A DNA stretch of 64,000 nt from Macrostomum hystrix (taxonomy: Eukaryota > Animalia > Platyhelminthes): positions 868,001 through 932,000 of the forward strand of contig CATNEN010000009.1 in assembly GCA_950097015.1 (NCBI GenBank), read 5' to 3'. A model generated the notes under the pieces. The model searched no databases, was not told the origin of the DNA, and saw nothing but the letters and a program-made list of their open reading frames with translations. This document shows, piece after piece, positions 1 through 64,000 of this stretch; positions within the stretch are counted from its first letter, which is position 1; the number at the start of each line of letters is the position of its first letter. The position numbers were made by a program, and so were the translations under genes.

Positions 1-1954
1 TTGGAGTTCACTCTGTTACATGATCACAGTGTCCTGTAAATTAGTAAGTTAGTAATTTAGTAAATTTCGTAGAACCAAAAGCTTTACATTCCATATGTAA
101 TTTGTTGTTCAAATCATTGCAAAGCTTTTAAACTGCCTTTAGGCTTTAAGTTTTCAGAAAAACTGGAGCAGAGCTGTTTTCTGTCTTATTCTTACAAGCA
201 CTAGAACTAAGGTTTGCTAGTAAGGTAACCACTAGGTCAGTGAAGATATTTACTTATTATTACTTATTATATTTACTTATTAGATATTTATGTGTACTCT
301 AATTGATTTAGTTACTTTACACGAGTGGAACACATCTATACACTAACAACATTCTCCTTTTTTAAGTTGTTAGTGATGATTCATTAACAATACTTTCACT
401 TTGTAATAACTGTCACGTTTTGTTCAAATTTAAATTTTTTAACTAGTACAACAAATAATGTTTACCTCGGTATATATTAAATTCGGTTGATTTTTATATA
501 CAATACAGATACATCATAAGCAATGTATTTTTTTATTTTAATTGTAAATACTGAAGTTTTAACATATTCGCATCATTTTCCCCATTAGATCACGTCCGCA
601 AGATTTTTTATTTGGCATTCACATTTTTTCGAAAGCCAGAGTGTGCTATGCGGTGGAAAAATTGTATCCGTCTTATAAATTCTATATTTTCCTCCCATTT
701 ACTCCGATTTTAGTACTAGAATACTCTCAAAAAGTAATATACCTGAATTCGAATGCATGCGCAAAGTAAAATGTTTTTCACGTTGTAATTTTCAGCGCAA
801 ATATTTTCCTTGCTATTTTCATAGCTCCACTTTTAGTACCATTTTGTGGCACTACTGTGATAATAGATTCGAAATTAAAAGATGTGACAAAAACAAATGA
901 CATCAACCTAGACTTAAATGTTACGTAAACTCAATTATTTTTCGTACATAAGAGCAGATCTGTCGCGAATAGACAATAGCGCTATTGTACATTGTACACA
1001 TTATTGATCGTTAAAAAACGTTAAAAAACGTTATCACCTATGTTTCGGGCAGTTCACTTAGTATTGACCGACCAATGACATGGTCGTAACAACGGAGCAT
1101 CTTTGAGCAAGATGGAGAGTAGTTTACATGTCTCTCCAGGCTAGAGAGTGGCGTGCTGCAAGCTGGGCTGGGCTAGCTGCACTTAAAACTCGAACAAAAT
1201 CAATCCAGTATGACATCGCCCAATCACCCAGTTGTTTATCATTAGTTTTCGCACGCGTACTCCAAGAAGACTTCATTCTAGAAGAATTTTCCTTCTTGTG
1301 CACTATAGCTTCGAAGATGACAAAGCTCACAGGGGGTCAGTCCTGTTGTCAGGACTTTTCTCGAATGAAAAAAAATCTATCCTGCGCTACTTTATAGTAA
1401 CATACGATTTTATTTGCTACTGATTTTTTACTAAATTTTGTCTGTGATAAAAATCCTCACTTATTCTGGCTACGAGCTCTGCCGTAGTTTGGCTGCATAT
1501 TTTTGGCCTTATTAATTATGCGAGTATGAAGTCAGGGGCGCGCGCAGAACCAACAAGTTTACCATCAACGCCTCATGGTTTGTGCGAAGTCTAGCAATCG
1601 ACTCTGGCTGGTCCCATAGGCAGGTAAAGAAGAGAAGCTCTTCTATTCTGCAGGCTTTTTTCAGTCTGCGCTCAGGTGTTCCAATTGGTACGCAATTCAT
1701 TTCCGAGGGCTTCAGTGCGCAGAGCTGAAGGAAAGCTTTCACTACGGAATTGTGCGGGGTAGGCTTGGAATGAAATCCGAATTGTACCACGCAGTCGCGA
1801 ACTAGATTGGAATAAATGCAAAGCCTTCAATGAAGGAGAGCATCCAGTGGGCGTGATACAATCGCTGCGAGACGCCAGAAACGCTCGAGGACGAAGTAAA
1901 AATTGTGCTCGACTCAGTCTGCTATTGAACATAAAGGTCACTCCAAAAGTAAAA

Positions 1955-4900
1955 ATGACTTCAGATTTTTTTTCATCTCGAATTTTTTTTACATCGTCTG
2001 GGGCTTGGCAGCGCCTGCGGCACATTCTACTGCCCTTCCTGATCTGCTGGTCACTCAGCTTCGCCTCCGTTGCCCCTCCAGTGCCTGCAGCGTAAGTGAC
2101 AACACTGCATTTGGCTGCAGCAGAGGGCTTCAGGAATGCAGCAGTTACCCCACTTAGCTGATTTGTGAGAAGCTCGCGAGGAGCGCTTTGGAAAAGTCGA
2201 CAATTCGGGAAATGTATATTTTCAGAACTGCGGGACTTTGAGTTTGAGTTTTGAGTTCGAACCGTCAGTTTTTAAGTTCACCCATCCCTGCCAAACACAA
2301 CACGAACACAAACACAACTAGAATAAGTATTTAGACTTGCCCCAATCGGGTCAGAGCACAGCCGCAGCTATTGCGCGGCGCGTCTGAAAGCTGCGTTCGG
2401 CGGTTCAGTCCATGGACTGGGGGGAGCCACACTTACGTACCCTAAATACCAGCTGATGTACCAGCTGATGTATCAGCTGATGTACCTGATGCTGGTACCA
2501 CTTAATGGCTGGGTGAACTGAAGCGATGCTGAAAGGCACAAATTGTTCCAATGCAGTCGGGAATCGAACTCCGACCTTCAAGTCGAAAGTCCATCACTCT
2601 AACTACTAGGTTACAACCCCCATCGTTCTAAAGTACACACGTACTCAGCAGCTAAAAGAGTAACATCAGTTGTTTGTTGCCATGCAGTTAAGCTGTGGCA
2701 TCGCTAAGAATGACTGCAGTCCGCAGACCGCGAGTGCTACCCCGCATGGTCAGCAGTAGTACGTCCAAGTTAAACTGGGCGCCACCTGATCACCAGGCCC
2801 TGACCACCTGAAGCCGCTACCAGCTCATTATTAAACCGTTCGAACTTTTTCCTACAGTACTCATGTAGTCTTGTACGAGACGAAGGACACTCTCGCCGTG
2901 CATTGAAAATGATGTCACATGTCACATTCTTGAAGAAACACCGGAACTTCAATTGACATTGTGCTTGCGCTGCAATATTACAGAATGCTTGAGCATTTAT
3001 TAAGTGCGAATGTATGTATCTGCAAAATTCACTGGGTACAATGGTGGTCTTATTGTGAAGATCGATGTTTTGCCCTGCTGGATCACATCCGAACCGCTTG
3101 TGGACCCACAGACAGTTCCTGGTGCTGGCGCCCAGCTCGCTGCAGCCCGGTCAGCGCTGGTCAGCCCAGGTGCACTGCCTCAGCCTGGCCCACCGGCCGG
3201 CCAGCCTGCATCTGCGAATCAGTCGCATCACTCACCGGAGTCGACCGGGCCCGGGGCCAAGCCTCGACGACGCTTCCGATCGAAGTGGTGACTCGGTTGG
3301 CTCGCGCGCGGTGGAGGAACTATTCGAACACCCTGGACAGACCCGACTGGTGCAGCTCAAAGTGAGCAATTGTGATGTGAAGTAGTCGTAGAAAAAATAA
3401 ACACTTGCTCACCGGATGGCATTTCACAGCTTCACAATACCTTTTACAATGGCCTAGATTCCAGAGACCTGGCAAGATGGTGAGTACCAACTCAAAGCCG
3501 AGGCGCGCCACAATAATGCCATGCTCTGGTCCGAGACCCGACGGCTCCAGATGGACGCCCGCACTCTAGCCATCATCATCCAGCTCAGCTCGCCCGTGTA
3601 CAGCATCAGCCGGGGCCTCCGGTTCCGCGTAATCGCCATTCGCAAGAATCTGCTTCTGGCCCGAGTGACGCTGGATCGCGTCGAAGTGGTCGATCCGAAT
3701 GGCGTCGTTGTCCGGCGCTGGCTGTCACAGACTGTAGGCGCCGAGGGATTCCTGGAGTTCGCTATGCCGCTGAAGCCAGTGTTCACCGAGCTCCGTTGGA
3801 CCGTGCGCTGCTGGCACCGAGGCGTCGCGCAAGAGCGCCACTTCAGCGCCATCAACATCGCCGGCAAGGTTGGCGTCCCATTGGTCGTGAACGCTTCCCT
3901 GCCGCGCAGCCTGGCCTCTGACGCTTTCGGTGTCTACGGCCGGCTCGAGGCGGTCCGCGACAATCAGGAGCCGGTGACGGGCAACGCCAGTCTGGCTCTG
4001 ACGCTCTCCACGGCAGCCTGGGGCAGAGGCAACGTCCTGGCTAGACTCACCAGAGACATCAAATTTGTGAGCCATGAAAAGCTGCTCTTGGCATGATACT
4101 TTGATACTTTGACACATTGATAACACACACTGCCTGATAGTGAAAAGTCAGAGCTCATGTACATACATGTGAGAGCTTGCCTGAGTACGTTATGCCTTAC
4201 GCCTAAGCCCCAAAATTTGCCAGTTCCAGGGCGGCGGTGATTTCCTCTTCACAATGCGGGAGATTGCGAATGCAATCGGCACCCTGAAGGTGGCTGGTAA
4301 CGCCTGGCTCACGCTGGAGGGCCGGGTGCTGGACTGGCAGACCTGGGCTGCCGGCTCCGACAGGGCGTCAGCCTTCCTGTTCGATTCGAGCCCGCGGTTG
4401 AAGCTGTTGGGCGGCCGGCTGCGCACGTTCCGTCCAGGATTCGATCTCATGACGCATGTGAGACATTCAGTCATTATTCTTCCACATTTGGGGCCTGTAG
4501 CCTAGTGGTTAAAGCGTCGGATTCACGAATTGAACGTTTGGGGTTCGATTCTTGACTCCATTGGAACAATGGTAATAATAATAATAATAATATTTGTGAC
4601 CCATCATTTAGTGGCACTAGACCCACAGCCAGCAAGGAGGCAATTCTTGCCGTTTCGCTGACTCCTGAGCACCCACGCACACAGATACTGAACGCAGGCA
4701 CACGCTCATACAGGTAGTACATCTGCCCTGACTTTCTCATCGTCAGGCAGTGTACATTTCACTGTGCCTTGGAGGTTGGCCCTCAAGGGCGTAAATTGCA
4801 CGACAATTGGAACATTGTCCTTTAGCAAGATACTCCACTCTGCATTGCTTCAGTTTACCCAGCTGTTAAATGGGTGTTAAAATCAGTTGGGGTAATTGTG

Positions 4901-7900
4901 TGTGGGTGTAATGTCTCCCCAGTGCATGGACTGAACAGCCTTCAGATGGGTCGCACAATTCTGCGGCTGTGCTGTCGGCTGCAATCCTGGCCCATTTGAG
5001 GCAGGTGTAAAACTAGTTAATGTTTCCACATGCGGGTGATTCATTAGCGGGTCCTTCCTATCACTTCAAAGGCGTACATCTACCGGCCAGATGGCATGCA
5101 GATCCGAGCTATCAACCAGCGAGTTATCTTGGACGCTGCTTGCACAAGCGGTGGCAGCGACATCGGCGCCGACGTCAGCCGAAGGTCAGTGACGGCGCAG
5201 GTGCCGGATTCGGGCCTGGCATCGGTGCGGCTGTCGCTGAGTCCGCAGTGCCGGTCCTACCGGCTGCAAGCGACTCTGCAGTCGGCGGGCCACGGCTCCG
5301 GGGCCACCGACTGGCAGACTGTCCGAAGGCATCGCGGCGGTAGCGGCGAACAAAACGTCGACAAAAGCAGCGGCAGCGTCGGAATCGGCGGCCCAGCAGT
5401 CAGCGACTTTGGCGGCTTCAGGCAGCAGCTTCAGGTCACGCTGCTGCAGGCGGACGTTCTGAGGCCGGTCAGGGCGGACAGCTTTGCCGCGTTCCGCCTG
5501 GCCTGCACCGACTACGTGCCACGAATTCACTACCTGCTTGTGTCCGGCGCTGCGGTGCACGTCTCCGGTGGGATGGGATGGGATGGGATGGGATGGGATG
5601 GGATGGGATGGGATGGGATGGGATGGGATGGGATGGGATGGGATGGGAGGGAATGGAATGGGATGGCATGGGATGGGAGGGAATGGGATGGAATGGGATG
5701 GGATGGGCTGGGATGGGATGGGATGGGATGGGATGGGATGGGATGGTGTGGGATGGGATGGGATGGGATGGGATGGGATGGGATGGGATGGGATGGGATA
5801 GGATGGGATGGGATGGGATGGGATGGGATGGGATGGGATGGGATGGGATCGGAGTGGATAGTACAGTTTAGGAATAACAAGCCTTTTTAAAACTCCGCCA
5901 CAGGCTTCCTGGACATGCCGCCGGGTGTGCGGTCTCGCTCGTTCAGCCTGGCTGTGTCGCGGGACCTGATGCCAGTGGCTCGGCTTGTGGCCTACTGCCA
6001 CCTGGCCCGCCTCAGACCAGGCTTCAGCAGCGATCACGGCACGGGTTACGGCATCGGTCACGGAGCCGAGTTCCGTCTGCTAGCCGACTCTGTGGCGTTC
6101 CGCATCGAGCCGTCGCTGGAGGCTGCCTCGTCACGAGTTCGGCTGTCGCGCGGCACGGACCTGTCCGGACGGAGGGTGAGCGCCCTCGCCGAGGGATTCC
6201 CGCAGGGCGGCTTCCTGTTGAACTCGGCCGTGCCGCTGGACCTGTTCGCCACGTCTGGCGACGCTACCGTTTTGCTATGGGAGAGCGTGAGTTGCTATGG
6301 GAGAGCGTGAGTTGCTATGGGATAGCGTGAGTTGATATGGGAGAGCGTGAGTTGATATGGGAGAGCGTGAGTTGCTATGGGAGAGCGTGAGTTGCTATGG
6401 GAGAGCGTGAGTTGCTATGGGAGAGCGTGAGTTGCTATGGGAGAGCGTGAGTTGCTATGGGAGAGCGTGAGTTGCTATGGGAGAGCGTGAGTTGCTATGG
6501 GAGAGCGTGAGTTGCTAGGCGGTATCAGAGTTGCTATGGGAGAGCGTGAGTTGCTAGGCGGTATCAGAGTTGCTAAGGAAGAGCGTGAGTTGCTAAGGGA
6601 GAGTGTGAGTTGCTAGGCCGGCATCGGAGTAGTTGAGGCAGCTGAAAACTCAGATTTCCCTACTCAGATCTCGGCCGAGCTGTCAAAATTCGATCGGCAC
6701 CGAAATCAGCCATTGCGGATGAGCAGTTGGTCGGACTCACTGCCGGTGCCGCAGACCCGCCACCTGCCCGCGCCATCCAGTGGATTGGACGCAGCTGAAG
6801 TTCTTCGCGACGCCGGCCTCGTCGTGCTGGGTGGCGGCGAAGAAGATTTGGGAAGTGAGTTGAGTTGGCTGGGATGCGGTTAGGGATTTGAGTCTTTTGA
6901 AGATTTTGGTTAGCAAATAGACTACTCCGTCCATCCTTGCCTCAGAGGCGGGCTGCAATGCGACTCGTGGCAACTCCAGCCAGTGTGAAATAGGGGTCTT
7001 CGACTCAACCAGCACCGACACCGACGATCCGCCATCGCCGATTGCGCCTGCCGAGGCAACGCCGCATCGCATGGCCTACCGGCATGTCAACTACGATGAC
7101 ACCTGGTTCTGGCGCTCCACCTACTGCATGTGCGTGCAGCCTCTGGGGTGGAAGCTGGTGCTGGGGTGGGGATGGAAGCTGGTGCTGGGGTGGGGATGGA
7201 AGCTAGTGCTGGGGTTGGGATGAAAGCTAGTGCTGGGGTGGGGATGGAAGCTAGTGCTGTGGTTTAGGATGAAAGCTAGAGCTGGGGTTGGGATGGAAGC
7301 TAGTGCTGGGGTTGGTATGGAAGCTAGTGCTGTGGTTTAGGATGAAAGCTAGAGCTGGGGTTGGGATGGAAGCTAGTGCTGGGGTTGGGATGGAAGCTAG
7401 TGCTGTGGTGGGGATAGAAGCTAGTGCTGGGATGAGGATGGAAGCTAGTGCTGTGGTGGGGATGGAAGCTAGTGCTGGGATGAGGATGGAAGCTATCACT
7501 GGGGTGGGGATGGAAGCTGATGCTGCGGGGAGATGGAAGCTGGCGAAGGAATGAGGATGGAAGTTGGCACTGGGGTGGGGATGGAAGCTGGTGCTGGGGT
7601 GGGAAGCAGTGGTTGTTGAGCAAATTACTCTGTGTCAAAGAAACCCTAATCGCAGGGGCACTCACGGGATGGCACTGCCAGATGCGACCTCGCCGAAGCG
7701 CTGGGACACCACCTGGGTGATGGGGTCGGTGTTGCTGCACCCAACCGAAGGCCTGGTGCTGCCGGCGATGCCGCCGCAGCTGTTCTCGCCGGCCAGGCGC
7801 TTCTTCGCGACGATGGAGGCGCCAAAGATTGCCGTGCTGGGCGAACAGGTCGGCGTCCGGGTGGCCTTGTTCAACCGCTGGAGCTACTGGATAGAGGTAC

Positions 7901-10900
7901 TGGATGGTAGGAGGTACTGGATGTTAGGAGGTACTGGATAGCAGCAGGTACTGGATGGTAGGAGGTACTGGATGGTAGGAGGTGCTGGATGGTAGGAGGT
8001 ACTGGATGGCAGCAGGTACTGGATGGTAGGAGGTGCTGGATGTTAGGAGGTACTGGATGGTAGGAGGTACTGGATGGTAGGAGGTGCTGGATGTTAGGAG
8101 GTACTGGATGGCAGCAGGTACTGGATGGTAGGAGGTGCTGGATGGTAGGAGGTGCTGGATGGCAGCAGGTACTGGATGGTAGGAGGTACTGGATAGCAGC
8201 AGGTACTGGATGGTAGGAGGTGCTGGATGGTAGGAGGTACTGGATGGTAGGAGGTGCTGGATGGCAGCAGGTACTGGATGGTAGGAGGTACTGGATAGCA
8301 GCAGGTACTGGATGGTAGGAGGTGCTGGATGGTAGGAGGTACTGGATGGTAGGAGGTGCTGGATGGTAGGAGGTACTGGATGTTAGGAGGTACTGGATGG
8401 CAGCAGGTACTGGATGGTAGGAGGTGCTGGATGGTAGGAGGTGCTGGATGGCAGCAGGTACTGGATGGTAGGAGGTGCTAGATGGTAGGAGGTACTGGAT
8501 GTTAGGAGGTACTGGATAGCAGCAGGTACTGGATGGTAGGAGGTGCTGGATGGTAGGAGGTACTGGATGGTAGGAGGTGCTGGATGGCAGCAGGTACTGG
8601 ATGGTAGGAGGTACTGGATAGCAGCAGGTACTGGATGGTAGGAGGTGCTGGATGGTAGGAGGTACTGGATGGTAGGAGGTGCTGGATGGTAGGAGGTACT
8701 GGATGTTAGGAGGTACTGGATGGCAGCAGGTACTGGATGGTAGGAGGTACTGGATAGCAGCAGGTACTGGATGGTAGGAGGTACTGGATGGTAGGAGGTG
8801 CTGGATGGTAGGAGGTACTGGATGGTAGGAGGTACTGGATGGCAGCAGGTACTCGATGGTAGTAGGTGCTGGATGGTAGGAGGTACTGGATGGTAGGAGG
8901 TGCTGGATGGTAGGAGGTACTGGATGATAGGAGGTACTGGCTGATAGGAGATAATAAATGTTTCAGCAGCTGAAACATGTCAGAGAGCTTCTTTACCCGA
9001 CCGGCAGGTGCTGGTTGAGCAGCAGGCCAGCTCCTCGATTGCCTCGCTGCGCCGGCAGGCCGATGGTTCGTTCGCAACGGTGAGCGGGCAGCGGTTGCAC
9101 ACGCTGGTGCGCCTGGCCGCTGGCGAAACCAGACGGGTTCACCTAGCCGTGGTGCCTCTTGGCCTGGGCGTCTGTTCCGTCAGGATCTGCGCCTTCGCGC
9201 ACCTCAGCAGCGACTGCGAGACAGTCAGCATCCGCGTCAGGGTGCGTCAGGATTTGATTCCCTGCAGTGGCAAGACCGGGATTCTAAACTCTTGTACCTC
9301 ACAGACATCTACTTCCCAACAGACTGAACCCATTTGCTGCCCAGCTCATCTATTTACCAGCTCATCTATTTACCAGCTCATCTATTTACCAGCTCATCTA
9401 TTTACCAGCTTATCTATTTACCAGCTTATCTATTTACCAGCTCATCTATTTACCAGCTCATCTATTTACCAGCTCATCTTTCCACCAGGCTCCCGGGGTG
9501 ACCAACCGGTACCACACTTCGCTCCTGCTTGACCTGGTATCCCAGTCGAAAACTTCGTCGCCGCGCCTCGACATCTTCGCCGAGGCCTCCTTCGTCCGGC
9601 CACACGACCGCTGGCTGAACTACGTTCCCGGCTCCAAGTGGGCGGCGGTCACGGCTGTCGGGGACATCGCCGGCCCGGCCGCCGGGCAGCTCGCCATGTC
9701 GCCGGCTGGCGAGGGGCTGTCCGGGGCCGAGGAGGCCGTCGGGCTGCCAGACGGCACGGCGGAGTCGGCGGTGTTCGGCCTGCTGTGGAACGCCCAGCTG
9801 CTCGACTTCCTGGCCCGCATTGGCCAAATCTCGCAGCGCGATTTGAGCACAAGAATCGCCAAGTTGGTCGGGGCTGGGGTGGCCGCACCAATGAATCTGA
9901 GTCTTGAGCTTATGGGAAACCCCAAGTATTCCTACTGAGGCTGGACCCCAAGGCAGAGAGAATTCCAGCACTGCTTGACAAGTAAATTGCTGGTCGAGAT
10001 GCACTTTAGAGAGCGCCTGTGCTGTGTGAGTGCCTGTGAGCATGTTTCTGTGCTGTGTGAGTGCCTTTGAGCATGTTTCTGTGCTGTGTGCCTGTCACCA
10101 GTTCCCACAGCAGGTTGGAGAATAGGTAATAAGTTTCATTGGACACTGACAGCGTGACGTCACCGACCCTGCTGCAGCTTCAGCCCCATCCTGGCCCGCC
10201 TGTCCGCGCACGTCGGCCCTGACGGCGGCTTGGCCAATCAGCACGGCCGCTACCTGGGCGAGTCGAGCAGCCTGCTGACAGCGCTGGCCGTACTGGCGCT
10301 GGCGGAGACCTCCAGATCCGAATGGAACCAGCAGGTTTTTGTGCCCGACACCCTGATACACCGCCTGGTGGGATTCCTCGCGTCCGCGCAGGCAAGTTGG
10401 GATTAATGTGTATGAGAAGGGATTAGTGACGGAGAAGAGATGGGATTAGTGGCGGTTAAAAGAAGGGATTAGAGGCGGTTAAAAGAAGGGACTAGTGGTG
10501 GGGAAGAGAAGGGATTAGTGAAGGGGAAGATAAGGGATTAGTGAAGGGGAAGAGAAGGGATTAGTGAAGGGGAAGAGAAGGATTAGTGAATGGGAAGAGA
10601 TGGGATTAGTGGTGGAGAATTGAAGGGATTAGTGGTGGGGAAGAGAAGTGATTAGTTAAGGGGAAGAGAAGGGATTAGTGAATGGGAAGAGATGGGATTA
10701 GTGGTGTTTAAAAGAAGGGATTAGTGGTGGGTAAAAGAAGGGATTAGTGGTGGTTGAAAGAAGGGATTAGTGATGGGTGAAAGAAGGGATTAGTGGTGGG
10801 TAAAAGAAGGGATTAGTTGTGGTTAAAAGAAGGGATTAGTGGTGGTTGAAAGAAGGGATTAGTGGTGGGTAAAAGAAGGGATTTGTGGTGTTTAAAAGAA

Positions 10901-13900
10901 GGGATTAGTGGTGGGTAAAAGAAGGGATTAGTTGTGGTTAAAAGAAGGGATTAGTGGTGGTTGAAAGAAGGGATTAGTGGTGGTTGAAAGAAGGGATTAG
11001 TGGTGGTTGAAAGAAGGGATTAGTGGTGGTTGAAAGAAGGGATTAGTGGTGGGTAAAAGAAGGGATTTGTGGTGTTTAAAAGAAGGGATTAGTGTTGGGT
11101 AAAAGAAGGGATTAGTGGTGGGTAAAAGAAGGGATTAGTTGTGGTTAAAAGAAGGGATTAGTGGTGGTTGAAAGAAGGGATTAGTGGTGGGTAAAAGAAG
11201 GGATTTGTGGTGTTTAAAAGAAGGGATTAGTGTTGGGTAAAAGAAGGGATTAGTGGTGGGTAAAAGAAGGGATTAGTGGTGGTTGAAAGAAGGGATTAGT
11301 GGTGGTTGAAAGAAGGGATTAGTGGTGGTTGAAAGAAGGGATTAGTGGTGGTTGAAAGAAGGGATTAGTGGTGGTTGAAAGAAGGGATTAGTGGTGGTTG
11401 AAAGAAGGGATTAGTTGTGGTTGAAAGAAGGGATTAGTGGTGGTTGAAAGAAGGGATTTGTGGTGGTTGAAAGAAGGGATTAGTGGTGGTTGAAAGAAGG
11501 GATTAGTGGTGGTTGAAAGAAGGGATTTGTGGTGGTTGAAAGAAGGGATTAGTGGTGGTTGAAAGAAGGGATTTGTGGTGGTTGAAAGAAGGGATTAGTG
11601 GTGGTTGAAAGAAGGGATTAGTGGTGGTTGAAAGAAGGGATTAGTGGTGGTTGAAAGAAGGGATTAGTGATGGGAAAGAGAATGGATCTTTGGTGAGGAA
11701 TGGAAGGTATTATCAGGGAAGACAATTGACCAAGCAGTTTTCAGTCTATTATAACTAACTACTAGACCGAGCCTTATCATGTGCTGAGAAGGCACCCTGT
11801 CACGCACTCAACCAAGCAGGACAGGAGCTCAACACAGCTGAATGGGTCCATCGTGGACCACCAGAAGCTGGACGCCAAGTTTTTTAATGTCTACAAAACT
11901 AATAAAACGGCTGGTAGGGTCGAGGGTTCGAGCGCTTCGTATGGAAGCATCAGCGAAGCAGACAGGGTGATGGAGAGGGTCAGCCTCACCGCTCTAACTG
12001 TGCTGGCTGTCATGAACAACAAACTTCCTGCCGAAGTGAATAAAAGGTCAGTCTTGCAACTCTATACTCAGCTTCCTAAGTCCCTGCCACGGTAACAGTC
12101 AGGGAAAATTACTCCATAAAGTTTACTTGCTTAAGTCATGCATAAGGCGAAGGCGAGGGTTTGAGGCTAAGGGCGAGGGGCTGAGGATTGACGGTTTGAG
12201 GGGGTGAGGCTTGAGGGATTGAGGGGTTGAAGGGTTGAGGCCAGGGTGAGGGGTTGAAGGATTCAGGCCAGGGTGAGGGGTTGAGGGGTTGAGGCCAGGG
12301 TGGGGAGTTGAGGCCAGGGTGAGGGGTTGAAGGTTTGAGGGGGTGAGGGGTTGAGGGGTTGAGAGATTGAGGCCAGGGTGTGGGGTTGAGGCCGGGGTGA
12401 GGGGCTGAGGGGTTGAGGGGTTAAGGCCAGGGTGATGGGTTTAGGGGTTGAGGCCAGGGTGATGGGTTTAGGGGTTGAGGCCAGGGTGATGGGTTTAGGG
12501 GTTGAGGCCAGGGTGATGGGTTTAGGGGTTGAGGCCAGGGTGAGGAGTAAAGGGATTGAGGGGTTGAGGGGTTAAGGGGTTGAGGGGTTAAGGGGTTGAG
12601 GGGTTAATGGGTTGAGGGGTTAATGGGTTAAGGGGTTGAGGGGTTAAGGGGGTGAGGGATTGATGTCGAGGTGAGGGGTTGAGGCCAAGTGTAAAGTACG
12701 AAGTCTGGGCGAGAGCAGTTTAGTGTTGTGCGAAAAAAATACGTGGGGCTCCAGGCGGCCATGCGCCGGTCCTTTAGATCAACCTGGTGGGGTGTAGCTA
12801 TCGATAGGCTGCAGCACTGCATCCGCAGATGTACATATCGAAGGAAGTTCTTTGATCCAATGATGAGCCAATCAGCGCAGCCCTAGGCATAGCTTCTAAT
12901 CGCAATCCAATCAAAGTGAGCAAGTTAGATTAGAACATTACACTAGGGCGAAGGGTTGAGGTCAAGGGTGAGAGGTTGAGGAGGTGAGGGGTTGTGGAGG
13001 TGAGGGGTTAGGGAGGTGAGGGGTTGAGGAGGTGAGGGGTTGAGGAGGTGAGGGGTTGACAAGGTGAGGGGTTGAGAAGGTGAGGGGTTGAGTAGGTGAG
13101 GGGTTGAGAAGGTGAGGGGTTGAGGAGGTGAGGGGTTGACAAGGTGAGGGGTTGAGAAGGTGAGGGGTTGAGTAGGTGAGGGGTTGAGAAGGTGAGGGGT
13201 TGAAAAGGTGAGGGGTTGAGGAGGTGAGGGGTTGAGGAGGTGAGGGGTTGAAAAGGTGAGGGGTTGAGGAGGTGAGGGGTTGAGGAGGTGAGGGGTTGAA
13301 AAGGTGAGGGGTTGAGGAGGTGAGGGGTTGAGAAGGTGAGGGGTTGAGGATGTGAGAGGTTGAGGAGGTGAGGGGTTGAGGCCACAGACAGCAGCAGATT
13401 CTAGTCATGTGTCACCCGCAGAGGCGCAGTCATCGGCCAATCGGCTCTGGACTTCCTTAGCCGACAGTCACCGGAGCTGCTGGCCGACGCGAACCCGCTG
13501 GGCCTGTGCGCAGCCGCTTACGCCCTGGCGCTCCACTTGCCAGACAAAGCCATCGCCAGGCGCTTCGTTCAGGCGCTGGAGGGCAGCGCGCTGCGTGACG
13601 GAAGCGGCCGCATCTATTGGGCGAATCGGGCGCTGATGGCGCAGCCGGATCGCCAGATGGACACGGCCGGCCGCCTGCTGCTGACGCACCGGAGACGGGG
13701 AGGCAACGACGGCTACGCAGTGCTGGTGAGTTGGGAACTGGGCTATTCGGCCAAATGCGCTGAGTCCTTCATGAGCACACACACAGGGTGTGTATATCTG
13801 CCCTGACTTTCCCATTGTCAGGCAGTGTACGGAAGGGAGGCAGGCGGCACTGTGCTTGCGAGTGGCAAACTCTTCAACCGTTCAGCATCTCAGCTCCATC

Positions 13901-15723
13901 AGAAAATGATGGTACACAGCACAGAACTCTGCCAGTCTAGCAGCCCATCGATCCCAAATCCAGGCCACCGCCTTCGCCGTCCTCGCCCGCCTCGCCCTGG
14001 ACAGCCCGGCGACTGTCGAGCCTGGCATCCTGGCCTTCCTGACGGAGACCCGCGACTCCTTTAACGGCTGGGTGTCCACCATCGACTCCGCCTTCGCGCT
14101 TCGGGCTCTGAGCCAGCTGTCAGTCATGGACCCGAACCGCAGGGTGTACAGCCTGGCCCTGAGGCTCAGCTCCTCGGCAATGTCCGGTGCAGCATCGCAC
14201 GCCATGAATTTCCCTGAGACCAGCTTCTCACTCCCGCAGCGGCTTCAGCTGCGCTCTAACCAGGTGTGGGGCGAGCTGGAGGCTCAGGTATCCGGCAGCG
14301 GGCGCCTGCTGCTGCAGCTGGCGGTCAGCAAGAATGTGGACCACGCCTTCCAGCTCAGGAACCCGGAGCCCGGCACCGCCTTCTCACTCACCTGTACGCC
14401 AAGCTTTGCTGGCAGAAATGGCAGCATCTTCACAATGACTGCTTGCACGCGGTAGGGCAGATCCTTGTGACTGATTATCAACTCAAACTCCGCAACTGCT
14501 CATGCTTAAACTCCCCGCCCTCTCGACCCCGCCAGCTGGCTCATGACCAGCCGCTCGGAGTTCAGCGGGCTGACCATGCTGAGCTTCGAACTGCCATCCG
14601 GCTTCGACGCGACCAGCGGACCTGGGCTGCGGACCATTGCGCAGAGCGGCCGCATGCACCCCCAGCTGCGTACTGCCTGGATCAAAGGACCCAACGTGAA
14701 CTTGGTGTTTAGCCGGGTGAGGATCCCACTCCTGAGGTTTCAAATTTTAGGGGTCCTGAAGTTTTAAGGCTCTAAGATTTTTAGGGATCTTGAATTTTCA
14801 AGGCTCCTTAAGTTTCAGGGCTCTTGAAGTTTCAGGGCTCTTGAAGTTTCAGGGCTCATGAAGTTTCAGGGCTCATGAAGTTTCAGGGCTCTTGAAGTTT
14901 CAGGGCTCATGAAGTTTCAGGACTCCTGAAGCTTGAACTTCCTGAGGTCAGAGATCGAACGCAAGAGAATTAAAGATTGTATGCAGTTCAAATTCATTAA
15001 AAGTCACCTTGATCTCACAGATTGCATCATCCGAGGACACCTGCGTCAGTCTGACATTCAACCGCTGGTATTCTGTGGCCAACGTTAGCTACATTCAAGC
15101 CTGCTCCGTGTTTGAGTACTTTGAGACCTGTGAGTGGGATATCATAATAAACTCAGGAATTTACTTTTTTAGCAATCATGTTCATTATAATTAACTTTTC
15201 GAATCACAAATTAGACTAAGCAATATCTACTCAACCCAACCCTGTTCTGGGCCAGCCCTATTCAAAACCCAACTAAACTCAGTTCTACTCAACTCTCAAC
15301 TCAACCCTCAACTCAAATCTCCTCGCTCAACCCTACTCAACTCTATTCTACTGAACTCAACCCTACTCAACTTAACCCTCAACTCAACTCTCCTCGCTCA
15401 AACCTACTCAACTCTATTCTACTCTACTCAACCCTACTCAACTCAACCCTACTCACCTCAAGGCTCAAGCCTTACTCTACTGTACTCAATCGACCCCACC
15501 CGCAGACAACCGCAACAACTCGGCGTACCTCACTTACAGTCTGCACAGCGCCAGCATCTGTCACGTGTGCGGCTCCCACGAGTGTCCCTACTGCCCGGAC
15601 TACAACAGCGCCAGCAGGACAGGCGCTGAAGCCAGAATCTTGCTGACTGCCGCGGTGTGTGCCATCGCCCTTTGCGTCCTTGGAATCTTCGCGCCCAGCT
15701 CTTCATCAGCTGGTCGAAGCTAG
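1955..15723 (+). CDS. Mcr: Macroglobulin complement-related (Mcr/TEP6-like) alpha-2-macroglobulin family protein, ~1683 aa, 18 exons: 1955-2091, 3112-3361, 3458-4066, 4224-4457, 5072-5567, 5904-6286, 6668-6854, 6946-7129, 7656-7896, 9008-9241, 9489-9862, 10178-10391, 11838-12046, 13422-13725, 13964-14451, 14536-14716, 15021-15129, 15506-15723
   Basis: The exons join in consistent phase to 5052 nt. Signal-like HILLPFLICWSLSFASVA; MG1 FLVLAPSSLQPGQ; MG2 IQLSSPVYS..LRFRV..VVDPNGVVVRRW; YDDTWFW; PGVTNRYHTSLLLDL; YVPGS..VGDIAGP; thioester-position LPDGTAES; GWVSTIDS; SGLTMLSFELPSGF; CVSLTFNRWYSVAN; C-terminal ICHVCGSHECPYCPDYNSA plus a hydrophobic tail typical of Mcr. The 9862/10178 junction is the least certain. 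Confidence 0.88.
2322..2621 (-). mobile_element. tRNA-derived SINE, family A, copy 1
   Basis: The minus strand begins GGGGGTTGTAACCTAGTAGTTAGAG (A box) ... GGAGTTCGATTCC (B box), then the shared body TTCAGTTCACCCAGC...CAGTCCATGGACTGAAC...GCGGCTGTGCT. Homologous to copies at 4490, 49108 and 51810. Confidence 0.85.
4490..5012 (+). mobile_element. tRNA-derived SINE, family A, copy 2, interrupted by a family B SINE
   Basis: GGGCCTGTAGCCTAGTGGTTAAAGCG...GGGTTCGATTC head; the body resumes at ~4806 (TGTCCTTTAGCAAGA...CAGTTTACCCAGCTGTTAAATGGG). Confidence 0.85.
4571..4805 (-). mobile_element. SINE family B (ATT-tailed), 5'-truncated copy nested in a family A SINE
   Basis: (ATT)n tail on the minus strand; flanked by an ~11-bp duplication ATTGGAACA(A/T)T at 4560-4570 and 4806-4816; homologous to 25676-25925 and 59060-59400. 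Confidence 0.8.
5569..5848 (+). repeat. (GGGAT)n pentanucleotide microsatellite in Mcr intron 5
   Basis: Direct read; starts at the splice donor GTGGGATGGG. Confidence 0.97.
6272..6620 (+). repeat. 20-bp minisatellite GTGAGTTGCTATGGGAGAGC (tandem copies of exon end + donor)
   Basis: About 12 consecutive copies plus degenerate ones; the unit matches the exon 6 end TTGCTATGGGAGAGC|GTGAG. Confidence 0.95.
7145..7605 (+). repeat. G-rich ~23-bp minisatellite (GGGATGGAAGCTAGTGCTGGGGT-like) in Mcr intron 8
   Basis: Direct read. Confidence 0.9.
7897..8945 (+). repeat. 17-bp minisatellite GTACTGGATGGTAGGAG with GCAGCAG and GTGCTGG variants, Mcr intron 9
   Basis: Direct read; about 60 units. Confidence 0.95.
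9342..9485 (+). repeat. 17-bp minisatellite CCAGCTCATCTATTTAC abutting the acceptor of Mcr exon 11
   Basis: Direct read. Confidence 0.9.
10410..11680 (+). repeat. 23-bp minisatellite GAAGGGATTAGTGGTGGTTGAAA in Mcr intron 12
   Basis: Direct read. Confidence 0.95.
12150..13385 (+). repeat. G-rich GAGGGGTT-based satellite in Mcr intron 13, split by a unique insertion
   Basis: Direct read. Confidence 0.9.
12688..12944. mobile_element. Probable small non-autonomous insertion (MITE or solo-LTR-like)
   Basis: Unique 257 bp inside a satellite, bounded by the inverted termini AGTGTAA...TTACACT; three CCAAT motifs; no clear TSD. Confidence 0.4.
13770..13860 (-). mobile_element. Fragment of SINE family B in Mcr intron 14
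   Basis: ACAGGGTGTGTATATCTGCCCTGACTTTCCCATTGTCAGGCAGTGTAC matches the hairpin region of the other copies. Confidence 0.65.
14790..14935 (+). repeat. 20-bp minisatellite (TGAAGTTTCAGGGCTC-based) in Mcr intron 16
   Basis: Direct read. Confidence 0.85.
15225..15490 (+). repeat. C/A-rich CTCAACCCTACTCAACT-type degenerate repeat in Mcr intron 17
   Basis: Direct read. Confidence 0.8.
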
Positions 15724-15804
15724 CTGAATATCGAAATTTGGACTGTCGTTGACATTCTTTACTTTGCTTTGTGATTAATTTTTGCTGAATTGAATTGAGA
15801 CACT

Positions 15805-15810
15805 AATAAA
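15805..15810 (+). promoter_or_regulatory. Likely polyadenylation signal of the Mcr-like gene
   Basis: AATAAA ~80 nt after the stop codon at 15723. Confidence 0.6.
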
Positions 15811-15878
15811 ACTTTCAACACAGTTCGTGACATGATACTACTGTGGAATCACTGATTTCAGTAGTATCACGGGGTTAC

Positions 15879-16470
15879 CTGTCCCCATCTCTCATTCTCT
15901 GTCCCCATCTCTCATTCTCTGTCCCCATCTCTCATTCTCTGTCCCCATCTCTCATTCTCTGTCCCTATCTCTCATTCTCTGTCCCCATCTCTCATTCTCT
16001 GTCCCCATCTCTTATTCTCTGTCCCCATCTCTCATTCTCTGTCCCCATCTCTCATTCTCTGTCCCCATCTCTCATTCTCTGTCCCCATCTCTTATTCTCT
16101 GTCCCCATCTCTCATTCTCTGTCCCCATCTCTCATTCTCTGTCCCCATCTCTCATTCTCTGTCCCCAGCTCCATTGTCTGTCCCTATCTCTCATTGTCTG
16201 TCCCTATCTCTCATTCTCTGTCCCTATCTCTCATTCTCTGTCCCCATCTCTCATTCTCTGTCCCTGTCTCTCATTCTCTGTCCCCATCTCTTATTCTCTG
16301 TCCCCATCTCTCATTCTCTGTCCCCATCTCTCATTCTCTGTCCCCATCTCTCATTCTCTGTCCCAAATCTCTCATTCTCTGTCCCCATCTCTCATTCTCT
16401 GTCCCCATCTCCATTGTCTGTCCCTATCTCTCCCTCAATTTCCCTATCTCTCACCCTGTCTCCCTATCTG
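15879..16470 (+). repeat. 20-bp pyrimidine minisatellite CTGTCCCCATCTCTCATTCT
   Basis: Direct read; explains ORFs 15843..16709 and 16174..16617. Confidence 0.95.
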
Positions 16471-17039
16471 TCCCAAAATCCCTCCCTCTCATTCTGCCCC
16501 AGTCTCCCTGGTGGCTTCATCCATTTCCATTGGCTCGCAGGCCAGGCGCAAAGGCTGCAAGTTCGCTCTCGCCTCTCGCTCGCACGCACAGTGGCGCAGA
16601 TAAGCGCGATGGGGTAACCCCCGCTGGTTGCCATGGCGACCGTTTCCGAGTCGCAGCCGCCCAGGCTCTAACTAGCAGCTCTCTTCCCGTCTGCGCTGCT
16701 TTTGTGTAAAGAAAAGCATTCAAGCGCGCACAGTTTACACTAAATGCGGCCTGTTAGTTGGCAGTGCAGAGGCCGTAGCTACGAGTAAATGGCCTTGTAG
16801 CAGTGAGTGCACACTCCAGCAGCACCCTCTGTCTCCGAAGGCCCCTAAACTGTTTTCATTATCTTCTCCTTCGGTTTGTTGTGCCTGCACTGTATCACAT
16901 TTCTCCTGATGCAACTCGCGGCACAACAGTTACCAACCACAGCTCACTCGGCGTGATCACTCTGAGCACAGGTGAGATCTGAAAATAGCGAGAACTATGG
17001 CTGGAAGTTTGGGATTGCTTAAGTAGATAAAGTCGACAG

Positions 17040-18035
17040 AACAGAAATACAGGCCGACAGAAGGGGAAGCCAGGCCGACAAAAAAGACTAACAGAGAGAC
17101 AGAATGCACTGACAGAGAGGCAAAACACACTGACAGAGAGACAGAACACACTGACAGACAGGGAGAACGCACTGACAGAGAGACAGAACACACTGACAGA
17201 CAGACAGAACACACTGACAGACAGACAGAACGCACTGACAGACAGACAGAACACACTGACAGACAGACAGAACGCACTGACAGACAGACAGAACGCACTG
17301 ACAGACAGACAGAACACACTGACAGACAGACAGAATGCACTGACAGAGAGACAGAACACACTGACAGACAGACAGAACGCACTGACAGACAGACAGAACG
17401 CACTGACAGACAGACAGAATGCACTGACAGACAGACAGAACGCACTGACAGACAGACAGAACGCACTGACAGACAGACAGAACGCACTGACAGATAGACA
17501 GAACGCACTGACAGACAGACAGAAAGCACTGACAGAGAGACAGAACACACTGACAGACAGACAGAACACACTGACAGACAGACAGAATGCACTGACAGAG
17601 AGACAGAACACACTGACAGACAGACAGAACGCACTGACAGACAGACAGAACACACTAACAAACAGGGAGAACACACTGATATACAGGCAGAACGCACTGA
17701 TAGACAGGTAGAACACAGACAGATAGAACACAGACAGGTAGAACACAGACAGGTAGAACACAGACAGGTAGAACACAGACAGGTAGAACACAGACAGGTA
17801 GAACACAGATAGGTAGAACACAGACAGGTAGAACACAGATAGGTAGAACACAGACAGGTAGAACAAGAGACAGAACGCACTAACAGACAGACAGAACGCA
17901 CTAACAGACAGTGAGAACGCACTAACAGACAGACAGAACGCACTAACAGACAGACAGAACGCACTAACAGACAGACAGAACGCACTGATAGACAGGGAGA
18001 ACGTCTGACAGAGAGACAGGATGCTCTGACAGAAC
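17040..18035 (+). repeat. ACAG-based 21-bp minisatellite (ACAGACAGACAGAACGCACTG), probably in a 5'UTR intron of the profilin gene
   Basis: Direct read; candidate donor CAG|GTGAGA at 16972 and acceptor TTTGATGCAG| at 18070. Confidence 0.9.
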
Positions 18036-18117
18036 GCAGGAACTCTAGAGAGGCGTTGACTTTGATGCAGTGAGCAGAGGCGGGCCTTACAATCGCAAAC
18101 CCGGACCTCCAGCAACG

Positions 18118-18747
18118 ATGGACGTGGACCAGTTCCTCCTGAACCGGATACGCGTGGCGGAGGCGGCTGCAGCCGGAGGCGCCGCTGCGGTGGCGATGGC
18201 GGAGGAGCGGCGCCGGCAGATGCCCTACTGGCGCTGCGACGTGCCCTCGCTGGCGGAGCGAGCGCGCACTCCGGTCGGCCTGTGGAACTGGCGAGACTAC
18301 TTGACCACGATCCTCATCGGGCCGGGCCTCTGCTGTGCCGGCGCCATTGTGGAGCTCTCCGACCTGCGACTGCTGGCCTGCCTCGGCGCTGACCCGGAAC
18401 CGGCCAAGTGGGAGCTCGAGGAGCTGCTGAGCGGCATCCGGCGACGCGGTATCCGGCCGCGGCCCGTCACCCTCTGCGGCTGCGAGTGGCGCGTGGACTT
18501 GGCCGACGGTCACACAGGGGTAAGAGAAGGTCTTCTAGTCAGGTGATTGTTTCAAGGATTCGAAGCAATCCTCCTCCGTCCGCAGATCAAGTGCAGCGGC
18601 GGAGAGCTCGGCCGTCCGGAGGGTCTGACGGCTGCGCGCAGCCGGAGCAAGCTCATCATCGGTTGGCACAGCGCCAGCCAGGACGCCGCCCTCTGCAACC
18701 TGGCGGTCTGCAACCTGGCCGACTTCTTCTCCGAGAAGGACTTTTAA
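18118..18747 (+). CDS. Profilin-like protein with N-terminal extension, ~187 aa; exons 18118-18519 and 18586-18747
   Basis: GT-AG intron 18520-18585 in phase 0. NWRDYLTTILIGPG..AGAIV, VTLCGCEWRV and KLIIGWH...CNLAVCNLADFFSEKDF match the profilin pattern (SWQxY.., ..IIG.Y....N..V..LADYL...GY). Confidence 0.72.
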
Positions 18748-19799
18748 AATGATCCGGAGTTTCCCTGTCTCTAAAGTACTTCCGCCTTTTCAGAGCTTTC
18801 CTTCGACATTATTTAGAAATATACTCATTGTACTGCCCAGTGAATGTTATTCTACTGTCTCGGCCTCCAGTTCCATCACTAATCCCAACTTGAGTACAAG
18901 TCCCGGTCTGGTACCGGAATTAGAGGACTGAACAAGCTGTACTGTGCCACTGGCTGTATGTACACTTAGGCCGAGGTGTAATTTTAATGTCTATCAAATT
19001 AATAAAAATCGAACTAATATTATTAGTATTACTAATTATTAACAATAAGATGCATACTCCCTGACCCTGAAGACATGGACAGATTTTCCTATCTTCAATT
19101 CAACTATAGACAGTAAGGGGGGCATCGTTGTTTTTCTAATCGAGCTCAACCGGAATTGAGCTCTGTAGAGGATGAGATAGCGAGCCGATAACCCCAATCG
19201 GACCCGCCAAGCTCTCCCCAAACAAAAGCCCGATACAGAGAGAAAGCGGGTGGATGACTCGCCTGTCTTTTCCATATGAATAGGGAGCATTCCAGGCTTC
19301 TCCCCACCCAGCCAGGGTAAGAGGCATTGAAAATGTAGAAAACGAGGGGCTGCGAGGGACGGCCCCCTTCAGAATAGCTAGACAAACCGAGGAGAGGCGA
19401 GTGAGTCAGGACATCCGATTACCCTTAAGACTCGTAAATAAGCCTGGGCTGCCTCTGGCGCGAGGGGCTGAGGTGGCGGCGGCGGGTGGTCGGAGGGATA
19501 GAAAGGGCCCAGGGTCATTCCAGGACTAAGTCATCCTTTGGCCCAATGTACATCCGTGGGTTAGAGGGGCGTAAAAAGCGCCACCCCATCCGCCGGGGCC
19601 CGCCCCCCAGACAAGAGTGATTCACTCCAGCCTGCAATATTAAGCTGAGATTTCCAGTGAGTGGCGGCGTCACCCCCGGTGCGGACACTGAGAGGACCCT
19701 AGACGAGACGCAGGCCCCTTAGCCTGGCTGCATTGCTTTGTTTAAATTGCTGTTTTTGAGCAGTTGAGCAGTGTTCAGATCTATTTGGAAAACAATTCG

Positions 19800-22406
19800 A
19801 TGGAGAACAGCGCTACCGAAGCTGCCGCAGACGTTCTGCTTCACGCGTCGTCTGGTGAACTGCTGAACCGGAGTCTGGTCAATGCCAGCTTGGATTCCTC
19901 GGTTCTGTCCATTGTATCTGGCAGCAACTGCAGTCCTGGCGGAATCAACCCTAAGCGGGTAAGACAAGAGTCTGGGCAATTAGATCCCATTAACATACAT
20001 AAGTTTTATTGGCTCACCGTAGCTTAGGCCAGCTGGATGGGAATAAGATCCTGGGGTAGGGATTACCTTGGAACATGGAAGGATTTCCGGGTATTGAAGG
20101 GGATTTCAGCATTAAATGGTCCCGAGATAAAGATCCCGATATTGAATGAGTAATAATGTAATAATCAATGAGGATTAAAATCCAGAATATTTTTGTGGAT
20201 TAGGATTCCGATTAAGAAAACTAGACCTAAAACATCCCAGCTACGGATGGGACAAAGGTCAGCAAAATTAATGGGGATTAACATCCCGACTTTAACGGGA
20301 TTAAGAGCCCGACACGACACGCCCCGAACCGACCTACCGCCAACCGACAGCGCGAGAGCAAGTCACGCGCGGAGAAGAAGCGCCGAGACCGCATCAACGT
20401 CTGCTTTCAGCGGATGCACCAGCTGCTCCTGGAAGAAGAGTTCAAAGGTGGCGGCGGCGTGCCCCAGCCTGCAGAATCCCCTGGAGCTGAGATCCTTGAG
20501 AAGGCTGAGATTCTTGAGCAGGTCATCTGCTTCGTCGAGAAGCTTAAACGGGAACGGTGCGAAAGCATGCCAGCACCAACAGCTGCTGCTGCCGCCGCAG
20601 AGACTGCAGTCTCTTCCACGCCCGACAGATCTAGGCCTGCAGCTTCAGACGGTAGGCCAAAGTTGAAATCGATAGGAAATTTCTCTGAGCCACAATCACC
20701 GCTCCTTCACATCTCCGTCCTCCCACTTCCGTTCTCAAATCCCCTTTCACTAACTTCCCCTCCCACAGCTTCTCCGATCCCCTGAGTGCCCCTCCCACAG
20801 CCTCTCTAAATCCCCTGACTTCCCCTCCCACAGCCTCTCTAAATCCCCTGACTGCCCCTTCCACAGCCTCTCTAAATCCCCTGACTTCCCCTCCCACAGC
20901 CTCTCTAAATCCCCTGACTTCCCCTCCCACAGCCTCTCTAAATCCCTGACTGCCCCTCCCAGAGCCTCTCTAAATCCCTTGACTGCCCCTCCCACAGCCT
21001 CTCTAAATCCCCTGACTGCCCCTCCCAGAGCCTCTCTAAATCCCCTGACTTCCCCTCCCAGAGCCTCTCTAAATCCCCTGACTGCCCCTCCCACAGCCTC
21101 TCTAAATCCCCTGACTGCCCCTCCCAGAGCCTCTCTAAATCCCCTGACTTCCCCTCCCAGAGCCTCTCTAAATCCCCTGACTGCCCCTCCCACAGCCTCT
21201 CTAAATCCCCTGACTGCCCCTCCCAGAGCCTCTCTAAATCCCCTGACTTCCCCTCCCAGAGCCTCTCTAAATCCCCTGACTTCCCCTCCCACAGCCTCTC
21301 TAAATCCCCTGACTGCCCCTCCCAGAGCCTCTCTAAATCCCCTGACTGCCCCTCCCAGAGCCTCTCTAAATCCCCTGACTTCCCCTCCCACAGCCTCTCT
21401 AAATCCCCTGACTGCCCCTCCCACAGCCTCTCTAAATCCCCTGACTGCCCCTCCCAGAGCCTCTCTAAATCCCCTGACTTCCCCTCCCAGAGCCTCTCTA
21501 AATCCCCTGACTTCCCCTCCCACAGCCTCTCTAAATCCCCTGACTGCCCCTCCCAGAGCCTCTCTAAATCCCCTGACTGCCCCTCCCAGAGCCTCTCTAA
21601 ATCCCCTGACTTCCCCTCCCACAGCCTCTCTAAATCCTCTGACTGCCCCTACCACAGCCTCTTCCACCCACTCCCTGTCTTCCTCTAATTAAATCCCTGA
21701 CTGTCATTGTCACCTGCAGACAGTCTCATCAGAAGCTACATCTGCGGCTACAAGAAGGGTATTCAGAACATGCTTATCTTGATTGACCGGCTCTGCGGCG
21801 ACACCGAGCGACTGACGAAGGCCGAGCTCATCGACAAAATCAAAAGGTTCGGGCTTTTCCTAATACGAGCGCTCGTATCCGCATGTTTACTTCTCTACTG
21901 TCAGTAGAGCGAGCGGATCATAAGCAGAAAATTAAATATATATTATATTAATAAACAACCACAACAGGGGCTATCTGGACAACGCCGACTCAACGGCGAC
22001 GATTGGGCGCGAGAAGCTGCTGGCTGCCGCGGTGGCTGCGTCCGCGCAGCCGGCCAGCCGCCCGGCCCTCGGCGACCTGTCCAATCAGCGCGCTTCGGCA
22101 CCGCCCACCCCGAAGAAATCGGCAGCCACAGCGACGTCGAGCGCCGTGAATGCCGCCACGGCGACAGCCGCCGCCGCCCTGATAAAGCTGTCGACGTCGC
22201 CGAATCCACCGAAGCAGCAGCAGCAGCCGGCGCCGTCGCCCCAGAAGCCGCTGCAGCCGCCGGCCAAGAAGCGGCGAGCCTTCCGGGAGCTGCCGGCGAC
22301 CCCGGAGCTGCCGCGGTACGAGCCGATCTCGCCGGGCCCCTACGAGTCGATGATCGGAGTCGGAGACGATCAGTGCCACAGCGACGGGCTCTGGCGGCCT
22401 TGGTAG
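19800..22406 (+). CDS. HES: Hairy/E(spl)-type bHLH-Orange-WRPW repressor, ~341 aa; exons 19800-19958, 20351-20651, 21720-21846, 21968-22406
   Basis: Phase-consistent splicing; bHLH RESKSRAEKKRRDRIN...LEKAEILEQVICFV; Orange-like YICGYKKGIQNMLILI; terminal WRPW-stop. Confidence 0.88.
20745..21665 (+). repeat. 33-bp minisatellite CCTCTCTAAATCCCCTGACTGCCCCTCCCACAG in HES intron 2
   Basis: About 27 copies; explains ORFs 20750..21667 and 20979..21692. Confidence 0.95.
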
Positions 22407-22424
22407 CTCCGCTGATGAAGATGA

Positions 22425-22790
22425 TTTGACTAATTAGGATAATAGGATAATTTGACTGACTATGATAATGGGATAATTTGACTGACTAGGATAACGGGAT
22501 AATTTGACTGACTATGATTATTGGATAATTTGACTGACTATGATTATTGGATAATTTGACTGACTAGGATAATGGGATAATTTGACTGACTAGGATAATG
22601 GGATAATTTGACTGGCTAGGATAATGGGATAATTTGACTGACTAGGCTAATGGGATAATTTGACTGGCTAGGATAATCGGATAATTTGACTGACTAGGCT
22701 AATGGGATAATTTGACTGGCTAGGATAATCGGATAATTTGACTGACTAGGATAATGGGATAATTTGACTGACTAGGATAATGATGATAAT
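22425..22790 (+). repeat. 26-bp minisatellite TGACTGACTAGGATAATGGGATAATT downstream of HES
   Basis: Direct read. Confidence 0.9.
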
Positions 22791-23928
22791 TCGTGTAATT
22801 ATACTATTGAGGATAATGAGAATATTAGGACAATTTAATTGATGCGGATAATGAGGATAATTTGAGTACTGAGAGAATTCGAGAGTGATTTTTTAATGAT
22901 TAAGTAACCAATAATTATTCAACAACTGAGGCGTAATCAACTAAGGAGGATAAGTCCATTAACTAGGATAAATCGTGGGATAAATCTGTCGAACGTGACA
23001 AAGAAATGTGTACACAAGTTAAAAGGGATAATTCGCTGGATCGGGAGAATTTCACAAATGAGGATAACTCAGTCTCAATGGATCATTGAAAGTGAACTAT
23101 TCTATAGGCCAAGGCCACTGTTCAGAGCCTTTTGCAGTGCTGCAGCTGATTGCATGTCGAATGCGGCCGCTAATTCTCCACTTGACTTGAGAAAGCCTTG
23201 CCCCAGAGACCACAACTGTCGCTTGTCACTTTTCAACCGCACCTGCTGAGACTGCACCTTTCTGAACTGTTTCGGATTCTGTAAATAGGTTCCTGTAACT
23301 TTTTTCCTATTATTTTCCCAAGTTCTCCCCCGCTGTACACAAGGCGAGAGTCATTATTTTACTTTTTCTATCCCTGTGCTAAACTGACTACTGACAGCAG
23401 TCTCATGTACATAACTCTCTTATTTATTGATTTATCGCATCTGCTGTAAAACTGCACTAGCTTGAGACTATACTACAATGATCATCAGAAGTGCCACAAT
23501 AAACTTGACTGACCCAAGCAAAGCAAACGCCTTGGTGGTTGGCATGGCAACCAGTTAAATGGTATACACAACAGTGTTGGCCAATGTTTTCTTTATTGTT
23601 CAAATTCTTCAGGATCAACGGGAGAATCGGGAATGATGAAAAGTGAAAGTGCATAACTATACAAAAATAGTACTGATTTAGTTCATCCTGCCAAGGAACA
23701 ATTTTCTATCATGCACAGGTTTTCACTATCGTATTATCACATCGAAAGTACGTACGAGTGCTTATGAGCTATAAGTAGTCAGAAAATAGTTTGATCCCGG
23801 ATGCTCGAAGTCAACATCCTTCGCCAGCTCGCATTAGCCATCAAAGATGTCCACAAATTAAAGGCCTCAGAAAGTGTCACAGAGCTCTTCAAGCCTAAAG
23901 CCGAACCAGACAATGGTTTTAGTCAGCC

Positions 23929-26900
23929 TCAGCTCCAGGCAGCCGCCACTTCTTCGTCAGCCGGTCGAGCAGTGCTGTGAGGGCCTCCTGGGACCGCGGG
24001 CTGCAGTCTCCGATGGACAGACGCTCGATTGACGACATCGTCGATTTCGTGGAGCTGGAGTTCGCCGGAATCCGGCACTGGGCACTCTAGCATGCAGAAA
24101 TCCGGCAGAATAAGAAACGGATGGAAGTCGAACCTTACGGAGTTGCTGAGTGGCTCGAGGGTGCTGCGGAATCGCAGCAGCAGTTGCGGCAGATCATCGA
24201 TCACCTTTTTCAGAGCATGCGAGGCTGCCACGAACAGCTCCTTAATTCCACCGGACTTTCGCTGCTCACCCTTCAGGTACAGGGCTGCATCGCACAGAAA
24301 GAAATGGTCCATGACGGAGTCTCTTCCAACATGCGGAATGTGATGGTCTTGGCGTGATAGGACTTGAAGCCCTGCACATTGAGGCCGTCCTTGTTTGAGA
24401 TGACCTTCTTCTTCACGAGGTACTTTAGTGTGATAACCAGCTGGCCCGGAAGTGTGCTCAGACTTTGCAGCATCCGCCTCTCCAGGAAGGTGGTGCTCAA
24501 TCGAAGCTGCCTGCCGTCCTGACCGGGAGAAGCTGCGTGCACCGCGTGACACGGCTGCCAGCTCTTGGCGCAGCAACTACAGCAGGCGGTCAGGCATGTT
24601 GGACGTAGCCAGCCCGTCTGGCTGCAGCGGAGCGATGGCGCTGCCGGCTTCAGGGCGCTGCCGCGAAACGGTGTCGCCGGACTAGAGGCTGGAACCGGTA
24701 GGGGGAGTCGATTTTGTCAATTAACAGAAGAAAGACCGCGAAATTTTCCCCCAAGGGAAAGACCACGGGGTATTTCAAATACCCGCTGCCCACTTCACGA
24801 CAACTTCCTAACCACGTGGTGAAAATTCACCATTTGGATCACAATTGTCCGCCCTTTTTAATTATAAAAACCGTCAGAGTCAGCATGGCTGGGATATTCA
24901 GCAATTCTTGTCCAAGACCCTGGTGACAAGGACAGCTGACATTGCTCCGAATTGTTCTAAAAATAATAGCCAATACATGATGAAATTTTATGAGCAGAAA
25001 AATAATCTCTAAGTTTGCCACCAGACACCACGCCTAGAATCGTTGAATATCTCGACGATGCCAATGTTTTGTGATTCTGAAAGTTGTTTCATCGGATAGA
25101 GCGGAAAAATTTCATGGCGATTGGTTGAATATCTCTGGAGATTACAGGAATCAGAATGTGGGCATTTGATGTGGGCAATATAGCCCTGGTCTTTCTACTG
25201 TTAAGGCTGCAGATGTAGAAGGGGCACTTAATTTGCTACTCACCAAATCCTGGAATTGTGCGTGGCCATGGCTGTACTCCTTGAGCTCCGCCTCAACACT
25301 GCACTCGGAATCGCAGACGCCTTTGAGATGGTACAGTCTCCCCGGAATGAGACTCATGATGTCTATATCGGACTCAGAATCTGTCTTGCCGTCCACTGCC
25401 TTCAGGTTGTTACCCCAGCCTTCTGAAACGCTTCCAACGACAAAGGCTTCGCTGGTCTGTGTGCTCACCAGGATGGCCCGCAGGACATCAGCGACTGCGC
25501 TCCGAAGGGCGGTTCTGGAATCCACGAATCCCGATCTATTGAGCGCCCAGTGGAGCAGCTGACTGAGCTGTGGTTCACTAAGACCTTTACTGAAATGAAT
25601 GACAATGATCCAGTGTTGAAATCAAATGCAAGAGGCTGTGGAGAGCGGTGGTTCGAACTTTTTAATAACACGAGTGATAATAATAATTGGTGACATTAGA
25701 CCCGCAGCCAGCGAGGTGGCCATTCTGCCCATTCCGCTGACTCCTAAGCACACGTACACACACTGTACGCACACACACGCTCACACAGGTGTGTACATTG
25801 CCCCTGACTTTCTCATCGTCAGTGTACACTCTCACACACAGTGCCTTGGAGGTTGACCCTCAAGGGTGTAAATTGCACGACAAGCCCCCAAGCATTGTTT
25901 CCGCAGCTGCGCCTTAAATGAATGTGATGTTGATGGCCGGTGCTCCGTCCTTCTGCCGCAGGTTCAGTTCCGCTTTGGCTTTGATAAGTGAAAGCGCAGC
26001 CTTCCCATGTCCTTGCTGCGTTGCTATATAGAGGGGCGAGCAACCGTCGATTTGTTGAGCATTGACGTCGGCTCCCGCTTTGATGAGCATGTTTACAATG
26101 TGATGGTGACCTTGTTGCGACGCCACGTAAATTGGTGAGCGACCTTCAACTTCTTGAACATCAGCCCCTGCACTTATCAGCAAGCTGGCGATCTGTTCGT
26201 GACCATTCTGGCAAGTGATGTAGTGAGCTGAGGCTGTCATAGCATTGTTGATTAACAACAGCCTGAGCCTTGATAAGTAAATTGACAATTTTTATGGCCA
26301 CTTGCCGATGCGATGAACAGAAGGCGAGAGTCCATGGACATTTTGTTGATTGATGCTGGCTAGAGCTTAAATGAGCAGGCTCACAACTCGATGATGACCG
26401 TGGCGTTCTGTGAGGCAACATAGATGGCCGGGTCTCCATTCGTACTGGGAGCATCAACATTAGCGAGTTCCTAGATCAGCAACTCGGCGATTTGCCAGTG
26501 TCCGTGCTGACAAGATATGTACAGTGGTGACAGAGAGCCGCGCTTTACAAGTTTGACGTCGGTCTGCGATTTAATGAGCAGTTCAACAACTGAAGTGGGC
26601 CCGTTTTCGCAAGCCGTGTAGAGAGGCGACACTTAATTCTGTTTGGGAAGATTCGGGTCAGCTCGGGCTCTGATGAGCAAGCGTGCAACTGCTGGATGAC
26701 CATTTTGAGAGGCTATGTATAGGGCTGTAGCGAGCAAAAGGCGACATGACGTCCCGCCTGAGAGGCGATGAGCAGAGTTGACGAGTCATCCTTGTCTCGA
26801 AGATTTACATAGGCGTGCGACTCGATTAGCAGCTCCAGCGTTGGCTGATGGCCCGCATCGGCGGCAGCATGAAGGGCTGAGTGGCCGTGCTTTTCTTGCA

Positions 26901-27754
26901 GGCTGACGTCAGTCCGGAAGTCTGTCAGGAGGAGCTGCACTATCCTATGGTGACCACTTGGCACGGCAGTGATCAGTGATGAAACGCCGTTTTTCGTTTG
27001 AATATTGACCCATGGCATCTGCATTCAAAAGTGCTTCCACCACACTTTTGAGTGTGGTGGAAACAACCTGGGTGTGACCGTTCTCAGCGGCAATGTACAG
27101 AGGTGTCATGCCCTCCACCTCCTTGAGGCTCACATCGGCCTGAGCTCTGATAAGTAAATGCACAACATGACGATGACAATTTTCGCAAGCAACATGCAGA
27201 GAAGAACGCAGGTAACAATCGCTTGGATCGGCATCAGCGCGGGCTCTGATAAGCAACTGAACGACCTGAAAGCTGCCTTTCTGAGCTGCAAAGGCCAGTG
27301 GCGAAATCCTGCTGAGTGGCCGAAGGTTTGAGTCGGCTTGCGCTTTCAGTAGAATCTCAGTTGCTCTGGGCTGCCACGTACAGTGGCGTGCAACCTTTCA
27401 CTTCCTTCAGGCTCACATCTGCCTGAGCCTTGACGAGGACATCGATGACCTTGCAGTGACCCTGCTGCGAAGCGATATGAAGGGGCTGAGCGCCGTCCTT
27501 TCTCGGTGTGTTCAATCTGATGAGGGACTCAATCACTTGCTGATGTCCATAGAAGGAGGCCATGAACAGTGGCGAGTACCCAGCCTTGTCTTGGAGATTG
27601 ACATCCGCCTGTGCTTCGAGCAGCGAGTCCACCACCTGGCGATGACCCCGCTAAGCAGCTAGGTGAAGCGGCGAACGTCCGTTAGCTTCCTGCAGATCGA
27701 TCTTCGCCCGTGCTTTGATGAGCGAATGTGCAGCGGCGACATTCCGTTGCTCAT
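23929..27754 (-). pseudogene. Decayed ankyrin-repeat + Mab-21/cGAS-like nucleotidyltransferase (cGLR) gene
   Basis: Ankyrin repeats over 25900-27754 (GRSPLHLAA*RGH, GYSPLFMASFYGH, GMTPLYIAAENGH, GRSPIYVASQQGH) with an in-frame stop (~27652), deletions and frameshifts. NTase exon ~25151-25590: LLHWALNRSGF..VVGSVSEGWG..DSESDIDIM. Mab-21 C-lobe 24273-24600: HAASPG..LRLSTTFLE..LKYL..FKSYHAKTITFRMLEETP, frameshifted; HFFL in the next frame. A SINE B insertion sits at ~25680-25925. Confidence 0.8.
25676..25925 (-). mobile_element. SINE family B copy inside the ANK-cGLR locus
   Basis: (ATT)n tail; CCCTGACTTTCTCATCGTCAG hairpin; GTGCCTTGGAGGTTGACCCTCAAGGG shared with 4571-4805. Confidence 0.8.
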
Positions 27755-28034
27755 CTGCGAATCAGTAGAATCTGTGCTTATCCCCAAGTTCAAACTCAAG
27801 GATCGAAATTTACGCTGCCGAGATTAAATAAAATCTTATGAGAACGCTTTATAGTACCTCCCCTAGGAAACTATTTTATACAAGTTTTTCTTATGAGCTA
27901 CGAGTTACCGATCTGCCACTCGCCCCCTGCAAACGCTCGCATCCACACTCGTTTGAGCAGCACGCTGAGCATATTCTGAGGACATCTCACGCTGCTTCAC
28001 TTGAGGCAATCAAATTCTGGCTCGAATTGACCTG

Positions 28035-28450
28035 CAAGCACCTGTGAGTCTGTTTGCAAGCATCTGTGAGTCTGTTTGCAAGCATCTGTGAGTCTGTTTG
28101 CAAGCATCTGTGAGTCTGTTTGCAAGCACCTGTGAGTCTGTTTGCAAGCACCTGTGAGTCTGTTTGCAAGCACCTGTGAGTCTGTTTGCAAGCATCTGTG
28201 AGTCTGTTTGCAAGCATCTGTGAGTCTGTTTGCAAGCATCTGTGAGTCTGTTTGCAAGCATCTGTGAGTCTGTTTGCAAGCATCTGTGAGTCTGTTTGCA
28301 AGCATCTGTGAGTCTGTTTGCAAGCATCTGTGAGTCTGTTTGCAAGCATCTGTGAGTCTGTTTGCAAGCATCTGTGAGTCTGTTTGCAAGCATCTGTGAG
28401 TCTGTTTGCAAGCACCTGTGAGTCTGTTTGCAAGCATCTGTGAGTCTGTT
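28035..28450. repeat. 22-bp minisatellite TCTGTGAGTCTGTTTGCAAGCA
   Basis: About 18 copies; explains three overlapping minus-strand ORFs. Confidence 0.95.
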
Positions 28451-30189
28451 TATTTCCAGCGCCGACAAAGAAAGCTCATTCCAAACTGGCGATGGCCTTT
28501 TGAATCAGTGAATCAGTGAAAATCGGTGAATTTCCCAGCGGGGTTCTGCCGCATCCGGCCTTATTGAAATCCTCAAAGCACATTCATTGTCCCATAAAGT
28601 CACCTCAGCAAATACGGGCTGCAGAGCAGTTCCAGGTAAAATTGGCGCAAGACTGACAGGTCATCCAGCTGCGCCTTTGAAAGCGCCAGGACTTGTAGCA
28701 ACTTTTCTGCCAGCCTTCTTGATCATCTAAAATTCTGATCTTCTTAAACGTACGCGAGCGCATACTGAAAACTTCATGAGCAGAGAATGTTTCCTCCAAT
28801 ATAAAAATTCATAATTGCAGCTTGTTTTAGGGGTAAGCTGTCGTCACGCATTCAGCAAGCCGCTGAGAGGAAGCACCTCACTTGCTTACAATGTCCCCTT
28901 GGGCCCTTGAGCTACCGGGGCAGGCCATGGGTTAACACTCAGGGGCACAATTATCTCACCATTTCCCTACAACTGACCAAGAATTACGAGTAACTGCTGC
29001 CTTCCGCTTTGATTGAGAAGTGAAAGGATTTTCTGATCAGCCCTGATAAAGAGCAGCTGATGGTGAATGGCAGTGCTCAATTCAGCAAGCACTTAATACA
29101 GTTATAGCGTGACAAGAACTACTGGAATTCTGGATATACTAGAAATTCTGAAATCACGTGATCTCCACAGAAAGATCTTCTAAAAATAGAAACAAAGCAA
29201 TTCATCCCTCCTTAGCCAATCAGAACTTCAAGGCCGAACTAACACCAACTTTGAGCGAGGTGCGCTTCTTAAACAGTACTTGGTAGCCCCAGTAGGTAAG
29301 TTCGTACAAAAACTCAAATTAAAGTCCTGAGACCAAACGAACTCAGAAGGACATGAGCAGTGAAGGTGCTGCAGATCTTGTGGCTTCTGACCACGGGAAA
29401 TTCAGTTACGAACAGCGCTGATTAAATAAATTCTCTTTGTACCCTCGTGGAGAAGCTTTGAAGGTTGCTGAGAGTTGCAGCTGGCACGAAAACTGAGAAC
29501 AAATTATCGACCCAAATCAGCATCTTGTAGACAATATCGACGCCTCATCTGAACCTCAGTCGGTCTTAATTTGGGCCACTGAATGCAGGAATAGCCGAAG
29601 GAATTAAGTTGCGAAGCGAGCAACCACCTGACCTAATTCGGCCTGGGACATTGTGAAGTTTGGCATTTCTCATTTGAATAGTCGTATACGAAGATGCCTA
29701 AAATAAGATTGAATTTGTAATGCTTCACCTTTGGCATGTTCAAAGCTACAAAAATGCAAAGAAACAACGGCAAGCCATTGAATAATTTCCTAGGGAAATA
29801 AATAATAATACTCGAACAACAAGTTCTGATTGACAGCTGCAACCTAAGCCCCGATTATTGAACGTTCAACTTATTTTGACGATAATACTGGACGTCAAAT
29901 GGCAGGTAACGAGTTGCGTCAGTCAGTAAAAGTGCAGCCGCGGCCAGTGTCACCTGACGCGGTGCAAAATTAATGCGTTCCGTGACGCAAATTCCACAGT
30001 CTTAATTCGCAATGTCATTAAAATCTGATTCAGCTAGCAACTCCTGGGGGATTGTCTGGGGCATCGGAACTCTTGGGAGTTTTATTTAACCTGTGATACA
30101 AATTATTTTCTATTCTCAGATCTCCCATCCTCTCAGATCTCCCATCCTCTCGGATCTACCATCCTCTCAGATGCCCATCCTCTCCCTGA

Positions 30190-30196
30190 CCAGGTG

Positions 30197-30239
<43 letters not shown>

Positions 30240-30343
30240 TGGCAGCAACAGCAGCAGCAGCATCAGCAGCAGTGGCAGCAACAGCAGCAGCAGTGGCAGC
30301 AACAGCAGCAGCAGCAGCAGCAGCAGTGGCAGCAACAGCAGCA

Positions 30344-30379
<36 letters not shown>

Positions 30380-30586
30380 GGACCACGGTGACCGCGATAA
30401 GACCAGGCCGGACACCACGGTACGTGAGGGCCATCACCCCCACGTGGCAAGCGACCCCCTCCCCGCGGGGCCCCCGGACGACGGACAACTGGACAGCCCG
30501 TCGACGAAGTGTCGCAACCAACCAGAATCCGACCCTATCGGCATAGCCGGATCGGCCGCGTCTGGAAGAAGAAGAAGAAGAAGAAG

Positions 30587-30620
<34 letters not shown>

Positions 30621-30672
30621 GGCAGCAGCAGCAGCAGCAGCAGTGGCAGCAACAGCAGCAGCAGCAGTGGCA
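30190..30672. repeat. Two related interrupted (CAG)n blocks (30190-30372 and 30588-30672), the second preceded by (GAA)n
   Basis: Direct read; both blocks share the CAGTGGCAGCAACAG interruption. Confidence 0.9.
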
Positions 30673-31823
30673 CTAAAAGCTTACAGTTTGAAGTTGTCGC
30701 CTGCAAGCAAACAGCATTGTCGCCATTGAGATCTGCTGATGTCTGAAAGCAGAGAGTCCACCCATTTGCTGCGGTCCGTCAATTTAAAAAACTAACTTGT
30801 TGCAGGAAATCGTGAGGCCTGGCCGCGGCATTAGCGACCCCTGAAGCTCTCTCGCCTGTCTCTGGCACCGGCGATGGATGAAGCGAAGTGATTGACACTG
30901 AGGCAATGGGCGCTAATGCGGCCCTCCGGCTCTGAGTGGCTGCCCTCCGGCCGATGATGGAGCGGCCCGCGGTCGCGTTGCAAAAACACTCGCCGCGGGA
31001 CTGTTTGCCGAGGGCAAACACCGACGCCACCGCCGCCGGCGCCACCGGGCCCGCTAAGCCAGCATTTCTCATGCCACGGTCATTGTGTTATTGCCGTTAC
31101 CTTCTCAGCCGAGAAGATGTCTTAGCGAATCGCTAACCCTAGCCAGGCTCTACTGGACAGGTCGAGGTCTGAGCCGTGTTTGTCCACCATCTGCCCCCCC
31201 AACCGAAATGATTGCTTCTGGGCTTTTTATAAAACACATTGCCACAATGAGAATAGTGACAGATTATGACGAGCACATCCTGATGGGATAATTGCTTTCT
31301 GGCAATTAGCGACGCCAAGGAGCAGCAGACAGGTTGGCTTTCTTGTTTTTGACCGACAATGCTGGCGAAATTTCCTCCAAAGCCCAGACGCACCGATGGG
31401 ATTTTGTTCCCCTGTCAATCAAAATTCGCCCCCGCTCCGGTCCTGAGCAGCTCCGCTTTCCGCTCTCCCGTCTCGGCTTTCCAGCAGCGCCGTCTAATTC
31501 CTACAAGAGCTAGTAAGCTGCGAGTCCTGCTGATTGAGCCCATAGGAAAACAATAAGGATTCCAGGAAACCGGCCTGAGTACCCTGCTCAATTTGAACAG
31601 GCCGCAGCAGAAGCTGCAGAAAATCTGTGATAAATTTGCCGACTGCTCAACGGAGCCATTGAGACGAACTCTGCCACGGCCTGCACTGTTTATTTTGAAT
31701 TCAAAATCGCCAGCTTCTTCCACGGGTCTTTGGATGCCTGCATGGCGTAATGGGAATCATACAGACAATGAGAGTTCACTGAAAGATGAGTCTGCCATCA
31801 GTTCCTGGTACCTCTGCTCTCCT

Positions 31824-32738
31824 CTACTCGGTGGGCGGCACTTTTCGCTTCATCATCAACGGGTCAAACCTCTTCATCATCAGCGGGTCGAACTTCTTCA
31901 TCATCAACGGGTCGAACCTCTTCATCATCAGCGGGTCGAACCTCTTCATCATCAGCGGGTCGAACCTCTTCATCATTAGCGGATCGAACTTCTTCATCAT
32001 CAACGGGTCGAACTTCTTCATCATCAACGGGTCGAACCTCTTCATCATTAGCGGGTCGAACTTCTTCATCATCAACGGGTCGAACCTCTTCATCATCAAC
32101 GGGTCGAACCTCTTCATCATCAGCGGGTCGAACCTCTTCATCATTAGCGGATCGAACTTCTTCATCATCAGCGGGTCGAACCTCTTCATCATTAGCGGAT
32201 CGAACTTCTTCATCATCAACGGGTCGAACCTCTTCATCATCAACGGGTCGAACCTCTTCATCATTAGCGGGTCGAACTTCTTCATCATCAACGGGTCGAA
32301 CCTCTTCATCATCAACGGGTCGAACCTCTTTTGGTCGTCCTCATCATCAGACTCCCCGAGTTCAGCAGCTTTGGACACCTGGAATGGATCGGCAGAAGCG
32401 AATGTACTTGAGCTGGATGGCTTTGACTGCCTCTGAATGTGCTTCGGGCTGTTGTCTGGAATCGAGCCCTAATGACTTTTTCATGTTGGCCGATCGTGAG
32501 CACTTTGAAGGAGCCAATTAGAAAAGGCACCATAAGATCAAAACGAATTTGAGCTCAAATATTGACTCTTGTAACCCGGCTAATGCTCAGCCTCAACCCG
32601 GGCCTGCACTTTATTGAGCAGTGACGAATCTCCAGTGCTGGCAGCCCCAAGACTAACCTCGCAGCGGGCGATCGCAGCGCTCAGCAGGATGATCAGCAGG
32701 CAGTTGGCCAGGTGGCCGCGGCAGAAGCTGGCCCGCAT
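31824..32738 (-). CDS. Neuropeptide precursor: signal peptide, acidic spacer, 20 x FDPLMM flanked by KR/KK; exon 1 32658-32738, exon 2 31824-32378 (alternative in-phase acceptor at 32432)
   Basis: Exon 1 encodes MRASFCRGHLANCLLIILLSAAIARC-E, followed by the donor GTTAGT. Exon 2 is in phase 0: VSKAAELGESDDEDDQ-(K[R/K]FDPLMM)x20-KRKVPPTE*. Differences between the 24-bp units only switch KR/KK or are synonymous. Confidence 0.82.
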
Positions 32739-33886
32739 GGCAGGTAGGCTTGTCCTGGTGAGTCTGAGCTGGTCTCCGGGACTTGGCTTGTCAGTACAGA
32801 AGGAGAGTCTGCGGAGCACGATTGCGTGAGCGCCCAAATGGTCATTTTTCCAATTTTATCCCCGCTACCCCCATTGTTCGCAGGCCTGACTGTCGGGCAG
32901 CAGAGGAGTCTAAAAAAACAACAGCAGCTCCAAAGTGGCCGCCGAGCTCCAAGGAGAAGCGCCGGCACTGACAAAGCTGCTGGCGTGCTGGTTCACGGAG
33001 GGCTGGAGCTGGCAGAAGTCTCCAGTTAATTATTCAGCCTCATCATTTGCAAATGCAATGCAGCAGGGCCAGGCTGGAAGGAGACCCGCGGGAAGGGCCG
33101 CACGCAGCCGGCAACAATTCACTAGCGGCTTGTGGGCGATGAATTTTTCATGGCTGCTTGCCCCTCAGCAACTCAAAATTATCCCAGACGCCGGAGCACA
33201 AACAAGCCATAAAGATTTGGGAGAACGGACAAGGGATTAGGAGTGGTCGGGATCGATTTCCGAGGATAAACTCAGCGAGGAGTTGTCCAGACAAACGGCA
33301 GGTGGAATTTGATATTCACCTGCGCTGCCGTTAACAACAAAGAAAGAGCGACTTTCATGTCCGTATCTGGGGGACAGCGGGAGTCACAGGGCTAACCATG
33401 ATCCCCAACCCGAGGGGGATTTGGGCCTTATTATCCAACATCGGGATCGATCAGTAGAATAATCTTTCAAAGCGTTCTTATCGGAGCCACTTCAGACTGC
33501 TCAGAAACTGCTCAAGTGCAACCGCTTCCTTGAGCTTGACTGTCACTAATGGCTTCCCAGCCTCCGCTCTCTGGCGTGCCCGGGCCGCAAGCTCACCTGA
33601 CTCTCGCACAGAAGGCCGTCAGCGATGGGGCGCGCGTCGATTTGCAGCAGTTTTCACTTTTATGGGGGCCGCTTCCTTCCTCCGCTGGCGCTCCGTGCGC
33701 CACGGCCGACCCGGGCTAGAAATAGCGGGGGACCGGCGGGGGAGGGGGGGTGGCGGGCGGTGGGGCGGCTCTCCGGCCACTGATGGAGCTGCTACGCATT
33801 GTCACGGGAAGTGCGAGAGTTCAGACTGCAGACTTCGGGCCACCGGGATGCGTGGTATTGTAGCAAGGACACACTGGGCTCAGATC

Positions 33887-34290
33887 CTGTCTGAGGGGCT
33901 CAGATCCTGTCTGAGGGCTCAGATCCTGTCTGAGGGGCTCAGATCCTGTCTGAGGGCTCAGATCCTGTCTGAGGGGCTCAGATCCTGTCTGAGGGCTCAG
34001 ATCCTGTCTGAGGGGCTCAGATCCTGTCTGAGGGCTCAGATCCTGTCTGAGGGGCTCAGATTCTGTCTGAGGGGCTCAGATTCTGTCTTGAGGGGCTCAG
34101 ATCCTGTCTGAGGGGCTCAGATCCTGTCTGAGGGGCTCAGATCCTGACGAGGGGGTCAGATTCTGTCTGAGGGGCTCAGATTCTGTCTTGAGGTGCTCAG
34201 ATCCTGTACGAGTGGCTCAGATTCTGTCTGAGGGACTCAGAGTCTGTCTGAGGGGTTCAGATCCTGTACGAGGGGGCCAGATTCTGTACG
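33887..34290. repeat. Minisatellite of alternating 19/20-bp units GCTCAGATCCTGTCTGAGG(G), forming a 39-bp higher-order repeat
   Basis: Direct read; each unit contains the inverted repeat CTCAGA/TCTGAG. Confidence 0.9.
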
Positions 34291-35014
34291 AGGGAGGGGT
34301 CCAGACTCGGTGTAATGGGCCCGAATTTCCAATGGGTTCGGGTTCTGTCTAATAAATTCGAATTCTGGCTAATTAGTTTACAAATCATGTCGCCACGTGA
34401 CAGAGGGGTCGAGCTGTCTTCGATATCAGCGGCAGCCGAGAACGGACTACGGTGGAACCCGGACGTGGTTGGCCGGCAACATCAGCCTCCTAAACACCTG
34501 AGTTAAGTTTCTACAATCCAAATTAATGGGAATGAAGACGAGGCGATGCCAACTGAGTTTCCTGCTCCGCCGCCAACCCCAGATCGGGCGCAGCAGAAAT
34601 TGAATTTTCCCCCACCGAGAAGGCCGGCTCCGGCCAGTCAGAGGATCATGAGCGCGGAGGGAAATTCGGCCAAGTAGCCGGGAGGCGGAAGAGATGCCAA
34701 GCCTCTCGGAGCCAAAGGATTTGGCAAGAGGGCTTGCAAATCCGCATAATTCCATTGGTAGCCGCGGTTTGGCGGGGCCGGTGCACAAAGAGAGGCGGGT
34801 CGCGCCGCTGTTGAGGACCAGCTGAATTCAGCCCGGAGCTGGTAACTTCAGCAAGCAAGGACTCGGAAGGACTCAAAATCCCAGAAGAGCTCGCGATGCG
34901 TTCGCAACCCTAATATGTGGCCAACTTTAGCGCCCATGTTCTATCGAGATACAAGAGTGCATCTCGTTAAAGTGAAAAGGGCTTAGGAGGTAATGGCGAA
35001 TATAATATGAGAAT

Positions 35015-35500
35015 GGGAGATGAGGATAACAGGAGAATGGGAGATTAGGATAAGACTAAAGAGGAGAATGGGAGATGAGGAAAAAAGGAGAATGGGAGAT
35101 GAGGAAAAAAGGAGAATGGGAGATGAGGAAAAAAGGAGAATGGGAGATGAGGAAAAAAGGAGAATGGGAGATGAGGAAAAAAGGAGAATGAGAGATGAGG
35201 AAAAAAGGAGAATGGGAGATGAGGAAAAAAGGAGAATGGGAGATGAGGAAAAAAGGAGAATGGGAGATGAGGAAAAAAGGAGAATGGGACATGAGGACAA
35301 CAGGAGAATGGGTGATGAGGACAACAGGAGAATGGGAGATAAGGATAACAAGAGAATGGGAGATGAGGATAACAGGAGAATGGGAGATGAGGATAACAGG
35401 AGAATTGGAGATGAGGATAACAGGAGAATTGGAGATGAGGATAACAGGAGAATTGGAGATGAGGATAACAGGAAAATGGGAGATAGGACAAAGGGGACAA
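35015..35500 (+). repeat. 21-bp purine-rich minisatellite GGAGAATGGGAGATGAGGAAA-type
   Basis: Direct read; open in several frames. Confidence 0.9.
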
Positions 35501-36945
35501 GGGAGGTATGGGCAACATGGGAGTAGGGTGGAGAGAAATAGAAAACGCGAGATAGGGATAATCTTGCAAAAATTGGGAGATGGGGATAATTGAGGAGAAT
35601 GGGAGATTTGCGGGTTTAGAATAGGGTTTGGATAGCTGAGATAAATTGAGATGGGATATGAGCAAGCGACGACATAGTGATCAAACACACAAAGGGTTAG
35701 TGATTGACGTGAAGTTGTCAAAAGAGTTAGGTCTCAGGGTCACTGAGGCACAAAGGGCAGTTTGAGCAAAGAAACAAGAGGCACAAAGCCGCTAGCTGGT
35801 CAGATGTTTGTCAACTGGTTGGCGTGAGGCTGTTATATTAGTTTTTTTGCTTTCGTGTATTTCGCAGATTTTTATTTTGCCCGGCCGCCGACAGCGGGGA
35901 GACGGCGCGGAGCGGGCAGATCAAAGGAGGGTGGGCGGCTTCTGGCAACAACGACAAAGAAATGATGGCCCTGATACGAAAGTCACACGCCTGGGACAGG
36001 TGGCCGGATTTACAGCTTGAGACAGACAGCGGGTGGAGGCGGAGAACACCGAGACGGACACAGATTTACAATAATAGTAGCAGCAATAACACTAGTAATA
36101 TAGCTGATAATAGACAAACAAAAGGTACAGCAGCCAACGCAGGCGCAGAGAATCAAATTCATAAGAATAGCAGTATTAATTATTAGTATGATTATTATTA
36201 ATAGTCTTGCTTTGTGCGACAAGTACAGCGCGCTGCCAGAGAGACACAGGTGGGGGCGGGCAGCGGAATTTGCAGGAATTCTGCGCAATGCGATCCAGGT
36301 AAAAAAGGTGACAGCATATAAAATGTTCGGACTGGACACAAACTCACTTCGGCGTTGGGTAGCAACAATGATGAGGGAGGGAGCACAAAAGCTTGAGAAC
36401 ATTTGAGAAGAGCAAAGCACACGGTTAACAAGCAATAAGGGAGAGGCTGGGCGGCTGCGATATGCGACAATTGCAGCTGCTTTGCAATCTACACGAGGAT
36501 AACTGTGCAAAAAGTTTCAGGGATCTCACAGTGGATAGGTGCGGCCAGTTTTTTCCTCACTTGAGCTCCCTATTCATTTCCATGCCCCGCAGTTCGGGCG
36601 GGGCGCACTCTTGCGATTCAAAAAAGTCCATCTTCGGGCCAGGCCAGAGGCTCGCTTTTTTTTCAAGTGGCCTCTCTAAAGAAACAGAAGAAAAACGTCG
36701 CCTTCTAAAAGAAGAACAGATGAAGCCAGGCGCAGCTGGGACTGGGCAGGTTGATGAAGCATTGATGGCAGATGAAGCACACAAATAAAACAAACACGGA
36801 CACATAATGCACAGGGATGGGAAGGGCCAGTCACAATGGCTGCGGACTGAGCAGAGAGGACGGGCAGCTCAGAGTCACACACAGCAAAACGGGAGCGAGA
36901 GTTCTCGCTTAAGTCCTCATCCAAGAGCCACCGTAGCGGCGCCGG

Positions 36946-39900
36946 TCACGGCGAGTTGATGGCCGACACCGGCGGCGGGCCGTTGGCCATCGGGTTGGGC
37001 GCGGCGACGGAGGCGGCCGCAGCCGAAGGAGTCGGGACGCCGCTGGCGACCGAGGAGGCAACAGAGGTGACGGCCGCGGAGGCGGCACCTGGCAGCGGCA
37101 TCGGCGGCGGCAGCCGGAAGCCGGGCACGCAGGAGCGGGCCACGGACTCCAGGAGCCTGCGAGGCGGCAGAGTGAAGGACGAAGCGGATTGCGAAATTGA
37201 AATAAACTTTTAAATAATCGAAGATAAATATTTACTGCGCGATATCATAATACGTGCAAGACAAGGAATAGAAGGCCCCAGGACAGTGAGAAGGATAGAA
37301 CTCAGGACAATGAGAAGGGTTGGACTCAGGAGAGGGAGAAGGATTGGACTCAGGACAATGAGAAGGATTGGACTCAGGACAGGGAAATCTGCAAAAAACA
37401 GGAAATCTCAAAGTCACAGTGCAACACCCACGCAGCTGCTTAAACTTCGGCCTTTCGATGTCAATCAGATTATGAAGGATGAGGATTAAAAAACCTGACA
37501 GCCGTGGAAGGGGATCGCACCAGATCCCGCGTGAATAATGACAGCATGTCCTTGCTGAGGTAGGGTGTGGCAAGATGTCACTACCGAGCTAAAGGATTAG
37601 GTGGATGGGAAAGTGGAGTAGCTATTTAAGCGCTCTCAGGTAATCCAGTTAGGATTCCCACTCAGAGTCCGCTCGCTTCAAGGAGTTGTCAAAGGAAAGC
37701 CGAGTCTCAGTTCTTTTGCGCAGGCACGCTTCCAAGACGTCGGTCGGGCTGGCGCAGGGGGGAGGTTCTCACAATTGTGTGGCGCATGAGACGATGACCA
37801 AGCAGGTTAATTAATCCGCGGAAGCCAATTAGCAGCAGCAGCTGACCTAGGAACTAATTTTAGAGTACAAGCTAGGACAAATGGATAAACGAGGGTCCAT
37901 CTAGACAAAAAGGCTGCATGGCTGAGCGCATTGCACCAGCCGCCCACCTACTCGCATGTGCTCAGAAATACCCTTGGAGCACATTGGAGCAGAATTCGTG
38001 GCAAATATGCAACAGGCGCCATCTTCCCAATTACTGCCGCCATTCCCGAGGCTATTATCCGAGTAGAAAGCTGAAAAAACACTGATGGGATTTCAGGGGA
38101 TCCCACCTGACCGACGAGCCATGGCTAGCGTAGAAAATAGCTTACGAGCTACACGGCTAAGCGGCCACCAACTTGGCAACAATGCCAGCTCAAACTTATT
38201 AGAGATGGCGGGCTGAGGCGAAAAGCAGACAGGCCTCAGCAGATGAAATGCAGCAACAAAAAACCCCAGCTCGCACAATTTCCTGCCGCTGAGCACATTG
38301 AATAGCAATATTAGCAATATTTACAGTTTTGTGGTTAATTGCTCACAGGGGACAGTATAAACAATGCAGGCCACCGAAATTGCTGCTCAACATTATAATA
38401 AAGCAAGCTGAGCCCGTCACCCGTCAGCTGCCGGATTCCAGACAGCTGGGATCGAAGTTATCCCCAGTTTATTATCCCATTGTCATGGACCTGGGATATG
38501 GGATGTGACGGCAATCTCGTAGTCTCGAGAATCAAGGCGATAATTAGAAGCTAGCGAACACAAATATCTAGTCACATGCGACCTTAATTAACCCATAACA
38601 TTGACAGCTAACACAGATGAGCAATTTAGACTCACTTTTCAATGTGCGGCGAGCAGCGCACGAACTCGTGATCCCAGAACCGGTAACTGGGATTCTTCAG
38701 CAGCTCCGTGAAGGTCAGCAGCAGGCCCCAAGGATGCGGCCGGTTTACAATCAGGCGCTCCAGCAGCACCCTGCAAAGATGGCGGACAGGTGGAGAAGGA
38801 CACTGAACTTAGTTGCGCCCAGATACGTAGCCGTCATTTACATACGGTTAATCACAGGTTTTGAGTACACCAAACCAATGACAGTTTATCCCTGTCTCTG
38901 AGTACACCAATTCAATGACAGTTTATCCCTGTCTCTGAGTACACCAATTCAATGACAGTTTATCCCTGTCTCTGAGTACACAAATTCAATGACAGTTTAT
39001 CCCTGTCTCTGAGTACACAAATTCAATGACAGTTTATCCCTGTCTCTGAGTACACAAATTCAATGACAGTTTATCCCTGTCTCTGAGTACACCAATTCAA
39101 TGACAGTTTATCCCTGTCTCTGAGTACACCAATTCAATGACAGTTTATCCCAGTCTCTGAGTACACAAATTCAATGACAGTTTATAACAGTCTCTGAGTA
39201 CACCAATTCAATGATAGTTTATCCCTGTCTCTGAGTACACCAATTTAATGACAGTTTATCCCTGTCTCTGAGTACACAAATTCAATGACAGTTTATAACA
39301 GTCTCTGAGTACACCAATTCAATGACAGTTTATCCCTGTCTCTGAGTACACAAATTCAATGACAGTTTATAACAGTCTCTGAGTACACCAATTCAATGAC
39401 AGTTTATCCCTGTCTCTGAGTACACAAATTCAATGACAGTTTATAACAGTCTCTGAGTACACCAATTCAATGACAGTTTATCCCAGTCTCTAAGTACACA
39501 AATCTCATGAAAATTAGCCTTAGGCCTTACCTGGTGATCTGCTCCTTGATCTGCTCATTGTTGCTTTCGCGGAAGAAGAAGAGCAAGATTTGGTTAAAGT
39601 AGAAGGTGTGCGAGTTCGGATAGCGCAGCTGGTTGGCCATGGCGTTGAGCAGGAGGTAGCGGCCCTCAGTGCAGCAGAGCATGACCAGAGCCTGCAGAGT
39701 CTCAGTCTCAACGCAGTGAGTCATGTTGTAGGGCTGCAGCGAGTTGCCGCTCTCGTTGATGCGTTTGACAGCCCGCCGGCCGACGTACAGCACCAGGGCG
39801 TTGGTCAGCTCGATGTGGTAGCGCCGGCCCTCCTCGCCGTCATCAGCCCGGATGCGGCTCTGCACATCGGTGAGGAACTGCACCGGCTTGCGGGTGGCCA

Positions 39901-42900
39901 GATAGCCGTCCACTTCCTCGCGCAGCTTGGCGGGGATGTTGGTCTCCAGGCCAGCGAAGGAGCCGCGCGGCTCCACCTGCATCTCCGGCAGGGCGAGGCA
40001 CTGCGAGGCCGGGCTCTGGATGGGGTCCAGCAGCTGGACGAACTTCGGGAAGGCCGACAGAATGAGATTGCGCAGCTGGATGCAGTTGGCAGGGATCACG
40101 TCGCACAGGGCATGGTGGTACTCGCTGATAAAGTCGGGAAAGTCGTGCAGCAGCACCAGGATGAGGCGCAGGGTGCCGCGGTACAGCAGGTGCACAGTCT
40201 TGATAAAGTTGGCGCTGGCCAAGAAGGGCGCAATGAACTTCAGCAAGTCAACCAGCAGCTGGGCGTACATGGACCAGGCGGCCGGAGTGCTCAGGTATTT
40301 GGACAGTACGGACCGGTGCGAGATGCACTCCACCTGTGTGCGGTCAGAGTAACATTTAGTCAGCGAAGCTGAAGCTGAAGGACTCAAGCTGTCTGAGAAA
40401 TGTTTAAAAAATCTGACTCGAATGACAGAGCTTGCGGAGCTGCTAATTGCTGTGTTTGGGCATTGCTTAGGGAGCCATAATTTGCAGGTAAAAGTGTGGG
40501 CCCACAATGTACCCAATCAGGGATTCCCAACTCGATCGTCAGCCCACAGGGTACAAAATAAATCTGAGATTTCAAACTCAATCGTGATCCCAAAAGCACC
40601 TAAACCGGTGATTCTCCAGCTACTCACCCAGCTGTAGGTGAAGGATGGCGCCTTGGCGGGTCGCACAATGTGCAGCGCATTGGCGAAGGCTGCCAGCATG
40701 GGTACAGTCAGTGAGGCCAGAGCGCTGGTCTGAGGACTGTCGGCATCGGCGGGCCCCGGGCAGAGCAGCTCGCTGAACAGCAGGACGAAGATGCGCTGGA
40801 ACGGCATGGGATGGAATCGGTCGGACCGGATGTCCTGCTCCTGCAGCAGCGTGCCGGAGATGATGCCGAGGATCTTGTTCAGCAGGTTTATCTTTGTGCT
40901 GGCGTTGAACTCGCGCTCCCGCTGAGTGTCGGAGGCAGCAGCGGCGGCGGCCTGCTCTCCGCTGTGCTTCACCATCACGGCAATCAGGCGGATGTAAGCG
41001 TCCAGTTCTTGGTAGCAGCTGACGCGGTTGCTGAGCACCTCTTGGCCGGACTTAAGCAGGGCACGGAAGCAGTGCTCCATCACATAGTCAGTTGTAAGGC
41101 GGAAGAATCTGAGGATTAGATTAAAGCGGCTTTGCTTTAATTATGCGTTATGCTATGCGATCTTAAAAGTGCAATACAATGGGAGTGCTTGAATGATGCA
41201 TGAAGGCTTTGAGATGAACCTGTGAGCAATGATCCAGCAAGTCTCACCTGGTGATGATATCGTCAGTCTTCAGGATGCCAAACTGCGTCATCTCCTTGAC
41301 GAAAGTATTGAACCCACGCTGATCCACCACCCGCTGGGCATTGTACAAGAGGTACCATCTCTTCATGAGGCTCTCGCTGGCCTCCTGCAGCCAGTGGGGA
41401 TCGTCAAACTCCCTGGCCTGCGAGCAGCCGCTGTACAGGTAAGTGGTGGCGGGCTGCTGATGGGCCTCAAGCAGGCCAAAGTCCAACAGGCCGCGCACCT
41501 GGTGGCAGACGCGGACAAACTCAGGTGGCACGTGGCCAGCCGGTGATTTCTCGATGAGATGGGTGAGCACGGCAATTGTGCCAGTGAGGTCGCATTCGTT
41601 GAGCACAGTCTGCTCGCGACTATCGCTGAGCACCAGGGCGTGGAACAGGTCCATGACGAAGCGGAGTGCGCGCAGGTTGCTCTGGCGAATCTGCTTGGCA
41701 AGGTGAGAGTCCACAGCCTGCAGGCTGACGATGTGAATCTTCAGCAGCTCAATGAAGGCGTCGCTGTTCCACTTGTGCGGCTCAGGCATGTCAGTCCAGA
41801 TCTGAGTGACCACGTGACTCATGCAGCTGGAGTAGCCCAGGCCGCTGAGTTTGGGCTGGTACATAAGCCGCAGCACCACAGTGTGCGCCTCCTTGTAGCG
41901 CTCCAGCACCTCCTGTGGAAAGTGCGCCTGCATCGCCTGCCGGCGAAACGTCTGGAACAGCGACTGGACTGCCGCCTTTACAACATCGCTGGCGCAGGCG
42001 TCATTAGCGGTAGCCTTGGCAACCTGAGCGCGCTCAACTAGCACGCGAAGGCGCTGCACGAGCTGGCCGCTGTCGCCGATGCCGGAGCCAGCGGCAGCAG
42101 CAGCCGTTGAAGTCGGCGGCTGGGCCACGCTGGGCGAGTTGGCGATGTACTGTGACTGGCGCTCGACTTCGGCCACGATGGTGTCAAAAAGCTGCGCAAC
42201 CTCGTTGCGGTGCTGCGGCTGGGGCGCGGCCTGCGCCGTCGGCTGCGGCTGTGGCTGGGCCGGCTGCTGCGCGGTCATCGGAGGCATTGGCGGCGGCACG
42301 GCTGGAGGAGCATCGCTAGCAAAGCCGGGCACGCAGTTGGCGTACTCGGAGTAAACAGCCAGGCTGACCAGAGAAGGCGGGCCAACAGACTTGCGCAGCA
42401 TTGGCGGCATGGAATCATTCTGGTAGGCCATCTGCTGCGGGTCAAAGTAGCGCCTGCCTTCCTGGCGGGCCTGGATGCGGAGCCGGTAATCATTCTCTAG
42501 AGTGACATCTACCTGGATTAGGGCCTTTTCAACGCACATTTTCTGGATGTATGCCGTGCCCAGCTCGAAATTCTCGCTGGCGATGACACGGGCGGCCTCC
42601 TCGATCATCTCCCTCTGCTGGTTGTTGGGCGAGTTGAGCACCTGCAAGAACTGCTGCTTGAGCTTGGTCTCCATGTTGATGCTGAGGGCCTCACGGCAGG
42701 TGATAAGGGCCATTCCGGCGGTGAGGCAGCGGGTCATGTTGTGAGCGGCGGTGCGCAGGTGCCCCTCGTCGTCGTCAAGTGCGAAGTCCTTGCGCACGAC
42801 GCCCTCCACGGTGCCGAGGACGATGCGGACGCAGCGCTGGGACACGGGCTCGAGCAGCTCGCCGACTGTGACCTCCAGGGTCTGGCGGATGGGGGCAGCA

Positions 42901-45900
42901 AGCCCAGGGTGAGTCTGCAGCAGCAGCAGGGCCGGATTCACAGTGAAGAAGGCGCTGAGAGGCCGGCTGGTGTCGATGTCGGTCCACTTGAAGCGCGGCA
43001 TAGGATGCATGCCGCCCTGCTGGTGAATGAGCTGCATGGCAGATGGATCAATGTGCATCGGCGGTGGCAGCTGCTGCTGCTGCAGCGATGGTTGCTGCGG
43101 CGGCGGTAACGGCTGTGATGGCTCGAACTCTTCAGCCGGAGCGGTCATTCTGGGCGGCAGCTGCTGGTCGTGCTCAGCAACGGCGGTTGTGGTGGCAGCT
43201 AAGCCGCGGGCGCCGACAGTAGTGCCGCGAATGAGGCAGTTCTCAACTTCAATCTGGCGAATCCGGTCGCTGTCGCGCAGGTAATAGGCCGGTTCCAGCT
43301 GGTCGAAGTTAACGTCAAGCTTTCTGCATAGAATTTCAACTTCGAATTTCAGCGAGTTCTTCACCGCCTTGTCCATGTGCAACTCTTTGAGTACGCGCAC
43401 AATGCCCATGGTCCAGGGGCTGGGCGGCCTGAACACAGGGCTGGCTGAGCAGGCCTCCAAGGTGCGCGCAACAAACGGCACAGCATAGTGCATTTCCACT
43501 TGGCCCTTGCAGTAGGCCTCAAGCAGCAGGCCCTTCAGGTCCATATCGTCGTACAGGATGGGCCGGTTCTTGGCGAGGGTCAGCAGGCCCAGGAAGTGGC
43601 CGATGTTCTTCAGCAGCGATCGGTCATTATAGTCGTTGAGATCCGGGCGCATGTTCTGAAGCAGGGCTCGGATGCTGCGGAATGTCTGCTGCAGTACTAT
43701 CTCACGCAGGCGAGGTACATTCAGCGCGTCCATGAGGTCTACGAACAGCTGGTGGTAGTTGGGCTCTGTGGTGACCCGCTTCATGACCAAGTACTGGCCA
43801 AGCCAGGGCATGAACTCATCAGGCACAGCCCGGCGCAGCTCCTCGGACTTGGAGCCTAAGTTCAGCTTGCTCAGGTTGTTGAAGATGAAAAACACAGCGT
43901 CCTGCACGCTCTCTGGCGGCGTGGCCGCCTCCTCAATGATATCGCCGTCGCCAGCTCGGCGAATCTGGGATTCGGTATCGCCGCCTGGCAGAGATCTGGC
44001 GGCCAGCTGGATGCCAATCTGCAGATCCTTGGGAAACTTGGCAAAGTTGTTGCAGGCCAGCAGATGGGCCGCAACCTGGCGATAGTTGGCCAGGCTGGTC
44101 TTGCACCTGCGGAGATCAGGTGATGGCAGCTCCACAATTGTTAATTAGCCCGCAGAGTTAAAAGAATTTAGAGATAGATTTTCGGAGCAGCGAGGAGCCT
44201 TTTTTCCTGATCTCTTCGGGAATAATAAAGTTAACAGATTGTGGATTATGGAGGCTGCGAAAACGTTTGTCCCAGATAGCCCTCTCCCGCATACTACTAA
44301 AAGTTCACGAGCATACAGACTTAGTCATCCTGTGGATCATAGCAACAGGCTGTACTGTGGGTCATAGCAATACCCAGATGTAGTCATTTTGTGAGTCATT
44401 GTTAAATCCGTATTTGGTCATTCTATGAGTCAATTTTACTCCATGATTAGGTAATTCTGCGAGTCATGGTAACTCCAAATTTGGTCAAGATTCTAATTAA
44501 GAAGTTGTTACAGCTCATTAAACTTATAACTGTGTGGGTCATTGAAACACCCATCCCGTGGTTCCTAGCCATGGTTTTTAGTTTCTAGCCCTAGCCTAGA
44601 CAAAGGTACAGTCGTCAAAAGTGAAGGTTTTGCATACAAACCGTTTAGTGAAAAAATCCCACGACTGATCCCTGACTAAAAAGCTTTAGAAACACACCTT
44701 AGGAGGATGTCCACGCCAAAGTTGAAGAATGTCTGGTCGGCCTCTGTCTCGATGGGCCGGGTGACGCACAGGCTGAGCAGGCGAAGGAAGAAGGCCAGCA
44801 CCTGATGCGATGTGAGCTGAAAGCCCAGGGCGATCACCTGGCCGAACAACTCGGCCATGATGGCGCGCTGCTTAGGCGGGAAGCTGGTAGGTATGTGGTT
44901 GAACTCGTCAACCAGCACGCGAAGGAAATAGTTGCATAGCGGCTTCTCCTTGGGTTCTCGCAGCATGAGGAACACCTCCTCAGAGGTGATGGTGCCGCTG
45001 AACAGGCTCTTCATCATCATGTTGATGCGCTCGTCCAGCTCCGGAGGACTTGGCGCTGTCAGCTCTGACGGCAGACCGGCGTTAGCCGAGAATCTGCCAG
45101 CAGGCATCGGCGGCTGCATTCCTGACTGATGATGATGCAGCGACATCGGCATCGGCGGCTGCGATGCCTGCGGCGGTGGGAGGCCGAGCCCAGCGGGCGA
45201 GCCCATGGGAATAGCCGGCAACGGGATCTTGTGCTTCGGTGTGGCCAGGCCAGGCTGTTGCTGCTGCTGTGGTACAAAGCTGGGCAGCTGGCCAGCTAGA
45301 CTCTGCTTCATCATGGCGGAGGCTGGCGACATCTGAAGGCCTGCGGGTATTTTGGGCGCGGATGCTTGGGTTTAGAAGCGAATTGAGGTGGATGTTGGGA
45401 AGCCTATGGAGTTAATGACAAGCAATCCAATCTTGCACAAAACTACTATCAGTAGCCACTATCGCCACTGCACACTCACTAGCCAACTGCGAGCTGATGC
45501 TGGGTATCGGGCCGAGCATTGCGGCTGCTGTGGTCGCCTTGGCAAACTGAGGCTGCTGCTGCTGCTGAGGTGGCGGAGGCGCCGGTGGAGGCTGTGGCGC
45601 CTGCTGCTGCGGCAGGTCCCTGGTGATTTGGACGTATCTGGCAAAGCTGAGCTTCATGCCAGCCAGCTCGGCTACAGTCTCGGGCGACAATCCGCCGCCG
45701 GGCACGGACGCGTGCCGCCGCTCCAGGCACTGAAGGATAATCTTGATGAAGACGACGTCAACCTGAGCCGCTCGGAGCTGATCGGCCGGGTCTTCTTTGC
45801 CAACCATGCGGCCGGCCCGGGTAGCAAGGAACTTAAGCGCGGCCTGGGCGAACTGGTCGCCATACTCAACCAGCCGGTCAGTCAGCCATGCGTCCAGCTT

Positions 45901-48900
45901 GATGATTTCCCGCTTGGCTGCCAGGCATGCCAGGCTCAGGCTGAACAGGTGATTGTGCGACTTCAGGACCCAGGCGAGTGTGTCCATTCCCGGGTTGCTA
46001 GGCAGGGTGCCAATAACAACGTCTAGGGCGCGATTAGCTCGGTATCCCTCGCCCAGGACGCCTTCGCCGTCGGAGACCCAGTCGACCAGGGCGTGCATGA
46101 TGATTGGCTTCACTTGCATGTAGTTCCACGCATAGCTTAGCACCTGGCAACGGTTGGGGTGGCGTCAGAGATTGCACAGCAACCAGCATAGAAACGTTAA
46201 GATAAATTTACGTTTCCGTTAAAAGATAAATAAGGCCTCAATCTGAGGATCTTGGAGATTTGGGGAAAGGCCACAATCTGAGGATCTTGGAGAGTTGGGG
46301 AAAGGCCACAATCTGAGGATCTTGGAGAGTTGGGGAAAGGCCACAATCTGAGGATCTTGGAGAGTTGGGGAAAGGCCACAATCTGAGGATCTGAATAATA
46401 TATTTAGGGAAAGACACCATCCTTAAGGATTGTTGGAGTGAGGATATAGTATGAGCACTAGAGTTTCAAGCTTGACAAGGATCTGTGGGAATTTGCAGTA
46501 ACATACTGATAAGGAGTTTGATAATTAACCGAAAATGACCAGTATGACTTACAAAAGCGACGCTAGAATGGTTGGACAGCAGAATGCAGATGAGGCAGTG
46601 CAGTAGCTCTTGCTTTAGAATGCCCATAGACTCGTGGGCTTGCAGCAGGCACATCATAAGCAGATCTGGACAGGCCTTCACTGGATAATCGAAGAGTTCT
46701 CGGACCTCAGTGTAGAAGCCCTGCTCAGCCAGATTCATCAGTGCGTCGATGAGGTCGAGGTTGCGCCAAGTCTGGGCGCCGCGCAGGTCGTCCTCAGGCG
46801 TCGCAACCTTCAGCCGACCAACGTCAGCCTGTCTGCAGCGGAAGTAGGCCAAGCAGAAGATATCCGGGTGGTTTATGCAATAGCGCAGGAAGGACAGCTG
46901 ACCCTGGGCGTTGCTCCAGAGCCGGTAGAAGGTCTCGATCGGCAGGTCGCTGCTGGGGCCCTGGCCGCCATTGGCTAGGAACTTGCGCAGCAGCTCAAAG
47001 GCTCGCTTGGATTTCACCTGAGACAGTAAGATGAGTTGGGGATAAACTTTCTGCCAATCAGAACTTAAATTAATTATGCTTACAGACCAGCGAACTGTTT
47101 TGGATTACACTGCCTGGAGATCTACATGGTAACTCAAGCAAGAATGCAATATTGCAATGCAATCGCAGCCAGCAGCTCACCTCAAAGCCTGGGTGGTCCA
47201 GCTCGGGTACCACACTGCGAAACTGCAGGCCAGGATTGAGCTCTCGCACAGCCACCAGGAAATGTTCAACATTCCAGGAGTCCGCCGGCTGCTCCAGTTT
47301 CCAGCTAGCGGAGCTGGAGGCGCCGGGACCGTGCAGGGCGATCTGGTCACTGGCACCGCCCTCGCAGGTGCGCATGAACATGGAGATGCAGCGCGCCACC
47401 GCGGCTGGGGTGATGTCGCGCACGCCGAACTCCGTGAGAGTCTGCCGCATCTCGTCCAGCGTGGCAGTGCAGCCGTAGCCCAGCTCTTCTAGCAGCTCAG
47501 CCAGGCTGCTGTCAACCTGCTGACTGGACTGCAGCGCCGAGTTTGAGCTCACGACCATCTGCTGAAGGCTGGTTGGCTCGCGGAAGGCCTTGGACATCGG
47601 CAAGTCTTCGGTCTCGGCGTACAGTAGAGGCGCCAGGACCACTGGTACTCTCTGCTTGGGGAAGTCTTTGCGCAGCACGCGAAGGAAGGCTTCGATGAGG
47701 TCCTGGCTGGCGCCAAACCTATGCGGCTCCTCACGCAGCTTGGTGAGGATGAGGTGCACCATTTCGATGCTCATGTCTTGCAGGCCGGCGACACCGCCTC
47801 CGCCGCCAACGCCGCCGACACCGTCGTGACCACCCGCGCCAGCATCGGCGTCAACGTAGGTGGCCAGGAGGTCGGGGAGCTTGGACCGGAGCCAGGCCTG
47901 GGCGCCTTCGCGCGTCTCAATGCGCAGGGAGGACAGCAAAGCCAGGCCGAGTGTGACTTCTTGCACCCGGCTGAGCTTGAGGGTGCGGCTGACCTGCGGC
48001 AGGAGACTTGGGCCGGGCCGAAGGCTCTTCTGAGACGCAAAAGGATGATCGAGCGCATAGCAGATAAGGGTGACGAAGTTGGGCTTAGCAAACAGGCTGT
48101 TCATCTCCTGGATGAGCAGCTGGGTCTGGTGATAGTCTTTTACAGAGCCCCTGGCATCGTGCGGCGCGCCAGAGAAGTCGATGGCTGAGAACAGGCACCT
48201 GTATAGATGACGCTCGGCCTCGAAGCCATGTTGATTGACCAGCTGTTGTGGATTGGGAATGGATGGAGATAAATAAATGCACAATCTGCCTAACATAATA
48301 CTGTCTTTTATGGTTGTTGCTGCCATTTTTGCAATTATACTGAGGATTCCATGTATATATAGGCATTAGTATTTTATTGGACATTTGTTTCTGTGACTTT
48401 TATATAGTTTCAAGAGTAGTATTAGTGTTGATTGATGAGCTGTTTAGTTGTGAAGAAAGTGTAGAAAATACCTCAATAAGATTTTTTAAATAATAAATGC
48501 TATAAAAAGCTTCTAACATCTGATTTATGTGCATAAGTTACTTTAAGGAAATTTAGGAATTCCCATAAGAAATTAAGGCAAATAATTTAACCTAAATTTG
48601 CTCTTTTTAACTCAGACTTTAATCTTGAGACTTTGTGTTGCTACAATATTATCCACAATTTTATAAAAATTAGCTGTTATCACTCTGCTTTTTCTTGATT
48701 CTAACACCATCAAGCATTTTAATCAGCTTAAATCAAACTTCCCAAAGTTCTTTACACTTTAAAGTTCTTTGTCTATCAAATATAAAGCATTTCTCTTTGA
48801 TAAGAGGTTTTTGTAGCTGAACTTGTAAATTTCCTTATTGGCTATATTACCAATGGCTATAGATGAGAAAGACAAGCTGGCACTCTAAATCCATTCTGTT

Positions 48901-50241
48901 TAAATTCTAGAGTTTCTTAGATTTCTACCATAATTATGAGATTTGCAAGTAATAAATTGATATAGTTATAACTTGCTCTTGAAAATGATTTGCTTTTAAT
49001 TGTAAATTTAATCAAAGGAATAAAATATAGCCAATAGATACAAGTTAATGTTGTTTAGATTATTTAGGCACATATCATAAAAATACACTGTTTATGTTAC
49101 ATAAGTAGGGTTTGTAGCCTAGTGGTTAGAGCGTCAGAATTATGCTTGGAAGGTTGTGGGTTCAATTTGCATCTTCATAAGAACAATTTGTGTTGTTTAG
49201 CAAGAAAAAGAACTTGTATTGCCTTAGCTGTTAAATGGGCACCAATATTTGCTAGGATAATTAAGGGTGGGTGTGGCATTGCCCAAGTCATCAACTGAAC
49301 TGCCATATATGACCCTTAGATGTGCCATGCTATAGCTGCGGCTGTGCTGTTGGCTGCAGATCTGGCCCTATTGGGGGAGATGTAATTAATTATTATTAAT
49401 AGGCCTATGGGATATGCTTCTTGAACTTTAATTCTATAAAATAGTTCTGGTTTTGGTTTGTTTATAAATCTGAGGCTATACAGGATTTTTTGCATGCTGA
49501 ATTATAAAAAAAAAACAACCCATTTTGTTTCATCTCTAACCACTTTATATGGAATGGCTACCAAATCACAAGATTTCCATACTAATCTGGACATAGGGAG
49601 TCAGGGGTTTTGGGTGGGGTAAATTTAATATAGGAGAAAAATAGGATTAACTTTCAATATATACATGGACCTAATGATTATAAGACCCAATTTACAATTT
49701 TGTGGGCCTATTTTGTGGATATTGTTAGATCGATAGATAGCTATAGATAGCTATTTAACATAATTTAGTGCAGTAATTTTGTCTTCTGTTTTTCTGTTTG
49801 CCTGGTTCTTTATGCATTACTTTGCTTGTATATACACATAATTCCCTGCAAATTGGGGTCCCTTATTTGAAGACAGATCTGCAAAGCATGCAATGAAAGC
49901 AATGCAAATGGATTCTTAGCGCCTGTGCAGCTTGGATGAAATTTTGTTTGTCTGGAAACATTAAGGACACAAGGCATCTTGTGTTCTTAAAATCTGAATA
50001 TCAAAGTTTCAGAAATAGCATTAGCGTAAAAAGCCAGATTGTCACGAAAAAAACATAAAAGTTTAATAAAAAAACGAATAGCTGAAAAGGTTTTTAAATT
50101 AGCAAAGCTAAAGTATTATCAGCAAAATTATTAAATACTTACCTGGGAAATCTCTGACAGTGACTGTTTCAGAGTCTTCTTGTTTAGAGAAGTAACTAAA
50201 TTCTCTATCTGAACAAGCGCAAATTGCAACACATCTAGCAT
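36946..50241 (-). CDS. CNOT1: CCR4-NOT transcription complex subunit 1, ~2473 aa; exons 50143-50241, 47181-48242, 46553-47017, 45480-46143, 44698-45340, 41248-44106, 40628-41108, 39531-40333, 38636-38770, 36946-37156
   Basis: Phase-consistent 7422 nt. N-terminus [41 protein letters not shown]; MIF4G-like [22 protein letters not shown]; DUF3819-like VRKDFALD; C-terminal [37 protein letters not shown]. Confidence 0.96.
38866..39505. repeat. 37-bp minisatellite GAGTACACCAATTCAATGACAGTTTATCCCTGTCTCT in CNOT1 intron 8
   Basis: About 17 copies. Confidence 0.95.
46235..46395. repeat. Short ~36-bp tandem repeat (AAAGGCCACAATCTGAGGATCTTGGAGAGTTGGGG) in CNOT1 intron 3
   Basis: About 4 copies. Confidence 0.9.
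49108..49400 (+). mobile_element. tRNA-derived SINE, family A, degenerate copy
   Basis: GGGTTTGTAGCCTAGTGGTTAGAGCG head; AGCTGTTAAATGGG and GCGGCTGTGCTGTTGGCTGCA body. Confidence 0.8.
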
Positions 50242-51809
50242 TTTGTCAATAGAAAGACAGCTAGCTAAACTGATCTTTTATAAAGCCTACCAGATAAGAA
50301 AGGTACTATTGTATTGTTTAATGGATGAAAAATGGCATGTACAAGACACAAGAAAAATGCATTCTTATAATTACATTTCAAACTTGCGCTTTACATTTGA
50401 AGTATCTAAATCCGCAAATCAAGCTCAATAAATACAGGCGAGCAATGACAATAAGTAAGTACACGAATTATGTTAAATCGAGCACCTGTTTTGCAAAAGC
50501 TGAAGTAAACAAAAAACTTAAATTTGAGCTTATATCATTAGGATTTAAATTGTTAGGATTTATTAACAAAAAAATGCTATAAAGTCAGCATTTTTTAAAG
50601 AAAATTAATAGTTTGTCAGTTCATTTTTTTCTTACAGTTTTTTTTGCAGTAGGTATTTGCTAAAACGAAAACTTTGATTTAATAAATAGGTGCAAATCTT
50701 TCAGATCAATATGTAAACACGTACCCTCGCAGCACGCCGTCGTAACGTACGACTTTCTATTTTTGCTGATTGTGTCAAACCGTTCGTCCCTAAGTAGTTA
50801 GTTGCAACAATGTACGACCGCTCAGCCTTTTTCAAATATGGGCGCATTGTCAGTTTTACGCAGTTGTTTGAACAATATATTATTTGTTTGTGTTTTCCTA
50901 TAACATTTCTTTATCTGTTTGTATGTCCCTATGGCTGGCTATGGCTATGGTATGTGTTTGATTGTTACCCCCTGTGAGGAATATGCCTATGCTTTGCATT
51001 GGGCAACCCGAGGGGGGCTAAATGGCTCGTTATTGTGCTATTTAAAAAATCTTAAGAGAAACTAAAGGAAAGGCTTGTAAAAAACATATTTAGGAAGGTG
51101 GATGATGTGGCAGGTTGAAACTGGGTTGTACACCAACTAGATTTTTTTGCATGAATGTGTGCAAAGGGATGGTAACAGCCGGTCAAAGACCAAAATGTAC
51201 AACACTAGTTCAGGCCACCTTCCGAACTATAGAAAAAGGCATTACAGGAAATTCAAGCACATTCTGTGGGAAGAGTAATTGCCATAAATATTTTTGAGGT
51301 TGAGATGTCTCTCAAACAGAGCTTCTCTCAGAAGTGCCCTGCATGGCCCTTAATTTGACCATTACAACTTACAAGGGCCAAGACCCTTGATAGTGTTGGT
51401 GTGGACTGTTGTGTTGTGACTCCTTAGGGTCAACATAATGCAACCTATAATTTATGACAGCATGGTTTTGCAGTAGGCCTAAAGTAAAGTGTTACCATTT
51501 TATCATTACAAGCAAGCAACAAAGCCCTAGGCCTAGTGAGTGACACTCCCTGTAGCTAAGCAAAGTATAAAAATAATTTAACCTTACAAACTAGGCAATT
51601 GCCCACATGGCCATGGGGCACACCAAGGTTCTTGGTAACATGTAGGGCCAGGGTTTTATTTCATCAAAAAAGCAGATGCAAGCTCGCATCTTAAGCCCAA
51701 AGTCTATGTCCAAATTAAAAAGTATAGGTGCAGATTGTATCTACGCCCTAAATAAGGTCTAACCCAAATATTGGTTTTTATTAAATATAATATTTATTGA
51801 TAAATATTA

Positions 51810-52085
51810 GGGCATTCGACTCACAACTTGAAGGTCGGGGGTTCGATTCCTGTCTCCACTTAAACAATTTGTGTCCTTTAGCAAGACACTTAACTCTGCA
51901 TTGCTTCAGTTCACCCAGCTGTTAAATGGGTACCAGCATTAGCTGGGATAATTAAAGGTGGGTGTGGCATCCCCCCAGTCCATGGACTGAACAGCCGTAC
52001 GTAGCCTTCAGATGTGCCGCGTAATAGCTACAGCTGTGCTGTTGGCTGCACATCTGACCCAATTAGGGCAGGTGTAATAAAAAAA
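51810..52085 (+). mobile_element. tRNA-derived SINE, family A, 5'-truncated copy
   Basis: B box GGTTCGATTCC, then TGTCCTTTAGCAAGACACTTAACTCTGCATTGCTTCAGTTCACCCAGCTGTTAAATGGGTACC. Confidence 0.85.
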
Positions 52086-53346
52086 TTATTGATAAAAATC
52101 TATATTTGCATTTGCATCTTACCTTAGAAAAGCAGGTACAAGATTTGCATCTGTAGTAGGGATGCTTTTATCATTTTATAAAAGTTAAATTTGTACCTAT
52201 GCTCTTTGTTCAAATGTGCTAAATATTTTTATATGTAAAATATTTAAAATTCTGTCAAATTCATTCATTTTAACAAACCATTTTTGTGTATATAAACAAA
52301 TGCAATTCCTATGAAACAAATCAACATGCCAGTGTGGTGAAAAGCAAATAAGCTATAACAGAGTAAGGTGTTCAAGTGTTAAGTTGGTTTTTGAGGATGT
52401 GACCCTTTGATCCACAGAAAGTGCCCAGCAAAGACTAGAGAATAAAAGACCAGTGCCTTAGAAAGATAAACTGATCATGCTAAGTGATACACTACCAAGA
52501 GAGAGGAAGATAGAGTTATAAGCCCTGTTACACATCTGATCTGATTCCCAAAATTTAGGTGCAAATCAGGATTTTAGGTTGTGAGCTGCACCTAATTTGC
52601 ATAAAAAACCTTGTGCAGGGCACAATTTTAGTATACACTTATGTTCTTAGTTAAAGTTATCACACTGTAGTCAAAGTCATTTTTAATTTATACCAAAGTA
52701 AATTTTGGTTGATGTTTAGGCCTATTTGATTTTTTAGTAGCAAATGCCTGTTTAAAAATCTTATCTTGCCAACTAGGCCAAATTGTGTTTAATTAGCTTT
52801 TGGAAATAAAATACAAAGTATATTTAAATATAGCATGGCTTTAGATATAAGAATTATTGTTTGACATCTTATGTACTTTGTACATAGATACAATGTACCA
52901 TAGTCCAGAAAAATTGTTGATCAATATCTTTTTACTGCTATTGAATAAAACTTTGTCTGTTTGTGTATTTACTATTTATATTAAAAGTGGCTAGCAATGT
53001 CCAATTTGGATCTCAATAATGATGAAAAAACTTGAGCATTTCAACTGAGAAACATTCAGTGATTGTGAATGATAGGACTGATCTATGAGTCAATACTGGA
53101 CATCTGCCTATTTTACTGTTTTTTCATGATTTTACATTTATTTACATGAAATGATGAAAAATATTGAGCCTTTTAACTGAGAAAACGTTCAGTGATTGTG
53201 AATGGTAGGACTGATCCCACTTAAAAAGCACTAAGTAGTTGCTAGTTACCTAGTTATTACAGTATCCATTAAACGCTACAGTGTCCATTCACTCCTTTCA
53301 ACAAACCATAGGAGGACATCCGTGTCAAGTAACTAACCAACCAAAC

Positions 53347-53745
53347 ATGAGCGACACAGAAGAAGATGCCCCTTCTGGCGAAATGACCATTGCCACCGCC
53401 GTTCAGGAGGTTCTAAAGGCTTCGCTCACTCACGACGGTCTGGCGCGTGGCCTCCACGAAGCTACAAAAGCGCTGGAGAAGCGAACCGCGCACCTGTGCG
53501 TGCTGGCCAGTGACTGTGACGAGGGCGCTTATGCCAAGCTGGTGGAGGCCCTCTGCTCTGAGCACAGCGTCCGCCTAGTGCGAGTTGAGCAGGCCAAGCA
53601 GCTGGGCGAGTGGGCCGGCTTGTGCAAGGTCGACAAGGAGGGAAAGCCGCGCAAGGTGTTGAAATGCTCCTGCGTGGTTGTGCGCGACATCGGCTCCTCC
53701 ACGGCCAGCCCGGCCATGGAGTTTCTCGGCAGCCTGGCCGAGTAG
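53347..53745 (+). CDS. RPS12: 40S ribosomal protein S12 (eS12), 132 aa, intronless CDS
   Basis: [74 protein letters not shown] is the eS12 signature; ATG at 53347. Confidence 0.95.
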
Positions 53746-56619
53746 CTTGACTCAGCTCTGGCGACCTGAACTGCTCAGTTTTAAGGCGAACGTCCTTAAA
53801 TGACTGCTAGCCGAGATCGTTAGGCTTGCCCTATGATCTGCAAATCATCCATCGTAGATTGATGTTTCTTCCATTGTTACGCGTTTTTTTTAATTATTGT
53901 GGCCTTCTCTCAAATAGAACTTTATCTACAGTCTGTGCAAGATCGTTGCTTTTATAGAGTTAAAGAGATTATCTGTAAATCAAAACTGATTTTACTGATG
54001 CATTGTCTCCATTCGTTAATTTATTCGGTACATTTCTAATAAGATATTCTGGGCTGGATTTTAGAGAGCTAAGTGGGGAGATCAGCCTTCTTTGTCATTT
54101 AATAACTGTCGACCTGTTTATTGAAAGCTTGCAGCTTTGCTGATTGTTGACCCATAACAACAACTGTACACTCACTAAGCCTTGGGTTGGTCCTCAAAGA
54201 CGTAAACAAGCGCCCAAGGCCAAGCCTTCTCTACTCGGCTGCGCCCCTAAAGAGTGCACTCTCTGCGAAATCGAACATCCAGGAACCGCGACGTTGTGTT
54301 AGTGTGGTGCTTTATGAATAGACGATATCAGGCACAGGCAGGAGCTTATATTTGCGCGGTGCGCTGTGAAGCACAATAAACACCTGACTATGCTTGAAAC
54401 CGGTCTGATTTCATTAAATCAGGGCCCAGGACTTACCGTTAGAATTCGTGAGCCTTGGCTCTGAGATGCTGAGGTGAAGCGCCAGCTGCTTGCAGGTTAA
54501 TTGCTGTCGGTGGAGCCGCTGCTTTTATGCAGTTGTATTGCGGCATCTTATCTGCTAATTATCTCCGTGTTCGCGGCGCTGACGACAGAATAGAAAATAA
54601 CAGCTTCTATCCGCAATGGCCCGCGTGATTCATGCCAGCATGGCCGCCCCCTGCGCTCCAAGATTCAGCGGAAAGTTAATCTGTGCAACTCCAGCTGCAG
54701 GATATATCCGGCACAATCAGTGTGATGTCATGCATAAACGCAGTCGGCATGCAATATTGAGCCTGTGCATTGGCAATCGGCCGGCATGACTATTCAGACT
54801 TAGACTTACCGTCAGCCACCGTTCGAATTGTTGTTGGACGATGCTTGCTTAGATAAGAAATTTGCAACTGATGCATGGCTACAAACAACTGCACCAGCCT
54901 GGTTTGGCTTAATTCTATACCTGTAATCGTTAATCTATCGCTGGTACAAGTATGTACCCGTATACTTTGAAAATCAAAATAGCCTTTGAAGCTATTTTTG
55001 CGATTCTCCTTATATGGATTGTTGGGGTTGCGTGCAGCCTCTGTGTATAGCAACAACGCACACTAAGTCAAGTCTAGATGCACATGCGGTACATAGACCA
55101 TCGACCCGTGACATTGCTGTGTGCCATCGTGTATCGACCAGCCTTAGGCCGGCAGGTAGGCGGTGACGGGAGCCGTTCTGGGCGGTCCGCCGGTCTGTCC
55201 TTTAGTGTTGGCGTCCATCCCATCGGGAAGAAACTTGGTTCCTGAACGAGCCGCGGGATGCTGTCGGGCTGGCGAATCTCATCGATGAACGGTTGGGCCT
55301 GAGGTAGAATAGCCGGGTCATGACGATGGCCCGAATGATTTCATTTCGGTTCAGAAGGATGGACAAGTACGGGTGTCCCAAAAGTCCGTGCAATTTTTTA
55401 ACTTTCTGGTTTTCTGGCCACTCAGATACTCGTATATATTCTGAATTTAAAAGAGATTATTTAGAACAAAATAATCTGCCCGTGAAAGCAACTTTTTGTT
55501 TCTTGATAGATCTATGCGCTCTCTAGATATATTTTACCTTTAGTTCCCCCTTTACTAATTCTGCGAAGAGCCGCCAGCTGAAGGTTCCGACTTTATCGAT
55601 CTGTTGACATGTTTGGAACTTCTGTAATGTGCCATGCATTGGATGAGTTATGCACTTTGAGGTAAAATTTCTTTCATCTGGATAGTTTATGGTGAAAACT
55701 ACACACTCCATTTGGTAGATCATGTCAATGTCATCAAAGGTCAACCACTTGTGAACGCCTGTGTTGCTTGAAAAAGTTTAGATGAGCTCAGTGCACATCA
55801 TCGAGAGTCAACGCAGCCAGATTTTCGCACTGTGGACTGCAGGCGAGGGATGCTAGCCTGATTGCTGACCATCTTGAAAAGCAACTCGTAGACGATGGTC
55901 TTAAGCTGCGGGTCATTTATCGCTGGATTCAACGATTCAGGAGTGCAGCCTCGGCAAGAGCCTCTAGAAAGCCAGTGGATGCATGAGAAAACAGCAAATC
56001 ATATTATTTTAAACTGTCACATTCAGAATATCGGCCAGAAACGGCTGAAATAAAAAAGTCTCTCGTACCACATGTTACTTGTGCCACAGCAACAACAGAA
56101 CGCCACGGCTCGCAACAACACGAAGGGGTCTTGGAGAAGGCAGGTCTTCACGGATGTCGTGTGAACGTTCTCCATTTGACTAACGTTTTAAGCCGCTTTG
56201 GAGAATTCTCGCCCTTCGCCGTAGCCTATTTAGCCGTAATATGACGGTCGCTTACTGCGAAGACTCATCTTATAACATGTTTTTCTCTGCTAGCTAACAC
56301 AGTCCACATTATCGGTGTAACTTCAAGGCTGCAATAAAAAAACCTGAAGCAAGTATCTTGTCGAAATTGCGACAGACCTGTCCTTCGGCAGAGCTAGCGC
56401 GTCTGTGTTACCAAGGTAACTTTCCCCGGGAGGGTTGAGTACGGTACGAACCTCAGGGGCGCTGAGTGTGTCCTAAAACCACACAGTGTCTGGTCAAACC
56501 TGCGCGTCTCCACGCCATTAAAGACAACGAACCGTCCCAACGCCTGGAATTTCCCGTATTCCTCACAGAACTGTGGGCTGCTGGGCTATCAAACCAAGCC
56601 GTCACTACAGTTGCACTGT

Positions 56620-57060
56620 GCGAATTGTGAATCGCAGACCGCATGGATTTATTGTGCCACAAAAACGTATCTGAGAAATCTGGAGTGCTGAGAGTGCTGA
56701 GTGCGGGGGTGGCGGATCGGGCTCGACTGGGTGCTTGGCCCTCAGAGCGTCAGCTGCCATGTTGTCTGGCTTCACCAGGTCGTTGATGAACGCTCGGGCG
56801 GTCACAGACGCCACCAACGTTGACCCGGCTGCGGACAGAGCGGGTGAGTGCGCCATCATGAAGTGGCCTGCGGTGATGATGCCGTGCCCCGAGGCGATCA
56901 GCGCCAGGCCCCGACTGCTGCTCACGCAGCCGCTGCTTCAAGGCTCCGCGGCCCATGCGCTCGGTGGGAGCGAGGATCCGCCGCTTGGGCCAGGTGAGCA
57001 GCTCTGTCCAGGCGGTGATTGAGTCTGAGTTGTTGCAATGCCGGCAGTCGGAAGCGCAGC
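56620..57060 (-). mobile_element. Probable decayed fragment of a CRE-like non-LTR retrotransposon (region just upstream of the RT)
   Basis: Frameshifted translation AWTELLTWPKRRILAP..; LTRSVRSRVNVG; ALRAKHPVEP; then CGLR. This resembles the AW..LL / V..K...G / L..KHP / DGLR motif order I recall from this clade. No RT core is visible. Confidence 0.4.
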
Positions 57061-59059
57061 TTTCTGAGTTGCATAGGTGCATCAGGTAGCAACGGGAGGG
57101 CTGAGTCTGCAGGGGCTAATAAATTTAAACAAATAATAACAATAATATTAATAGAACGCCCTTGACAACCACAAACTGGCCCAAATGGGGCGCTTTTTTA
57201 CTGCATTCGAGCTCAGGCTCACCTTTTATGACTCCCTATGACAAGTAAAGAGGATGGGTTTGCCGCTGGTTTTCTGCAAGGACATTTGGCGTTCTAGCCG
57301 GCCGACTATTCGCTGACAGGCTGGGGCTTCTTGTCTGATTGATCCAGAGGATGGCATTTCGCAGGCCTGTATTAGAAAGTGCGCATGAGACGCTCCCTCG
57401 AGGATCCTTTTCCCCGTTCGGACCACTCCTCCCACGTCTACGGACGGTTTTCCATCGTTTCCTACCGCTTTAGCTCGTTCCGAGCTTCCCCGGACATTTC
57501 CCTTGTCCACAGACAGCCCCAGGGCTGTAGACCCTCATAGCAGTTGCTCGGCCATCTCTAGCAAATCCAGGTGAATTGCCTTGAGTTCGAGCACAGTGCT
57601 ACAAGCATTTGGCCTTTCGCCTTAGCCATTCCCTTAGCTCCCTTAGCCATAAGCTCCCCGAGCACGACTGGCCTGTGGCCTCTCAAACTCCGATCATCAG
57701 ATAAGATGAGGTCTGATGACCATCAGATCAGGCTTTATTTGAATAGGGCTGGTCGCACACTATTGGGCAGCAGCCTAATATTCTAATTAAGTAAATACTT
57801 ACCAATCATCATAACAACTGCTAGGCTGAACTAATATCAACAAATAGGTTAGATAACAGTTAAATCTCTTTGCACTATTATGCTTTTATCTTTGTCCTTT
57901 ACTCTGCCAGCCTGCCGTTAGCCATGAGCTGCTAATCCCCAGGGGCATGGCGTTGGCAATGCCTAGCTAAAGGCATCGCTTGGACGAATAACTGAGCGCG
58001 TATATAAGACTCGATACGGAGCTGGGGTTTGCAAGTGAATTGAGGAGTGTAGTGCGAGTACTCTATTTGGGGCAGAAGAGTCCTTGGCCGGGTAATTAGC
58101 CTGTTTTCCGCATGGGCCAAGTGCACGGATGAAGCCCCTTTCCGATTGGAGCTACCCATTTCCCCCTCGTACTTCTGCGGCACCGAGAGTGAGATTGATT
58201 GCGTCACCGTGTTTCACCGCTTGCATCATCACTTGGCCAGTTGTTCTGCTTAATCTCTCCAAGCCTCTGATTTCCTCACTCACACAGAGTCGGCATGTCA
58301 GTTACCGAACGTGTAGGCTTCAGTTTCTAATGCAGAAAATGCATTGTGAGTAGGATTTTGGCTACGGATCTCGTTCGAGTTTTTAGAGCCACCTTTCTAG
58401 ACCCGTGAGGCGTGCTTTGCATTGCTATGTCTTGGTGTTGTTTTGCTGTATCTCGAGGCCCTGAAGGATCCATTAGCCGGGTACGAAGCATCGCTTGGGG
58501 TAGGCGGGATTTGCCTAGATTTTTAGCCCATGGGATGAGTGGGACTGGCCAAGCCTGAGGGCCAATAGGACCACTCCCTCTGTCACTGAGCACTGTTCCT
58601 CTCCCTCTTCCTCTCCACCTTGGAGCCAGTTCCCTGTGCCTCCTTCCCCTGTCCCCTTCCCCTGCCTGCTACTCTGTGCTGTTCCTCTCCCACTTCCCTC
58701 TCCCCTGCCTATTCCCCTTCCTCCTACCCTCTCTTCCCATTCTCCTTCCCTCTTTCCTCTCCCCTCCCCCTTCCTCTTCCACTTCCTGCACTGGGGAGTC
58801 TAGGGCCCCATTTAGTAAATTATCTGCTCGGCCAGCTGGCCAGCTAAATTATCAGTGATGATCCCGCGGGTTGGGATTAATTCGGCAGTCATGAGACTCC
58901 GCCACTCTTTGAGTCCAAGCACCCACTTCAAGATGGATAATTTGTTAAAATTTATTCAACAATTCAGCCGACCGAGGTCTTCCAGGACCTGCTACAGAGT
59001 CCGTGTGCAGCATTGCAGACAGGGCAGACAGGACGACTACTTAAGGCGACCGGGAGCGA

Positions 59060-59400
59060 CTGGCAGATCGGTCTCGCGCCAATGTCCCTGAGCTCGATTC
59101 CGCGACGAGGCCATACGAGTCTAGGCATTTACGGTGCATCCTTTGATAGAAGGCTTGGGGGATTGTCGAGCAATATTTTTCCTTGAGAGATAAATCCAAG
59201 GCACAGTGAGGGTGTAGATCTGACGATGAGAAAGTCAGGTAGATGTACACGCCAGCTAGTGTGTGGCAGGTTGGTGATGTTTATCTGATGTGAGTGACAG
59301 GTGAGTGACAGGTGAGACATTTAAGCTTGCCAAGTAAACGGCTGGACAATGAACAGAGAGAAGCTGAAGCAGAAATATGTGTCCATTATTATTATAATTG
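59060..59400 (+). mobile_element. SINE family B, possibly the most complete copy (with tRNA-like head)
   Basis: A-box-like TGGCAGATCGG and B-box-like GCTCGATTCC; CCAAGGCACAGTG; CTGACGATGAGAAAGTCAG hairpin; ATTATTATTAT near 59390. Confidence 0.65.
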
Positions 59401-60501
59401 AAACTAAGTGATTTTGAGATCAAAACTTGGCTTTTTTATTTGGCCTCCAAATAAAAGTTTTTGAGAAACCCAAACAGTCAGAATTGTTAGTGTAATTGAT
59501 TTTTATTGTATTTGATGACGAAGAAGACTCCACAGGTTTGGCGGAATTCAAAAGACCCCACCGTGCCTCATAAATCGACTCCATCCTCTAACGATGCTGA
59601 TAAAAATCCATGACCTTAAAAATAAGGTTAACTCATAAGGGCCACAATTTCCATGAGTTTTTTAGCACCCGTCACCCGTCGCCCATTGAGCGCGTAAATT
59701 CAGAATCCTCCGTCCGGACTGACCCCAACAACCTCCCCACAATACACTCCGGAAGCAGCAATGCGCGAAACATTATTTGCTGTGAGTAAACACCTACATG
59801 GAACATCCATGGTCAGAGGCTGCCAGTTCGACTAAACTCAATAGTGGCAGCATGCGGCAGCAAATTGATATTCAGTGCAAGGGAATTAAGCAAAAATCTT
59901 ACTGCCCTCTTAGCAGTTAGCAGTTTGTGCACGACTACACATTCTTTGTGCTCTAATATTCACCTTAATATTTCATATTTATAAAAAGTGATGAGATAAA
60001 GCGAGTGTAATGTGCGCAAGTACAAACCCAGGTGCAGGCCAAGGTGCAGGACTGCTCAGATGAGTCACGTTGGACAGTACTCAAAGATGCGAAGCTCAAC
60101 GTGGTTGTTCAGTTAGAGGTGAGAATAATGCTATTGTAAATTCTGCCATGACTGTACTCAGTTCTATTGTCCTACCCCACCTACCGCTCTGTCTGTCAAG
60201 GTTGCCATTGACAACAACCGCCAGACTCAAACAGTCCAATATGCACAGTAGCCCAGGTTATCTTTGCAAAAATGTTTTTTAAATTAAGAAAAAGATACGA
60301 AGATAACAACAAATTCGATTTGGAGATTCAAAAAGCAGCAGCGAAACCAAAGTTTTGAAGAGGAAGCAGGTAGGTTGGAAACAAACTAAATGGAATAGAA
60401 CCTCGTCATGGAATAGAACTAAATAGCAGATGACACTGAACGCGAGAATTTAATTCAACACCTTCTAATTGGCTCCGGTAAAAGAATACATCTACATATA
60501 G

Positions 60502-62316
60502 ATGTCTACATATATTTGTGGCATGTCACCACTGCACAGCGCAGCATTCGATGGACACTTGGAAGTGGTCGGAAAGCTGATCGACTGTGGAGCAGGCATC
60601 GATCACCAGGATATATTTGGCCGGTCACCACTGAACCGCGCAGCTTTCCAGGGACACTTGGGAGTGGTCGGAAAGCTGATCGACTGTGGAGCAAGCATCG
60701 ATCTACAGAATAAAGATGGCTCGTCACCACTGTACAGCGCAGCAGTCAAGGGACACTTGGAAGTGGTCGGAAAGCTGATCGACTGTGGAGCAGGCATCGA
60801 TCTACAGAATATATTTGGCTGGTCACCACTGAACAGCGCAGCTTTCCAGGGACACTTGGAAGTGGTCGGAAAGCTGATCGACTGTGGAGCAGGCATCGAT
60901 CACCAGGATATATTTGGCCGGTCACCACTGAACCGCGCAGCTTTCCAGGGACACTTGGGAGTGGTCGGAAAGCTGATCGACTGTGGAGCAAGCATCGATC
61001 TACAGAATAAAGATGGCTCGTCACCACTGAACAGCGCAGCAGTCAATGGACACTTGGAAGTGGTCGGAAAGCTGATCGACTGTGGAGCAAGCATCGATCT
61101 ACAGGAAAAAGATGGCTGGTCACCACTGAATTGCGCAGCGAAAAAGGGACACTTGGAAGTGGTCGGAAAGCTGATCGACTGTGGAGCAAGCATCGATCTA
61201 CAGAATATATTTGGCTGGTCACCACTGAACAGCGCAGTGAAATATGGACACTTGGAAGTGGTCGGAAAGCTGATCGACTGTGGAGCAAGCATCGATCTAC
61301 AGGATAATGATGGCTGGTCACCACTGAACAGCGCAGTGAAATATGGACACTTGGAAGTGGTCGGAAAGCTGATCGACTGTGGAGCAAGCATCGATCTACA
61401 GAATAAAGGTGGCTGGTCACCACTGAACTGCGCAGCGACAAAAGGACACTTGGAAGTGGTCGGAAAGCTGATCGACTGTGGAGCAAGCATCGATCTACAG
61501 AATAATGATGGCTGGTCACCACTGAACAGAGCAGCTGTTGAGGGACACTTGGAAGTGGTCGGAAAGCTGATCGACCGTGGAGCAAGCATCGATCTACAGA
61601 ATGAAGATGGCTGGTCACCACTGAACTGCGCAGCGACAAAAGGACACTTGGAAGTGGTCGGAAAGCTGATCGACTGTGGAGCAAGCATCGATCTGCAAAA
61701 TAAAGATGGCTGGTCACCACTGAACATCGCAGCGGAAGAGGGACACTTGGAAGTGGTCGGAAAGCTGATCGACTGTGGAGCAAGCATCGATCTGCAAAAT
61801 AAAGATGGCTGGTCACCACTGAACAGCGCAGCTGTCCATGGACACTTGGAAATTGGCAGAAAGCTGATCGAATGTGGAGCAAGCATCAATCTACCGAACA
61901 TCCATGGCTGCCTGGCTATTCATTTTGCCGTTGAATTTGATCACTCTGAGCTTATCCGGTTGCTCATTGTTGCTGGTGCTGACGTCAATCGTAAAAGCAG
62001 TTCTGGCTGGACCCCTCTGCATCTGGCCATCTGGCTGGAGCTGCCGCACATCGCAGTTCAGCTTGTTGAGTCATCTGCTCTAATTTTACCTGATTTGGAC
62101 GCTCTGACGGCCACCGATTTGGCTGTTTTGCGAGGATCGTCCGTCTCGTATTCGCTGTTTAGCAATCAGCAATCGGTGTTGCCCTGTTCCGCATCCGACC
62201 AGCTGCCAAGACACATTTGGCTTCTCTGTTGCTTCGGAAATGCTGACTTTGCAGCAGTTCTGAGCGGTCATGCCGTCGATCCAATGTCGATTGATGCTCG
62301 TGTCGACATCACGTGA
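60502..62316 (+). CDS. Ankyrin-repeat protein with 14 highly similar 33-aa repeats plus 2-3 divergent ones; probably continues into further exon(s)
   Basis: 604-aa ORF with unit SPLNxAxxxGHLEVVGKLIDCGASIDLQxxxGx; the ORF stop lies inside a strong donor AC|GTGAGT at ~62312. Confidence 0.9.
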   Translation: MSTYICGMSPLHSAAFDGHLEVVGKLIDCGAGIDHQDIFGRSPLNRAAFQGHLGVVGKLIDCGASIDLQNKDGSSPLYSAAVKGHLEVVGKLIDCGAGIDLQNIFGWSPLNSAAFQGHLEVVGKLIDCGAGIDHQDIFGRSPLNRAAFQGHLGVVGKLIDCGASIDLQNKDGSSPLNSAAVNGHLEVVGKLIDCGASIDLQEKDGWSPLNCAAKKGHLEVVGKLIDCGASIDLQNIFGWSPLNSAVKYGHLEVVGKLIDCGASIDLQDNDGWSPLNSAVKYGHLEVVGKLIDCGASIDLQNKGGWSPLNCAATKGHLEVVGKLIDCGASIDLQNNDGWSPLNRAAVEGHLEVVGKLIDRGASIDLQNEDGWSPLNCAATKGHLEVVGKLIDCGASIDLQNKDGWSPLNIAAEEGHLEVVGKLIDCGASIDLQNKDGWSPLNSAAVHGHLEIGRKLIECGASINLPNIHGCLAIHFAVEFDHSELIRLLIVAGADVNRKSSSGWTPLHLAIWLELPHIAVQLVESSALILPDLDALTATDLAVLRGSSVSYSLFSNQQSVLPCSASDQLPRHIWLLCCFGNADFAAVLSGHAVDPMSIDARVDIT

Positions 62317-63176
62317 GTAGCGCCTGATGCTTGCTTTTTGTTTTACCAGTGCCACCGCAACTTCCCATTTTGTACCTGGACTTGGTTATACATCGTAATA
62401 TTTTTAAATACTTCTAGGGCAAATACTCGTATCTTTCTCTAAGGGCAGATGTGCATTCCAGTGTAGGTGAGTGCATGCGTAACTTTTCCATGTGTATTTT
62501 TGATTAAAAAAGTTTCTCGTGTAATATGCCTCTCAAATATCTTGGATATACCAGGCAACAGAACTCAAGTAACAGTATAAATACTTGTTTGCTAATTTAC
62601 TTTCTACTATCGGTTTCATTTGGCAACAGGTCCGATAATCTTGACATGCAGCAGATTGGAATGCAGTTTATTCTTGTTGCTGACACACAGGTAAATGATT
62701 CTGACCCCACTTAATTATTTTCTCGCCAGCATCTAGCTTCGATCTTTGAAAGTCTTTGGAATTCCGTTTGAGCCATTCCGTCTGTGCATTTATTTTTTAA
62801 GCGGTCTTAAAAGTGATGTGATTGTTCTTGTAGACCACTGTACTCGATGTGCACACCAGGCTCTATGTGACATTCGTAGCTGGCACTCATTTGGAAGCGG
62901 ATAAATGCGACAGCGTTCCAGGAAACTCAAACTTAAACGGGCTTCACTTGAGGAAGGCGCAACAGGGTGCAGGGCAGCTGGCAACATCCGCATGAGATTG
63001 TGCTGGTTGGCTGAGTGGAAATCGTCCTGTAGGTCTGCAGATCAGTTGGAATTGCTTTAACTACAATTTAGATAAAAGGAGACGCGGATGCTGTGGTCCT
63101 TCTCACGATCAAGCGCATGCTGTCTGTTCTTGTGGTCTCGATTGTTCCAATCAAACTGATTCATCTGCTGGGCAGA

Positions 63177-63540
63177 ATGAAAATTGACAAGAACTATGAC
63201 AAGGAGGAACTCAATCGAATTAAGCGGGGATCTGGACTTTTCCCAGCAGGCCACTATCCGTGGAAAGAACGCCCAGACAATGGTCTTGCTGATATAATTG
63301 CACAGGGTGCTCGGATCTTTAAAGTTATTAGTGATAGCAAAGACAATATTAAGAACGTAGCAGAATCAGTTGGCAGTGTTGTTACTGCGGCTAAAAAGAT
63401 AAAGGATTCTGTAACTGAATGAAAAACACTCCCAGAGATTCAACCACTTGCTCCAAATCCAGACAGTGTGGATCTGCAATCTATGAGAAGATACGAGTAA
63501 GAGCTAGTTTAAAAAGGAAAGTGGTTTTAAATTTGACTAG
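63177..63540 (+). pseudogene. Small Polinton/Maverick-type ORF (KRGSGL motif, near-KGSGFKF end), with stop and frameshift
   Basis: MKIDKNYDKEELNRIKRGSGLF..., read-through segment after TGA 63422, and AAAGGAAAGTGGTTTTAAATTTGACTAG one base off KGSGFKFD*. Lies immediately upstream of the packaging ATPase. Confidence 0.5.
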
Positions 63541-63659
63541 AGGGTACTTTCCGAGGGTACAAGACTAGTCCCAGAATGACAAATAAAGTCCCGGAATGAC
63601 ACCTCTTGACCTCTTGACGAGATTCTAAATTAATTTTTTAATTTTTTCCTGGGTGAAAA

Positions 63660-64000
63660 ATGGACATCAATCTTCACTGGACGCGTAATCAGCTTAAAGT
63701 TTTCTCATAATGAGTCAATCCCGAGTCACTTCAGATGCATTGTTGTTGGAACATCTGGCAGTGGAAAGACATTCAGAGTATTTGATATGCTTCTGAGACC
63801 TGGATTCCTAGACTATGACACTCTGCAAATCTACTCTCCCACACAGTGTCAAGATGAGTGTCAAGATGAGTGTCAAGATGAGTGTCAAGCTGAGTGTCAA
63901 GATGAGTGTCAAGATGAGTATCAAGATGAGTATCAAGATGAGTATCAAGATGAGTATCAAGATGAGTGTCAAGCTGAGTGTCAAGATGAGTGTCAAGATG
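63660..64000 (+). mobile_element. Polinton/Maverick (adintovirus-like) A32/FtsK-type packaging ATPase, 5' part, frameshifted near its start
   Basis: MDINLHWTRNQLK then, after a +1 shift, FSHNESIPSHFRCIVVGTSGSGKTFRVFDMLLRPGFLDYDTLQIYSPT. Walker A GxSGSGKT plus LLRPGxLDYD is characteristic of Polinton ATPases. Confidence 0.8.
63843..64000 (+). repeat. 12-bp tandem repeat T(G/A)TCAAGATGAG in frame with the viral ATPase (CQDE/YQDE)
   Basis: Direct read; runs to the window end. Confidence 0.95.

What the first reader, a model, noticed from the sequence alone, without database searches (positions are those of the whole stretch)
31824..32738. Hidden neuropeptide precursor encoding 20 identical FDPLMM peptides
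It looks like one more 24-bp minisatellite, but every unit encodes a dibasic convertase site (KR or KK) plus FDPLMM, and the variation is synonymous or KR/KK only. The array follows an acidic spacer, and an upstream exon supplies a clean signal peptide in the right phase. With no C-terminal Gly, the peptide would be non-amidated. From memory, FDP-hydrophobic-M resembles planarian FDPIMF-type peptides; this needs checking. It may be an undescribed peptide, easily lost to repeat masking, and peptide dose could vary with copy number.
Basis: partly seen in the sequence, partly recalled or inferred. Interest (0 to 1): 0.82.

Follow-up and report, generated by a model that had tools for sequence, protein, structure and literature searches.

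The report
Flatworm 20-copy FDPLMM neuropeptide gene
What looks like a 24-base minisatellite is the main exon of a small two-exon flatworm (Macrostomum-type) gene for a secreted hormone precursor that should release 20 identical FDPLMM peptides. It is a new and probable, but not proven, member of a flatworm neuropeptide family already known from planarians and schistosomes.

Summary
Window 31824-32378 (minus strand) is an open frame with a 16-residue acidic spacer, 20 units of K[R/K]-FDPLMM (13 KR, 7 KK), then KRKVPPTE and a stop. Of the five variable bases, four are silent and one swaps R and K.

An upstream exon (32738-32658) encodes a 27-residue signal-like leader. It ends in phase 0 at a GTTAGT donor, and the acceptor at 32378 keeps the frame.

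- Macrostomum lignano has a transcript-derived gene (PAA57848.1, named "hypothetical protein") with the same 27-codon first exon ending in CE. It has the same phase-0 intron, an acidic spacer and the identical peptide FDPLMM, in 16 genomic copies.
- This genome holds two paralogues: 26 x FDPLIM, and alternating FDPLYSM / YDPLLA.
Planarian spp-15 (FDPIMF-amide, FDPIQF-amide), planarian spp-16 (QFDPIMY) and schistosome NPP-26 (SYFDPILF and others) are peptides detected by mass spectrometry; spp-15 and NPP-26 are expressed in nervous tissue.

I file it as a new member of a known kind. Family membership rests on a short motif and the precursor layout, not on statistics. The peptide itself appears in no paper searched. 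Interest is moderate to low.

The parts
32854..32859 (-). Possible TATA-like element (ATAAAA), 121 bases upstream of the start codon
   Evidence: Sequence only. Weak: no transcription-start data. The nearest upstream ATG (32845) would lie 5' of a start site placed about 30 bases after this element.
32658..32738 (-). Exon 1 coding part: ATG plus 26 codons. A signal-peptide-like leader (basic N-end, 15-residue hydrophobic core, A-I-A, ending ...RCE), ending in phase 0.
   Evidence: Same length (27 codons), same CE end and about 50% identity to exon 1 of the M. lignano orthologue, L019 5001-5081. No SignalP was available; the assignment rests on hydropathy and the -3/-1 rule.
32379..32657 (-). 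Intron of 279 bases, GTTAGT...ttccag, phase 0
   Evidence: The M. lignano orthologue (320 bases, GTGCGT...ctccag) and the paralogue on contig C33 (430 bases, GTAAAT...ctgcag) each have a phase-0 intron at the same place.
32331..32378 (-). Acidic pro-region spacer of 16 residues (VSKAAELGESDDEDDQ)
   Evidence: Spacers of 15-16 residues before the first KR also occur in the M. lignano orthologue (acidic) and in the C33 paralogue.
31851..32330 (-). Array of 20 x 24 bases, each unit K[R/K]-FDPLMM (13 KR, 7 KK). Predicted to release 20 copies of the free-acid hexapeptide FDPLMM.
   Evidence: There are seven DNA variants of the unit but one peptide.
31824..31850 (-). C-terminal tail KRKVPPTE and TAG stop
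   Evidence: The tail is not conserved in M. lignano, which has KRRFLRKLHRLHE.
31689..31694 (-). AATAAA polyadenylation signal, starting 130 bases past the stop codon
   Evidence: Sequence only.

Best explanation
This is a small, intact two-exon gene of a Macrostomum-type flatworm that encodes a neuropeptide-type prohormone.

Shown:
- An open frame with 20 identical FDPLMM units, each preceded by KR or KK.
- Variation that is silent or swaps R and K.
- A leader exon with canonical splice signals in phase.
- An orthologue in M. lignano with the same exon structure and the identical peptide, although leader, spacer and tail have diverged.
- Two paralogues in this genome with the related peptides FDPLIM and FDPLYSM/YDPLLA.
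- A 7B2 gene (the helper protein of prohormone convertase 2) in the genome.

Inferred:
- The leader takes the precursor into the secretory pathway.
- A PC2-type convertase cuts after each KR or KK, and a carboxypeptidase E-type enzyme trims the basic residues.
- Twenty copies of the non-amidated hexapeptide FDPLMM ([M+H]+ 753.33) are stored and released by peptidergic cells, most likely neurons, and act on a G-protein-coupled receptor.

The peptide fits the flatworm FDP-I/L family: planarian spp-15 and spp-16, and schistosome NPP-26. Their peptides have been detected by mass spectrometry, spp-15 and NPP-26 are expressed in nervous tissue, and in schistosomes the peptide has a candidate receptor, SmGPCR20. 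The array is probably kept uniform by unequal crossing-over, while selection holds the peptide constant.
For: Structure and frame.

Selection on the peptide:
- 9 of 11 interior variable sites in four arrays are silent, and the other two are R/K.
- The window unit and the C26 unit differ at 5 of 24 bases, of which 4 are silent.
- FDPLMM is identical in M. lignano, while exon 1 is only about 50% identical and the spacers and tails do not align.
- FDPLIM is likewise shared between contig C26 and M. lignano A0A1I8HH48.

Splice model:
- M. lignano PAA57848.1 (P0040) joins a 27-codon exon ending in CE to an acidic spacer across a 320-base GT-AG intron.
- That GenBank annotation was built only from RNA-seq-based transcripts (PMC5730564).
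- The C33 paralogue has its own signal exon and a phase-0 intron at the same place.

Family, from the literature:
- spp-15 has a signal peptide and 8 x KR-FDPIQF-G plus FDPIMF-G, and is expressed in cephalic ganglia and nerve cords. spp-16 has KR-QFDPIMY-KR and is non-amidated (PMC2953531).
- Sm-NPP-26 free-acid peptides were seen by LC-MS/MS (PMC9495596).
- NPP-26 marks a neuron cluster (PMC11349301).
- NPP26 interacts with SmGPCR20 (PMC10783048).

Processing machinery: 7B2 scores 71.7 bits, over the Pfam cut-off, at C37:2739661-2740137.

Weak support: the language-model neighbours of the orthologue are almost all peptide-hormone precursors, at scores of 0.83-0.86, which count as leads only.
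Against: No statistically significant sequence match to spp-15, spp-16 or NPP-26 was obtained. Two word searches returned only M. lignano proteins and one nematode protein. The best 150 hits of the exhaustive HMMER search were mostly unrelated proteins with 8-residue repeats. The family link therefore rests on a 4-of-6-residue motif plus the precursor layout.

All described family members end in F or Y; this peptide ends in M.

KK sites (7 of 20) are generally cut less well than KR, so some 14-residue double units could persist.

The signal peptide was judged by rule of thumb, not by SignalP.
Confidence: 0.82

Rival explanations
1. The gene is a real secreted multi-copy peptide precursor, but it is not neuronal. 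The peptides would be made by gland, epidermal or reproductive secretory cells and act outside the body or in a mating partner, for example as a pheromone, a seminal-fluid peptide or a defence peptide.
For: Nothing in the sequence specifies a cell type, and no expression data were obtained. The very high number of identical copies suggests bulk production. Weak NPP-26 signal was also reported in apical gland cell nuclei of the schistosome miracidium and in subtegumental cells and parenchyma.
Against: The closest described genes are expressed in nervous tissue: spp-15 in cephalic ganglia and nerve cords and NPP-26 in neuron clusters. A six-residue acidic-hydrophobic peptide is an unlikely antimicrobial. 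Neuropeptide genes with 20-30 copies are ordinary in this genome according to earlier notes of this scan, which I did not check.
Confidence: 0.11
2. The stretch is a non-coding 24-bp minisatellite whose frame is open by chance, and the upstream 'exon' is a coincidence.
For: This genome is full of 24-bp minisatellites. A six-frame search with the array protein returned 119 matches, most of them open repeat frames with no dibasic sites, such as RSDPLIS-type and NRLDPALS-type units. Two antisense frames of this array are also open.
Against: Only the sense frame shows variation that is purely silent or R/K. The same peptide, with its dibasic sites, a signal exon and the intron phase, is kept in another species and in two paralogues, while silent sites and flanks diverge. 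The orthologue is a transcript-derived gene model.
Confidence: 0.02
3. The gene is a silent or decaying duplicate. Its structure is intact, but it is no longer expressed in this species, and the C26 or C33 paralogues carry the function.
For: There is no RNA evidence for this locus. It sits among minisatellites, next to a gene that an unchecked first-reader note calls decayed.
Against: There are no stops or frameshifts in 211 codons. The start codon, splice sites and AATAAA are intact. Variation within the array is still purged of amino-acid changes. The specific peptide FDPLMM, not the paralogues' peptides, is conserved with M. lignano, which argues for a maintained orthologue.
Confidence: 0.05

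Closest known systems
Schmidtea mediterranea spp-15 (FDPIQF-amide x8, FDPIMF-amide) and spp-16 (QFDPIMY); Collins et al. 2010, PMC2953531
   Same: A short precursor with an N-terminal signal peptide, a short pro-piece and tandem copies of a 6-7-residue peptide with an F-D-P-(I/L)-x-hydrophobic core, each preceded by KR. FDPLMM matches FDPIMF at 4 of 6 positions, with I/L and F/M as the two changes. Like spp-16, it has no Gly, so the peptide is a free acid. The planarian peptides are confirmed by mass spectrometry, and spp-15 is expressed in brain and nerve cords.
   Different: Position 4 is Leu, not Ile. The C-terminal residue is Met, not Phe or Tyr. There are 20 identical copies against 9 (spp-15) or about 4 (spp-16). 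spp-15 is amidated. No significant sequence alignment was obtained with these tools; the planarian sequences were seen only in the paper's supplement.
Schistosoma NPP-26 (Smp_071050): SYFDPILF, SYFDPIIY, NFDPILF, EHFDPIIY, TLFNPILF
   Same: Non-amidated FDP-I-x-aromatic peptides cut at basic sites and seen as free acids by LC-MS/MS. It marks a neuron cluster. It is a candidate ligand of the orphan rhodopsin receptor SmGPCR20, and combined knock-down reduces egg production.
   Different: The schistosome peptides carry 1-2 extra N-terminal residues, differ from each other, number about six and end in F or Y. The Macrostomum peptide starts at F, is repeated identically 20 times and ends in M-M.
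Macrostomum lignano PAA57848.1 (BOX15_Mlig023240g1, 'hypothetical protein') and A0A1I8HH48
   Same: PAA57848.1 is the orthologue. It has a 27-codon exon 1 ending in CE, a phase-0 intron, an acidic spacer and the identical FDPLMM units with KR or KK. A0A1I8HH48 carries FDPLIM, like the C26 paralogue here.
   Different: The M. lignano locus read has 16 genomic units (12 KK, 4 KR) against 20 here (7 KK, 13 KR). The deposited CDS keeps only 5 units, apparently from a collapsed transcript. Spacer, tail and half of the leader differ. No shared flanking genes were found within 5 kb.
Caenorhabditis angaria unnamed protein (P0002)
   Same: A signal peptide followed by about 11 short peptides starting with FDP, each preceded by KR or KK. 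It was the only non-flatworm hit carrying the motif.
   Different: The residues after FDP are variable (Y, L, M, T, F) and the peptides are 4-7 residues long. The E-values are inflated by repetition. Homology as opposed to convergence was not tested.

Membership tests
Flatworm FDP-I/L peptide prohormones (Smed-spp-15/-16, Sm/Sj-NPP-26) | Small precursor with an N-terminal signal peptide | tested here: met
   Exon 1 (32738-32658) has a basic N-end, a 15-residue hydrophobic core and A-I-A. The orthologue and the C33 paralogue have equivalent exons. The test was heuristic; SignalP was not available.
Flatworm FDP-I/L peptide prohormones (Smed-spp-15/-16, Sm/Sj-NPP-26) | Several copies of a 6-8-residue peptide with the core F-D-P-(I/L), bounded by basic cleavage sites | tested here: met
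   20 x K[R/K]-FDPLMM, compared with KR-FDPIQF-G, KR-FDPIMF-G, KR-QFDPIMY-KR and R-SYFDPILF-K in the papers. Position 4 is L in all Macrostomum genes and I in all described members.
Flatworm FDP-I/L peptide prohormones (Smed-spp-15/-16, Sm/Sj-NPP-26) | Aromatic C-terminal residue (F or Y). This is shared by all described members but is not a formal criterion. | tested here: not met
   The peptide ends in Met (FDPLMM). The paralogues end in M, M or A. For this reason I call it a probable divergent FDPL branch that works like the family, not a proven member.
Flatworm FDP-I/L peptide prohormones (Smed-spp-15/-16, Sm/Sj-NPP-26) | Statistically supported sequence homology of the precursors | tested here: inconclusive
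   The word searches and the exhaustive HMMER search (best 150 of 483 hits) returned only Macrostomum proteins and one nematode protein with the motif. The planarian and schistosome precursors never came back as searchable ids, so no alignment statistic could be computed.
Flatworm FDP-I/L peptide prohormones (Smed-spp-15/-16, Sm/Sj-NPP-26) | Expression in neurons and detection of the mature peptide | not testable with these tools
No expression or peptidomic data for this species were reachable.
Bilaterian neuropeptide or peptide-hormone prohormone (the general kind) | The bioactive peptide is conserved between species while the signal peptide, spacers and tail diverge | tested here: met
   FDPLMM is identical in M. 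lignano. Exon 1 is about 50% identical, and the spacer and tail do not align.
Bilaterian neuropeptide or peptide-hormone prohormone (the general kind) | Regulated-pathway processing machinery is encoded in the genome | tested here: met
   7B2 (PF05281) scores 71.7 bits at C37:2739661-2740137. PC2 and carboxypeptidase E themselves were not searched.

The most novel reading that the evidence does not exclude
The Macrostomum FDPL genes (three paralogues giving FDPLMM, FDPLIM, and FDPLYSM/YDPLLA) would show that the FDP-peptide system of planarians and schistosomes dates back to the base of rhabditophoran flatworms. Together with the Caenorhabditis angaria FDPx precursor, they would point to an unrecognised protostome-wide FDP-peptide family that signals through GPCR20-type receptors.
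Probability: 0.12. Interest if true: 0.55.

Novelty: new member of a known kind. Interest (0 to 1): 0.35.

Why it matters
It adds a cleanly defined gene, and a three-gene family, to the poorly studied flatworm FDP peptides. Knock-down experiments have linked their relatives to reproduction in schistosomes (NPP-26, a candidate ligand of GPCR20) and to brain regeneration in planarians (spp-15).

Macrostomum is transgenic and amenable to RNAi. A precursor that yields a single peptide species in 20 copies is therefore a convenient handle for finding the receptor and for functional tests.

It also shows that coding arrays can pass for minisatellites, and that transcript-based annotation can collapse them. 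The M. lignano model keeps 5 of 16 units.

Tried and rejected

Joined protein. The joined exon 1 + exon 2 protein was never built or searched.

Pfam. The hits (CdrL_M, Cornifin) are repeat artefacts with no supporting stretch.

Exhaustive HMMER search. Most of the 483 hits are long proteins with 8-residue periodic repeats. Only P0001, P0002 and P0040 carry dibasic-FDP units.

Own-genome protein search. Most of the 119 matches are other 24-bp minisatellites without cleavage sites.

Synteny. tblastx of the 10.9-kb M. lignano locus against the window found only the gene itself and repeats.

C26 paralogue. Its first exon was not resolved. One candidate signal exon lies 4.7 kb upstream, at C26:1318699-1318773, and the M. 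lignano pro-region does not align to it.

Rejected ideas:
- A fungal or protist Kex2-processed repeat peptide or RiPP precursor. I considered this before the genome proved to be a flatworm's.
- Coding on the antisense strand. Those frames show amino-acid variation, and there is no supporting orthologue.
- The alternative acceptor at 32432. It has a weak polypyrimidine tract, and the orthologue and the paralogue both place a 15-16-residue spacer directly after the intron.

Literature strings. FDPLMM, FDPLIM, Mlig023240 and 'Macrostomum + FDPL' gave no relevant paper. Koziol et al. 2016, which names NPP-26, is not held.

Full report
**What is there**

Tandem Repeats Finder reports a 24-bp array at 31848-32330, with 20.1 copies and 91% matches. 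On the minus strand the frame that opens at 32378 reads as follows:
- a 16-residue acidic spacer;
- exactly 20 units of K[R/K]-FDPLMM, 13 KR and 7 KK;
- KRKVPPTE and a TAG stop at 31826-31824.

Seven DNA versions of the unit encode one peptide. Only five unit positions vary. Four are silent (Phe, Asp, and two Leu-codon positions) and the fifth is AGG/AAG, which is R/K inside the basic pair. Of the six reading frames, only this one has two distinct 8-mers. Three frames contain stops, and the two open antisense frames show 4-5 peptide variants.

By chance, at least four silent changes out of five has P = 0.002 counting all changes, or 0.03 counting transitions only. That is suggestive on its own, but not decisive.

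**Gene model**

An ATG at 32738-32736 opens 27 codons with a basic N-end, a 15-residue hydrophobic core and A-I-A, ending ...RCE. The donor GTTAGT follows directly, in phase 0. The acceptor ...ttccag|GTG at 32378 is in phase and has a good pyrimidine tract.

An AATAAA begins 130 bases after the stop codon, at 31694-31689. A TATA-like ATAAAA lies 121 bases before the ATG. The region from 27.5 to 39.5 kb otherwise holds only minisatellite frames, so the gene stands alone.

I left out any step that uses the joined protein.

**Relatives inside the genome**

The assembly (220 Mb, 42 contigs) has two paralogous arrays.
- Contig C26, from 1323455 (+): a spacer, then 26 x KR-FDPLIM.
- Contig C33, 2573127-2574069 (-): a 25-codon signal exon, a GTAAAT donor, a 430-base phase-0 intron, a 15-residue spacer, then one KR-FDPLLST followed by seven pairs of KR-FDPLYSM / KR-YDPLLA. 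The last unit reads YDPLLF.

Their internal variation is also at third codon positions. The consensus units of the window and C26 differ at 5 of 24 bases, and four of those are silent. Silent sites are therefore close to saturated while the peptide differs by one residue.

**The orthologue settles the splice model**

The exhaustive HMMER search was mostly swamped by unrelated proteins with 8-residue repeats. It did return P0040, which is PAA57848.1, 'hypothetical protein BOX15_Mlig023240g1' of Macrostomum lignano.

Its locus, L019 on NIVC01002440.1, shows the following:
- a 27-codon first exon ending ...HCE;
- a GTGCGT donor, a 320-base intron and a ctccag acceptor;
- an acidic spacer;
- 16 genomic units of K[R/K]-FDPLMM;
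- a different tail.

The deposited CDS keeps 5 units, which looks like a collapsed transcript.

Exon 1 is about 50% identical to the window's. The spacers and tails do not align, yet the hexapeptide is identical. The GenBank annotation of that assembly was built only from RNA-seq-based, genome-guided transcripts (PMC5730564). The homologous exon junction is therefore RNA-supported in the sister species.

Pooled over the four arrays, 9 of 11 interior variable sites are silent and the other two are R/K. This gives P = 5e-4 at the transition-only rate; that rate was computed on the window's consensus unit, so the figure is approximate.

**What it is like**

- Collins et al. 2010 (PMC2953531) list mass-spectrometry-confirmed FDPIMF-amide, FDPIQF-amide and FDPIQFG from planarian spp-15. 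The precursor has a signal peptide, a pro-piece, 8 x KR-FDPIQF-G and FDPIMF-G, and is expressed in cephalic ganglia and nerve cords.
- The same paper lists non-amidated KR-QFDPIMY-KR from spp-16. It aligns spp-15 with schistosome npp-26: EHFDPIIY, SYFDPILF, NFDPILF and others.
- The NPP-26 peptides were later seen by LC-MS/MS as free acids (PMC9495596).
- The gene marks a neuron cluster in the miracidium (PMC11349301).
- NPP26 interacts with the orphan receptor SmGPCR20, and combined knock-down reduces egg production and ovary size (PMC10783048).
- spp-15 RNAi impairs planarian brain regeneration (bioRxiv 10.64898/2026.10.10.758126).

FDPLMM shares F, D, P and the fifth-position Met with FDPIMF, and differs by I/L and F/M.

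**How it most likely works**

These steps are inferred from the anatomy and from the family:
1. The signal peptide is removed.
2. A PC2-type convertase cuts after each KR or KK.
3. A carboxypeptidase E-type enzyme trims the basic residues.
4. Twenty free-acid FDPLMM peptides are released per precursor. There is no amidation, because no Gly precedes the basic pairs.

The PC2 helper protein 7B2 is encoded in the genome. The language-model neighbours of the orthologue are almost all peptide-hormone precursors, but at scores that count only as leads.

**Limits on membership**

No significant alignment to spp-15, spp-16 or NPP-26 could be computed. Those proteins never came back from the searches, and Pfam has no model for them. 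All described members have Ile at position 4 and end in Phe or Tyr; the Macrostomum peptides have Leu and end in Met or Ala.

I therefore describe the gene as a probable divergent FDPL branch that works like the family, and as a certain member of the general kind, a multi-copy neuropeptide-type prohormone.

**Novelty and verdict**

The strings FDPLMM and FDPLIM occur in no paper of the searchable library, nor does the M. lignano gene id. Koziol et al. 2016 was not available. Even so, the orthologue is already deposited, unnamed, and the peptide family is known.

This is a sound catch of a real gene hidden in a repeat. It is incremental rather than surprising. Copy number differs between species (20 against 16) and between paralogues (26, 14 or 15).

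Noticed in passing
G000:C29:4114436-4115263 (+), which is L009 1225-2052: An intronless open frame with its own signal-like leader, a long acidic pro-region and about 20 units of F(T/S)PLRG-K(K/R). This would be a separate multi-copy precursor predicted to give FSPLR-amide and FTPLR-amide. The Pfam 'Bradykinin' hit sits exactly at the cut-off and probably reflects only the FSP-x-R motif.
   Followed up: partly
G000:C26:1323455-1324144 (+) and G000:C33:2573127-2574069 (-): Two paralogues of the window gene: 26 x KR-FDPLIM, and alternating KR-FDPLYSM / KR-YDPLLA. The C33 gene has a clear signal exon and a phase-0 intron. The first exon of the C26 gene is unresolved; one candidate lies at C26:1318699-1318773.
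   Followed up: partly
L019 5001-5872 (M. lignano NIVC01002440.1): The deposited CDS of BOX15_Mlig023240g1 has 5 FDPLMM units, while the genome at that locus has 16. This looks like a collapsed short-read transcript laid over the array. The older UniProt entries A0A1I8HH48 ('PSCyt2 domain-containing') and A0A1I8GQH5 ('Mucin TcMUCII') are misnamed fragments of FDPL precursors.
   Followed up: partly
P0002 (Caenorhabditis angaria, unnamed protein product): A nematode protein with a signal peptide and about 11 KR/KK-FDP-x peptides, a look-alike of the flatworm family. Whether this is homology or convergence was not tested.
   Followed up: no
G000:C1:7659848-7660318 (+), L013: A 24-bp minisatellite whose open frame reads RSDPLIS(F/S/C) repeatedly. 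It resembles the FDPLIM unit but has no dibasic site, no start and no leader. It may be a decayed copy or a chance likeness.
   Followed up: no
window 27987-28468, 33876-34287, 34983-35721: Further minisatellites flank the gene. One has a 20/39-bp period (33876-34287). Two others show long repeat frames open in several reading frames. None has cleavage sites or a leader.
   Followed up: no
window 39527-40516 (-): A 329-residue open frame that looks, from memory only, like the C-terminal part of a CCR4-NOT subunit 1-type protein. It is the nearest ordinary-looking coding exon on that side.
   Followed up: no
G000:C37:2739661-2740137 (-): A 7B2 (secretogranin V) homologue, 71.7 bits against Pfam PF05281. 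A weaker second match lies at C10:2462682-2462903.
   Followed up: no

What the first reader, a model, noticed from the sequence alone, without database searches (positions are those of the whole stretch)
60526..61911. Natural DARPin-like ankyrin array: frozen framework, variable binding face
Fourteen 99-bp repeats are nearly identical at the DNA level in the framework (GHLEVVGKLIDCGASIDLQ). Variation is concentrated in the beta-turn (IF/KD/ND/KG/ED, then R/S/W) and first helix (S/R/C/I; FQ, VK, VN, KK, KY, TK, VE, EE, VH). These are essentially the positions randomised in designed ankyrin repeat proteins (established). Turn and helix variants recur in different combinations, and repeats 1-2 recur as 4-5, implying shuffling by unequal crossover or conversion. 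This parallels high-internal-conservation repeats in fungal NLRs and suggests a diversifying recognition receptor (inference).
Basis: partly seen in the sequence, partly recalled or inferred. Interest (0 to 1): 0.78.

Follow-up and report, generated by a model that had tools for sequence, protein, structure and literature searches.

The report
Hypervariable ankyrin array on a cGAS-like receptor
The near-identical ankyrin repeats are real, and they form the front part of an expressed flatworm cGAS-like innate-immune enzyme gene; they vary almost only at the residues that ankyrin proteins use to grip targets, so they look like a fast-evolving recognition module.

Summary
Observation confirmed. 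Window 60525-61898 is a 99-bp tandem array (13.9 copies, 89% match, no indels) inside one open exon, 60502-62312, that Pfam calls ankyrin.

New here: transcript contigs from three runs splice this exon (GT at 62313) across a 3,896-nt intron to an exon at window-equivalent 66209. That exon carries a nucleotidyltransferase core, and a Mab-21_C exon follows. The array is therefore the N-terminal half of a roughly 1,240-aa ankyrin-cGLR (cGAS-like receptor).

- **Where variation sits:** the five most variable codons are DARPin positions 13, 14, 3, 2 and 5. The six DARPin-randomised codons hold 62-66% of nonsynonymous differences (p <= 2e-4).
- **Selection signal:** four-fold sites next to these codons are almost invariant. 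Omega at these codons is about 2.8-7, depending on the count used.
- **Shuffling:** the four-gamete test and recombined helix/turn variants show that units are shuffled.
- **Relatives:** a paralogue 220 kb away has about 20 units. The Macrostomum lignano relatives carry 27 and 72 units, which the public gene model omits.
- **Family size:** this genome has at least 91 cGLR-like loci, and half of those sampled have ankyrin repeats just upstream.

Ankyrin-cGLR fusions were catalogued in 2023, and this scan has already reported such genes elsewhere in this genome. The shuffled, hypervariable array is the new aspect. Ligand, enzyme product and downstream receptor are unknown, and no STING was detected.

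The parts
60502..62312 (+). Exon 1 of the ankyrin-cGLR gene ('copy A'). It holds an ATG at 60502 just after an AG, the ankyrin array, two degenerate repeats and a linker, and ends in phase 2.
   Evidence: ORF. Pfam Ank. Transcript contigs of runs X2, X3 and X5 end here and join to window-equivalent 66209. The four exon lengths sum to 3,723 nt, in frame.
60526..61812 (+). Thirteen homogeneous 99-bp (33-aa) ankyrin units. Mean identity between units is 89.2% at the nucleotide level and 80.6% at the protein level.
61813..61911 (+). Fourteenth unit, a hybrid. Its first half is of the array type and its second half of the terminal type (…LEIGRKLIECGASINLP…).
   Evidence: It differs at 13 of 99 nt from the terminal unit of the paralogue, whose unit 21 is the reciprocal hybrid.
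61912..62109 (+). Two degenerate C-terminal ankyrin repeats, cap-like. They are conserved in the paralogue and in M. lignano PAA71625.1.
62110..62312 (+). Non-repeat linker that leads to the cGLR domain.
   Evidence: Colinear with M. lignano P0271.
62313..64000 (+). First 1,688 nt of intron 1, with a GTGAGT donor at 62313. The intron runs to window-equivalent 66208 (AG) and holds mobile-element-like ORF fragments and a 12-bp minisatellite.
   Evidence: GT..AG joint that skips 3,896 nt in three RNA-like runs with zero depth across the intron. ORFs. TRF.

Best explanation
**What it is.** The array is the N-terminal sensing arm of an expressed ankyrin-cGLR gene in a Macrostomum flatworm.

**Shown:**
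- Exon 1 (13 near-identical ankyrin units, one hybrid unit, two cap-like repeats and a linker) is spliced to exons that encode a cGAS-like nucleotidyltransferase.
- That enzyme part keeps its GS motif and all three acidic residues, and is followed by a Mab-21 C-terminal helical domain and a family-specific tail. The whole product is about 1,240 aa.
- Units are reshuffled by unequal crossover or gene conversion, within the array and with a paralogue 220 kb away.
- Unit number differs widely between copies and species: about 14 and 20 here, 27 and 72 in M. lignano.
- Amino-acid change is concentrated at the beta-hairpin tip (positions 1-3 and 5) and the inner helix (10, 13, 14). Neighbouring synonymous sites stay homogeneous.

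**Inferred:**
- These residues line the concave groove of an ankyrin solenoid and bind a non-self ligand, probably a protein.
- Binding relieves inhibition of the cGLR domain or clusters it, and the domain then makes a cyclic nucleotide signal.
- Repeat shuffling plus diversifying selection supplies new specificities in the germ line, as in fungal NLRs with highly conserved repeats.
- The receptor for the signal is unknown.
For: **Gene structure**
- Array and ORF.
- Splice 62312 to 66209 (GT..AG) in three runs that have no intron depth. A 93-nt contig specific to the unit 1/2 junction of copy A shows that this copy is transcribed.
- Exon 2 holds GS…DSDMDV and exon 3 holds SVDQVKA.
- Colinear with M. 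lignano PAA71625.1 across the junctions. CDS is in frame.

**cGLR identity**
- Pfam Mab-21_C, 33.5 bits against a cut-off of 24.1.
- A family profile hits cGAS at 5e-7 and cGLR1 at 1e-5 in the PDB.
- The AF2 model of the 72%-identical M. lignano enzyme part (pLDDT 84.5) matches Sp-cGLR1, cGAS and Cv-cGLR1 best (probability 1.0).

**Surface-focused variation**
- The six DARPin codons hold 62%, 66%, 45% and 43% of nonsynonymous differences in the four arrays of two species (p 2e-4 to 3e-3).
- dN(hv)/dS(framework) is 7.2, 5.2, 1.6 and 2.1.
- Event counts give omega about 2.8-2.9, p 0.002-0.01, in this genome.
- In A+B, diversity (pi) is 0.33 at the first and second positions of hv codons. At four-fold sites of conserved codons interleaved with them it is 0-0.12, codon 12 excepted.

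**Shuffling:**

**Family context**
- At least 91 cGLR-like loci. ANK lies just upstream in 14 of 28 sampled.
- Li et al. 2023 treat cGLRs as pattern-recognition receptors and list ANK-cGLR fusions, M. lignano ones included (PMC9980059).
- Fungal ANK repeats with high internal conservation show positive selection on the concave face (PMC4986451).
Against: - No ligand, enzymatic product or infection response is known.
- Within the six hv codons alone, NG86 dN/dS is only about 0.9, because these codons also differ at third positions. The four-fold site of codon 12 is as variable as the hv codons. Old variant cassettes that escape conversion could explain part of the pattern.
- Event-count omega in the M. 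lignano arrays is 1.3 and not significant.
- Copy A lacks the divergent N-terminal ankyrin region seen in M. lignano, and homology to the paralogue starts inside the array, so it may be a 5'-truncated duplicate.
- The active-site motif departs from the strict consensus: I instead of Q/T before GS, and Q after the third Asp.
- No STING ligand-binding domain scored above the Pfam cut-off in this genome.
- The single-sequence AF2 model of the array was poor (pLDDT 44.5). Placing the hv residues on the concave face therefore rests on alignment to the ankyrin/DARPin consensus, not on a model.
Confidence: 0.55

Rival explanations
1. Neutral concerted evolution. The array is a young, repeatedly homogenised tandem duplication. 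The fold tolerates change only at exposed positions, and divergent codon clusters resist gene conversion. Variation then piles up there without any selection for diversity or any recognition role; the ankyrin arm is just a scaffold or regulatory spacer.
For: - dN/dS inside the hv codons is about 0.9-1.0.
- Codon 12's synonymous site co-varies with the position 13/14 variants.
- Framework omega is 0.4-0.6, i.e. ordinary constraint.
- The M. lignano event-count omega is not significantly above 1.
Against: - Four-fold sites of codons 4, 6, 7, 8 and 11, which are interleaved with the hv codons, are nearly invariant (pi 0-0.12). The first and second positions of the hv codons have pi 0.19-0.65. Escape of whole segments from conversion does not predict this codon-by-codon contrast.
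- dN at the hv codons is 5-7 times the framework dS.
- Event-count omega is 2.8-2.9 with p <= 0.01.
- The same positions are hot in four arrays of two species.
Confidence: 0.25
2. Copy A is a 5'-truncated segmental duplicate on its way to decay. It is transcribed and spliced but has no function of its own, and its pattern is inherited from the functional ancestor or from the paralogue.
For: - Homology to paralogue B begins inside the array at about 60505-60519, with nothing shared upstream.
- There is no N-terminal cap region like that of M. lignano. The only specific homologues of that region in this genome (C7, C11) carry stop codons.
- A decayed ANK-cGLR lies in the same window.
Against: - All four exons are open and in frame (3,723 nt) with the catalytic residues kept.
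- Exon 3 is 97% identical in protein to the paralogue, without stops.
- A-specific contigs and the spliced junction are present in three RNA-like runs of two studies.
- An ATG directly follows an AG at 60501/60502.
Confidence: 0.1
3. The array is a diversifying module, but its target is not a pathogen. It could track a fast-evolving self partner (for example in reproduction, a field where Macrostomum is a model) or mobile elements, and the Mab-21 domain may act without making a nucleotide signal.
For: - MAB21L1-type relatives have non-immune roles (PMC9980059).
- No STING was found.
- The strict active-site motif is not fully matched.
- An earlier agent found a family member here that lacks one acidic residue.
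Against: - All three acidic residues and GS are kept in this copy.
- Profile and fold matches rank cGAS and cGLRs above MAB21L1.
- M. lignano members were accepted into the curated cGLR set.
Confidence: 0.08
4. Assembly artefact: a collapsed or expanded repeat that does not exist as written.
For: Short-read contigs cannot span the array, so unit number and order were not verified independently.
Against: - The array sits in a 1.79-Mb contig of a 42-contig assembly.
- It has no indels and keeps an open frame.
- Unit-junction contigs match exactly in four runs of two studies.
- Homologous arrays exist at a second locus and in an independent M. lignano assembly.
Confidence: 0.02

Closest known systems
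Ankyrin-cGLR fusion proteins catalogued by Li et al. 2023 (PMC9980059: Fig. 1C, Table S2; Stylophora pistillata ANK-cGLRs; M. lignano PAA entries)
   Same: Same architecture: ankyrin repeats N-terminal to a cGAS-like nucleotidyltransferase with Mab-21 C-terminal domain. Same flatworm family: the closest public proteins are all M. lignano, and M. lignano accessions with Ank_2 appear in their domain table.
   Different: - The held text of that paper and its supplements (some files were cut when stored) does not mention near-identical units, hypervariable positions, unit shuffling or 14-72-unit copy-number differences.
- The public M. lignano model of the nearest relative (PAA71625.1, 847 aa) omits the 27- and 72-unit arrays altogether.
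- There are no biochemical data for this subfamily.
Fungal NLRs with highly internally conserved ANK/TPR/WD repeats (Dyrka et al. 2014, PMC4986451; Paoletti et al. 2007 as cited there)
   Same: Tandem repeats that are nearly identical at the DNA level, differences in repeat number, exchange of repeats within and between paralogues, and hypervariable, positively selected positions on the concave binding face (beta-hairpin and inner helix).
   Different: - There is no NOD (NACHT/NB-ARC) domain.
- The repeat arm is N-terminal and the signalling domain is a cGLR.
- The host is an animal; such repeats were found in only about 0.8% of metazoan repeat proteins.
- Mean protein identity between units is 80.6%, just under their 85% criterion.
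Designed ankyrin repeat proteins (DARPins; consensus framework with positions 2, 3, 5, 13, 14 and 33 randomised. The scheme is established knowledge recalled from memory, not taken from a tool)
   Same: A fixed consensus-like framework, with the five most variable natural positions equal to five of the six library positions. Strong sequence matches to solved DARPin chains.
   Different: - This array is natural and germ-line encoded.
- Position 33 is invariant, while 1, 10 and 32 (and 9 and 18) also vary.
- It has 13-72 internal repeats instead of 2-3.
- No N-cap was recognised in this copy.
cGAS, Drosophila cGLR1 and Sp-cGLR1 (single-domain cGLRs)
   Same: The catalytic fold and acidic triad. 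These are the best structural matches for the orthologue's enzyme part.
   Different: Those enzymes sense nucleic acid on the surface of the enzyme domain itself. Here a large, separately evolving repeat arm and a C-terminal extension of about 250 aa are appended.

Membership tests
Ankyrin repeat proteins (Pfam PF00023 / PF12796) | 33-residue repeats that score above the Pfam gathering thresholds | tested here: met
   Ank_2 476.8 bits (cut-off 27.3) and Ank 340.3 bits (cut-off 21.1), with 15 stretches. Matches to ankyrin-1 and DARPin chains in the PDB at E 1e-105 to 1e-30.
Ankyrin repeat proteins (Pfam PF00023 / PF12796) | Helix-turn-helix plus beta-hairpin solenoid fold | tested here: inconclusive
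   The single-sequence AF2 model is poor (mean pLDDT 44.5). It does show two helices per 33 residues throughout.
cGAS-like receptors (criteria of Li et al. 2023, PMC9980059) | Active-site motif h[QT]GS-X8-20-[DE]h[DE]h-X50-90-h[DE]h | tested here: met
   Exon 2 holds …IGS-X20-DMDV. After about 57 residues, exon 3 holds VDQ. GS and all three acidic residues are present. There are two departures at flanking positions: I for Q/T, and Q for a hydrophobic residue. M. lignano relatives have VDF or VDI.
cGAS-like receptors (criteria of Li et al. 2023, PMC9980059) | Homology across the NTase core and the C-terminal helix bundle | tested here: met
   Pfam Mab-21_C E 4.7e-8, 33.5 bits against 24.1. A family profile hits cGAS at 5.4e-7, cGLR1 (8gjy) at 1e-5 and MAB21L1 at only 0.034. 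A single-sequence phmmer search against the PDB found nothing.
cGAS-like receptors (criteria of Li et al. 2023, PMC9980059) | Predicted structural homology to known cGLR / CD-NTase enzymes | tested here: met
   Tested on the 72%-identical M. lignano protein P0121, not on the window's own spliced product. AF2 pLDDT 84.5, pTM 0.85. Foldseek's top hits are Sp-cGLR1, cGAS and Cv-cGLR1, probability 1.0, TM by target 0.43-0.54.
cGAS-like receptors (criteria of Li et al. 2023, PMC9980059) | Ligand-activated synthesis of a nucleotide second messenger | not testable with these tools
   Needs recombinant protein and a nucleotide product assay.
cGLR-STING pathway | A STING cyclic-dinucleotide-binding domain encoded in the same genome | tested here: not met
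   The best six-frame match to PF15009 scores 25.6 bits, below the 27-bit cut-off. That ORF gives no Pfam family when scanned whole. A divergent or intron-split STING cannot be excluded.
Repeat domains with high internal conservation (fungal NLR type, Dyrka et al. 2014) | Over 85% identity between repeats across at least 100 aa | tested here: inconclusive
   Mean pairwise identity of units 1-13 is 80.6% in protein and 89.2% in DNA. 15% of pairs reach 85%, and adjacent units 8-13 are 82-91% identical.
Repeat domains with high internal conservation (fungal NLR type, Dyrka et al. 2014) | Variable positions on the binding face with dN above dS, plus repeat shuffling and number variation | tested here: met
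   (omega above 1 at a-priori surface codons; significant in this genome's arrays). (four-gamete test). Unit counts of about 14, 20, 27 and 72. Variation between alleles was not tested.
NLR / STAND receptors | A central NACHT or NB-ARC NOD domain | tested here: not met
   Pfam scans of exon 1, exon 2 and the exon-3 ORF find only Ank and Mab-21_C. The four exons leave no room for a NOD.

The most novel reading that the evidence does not exclude
Macrostomum flatworms may run a germ-line-diversifying receptor repertoire built on cGLRs. Dozens of ankyrin-cGLR genes would use arrays of near-identical, continually reshuffled repeats (up to 72 units), with positively selected groove residues, to bind pathogen or mobile-element proteins directly. 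Binding would switch on nucleotide-second-messenger synthesis, read by a receptor other than canonical STING. This would be an animal counterpart of fungal high-internal-conservation NLRs, and it would extend cGLR sensing from nucleic acids to proteins.
Probability: 0.3. Interest if true: 0.85.

Novelty: new variant of a known kind. Interest (0 to 1): 0.62.

Why it matters
cGLRs are now seen as a major animal family of pattern-recognition receptors, yet most have no known ligand, and the few solved cases sense nucleic acids on the enzyme domain itself.

An appended, hypervariable and reshuffling ankyrin arm suggests a second way to give a cGLR specificity, and it makes that idea directly testable. 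The candidate contact residues are known, natural variants are plentiful, and copies with 14 to 72 units can be compared.

It also shows the fungal 'highly conserved repeat' mode of receptor diversification in an animal, joined to a different signalling domain.

On the practical side, public gene models of M. lignano omit arrays of up to 72 repeats, so this family's repeat content is under-annotated there. Flatworms, usually described as lacking cGLR signalling, include a lineage with about a hundred such loci.

Tried and rejected
- **Word-index protein search** with the tail of the paralogue's 908-aa exon. It returned only generic ankyrin proteins (best 39-47% identity) and none with a Mab-21 domain, so it was uninformative.
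- **Single-sequence phmmer** of the exon-3 product against PDB sequences. No hit at E <= 1. A family profile was needed.
- **AF2 of the 603-aa ankyrin exon without an alignment**. Mean pLDDT was 44.5, too poor to measure solvent exposure, so the hv positions could not be mapped on a model.
- **Plain NG86 dN/dS inside the six hv codons**. It gave about 0.9. I rejected it as a test because only about 2.5 synonymous sites (18 minus the 15.6 N-sites) are involved and multi-step codon paths inflate pS. I used framework and interleaved four-fold sites as the neutral reference instead, and I report both results.
- **STING**. Nothing scored above the cut-off.
- **M. lignano-type N-terminal ankyrin region near copies A and B**. 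Only generic ankyrin similarity was found. The specific homologues at C7 and C11 carry stops.
- **10-kb upstream flanks of 20 paralogues**. The ANK census therefore rests on 1.5-kb flanks.
- **'Transmembrane' N-terminus of the paralogue's ORF**. Probably a pyrimidine-rich tract ahead of a splice acceptor, not coding sequence. Left open.
- **A>T difference at window 61011** seen in all runs. It most likely comes from k-mers of other units or the paralogue, so I do not count it as a polymorphism.
- **Assembly artefact.** Rejected; see the rival explanations.
Full report
**1. The observation.** Tandem Repeats Finder reports one array at 60525-61898: period 99, 13.9 copies, 89% matches, no indels. 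It lies in a single ORF, 60502-62316 on the + strand, which Pfam scores as ankyrin (Ank_2 E 3e-146). Sliced at 60526, the array has 13 homogeneous 33-aa units. A 14th unit is a hybrid whose second half is of a different, terminal type. Two degenerate repeats and a linker of about 68 aa follow. Units 1-13 are on average 89.2% identical in DNA and 80.6% in protein.

**2. Where the variation sits.** I numbered positions as in the DARPin consensus (G = 4, TPLH = 6-9, GH = 15-16; that scheme is established knowledge recalled from memory).
- For the 32 homogeneous units of this array and its paralogue, the most variable codons are 13, 14, 3, 2 and 5, followed by 32, 10, 1, 9 and 18.
- The six positions randomised in DARPin libraries (2, 3, 5, 13, 14, 33), chosen beforehand, hold 63.5% of all pairwise nonsynonymous differences. 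A permutation over columns gives p 6e-5.
- Position 33 never varies.
- Codons 15-31 are almost frozen, synonymous sites included. Diversity (pi) at seven four-fold sites is 0.000 in array A and 0.017 in A+B.

**3. What the exon belongs to.** The ORF ends at a GTGAGT donor (62313).
- I laid contigs of four public runs on window 60450-66449. Three of the runs behave as RNA, with depth on exon 1, zero depth over about 3 kb, then depth again. Each holds an 856-nt contig that joins window 62312 to 66209, skipping 3,896 nt with GT..AG ends.
- The frame runs on into a segment with …IGSFADGW…DADSDMDV….
- After a 608-nt intron comes an exon of about 470 codons that Pfam calls Mab-21_C (33.5 bits, cut-off 24.1). 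It carries SVDQVKA at the place of the third catalytic Asp.
- A short last exon follows.
- All junctions are colinear with M. lignano PAA71625.1. The four exon lengths sum to 3,723 nt, a multiple of three.
Each exon was searched by reference. The enzyme fold was tested on P0121, the unaltered, 72%-identical M. lignano protein that begins at the exon-2 equivalent.
- A profile of 26 family members hits cGAS (5e-7) and cGLR1 (1e-5) ahead of MAB21L1 (0.034) among PDB sequences.
- The AF2 model of P0121 (pLDDT 84.5, pTM 0.85) matches Sp-cGLR1, cGAS and Cv-cGLR1 best (probability 1.0).
- A 93-nt contig over the unit 1/2 junction (…DHQDIFGR…), a combination absent from the paralogue, is present without mismatch in all three RNA-like runs. 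Copy A itself is therefore transcribed.

**4. Relatives.**
- *Paralogue B.* A paralogue lies 220 kb away on the same contig, inverted. Its 908-aa exon has about 20 homogeneous units plus two terminal-type units, then the same two cap-like repeats and linker as copy A. Its cGLR exon is 97% identical in protein. Outside the arrays the two loci are 94.5-96% identical, introns included. Homology begins inside the array, so copy A has no shared 5' region.
- *Unit relationships.* Units of A and B are intermixed (for example A6 and B18 differ at 2 nt, A10 and B17 at 3) without colinearity. The terminal units are reciprocal hybrids.
- *Family size.* Genome-wide, the exon-3 protein finds at least 91 loci: 178 candidates, of which 90 were scored. 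Of 28 sampled loci, 14 have ankyrin repeats in the 1.5 kb upstream on the same strand. In some, ANK and the NTase core share one ORF. Several cGLR loci sit beside ankyrin ORFs of 1,100-2,700 aa.
- *Other species.* The closest public proteins are all from Macrostomum lignano, at 72% identity at best. With its 220-Mb size, the window's genome is therefore another Macrostomum species, in line with earlier notes of this scan.
- *M. lignano arrays.* The M. lignano contig that carries PAA71625.1 holds two tandem copies. Their exon-1 equivalents are ORFs of 2,916 and 1,420 aa, containing 71.6 and 26.7 copies of a 99-bp unit with the same framework (…KLIDCGASIDLQ…). The deposited 847-aa model starts after the arrays.

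**5. Is the diversity more than relaxed constraint?**
- *Pairwise counts.* Pairwise NG86 counts were made in four arrays (A, B, M. lignano 1 and 2). The six a-priori codons hold 62%, 66%, 45% and 43% of nonsynonymous differences (p 2e-4, 3e-5, 2e-4, 3e-3). Their dN is 7.2, 5.2, 1.6 and 2.1 times the dS of the other 27 codons. Framework dN/dS is 0.4-0.9.
- *Event counts.* Counting distinct variants on minimum spanning trees, with the path of fewest nonsynonymous steps, gives omega about 2.8-2.9 at these codons in this genome (binomial p 0.002-0.01). In M. lignano it gives 1.3 (p 0.12-0.15).
- *The caveat.* dN/dS computed inside the six codons alone is about 0.9. Those codons also differ at third positions, and the synonymous site of codon 12 co-varies with positions 13/14. 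Old variant cassettes that resist conversion would give the same numbers.
- *Against the caveat.* The four-fold sites of codons 4, 6, 7, 8 and 11, which are interleaved with the hv codons, have pi of 0-0.12. The first and second positions of the hv codons have pi of 0.19-0.65. The contrast is therefore codon by codon, not segment by segment.
- *My reading.* This is moderate evidence for diversifying selection, replicated in direction in two species. It is not proof, because unit pairs are not independent and recombination rules out tree-based tests.

**6. Shuffling.**
- 45% of 300 pairs of informative sites within the 99-nt unit show all four gametes.
- Eight of nine recurring helix variants occur with two or more different downstream turns.
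- Unit 2 equals unit 5, and a 180-nt exact run recurs at a three-unit offset.
- Unit counts of about 14, 20, 27 and 72 and the hybrid end units fit unequal exchange.

**7. Comparison with what is known.**
- Li et al. 2023 (PMC9980059) define cGLRs as pattern-recognition receptors. They state that 87% are single-domain, that some carry TPR or ankyrin modules, and that 'most platyhelminthes' lack cGLRs. Their tables include M. lignano proteins, some with Ank_2. The architecture and this flatworm family were therefore already catalogued, and earlier agents of this scan reached the same verdict for two other ANK-cGLR genes of this genome.
- What I did not find described is the array of near-identical units with surface hypervariability, shuffling and extreme differences in unit number. 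I checked that paper's held text and supplements (some files were cut when stored) and five full-text searches.
- This evolutionary mode is known from fungal NLRs. There, ANK, TPR and WD repeats with high internal conservation show positive selection on the concave face. Such repeats were rare in metazoans, at about 0.8% (PMC4986451).
- The gene has no NOD domain, so it is not an NLR. It works like one only in how its repeat arm evolves.

**8. Open points.**
- The 5' end of copy A: its own ATG at 60502 follows an AG, and a spliced leader is possible. The apparent hydrophobic N-terminus of copy B looks like a pyrimidine tract before an acceptor.
- No STING domain scored above the cut-off, so the downstream receptor is unknown.
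- The AF2 model of the array itself failed.
- Allelic and somatic variation could not be examined, because only contigs were available and the single read-laying run was used for the splice.

**9. Verdict.** The gene is a new variant of a known kind: an ankyrin-cGLR whose ankyrin arm evolves like the repeat arm of fungal high-internal-conservation NLRs. Interest is 0.62.

Noticed in passing
L044:1880-10627 and L044:42034-46293 (M. lignano NIVC01001151.1): Two tandem ANK-cGLR copies have open exon-1 ORFs of 2,916 and 1,420 aa, holding about 72 and 27 near-identical ankyrin units. The public model PAA71625.1 (847 aa, gene span 38.5 kb) starts after the arrays and seems to bridge both copies, so the arrays are unannotated.
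   Followed up: partly
window 23929-27754 (-): A decayed ANK-cGLR. Ankyrin ORF fragments lie at 25917-27650, the exon-2 equivalent at 25262-25570 (36% identity), and only residues 55-250 of the exon-3 equivalent at 24022-24551.
   Followed up: partly
window 39527-48326 (-): A CNOT1 (CCR4-NOT scaffold) gene in large exons. Pfam finds CNOT1_1st, TTP_bind, CAF1_bind, DUF3819, the connector and Not1.
   Followed up: partly
window 63634-64000 and on to window-equivalent 65012 (L007:1-1012), inside intron 1: ORF fragments that resemble a P-loop DNA-packaging-type ATPase and the C-terminal part of a retroelement integrase, interrupted by a 12-bp minisatellite (63845-64107). They are also present in the paralogue's intron. 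I observed them only and did not analyse them further.
   Followed up: no
consensus units of this genome versus M. lignano: Framework codons 22-33 are 35/36 nt identical between the two species' consensus units, and codons 4-9 are 18/18 identical. The catalytic exon of the same gene has dS 0.56 (79% nt identity). The framework DNA may be conserved beyond what the protein requires, but the sample is small (roughly p 0.04).
   Followed up: partly
G000:C10:3058510-3062748 (L016) and G000:C33:5293221-5297459 (L017): Two ANK-cGLR loci on different contigs give identical scores and identical ANK-NTase ORF sequence. They are either a very recent duplication or uncollapsed haplotigs.
   Followed up: no
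L038, L039, L041 (upstream flanks of other cGLR paralogues on C3): Other subfamilies also show runs of three to five very similar ankyrin units (for example …ADVNLQRNTG.SPLYIASQ.GH…). Internal repeat conservation is therefore not confined to copies A and B.
   Followed up: no
window-equivalent 66210 (L012:5761): Runs X2 and X3 read G where the assembly and run X5 read A, at the second base of exon 2 (Lys/Glu). This is probably a strain or allelic difference.
   Followed up: no
window-equivalent 68794-69206 (L007:4794-5206): A 28-bp minisatellite starts at the stop codon of the cGLR gene. It is much longer (about 2.3 kb) downstream of the paralogue.
   Followed up: no
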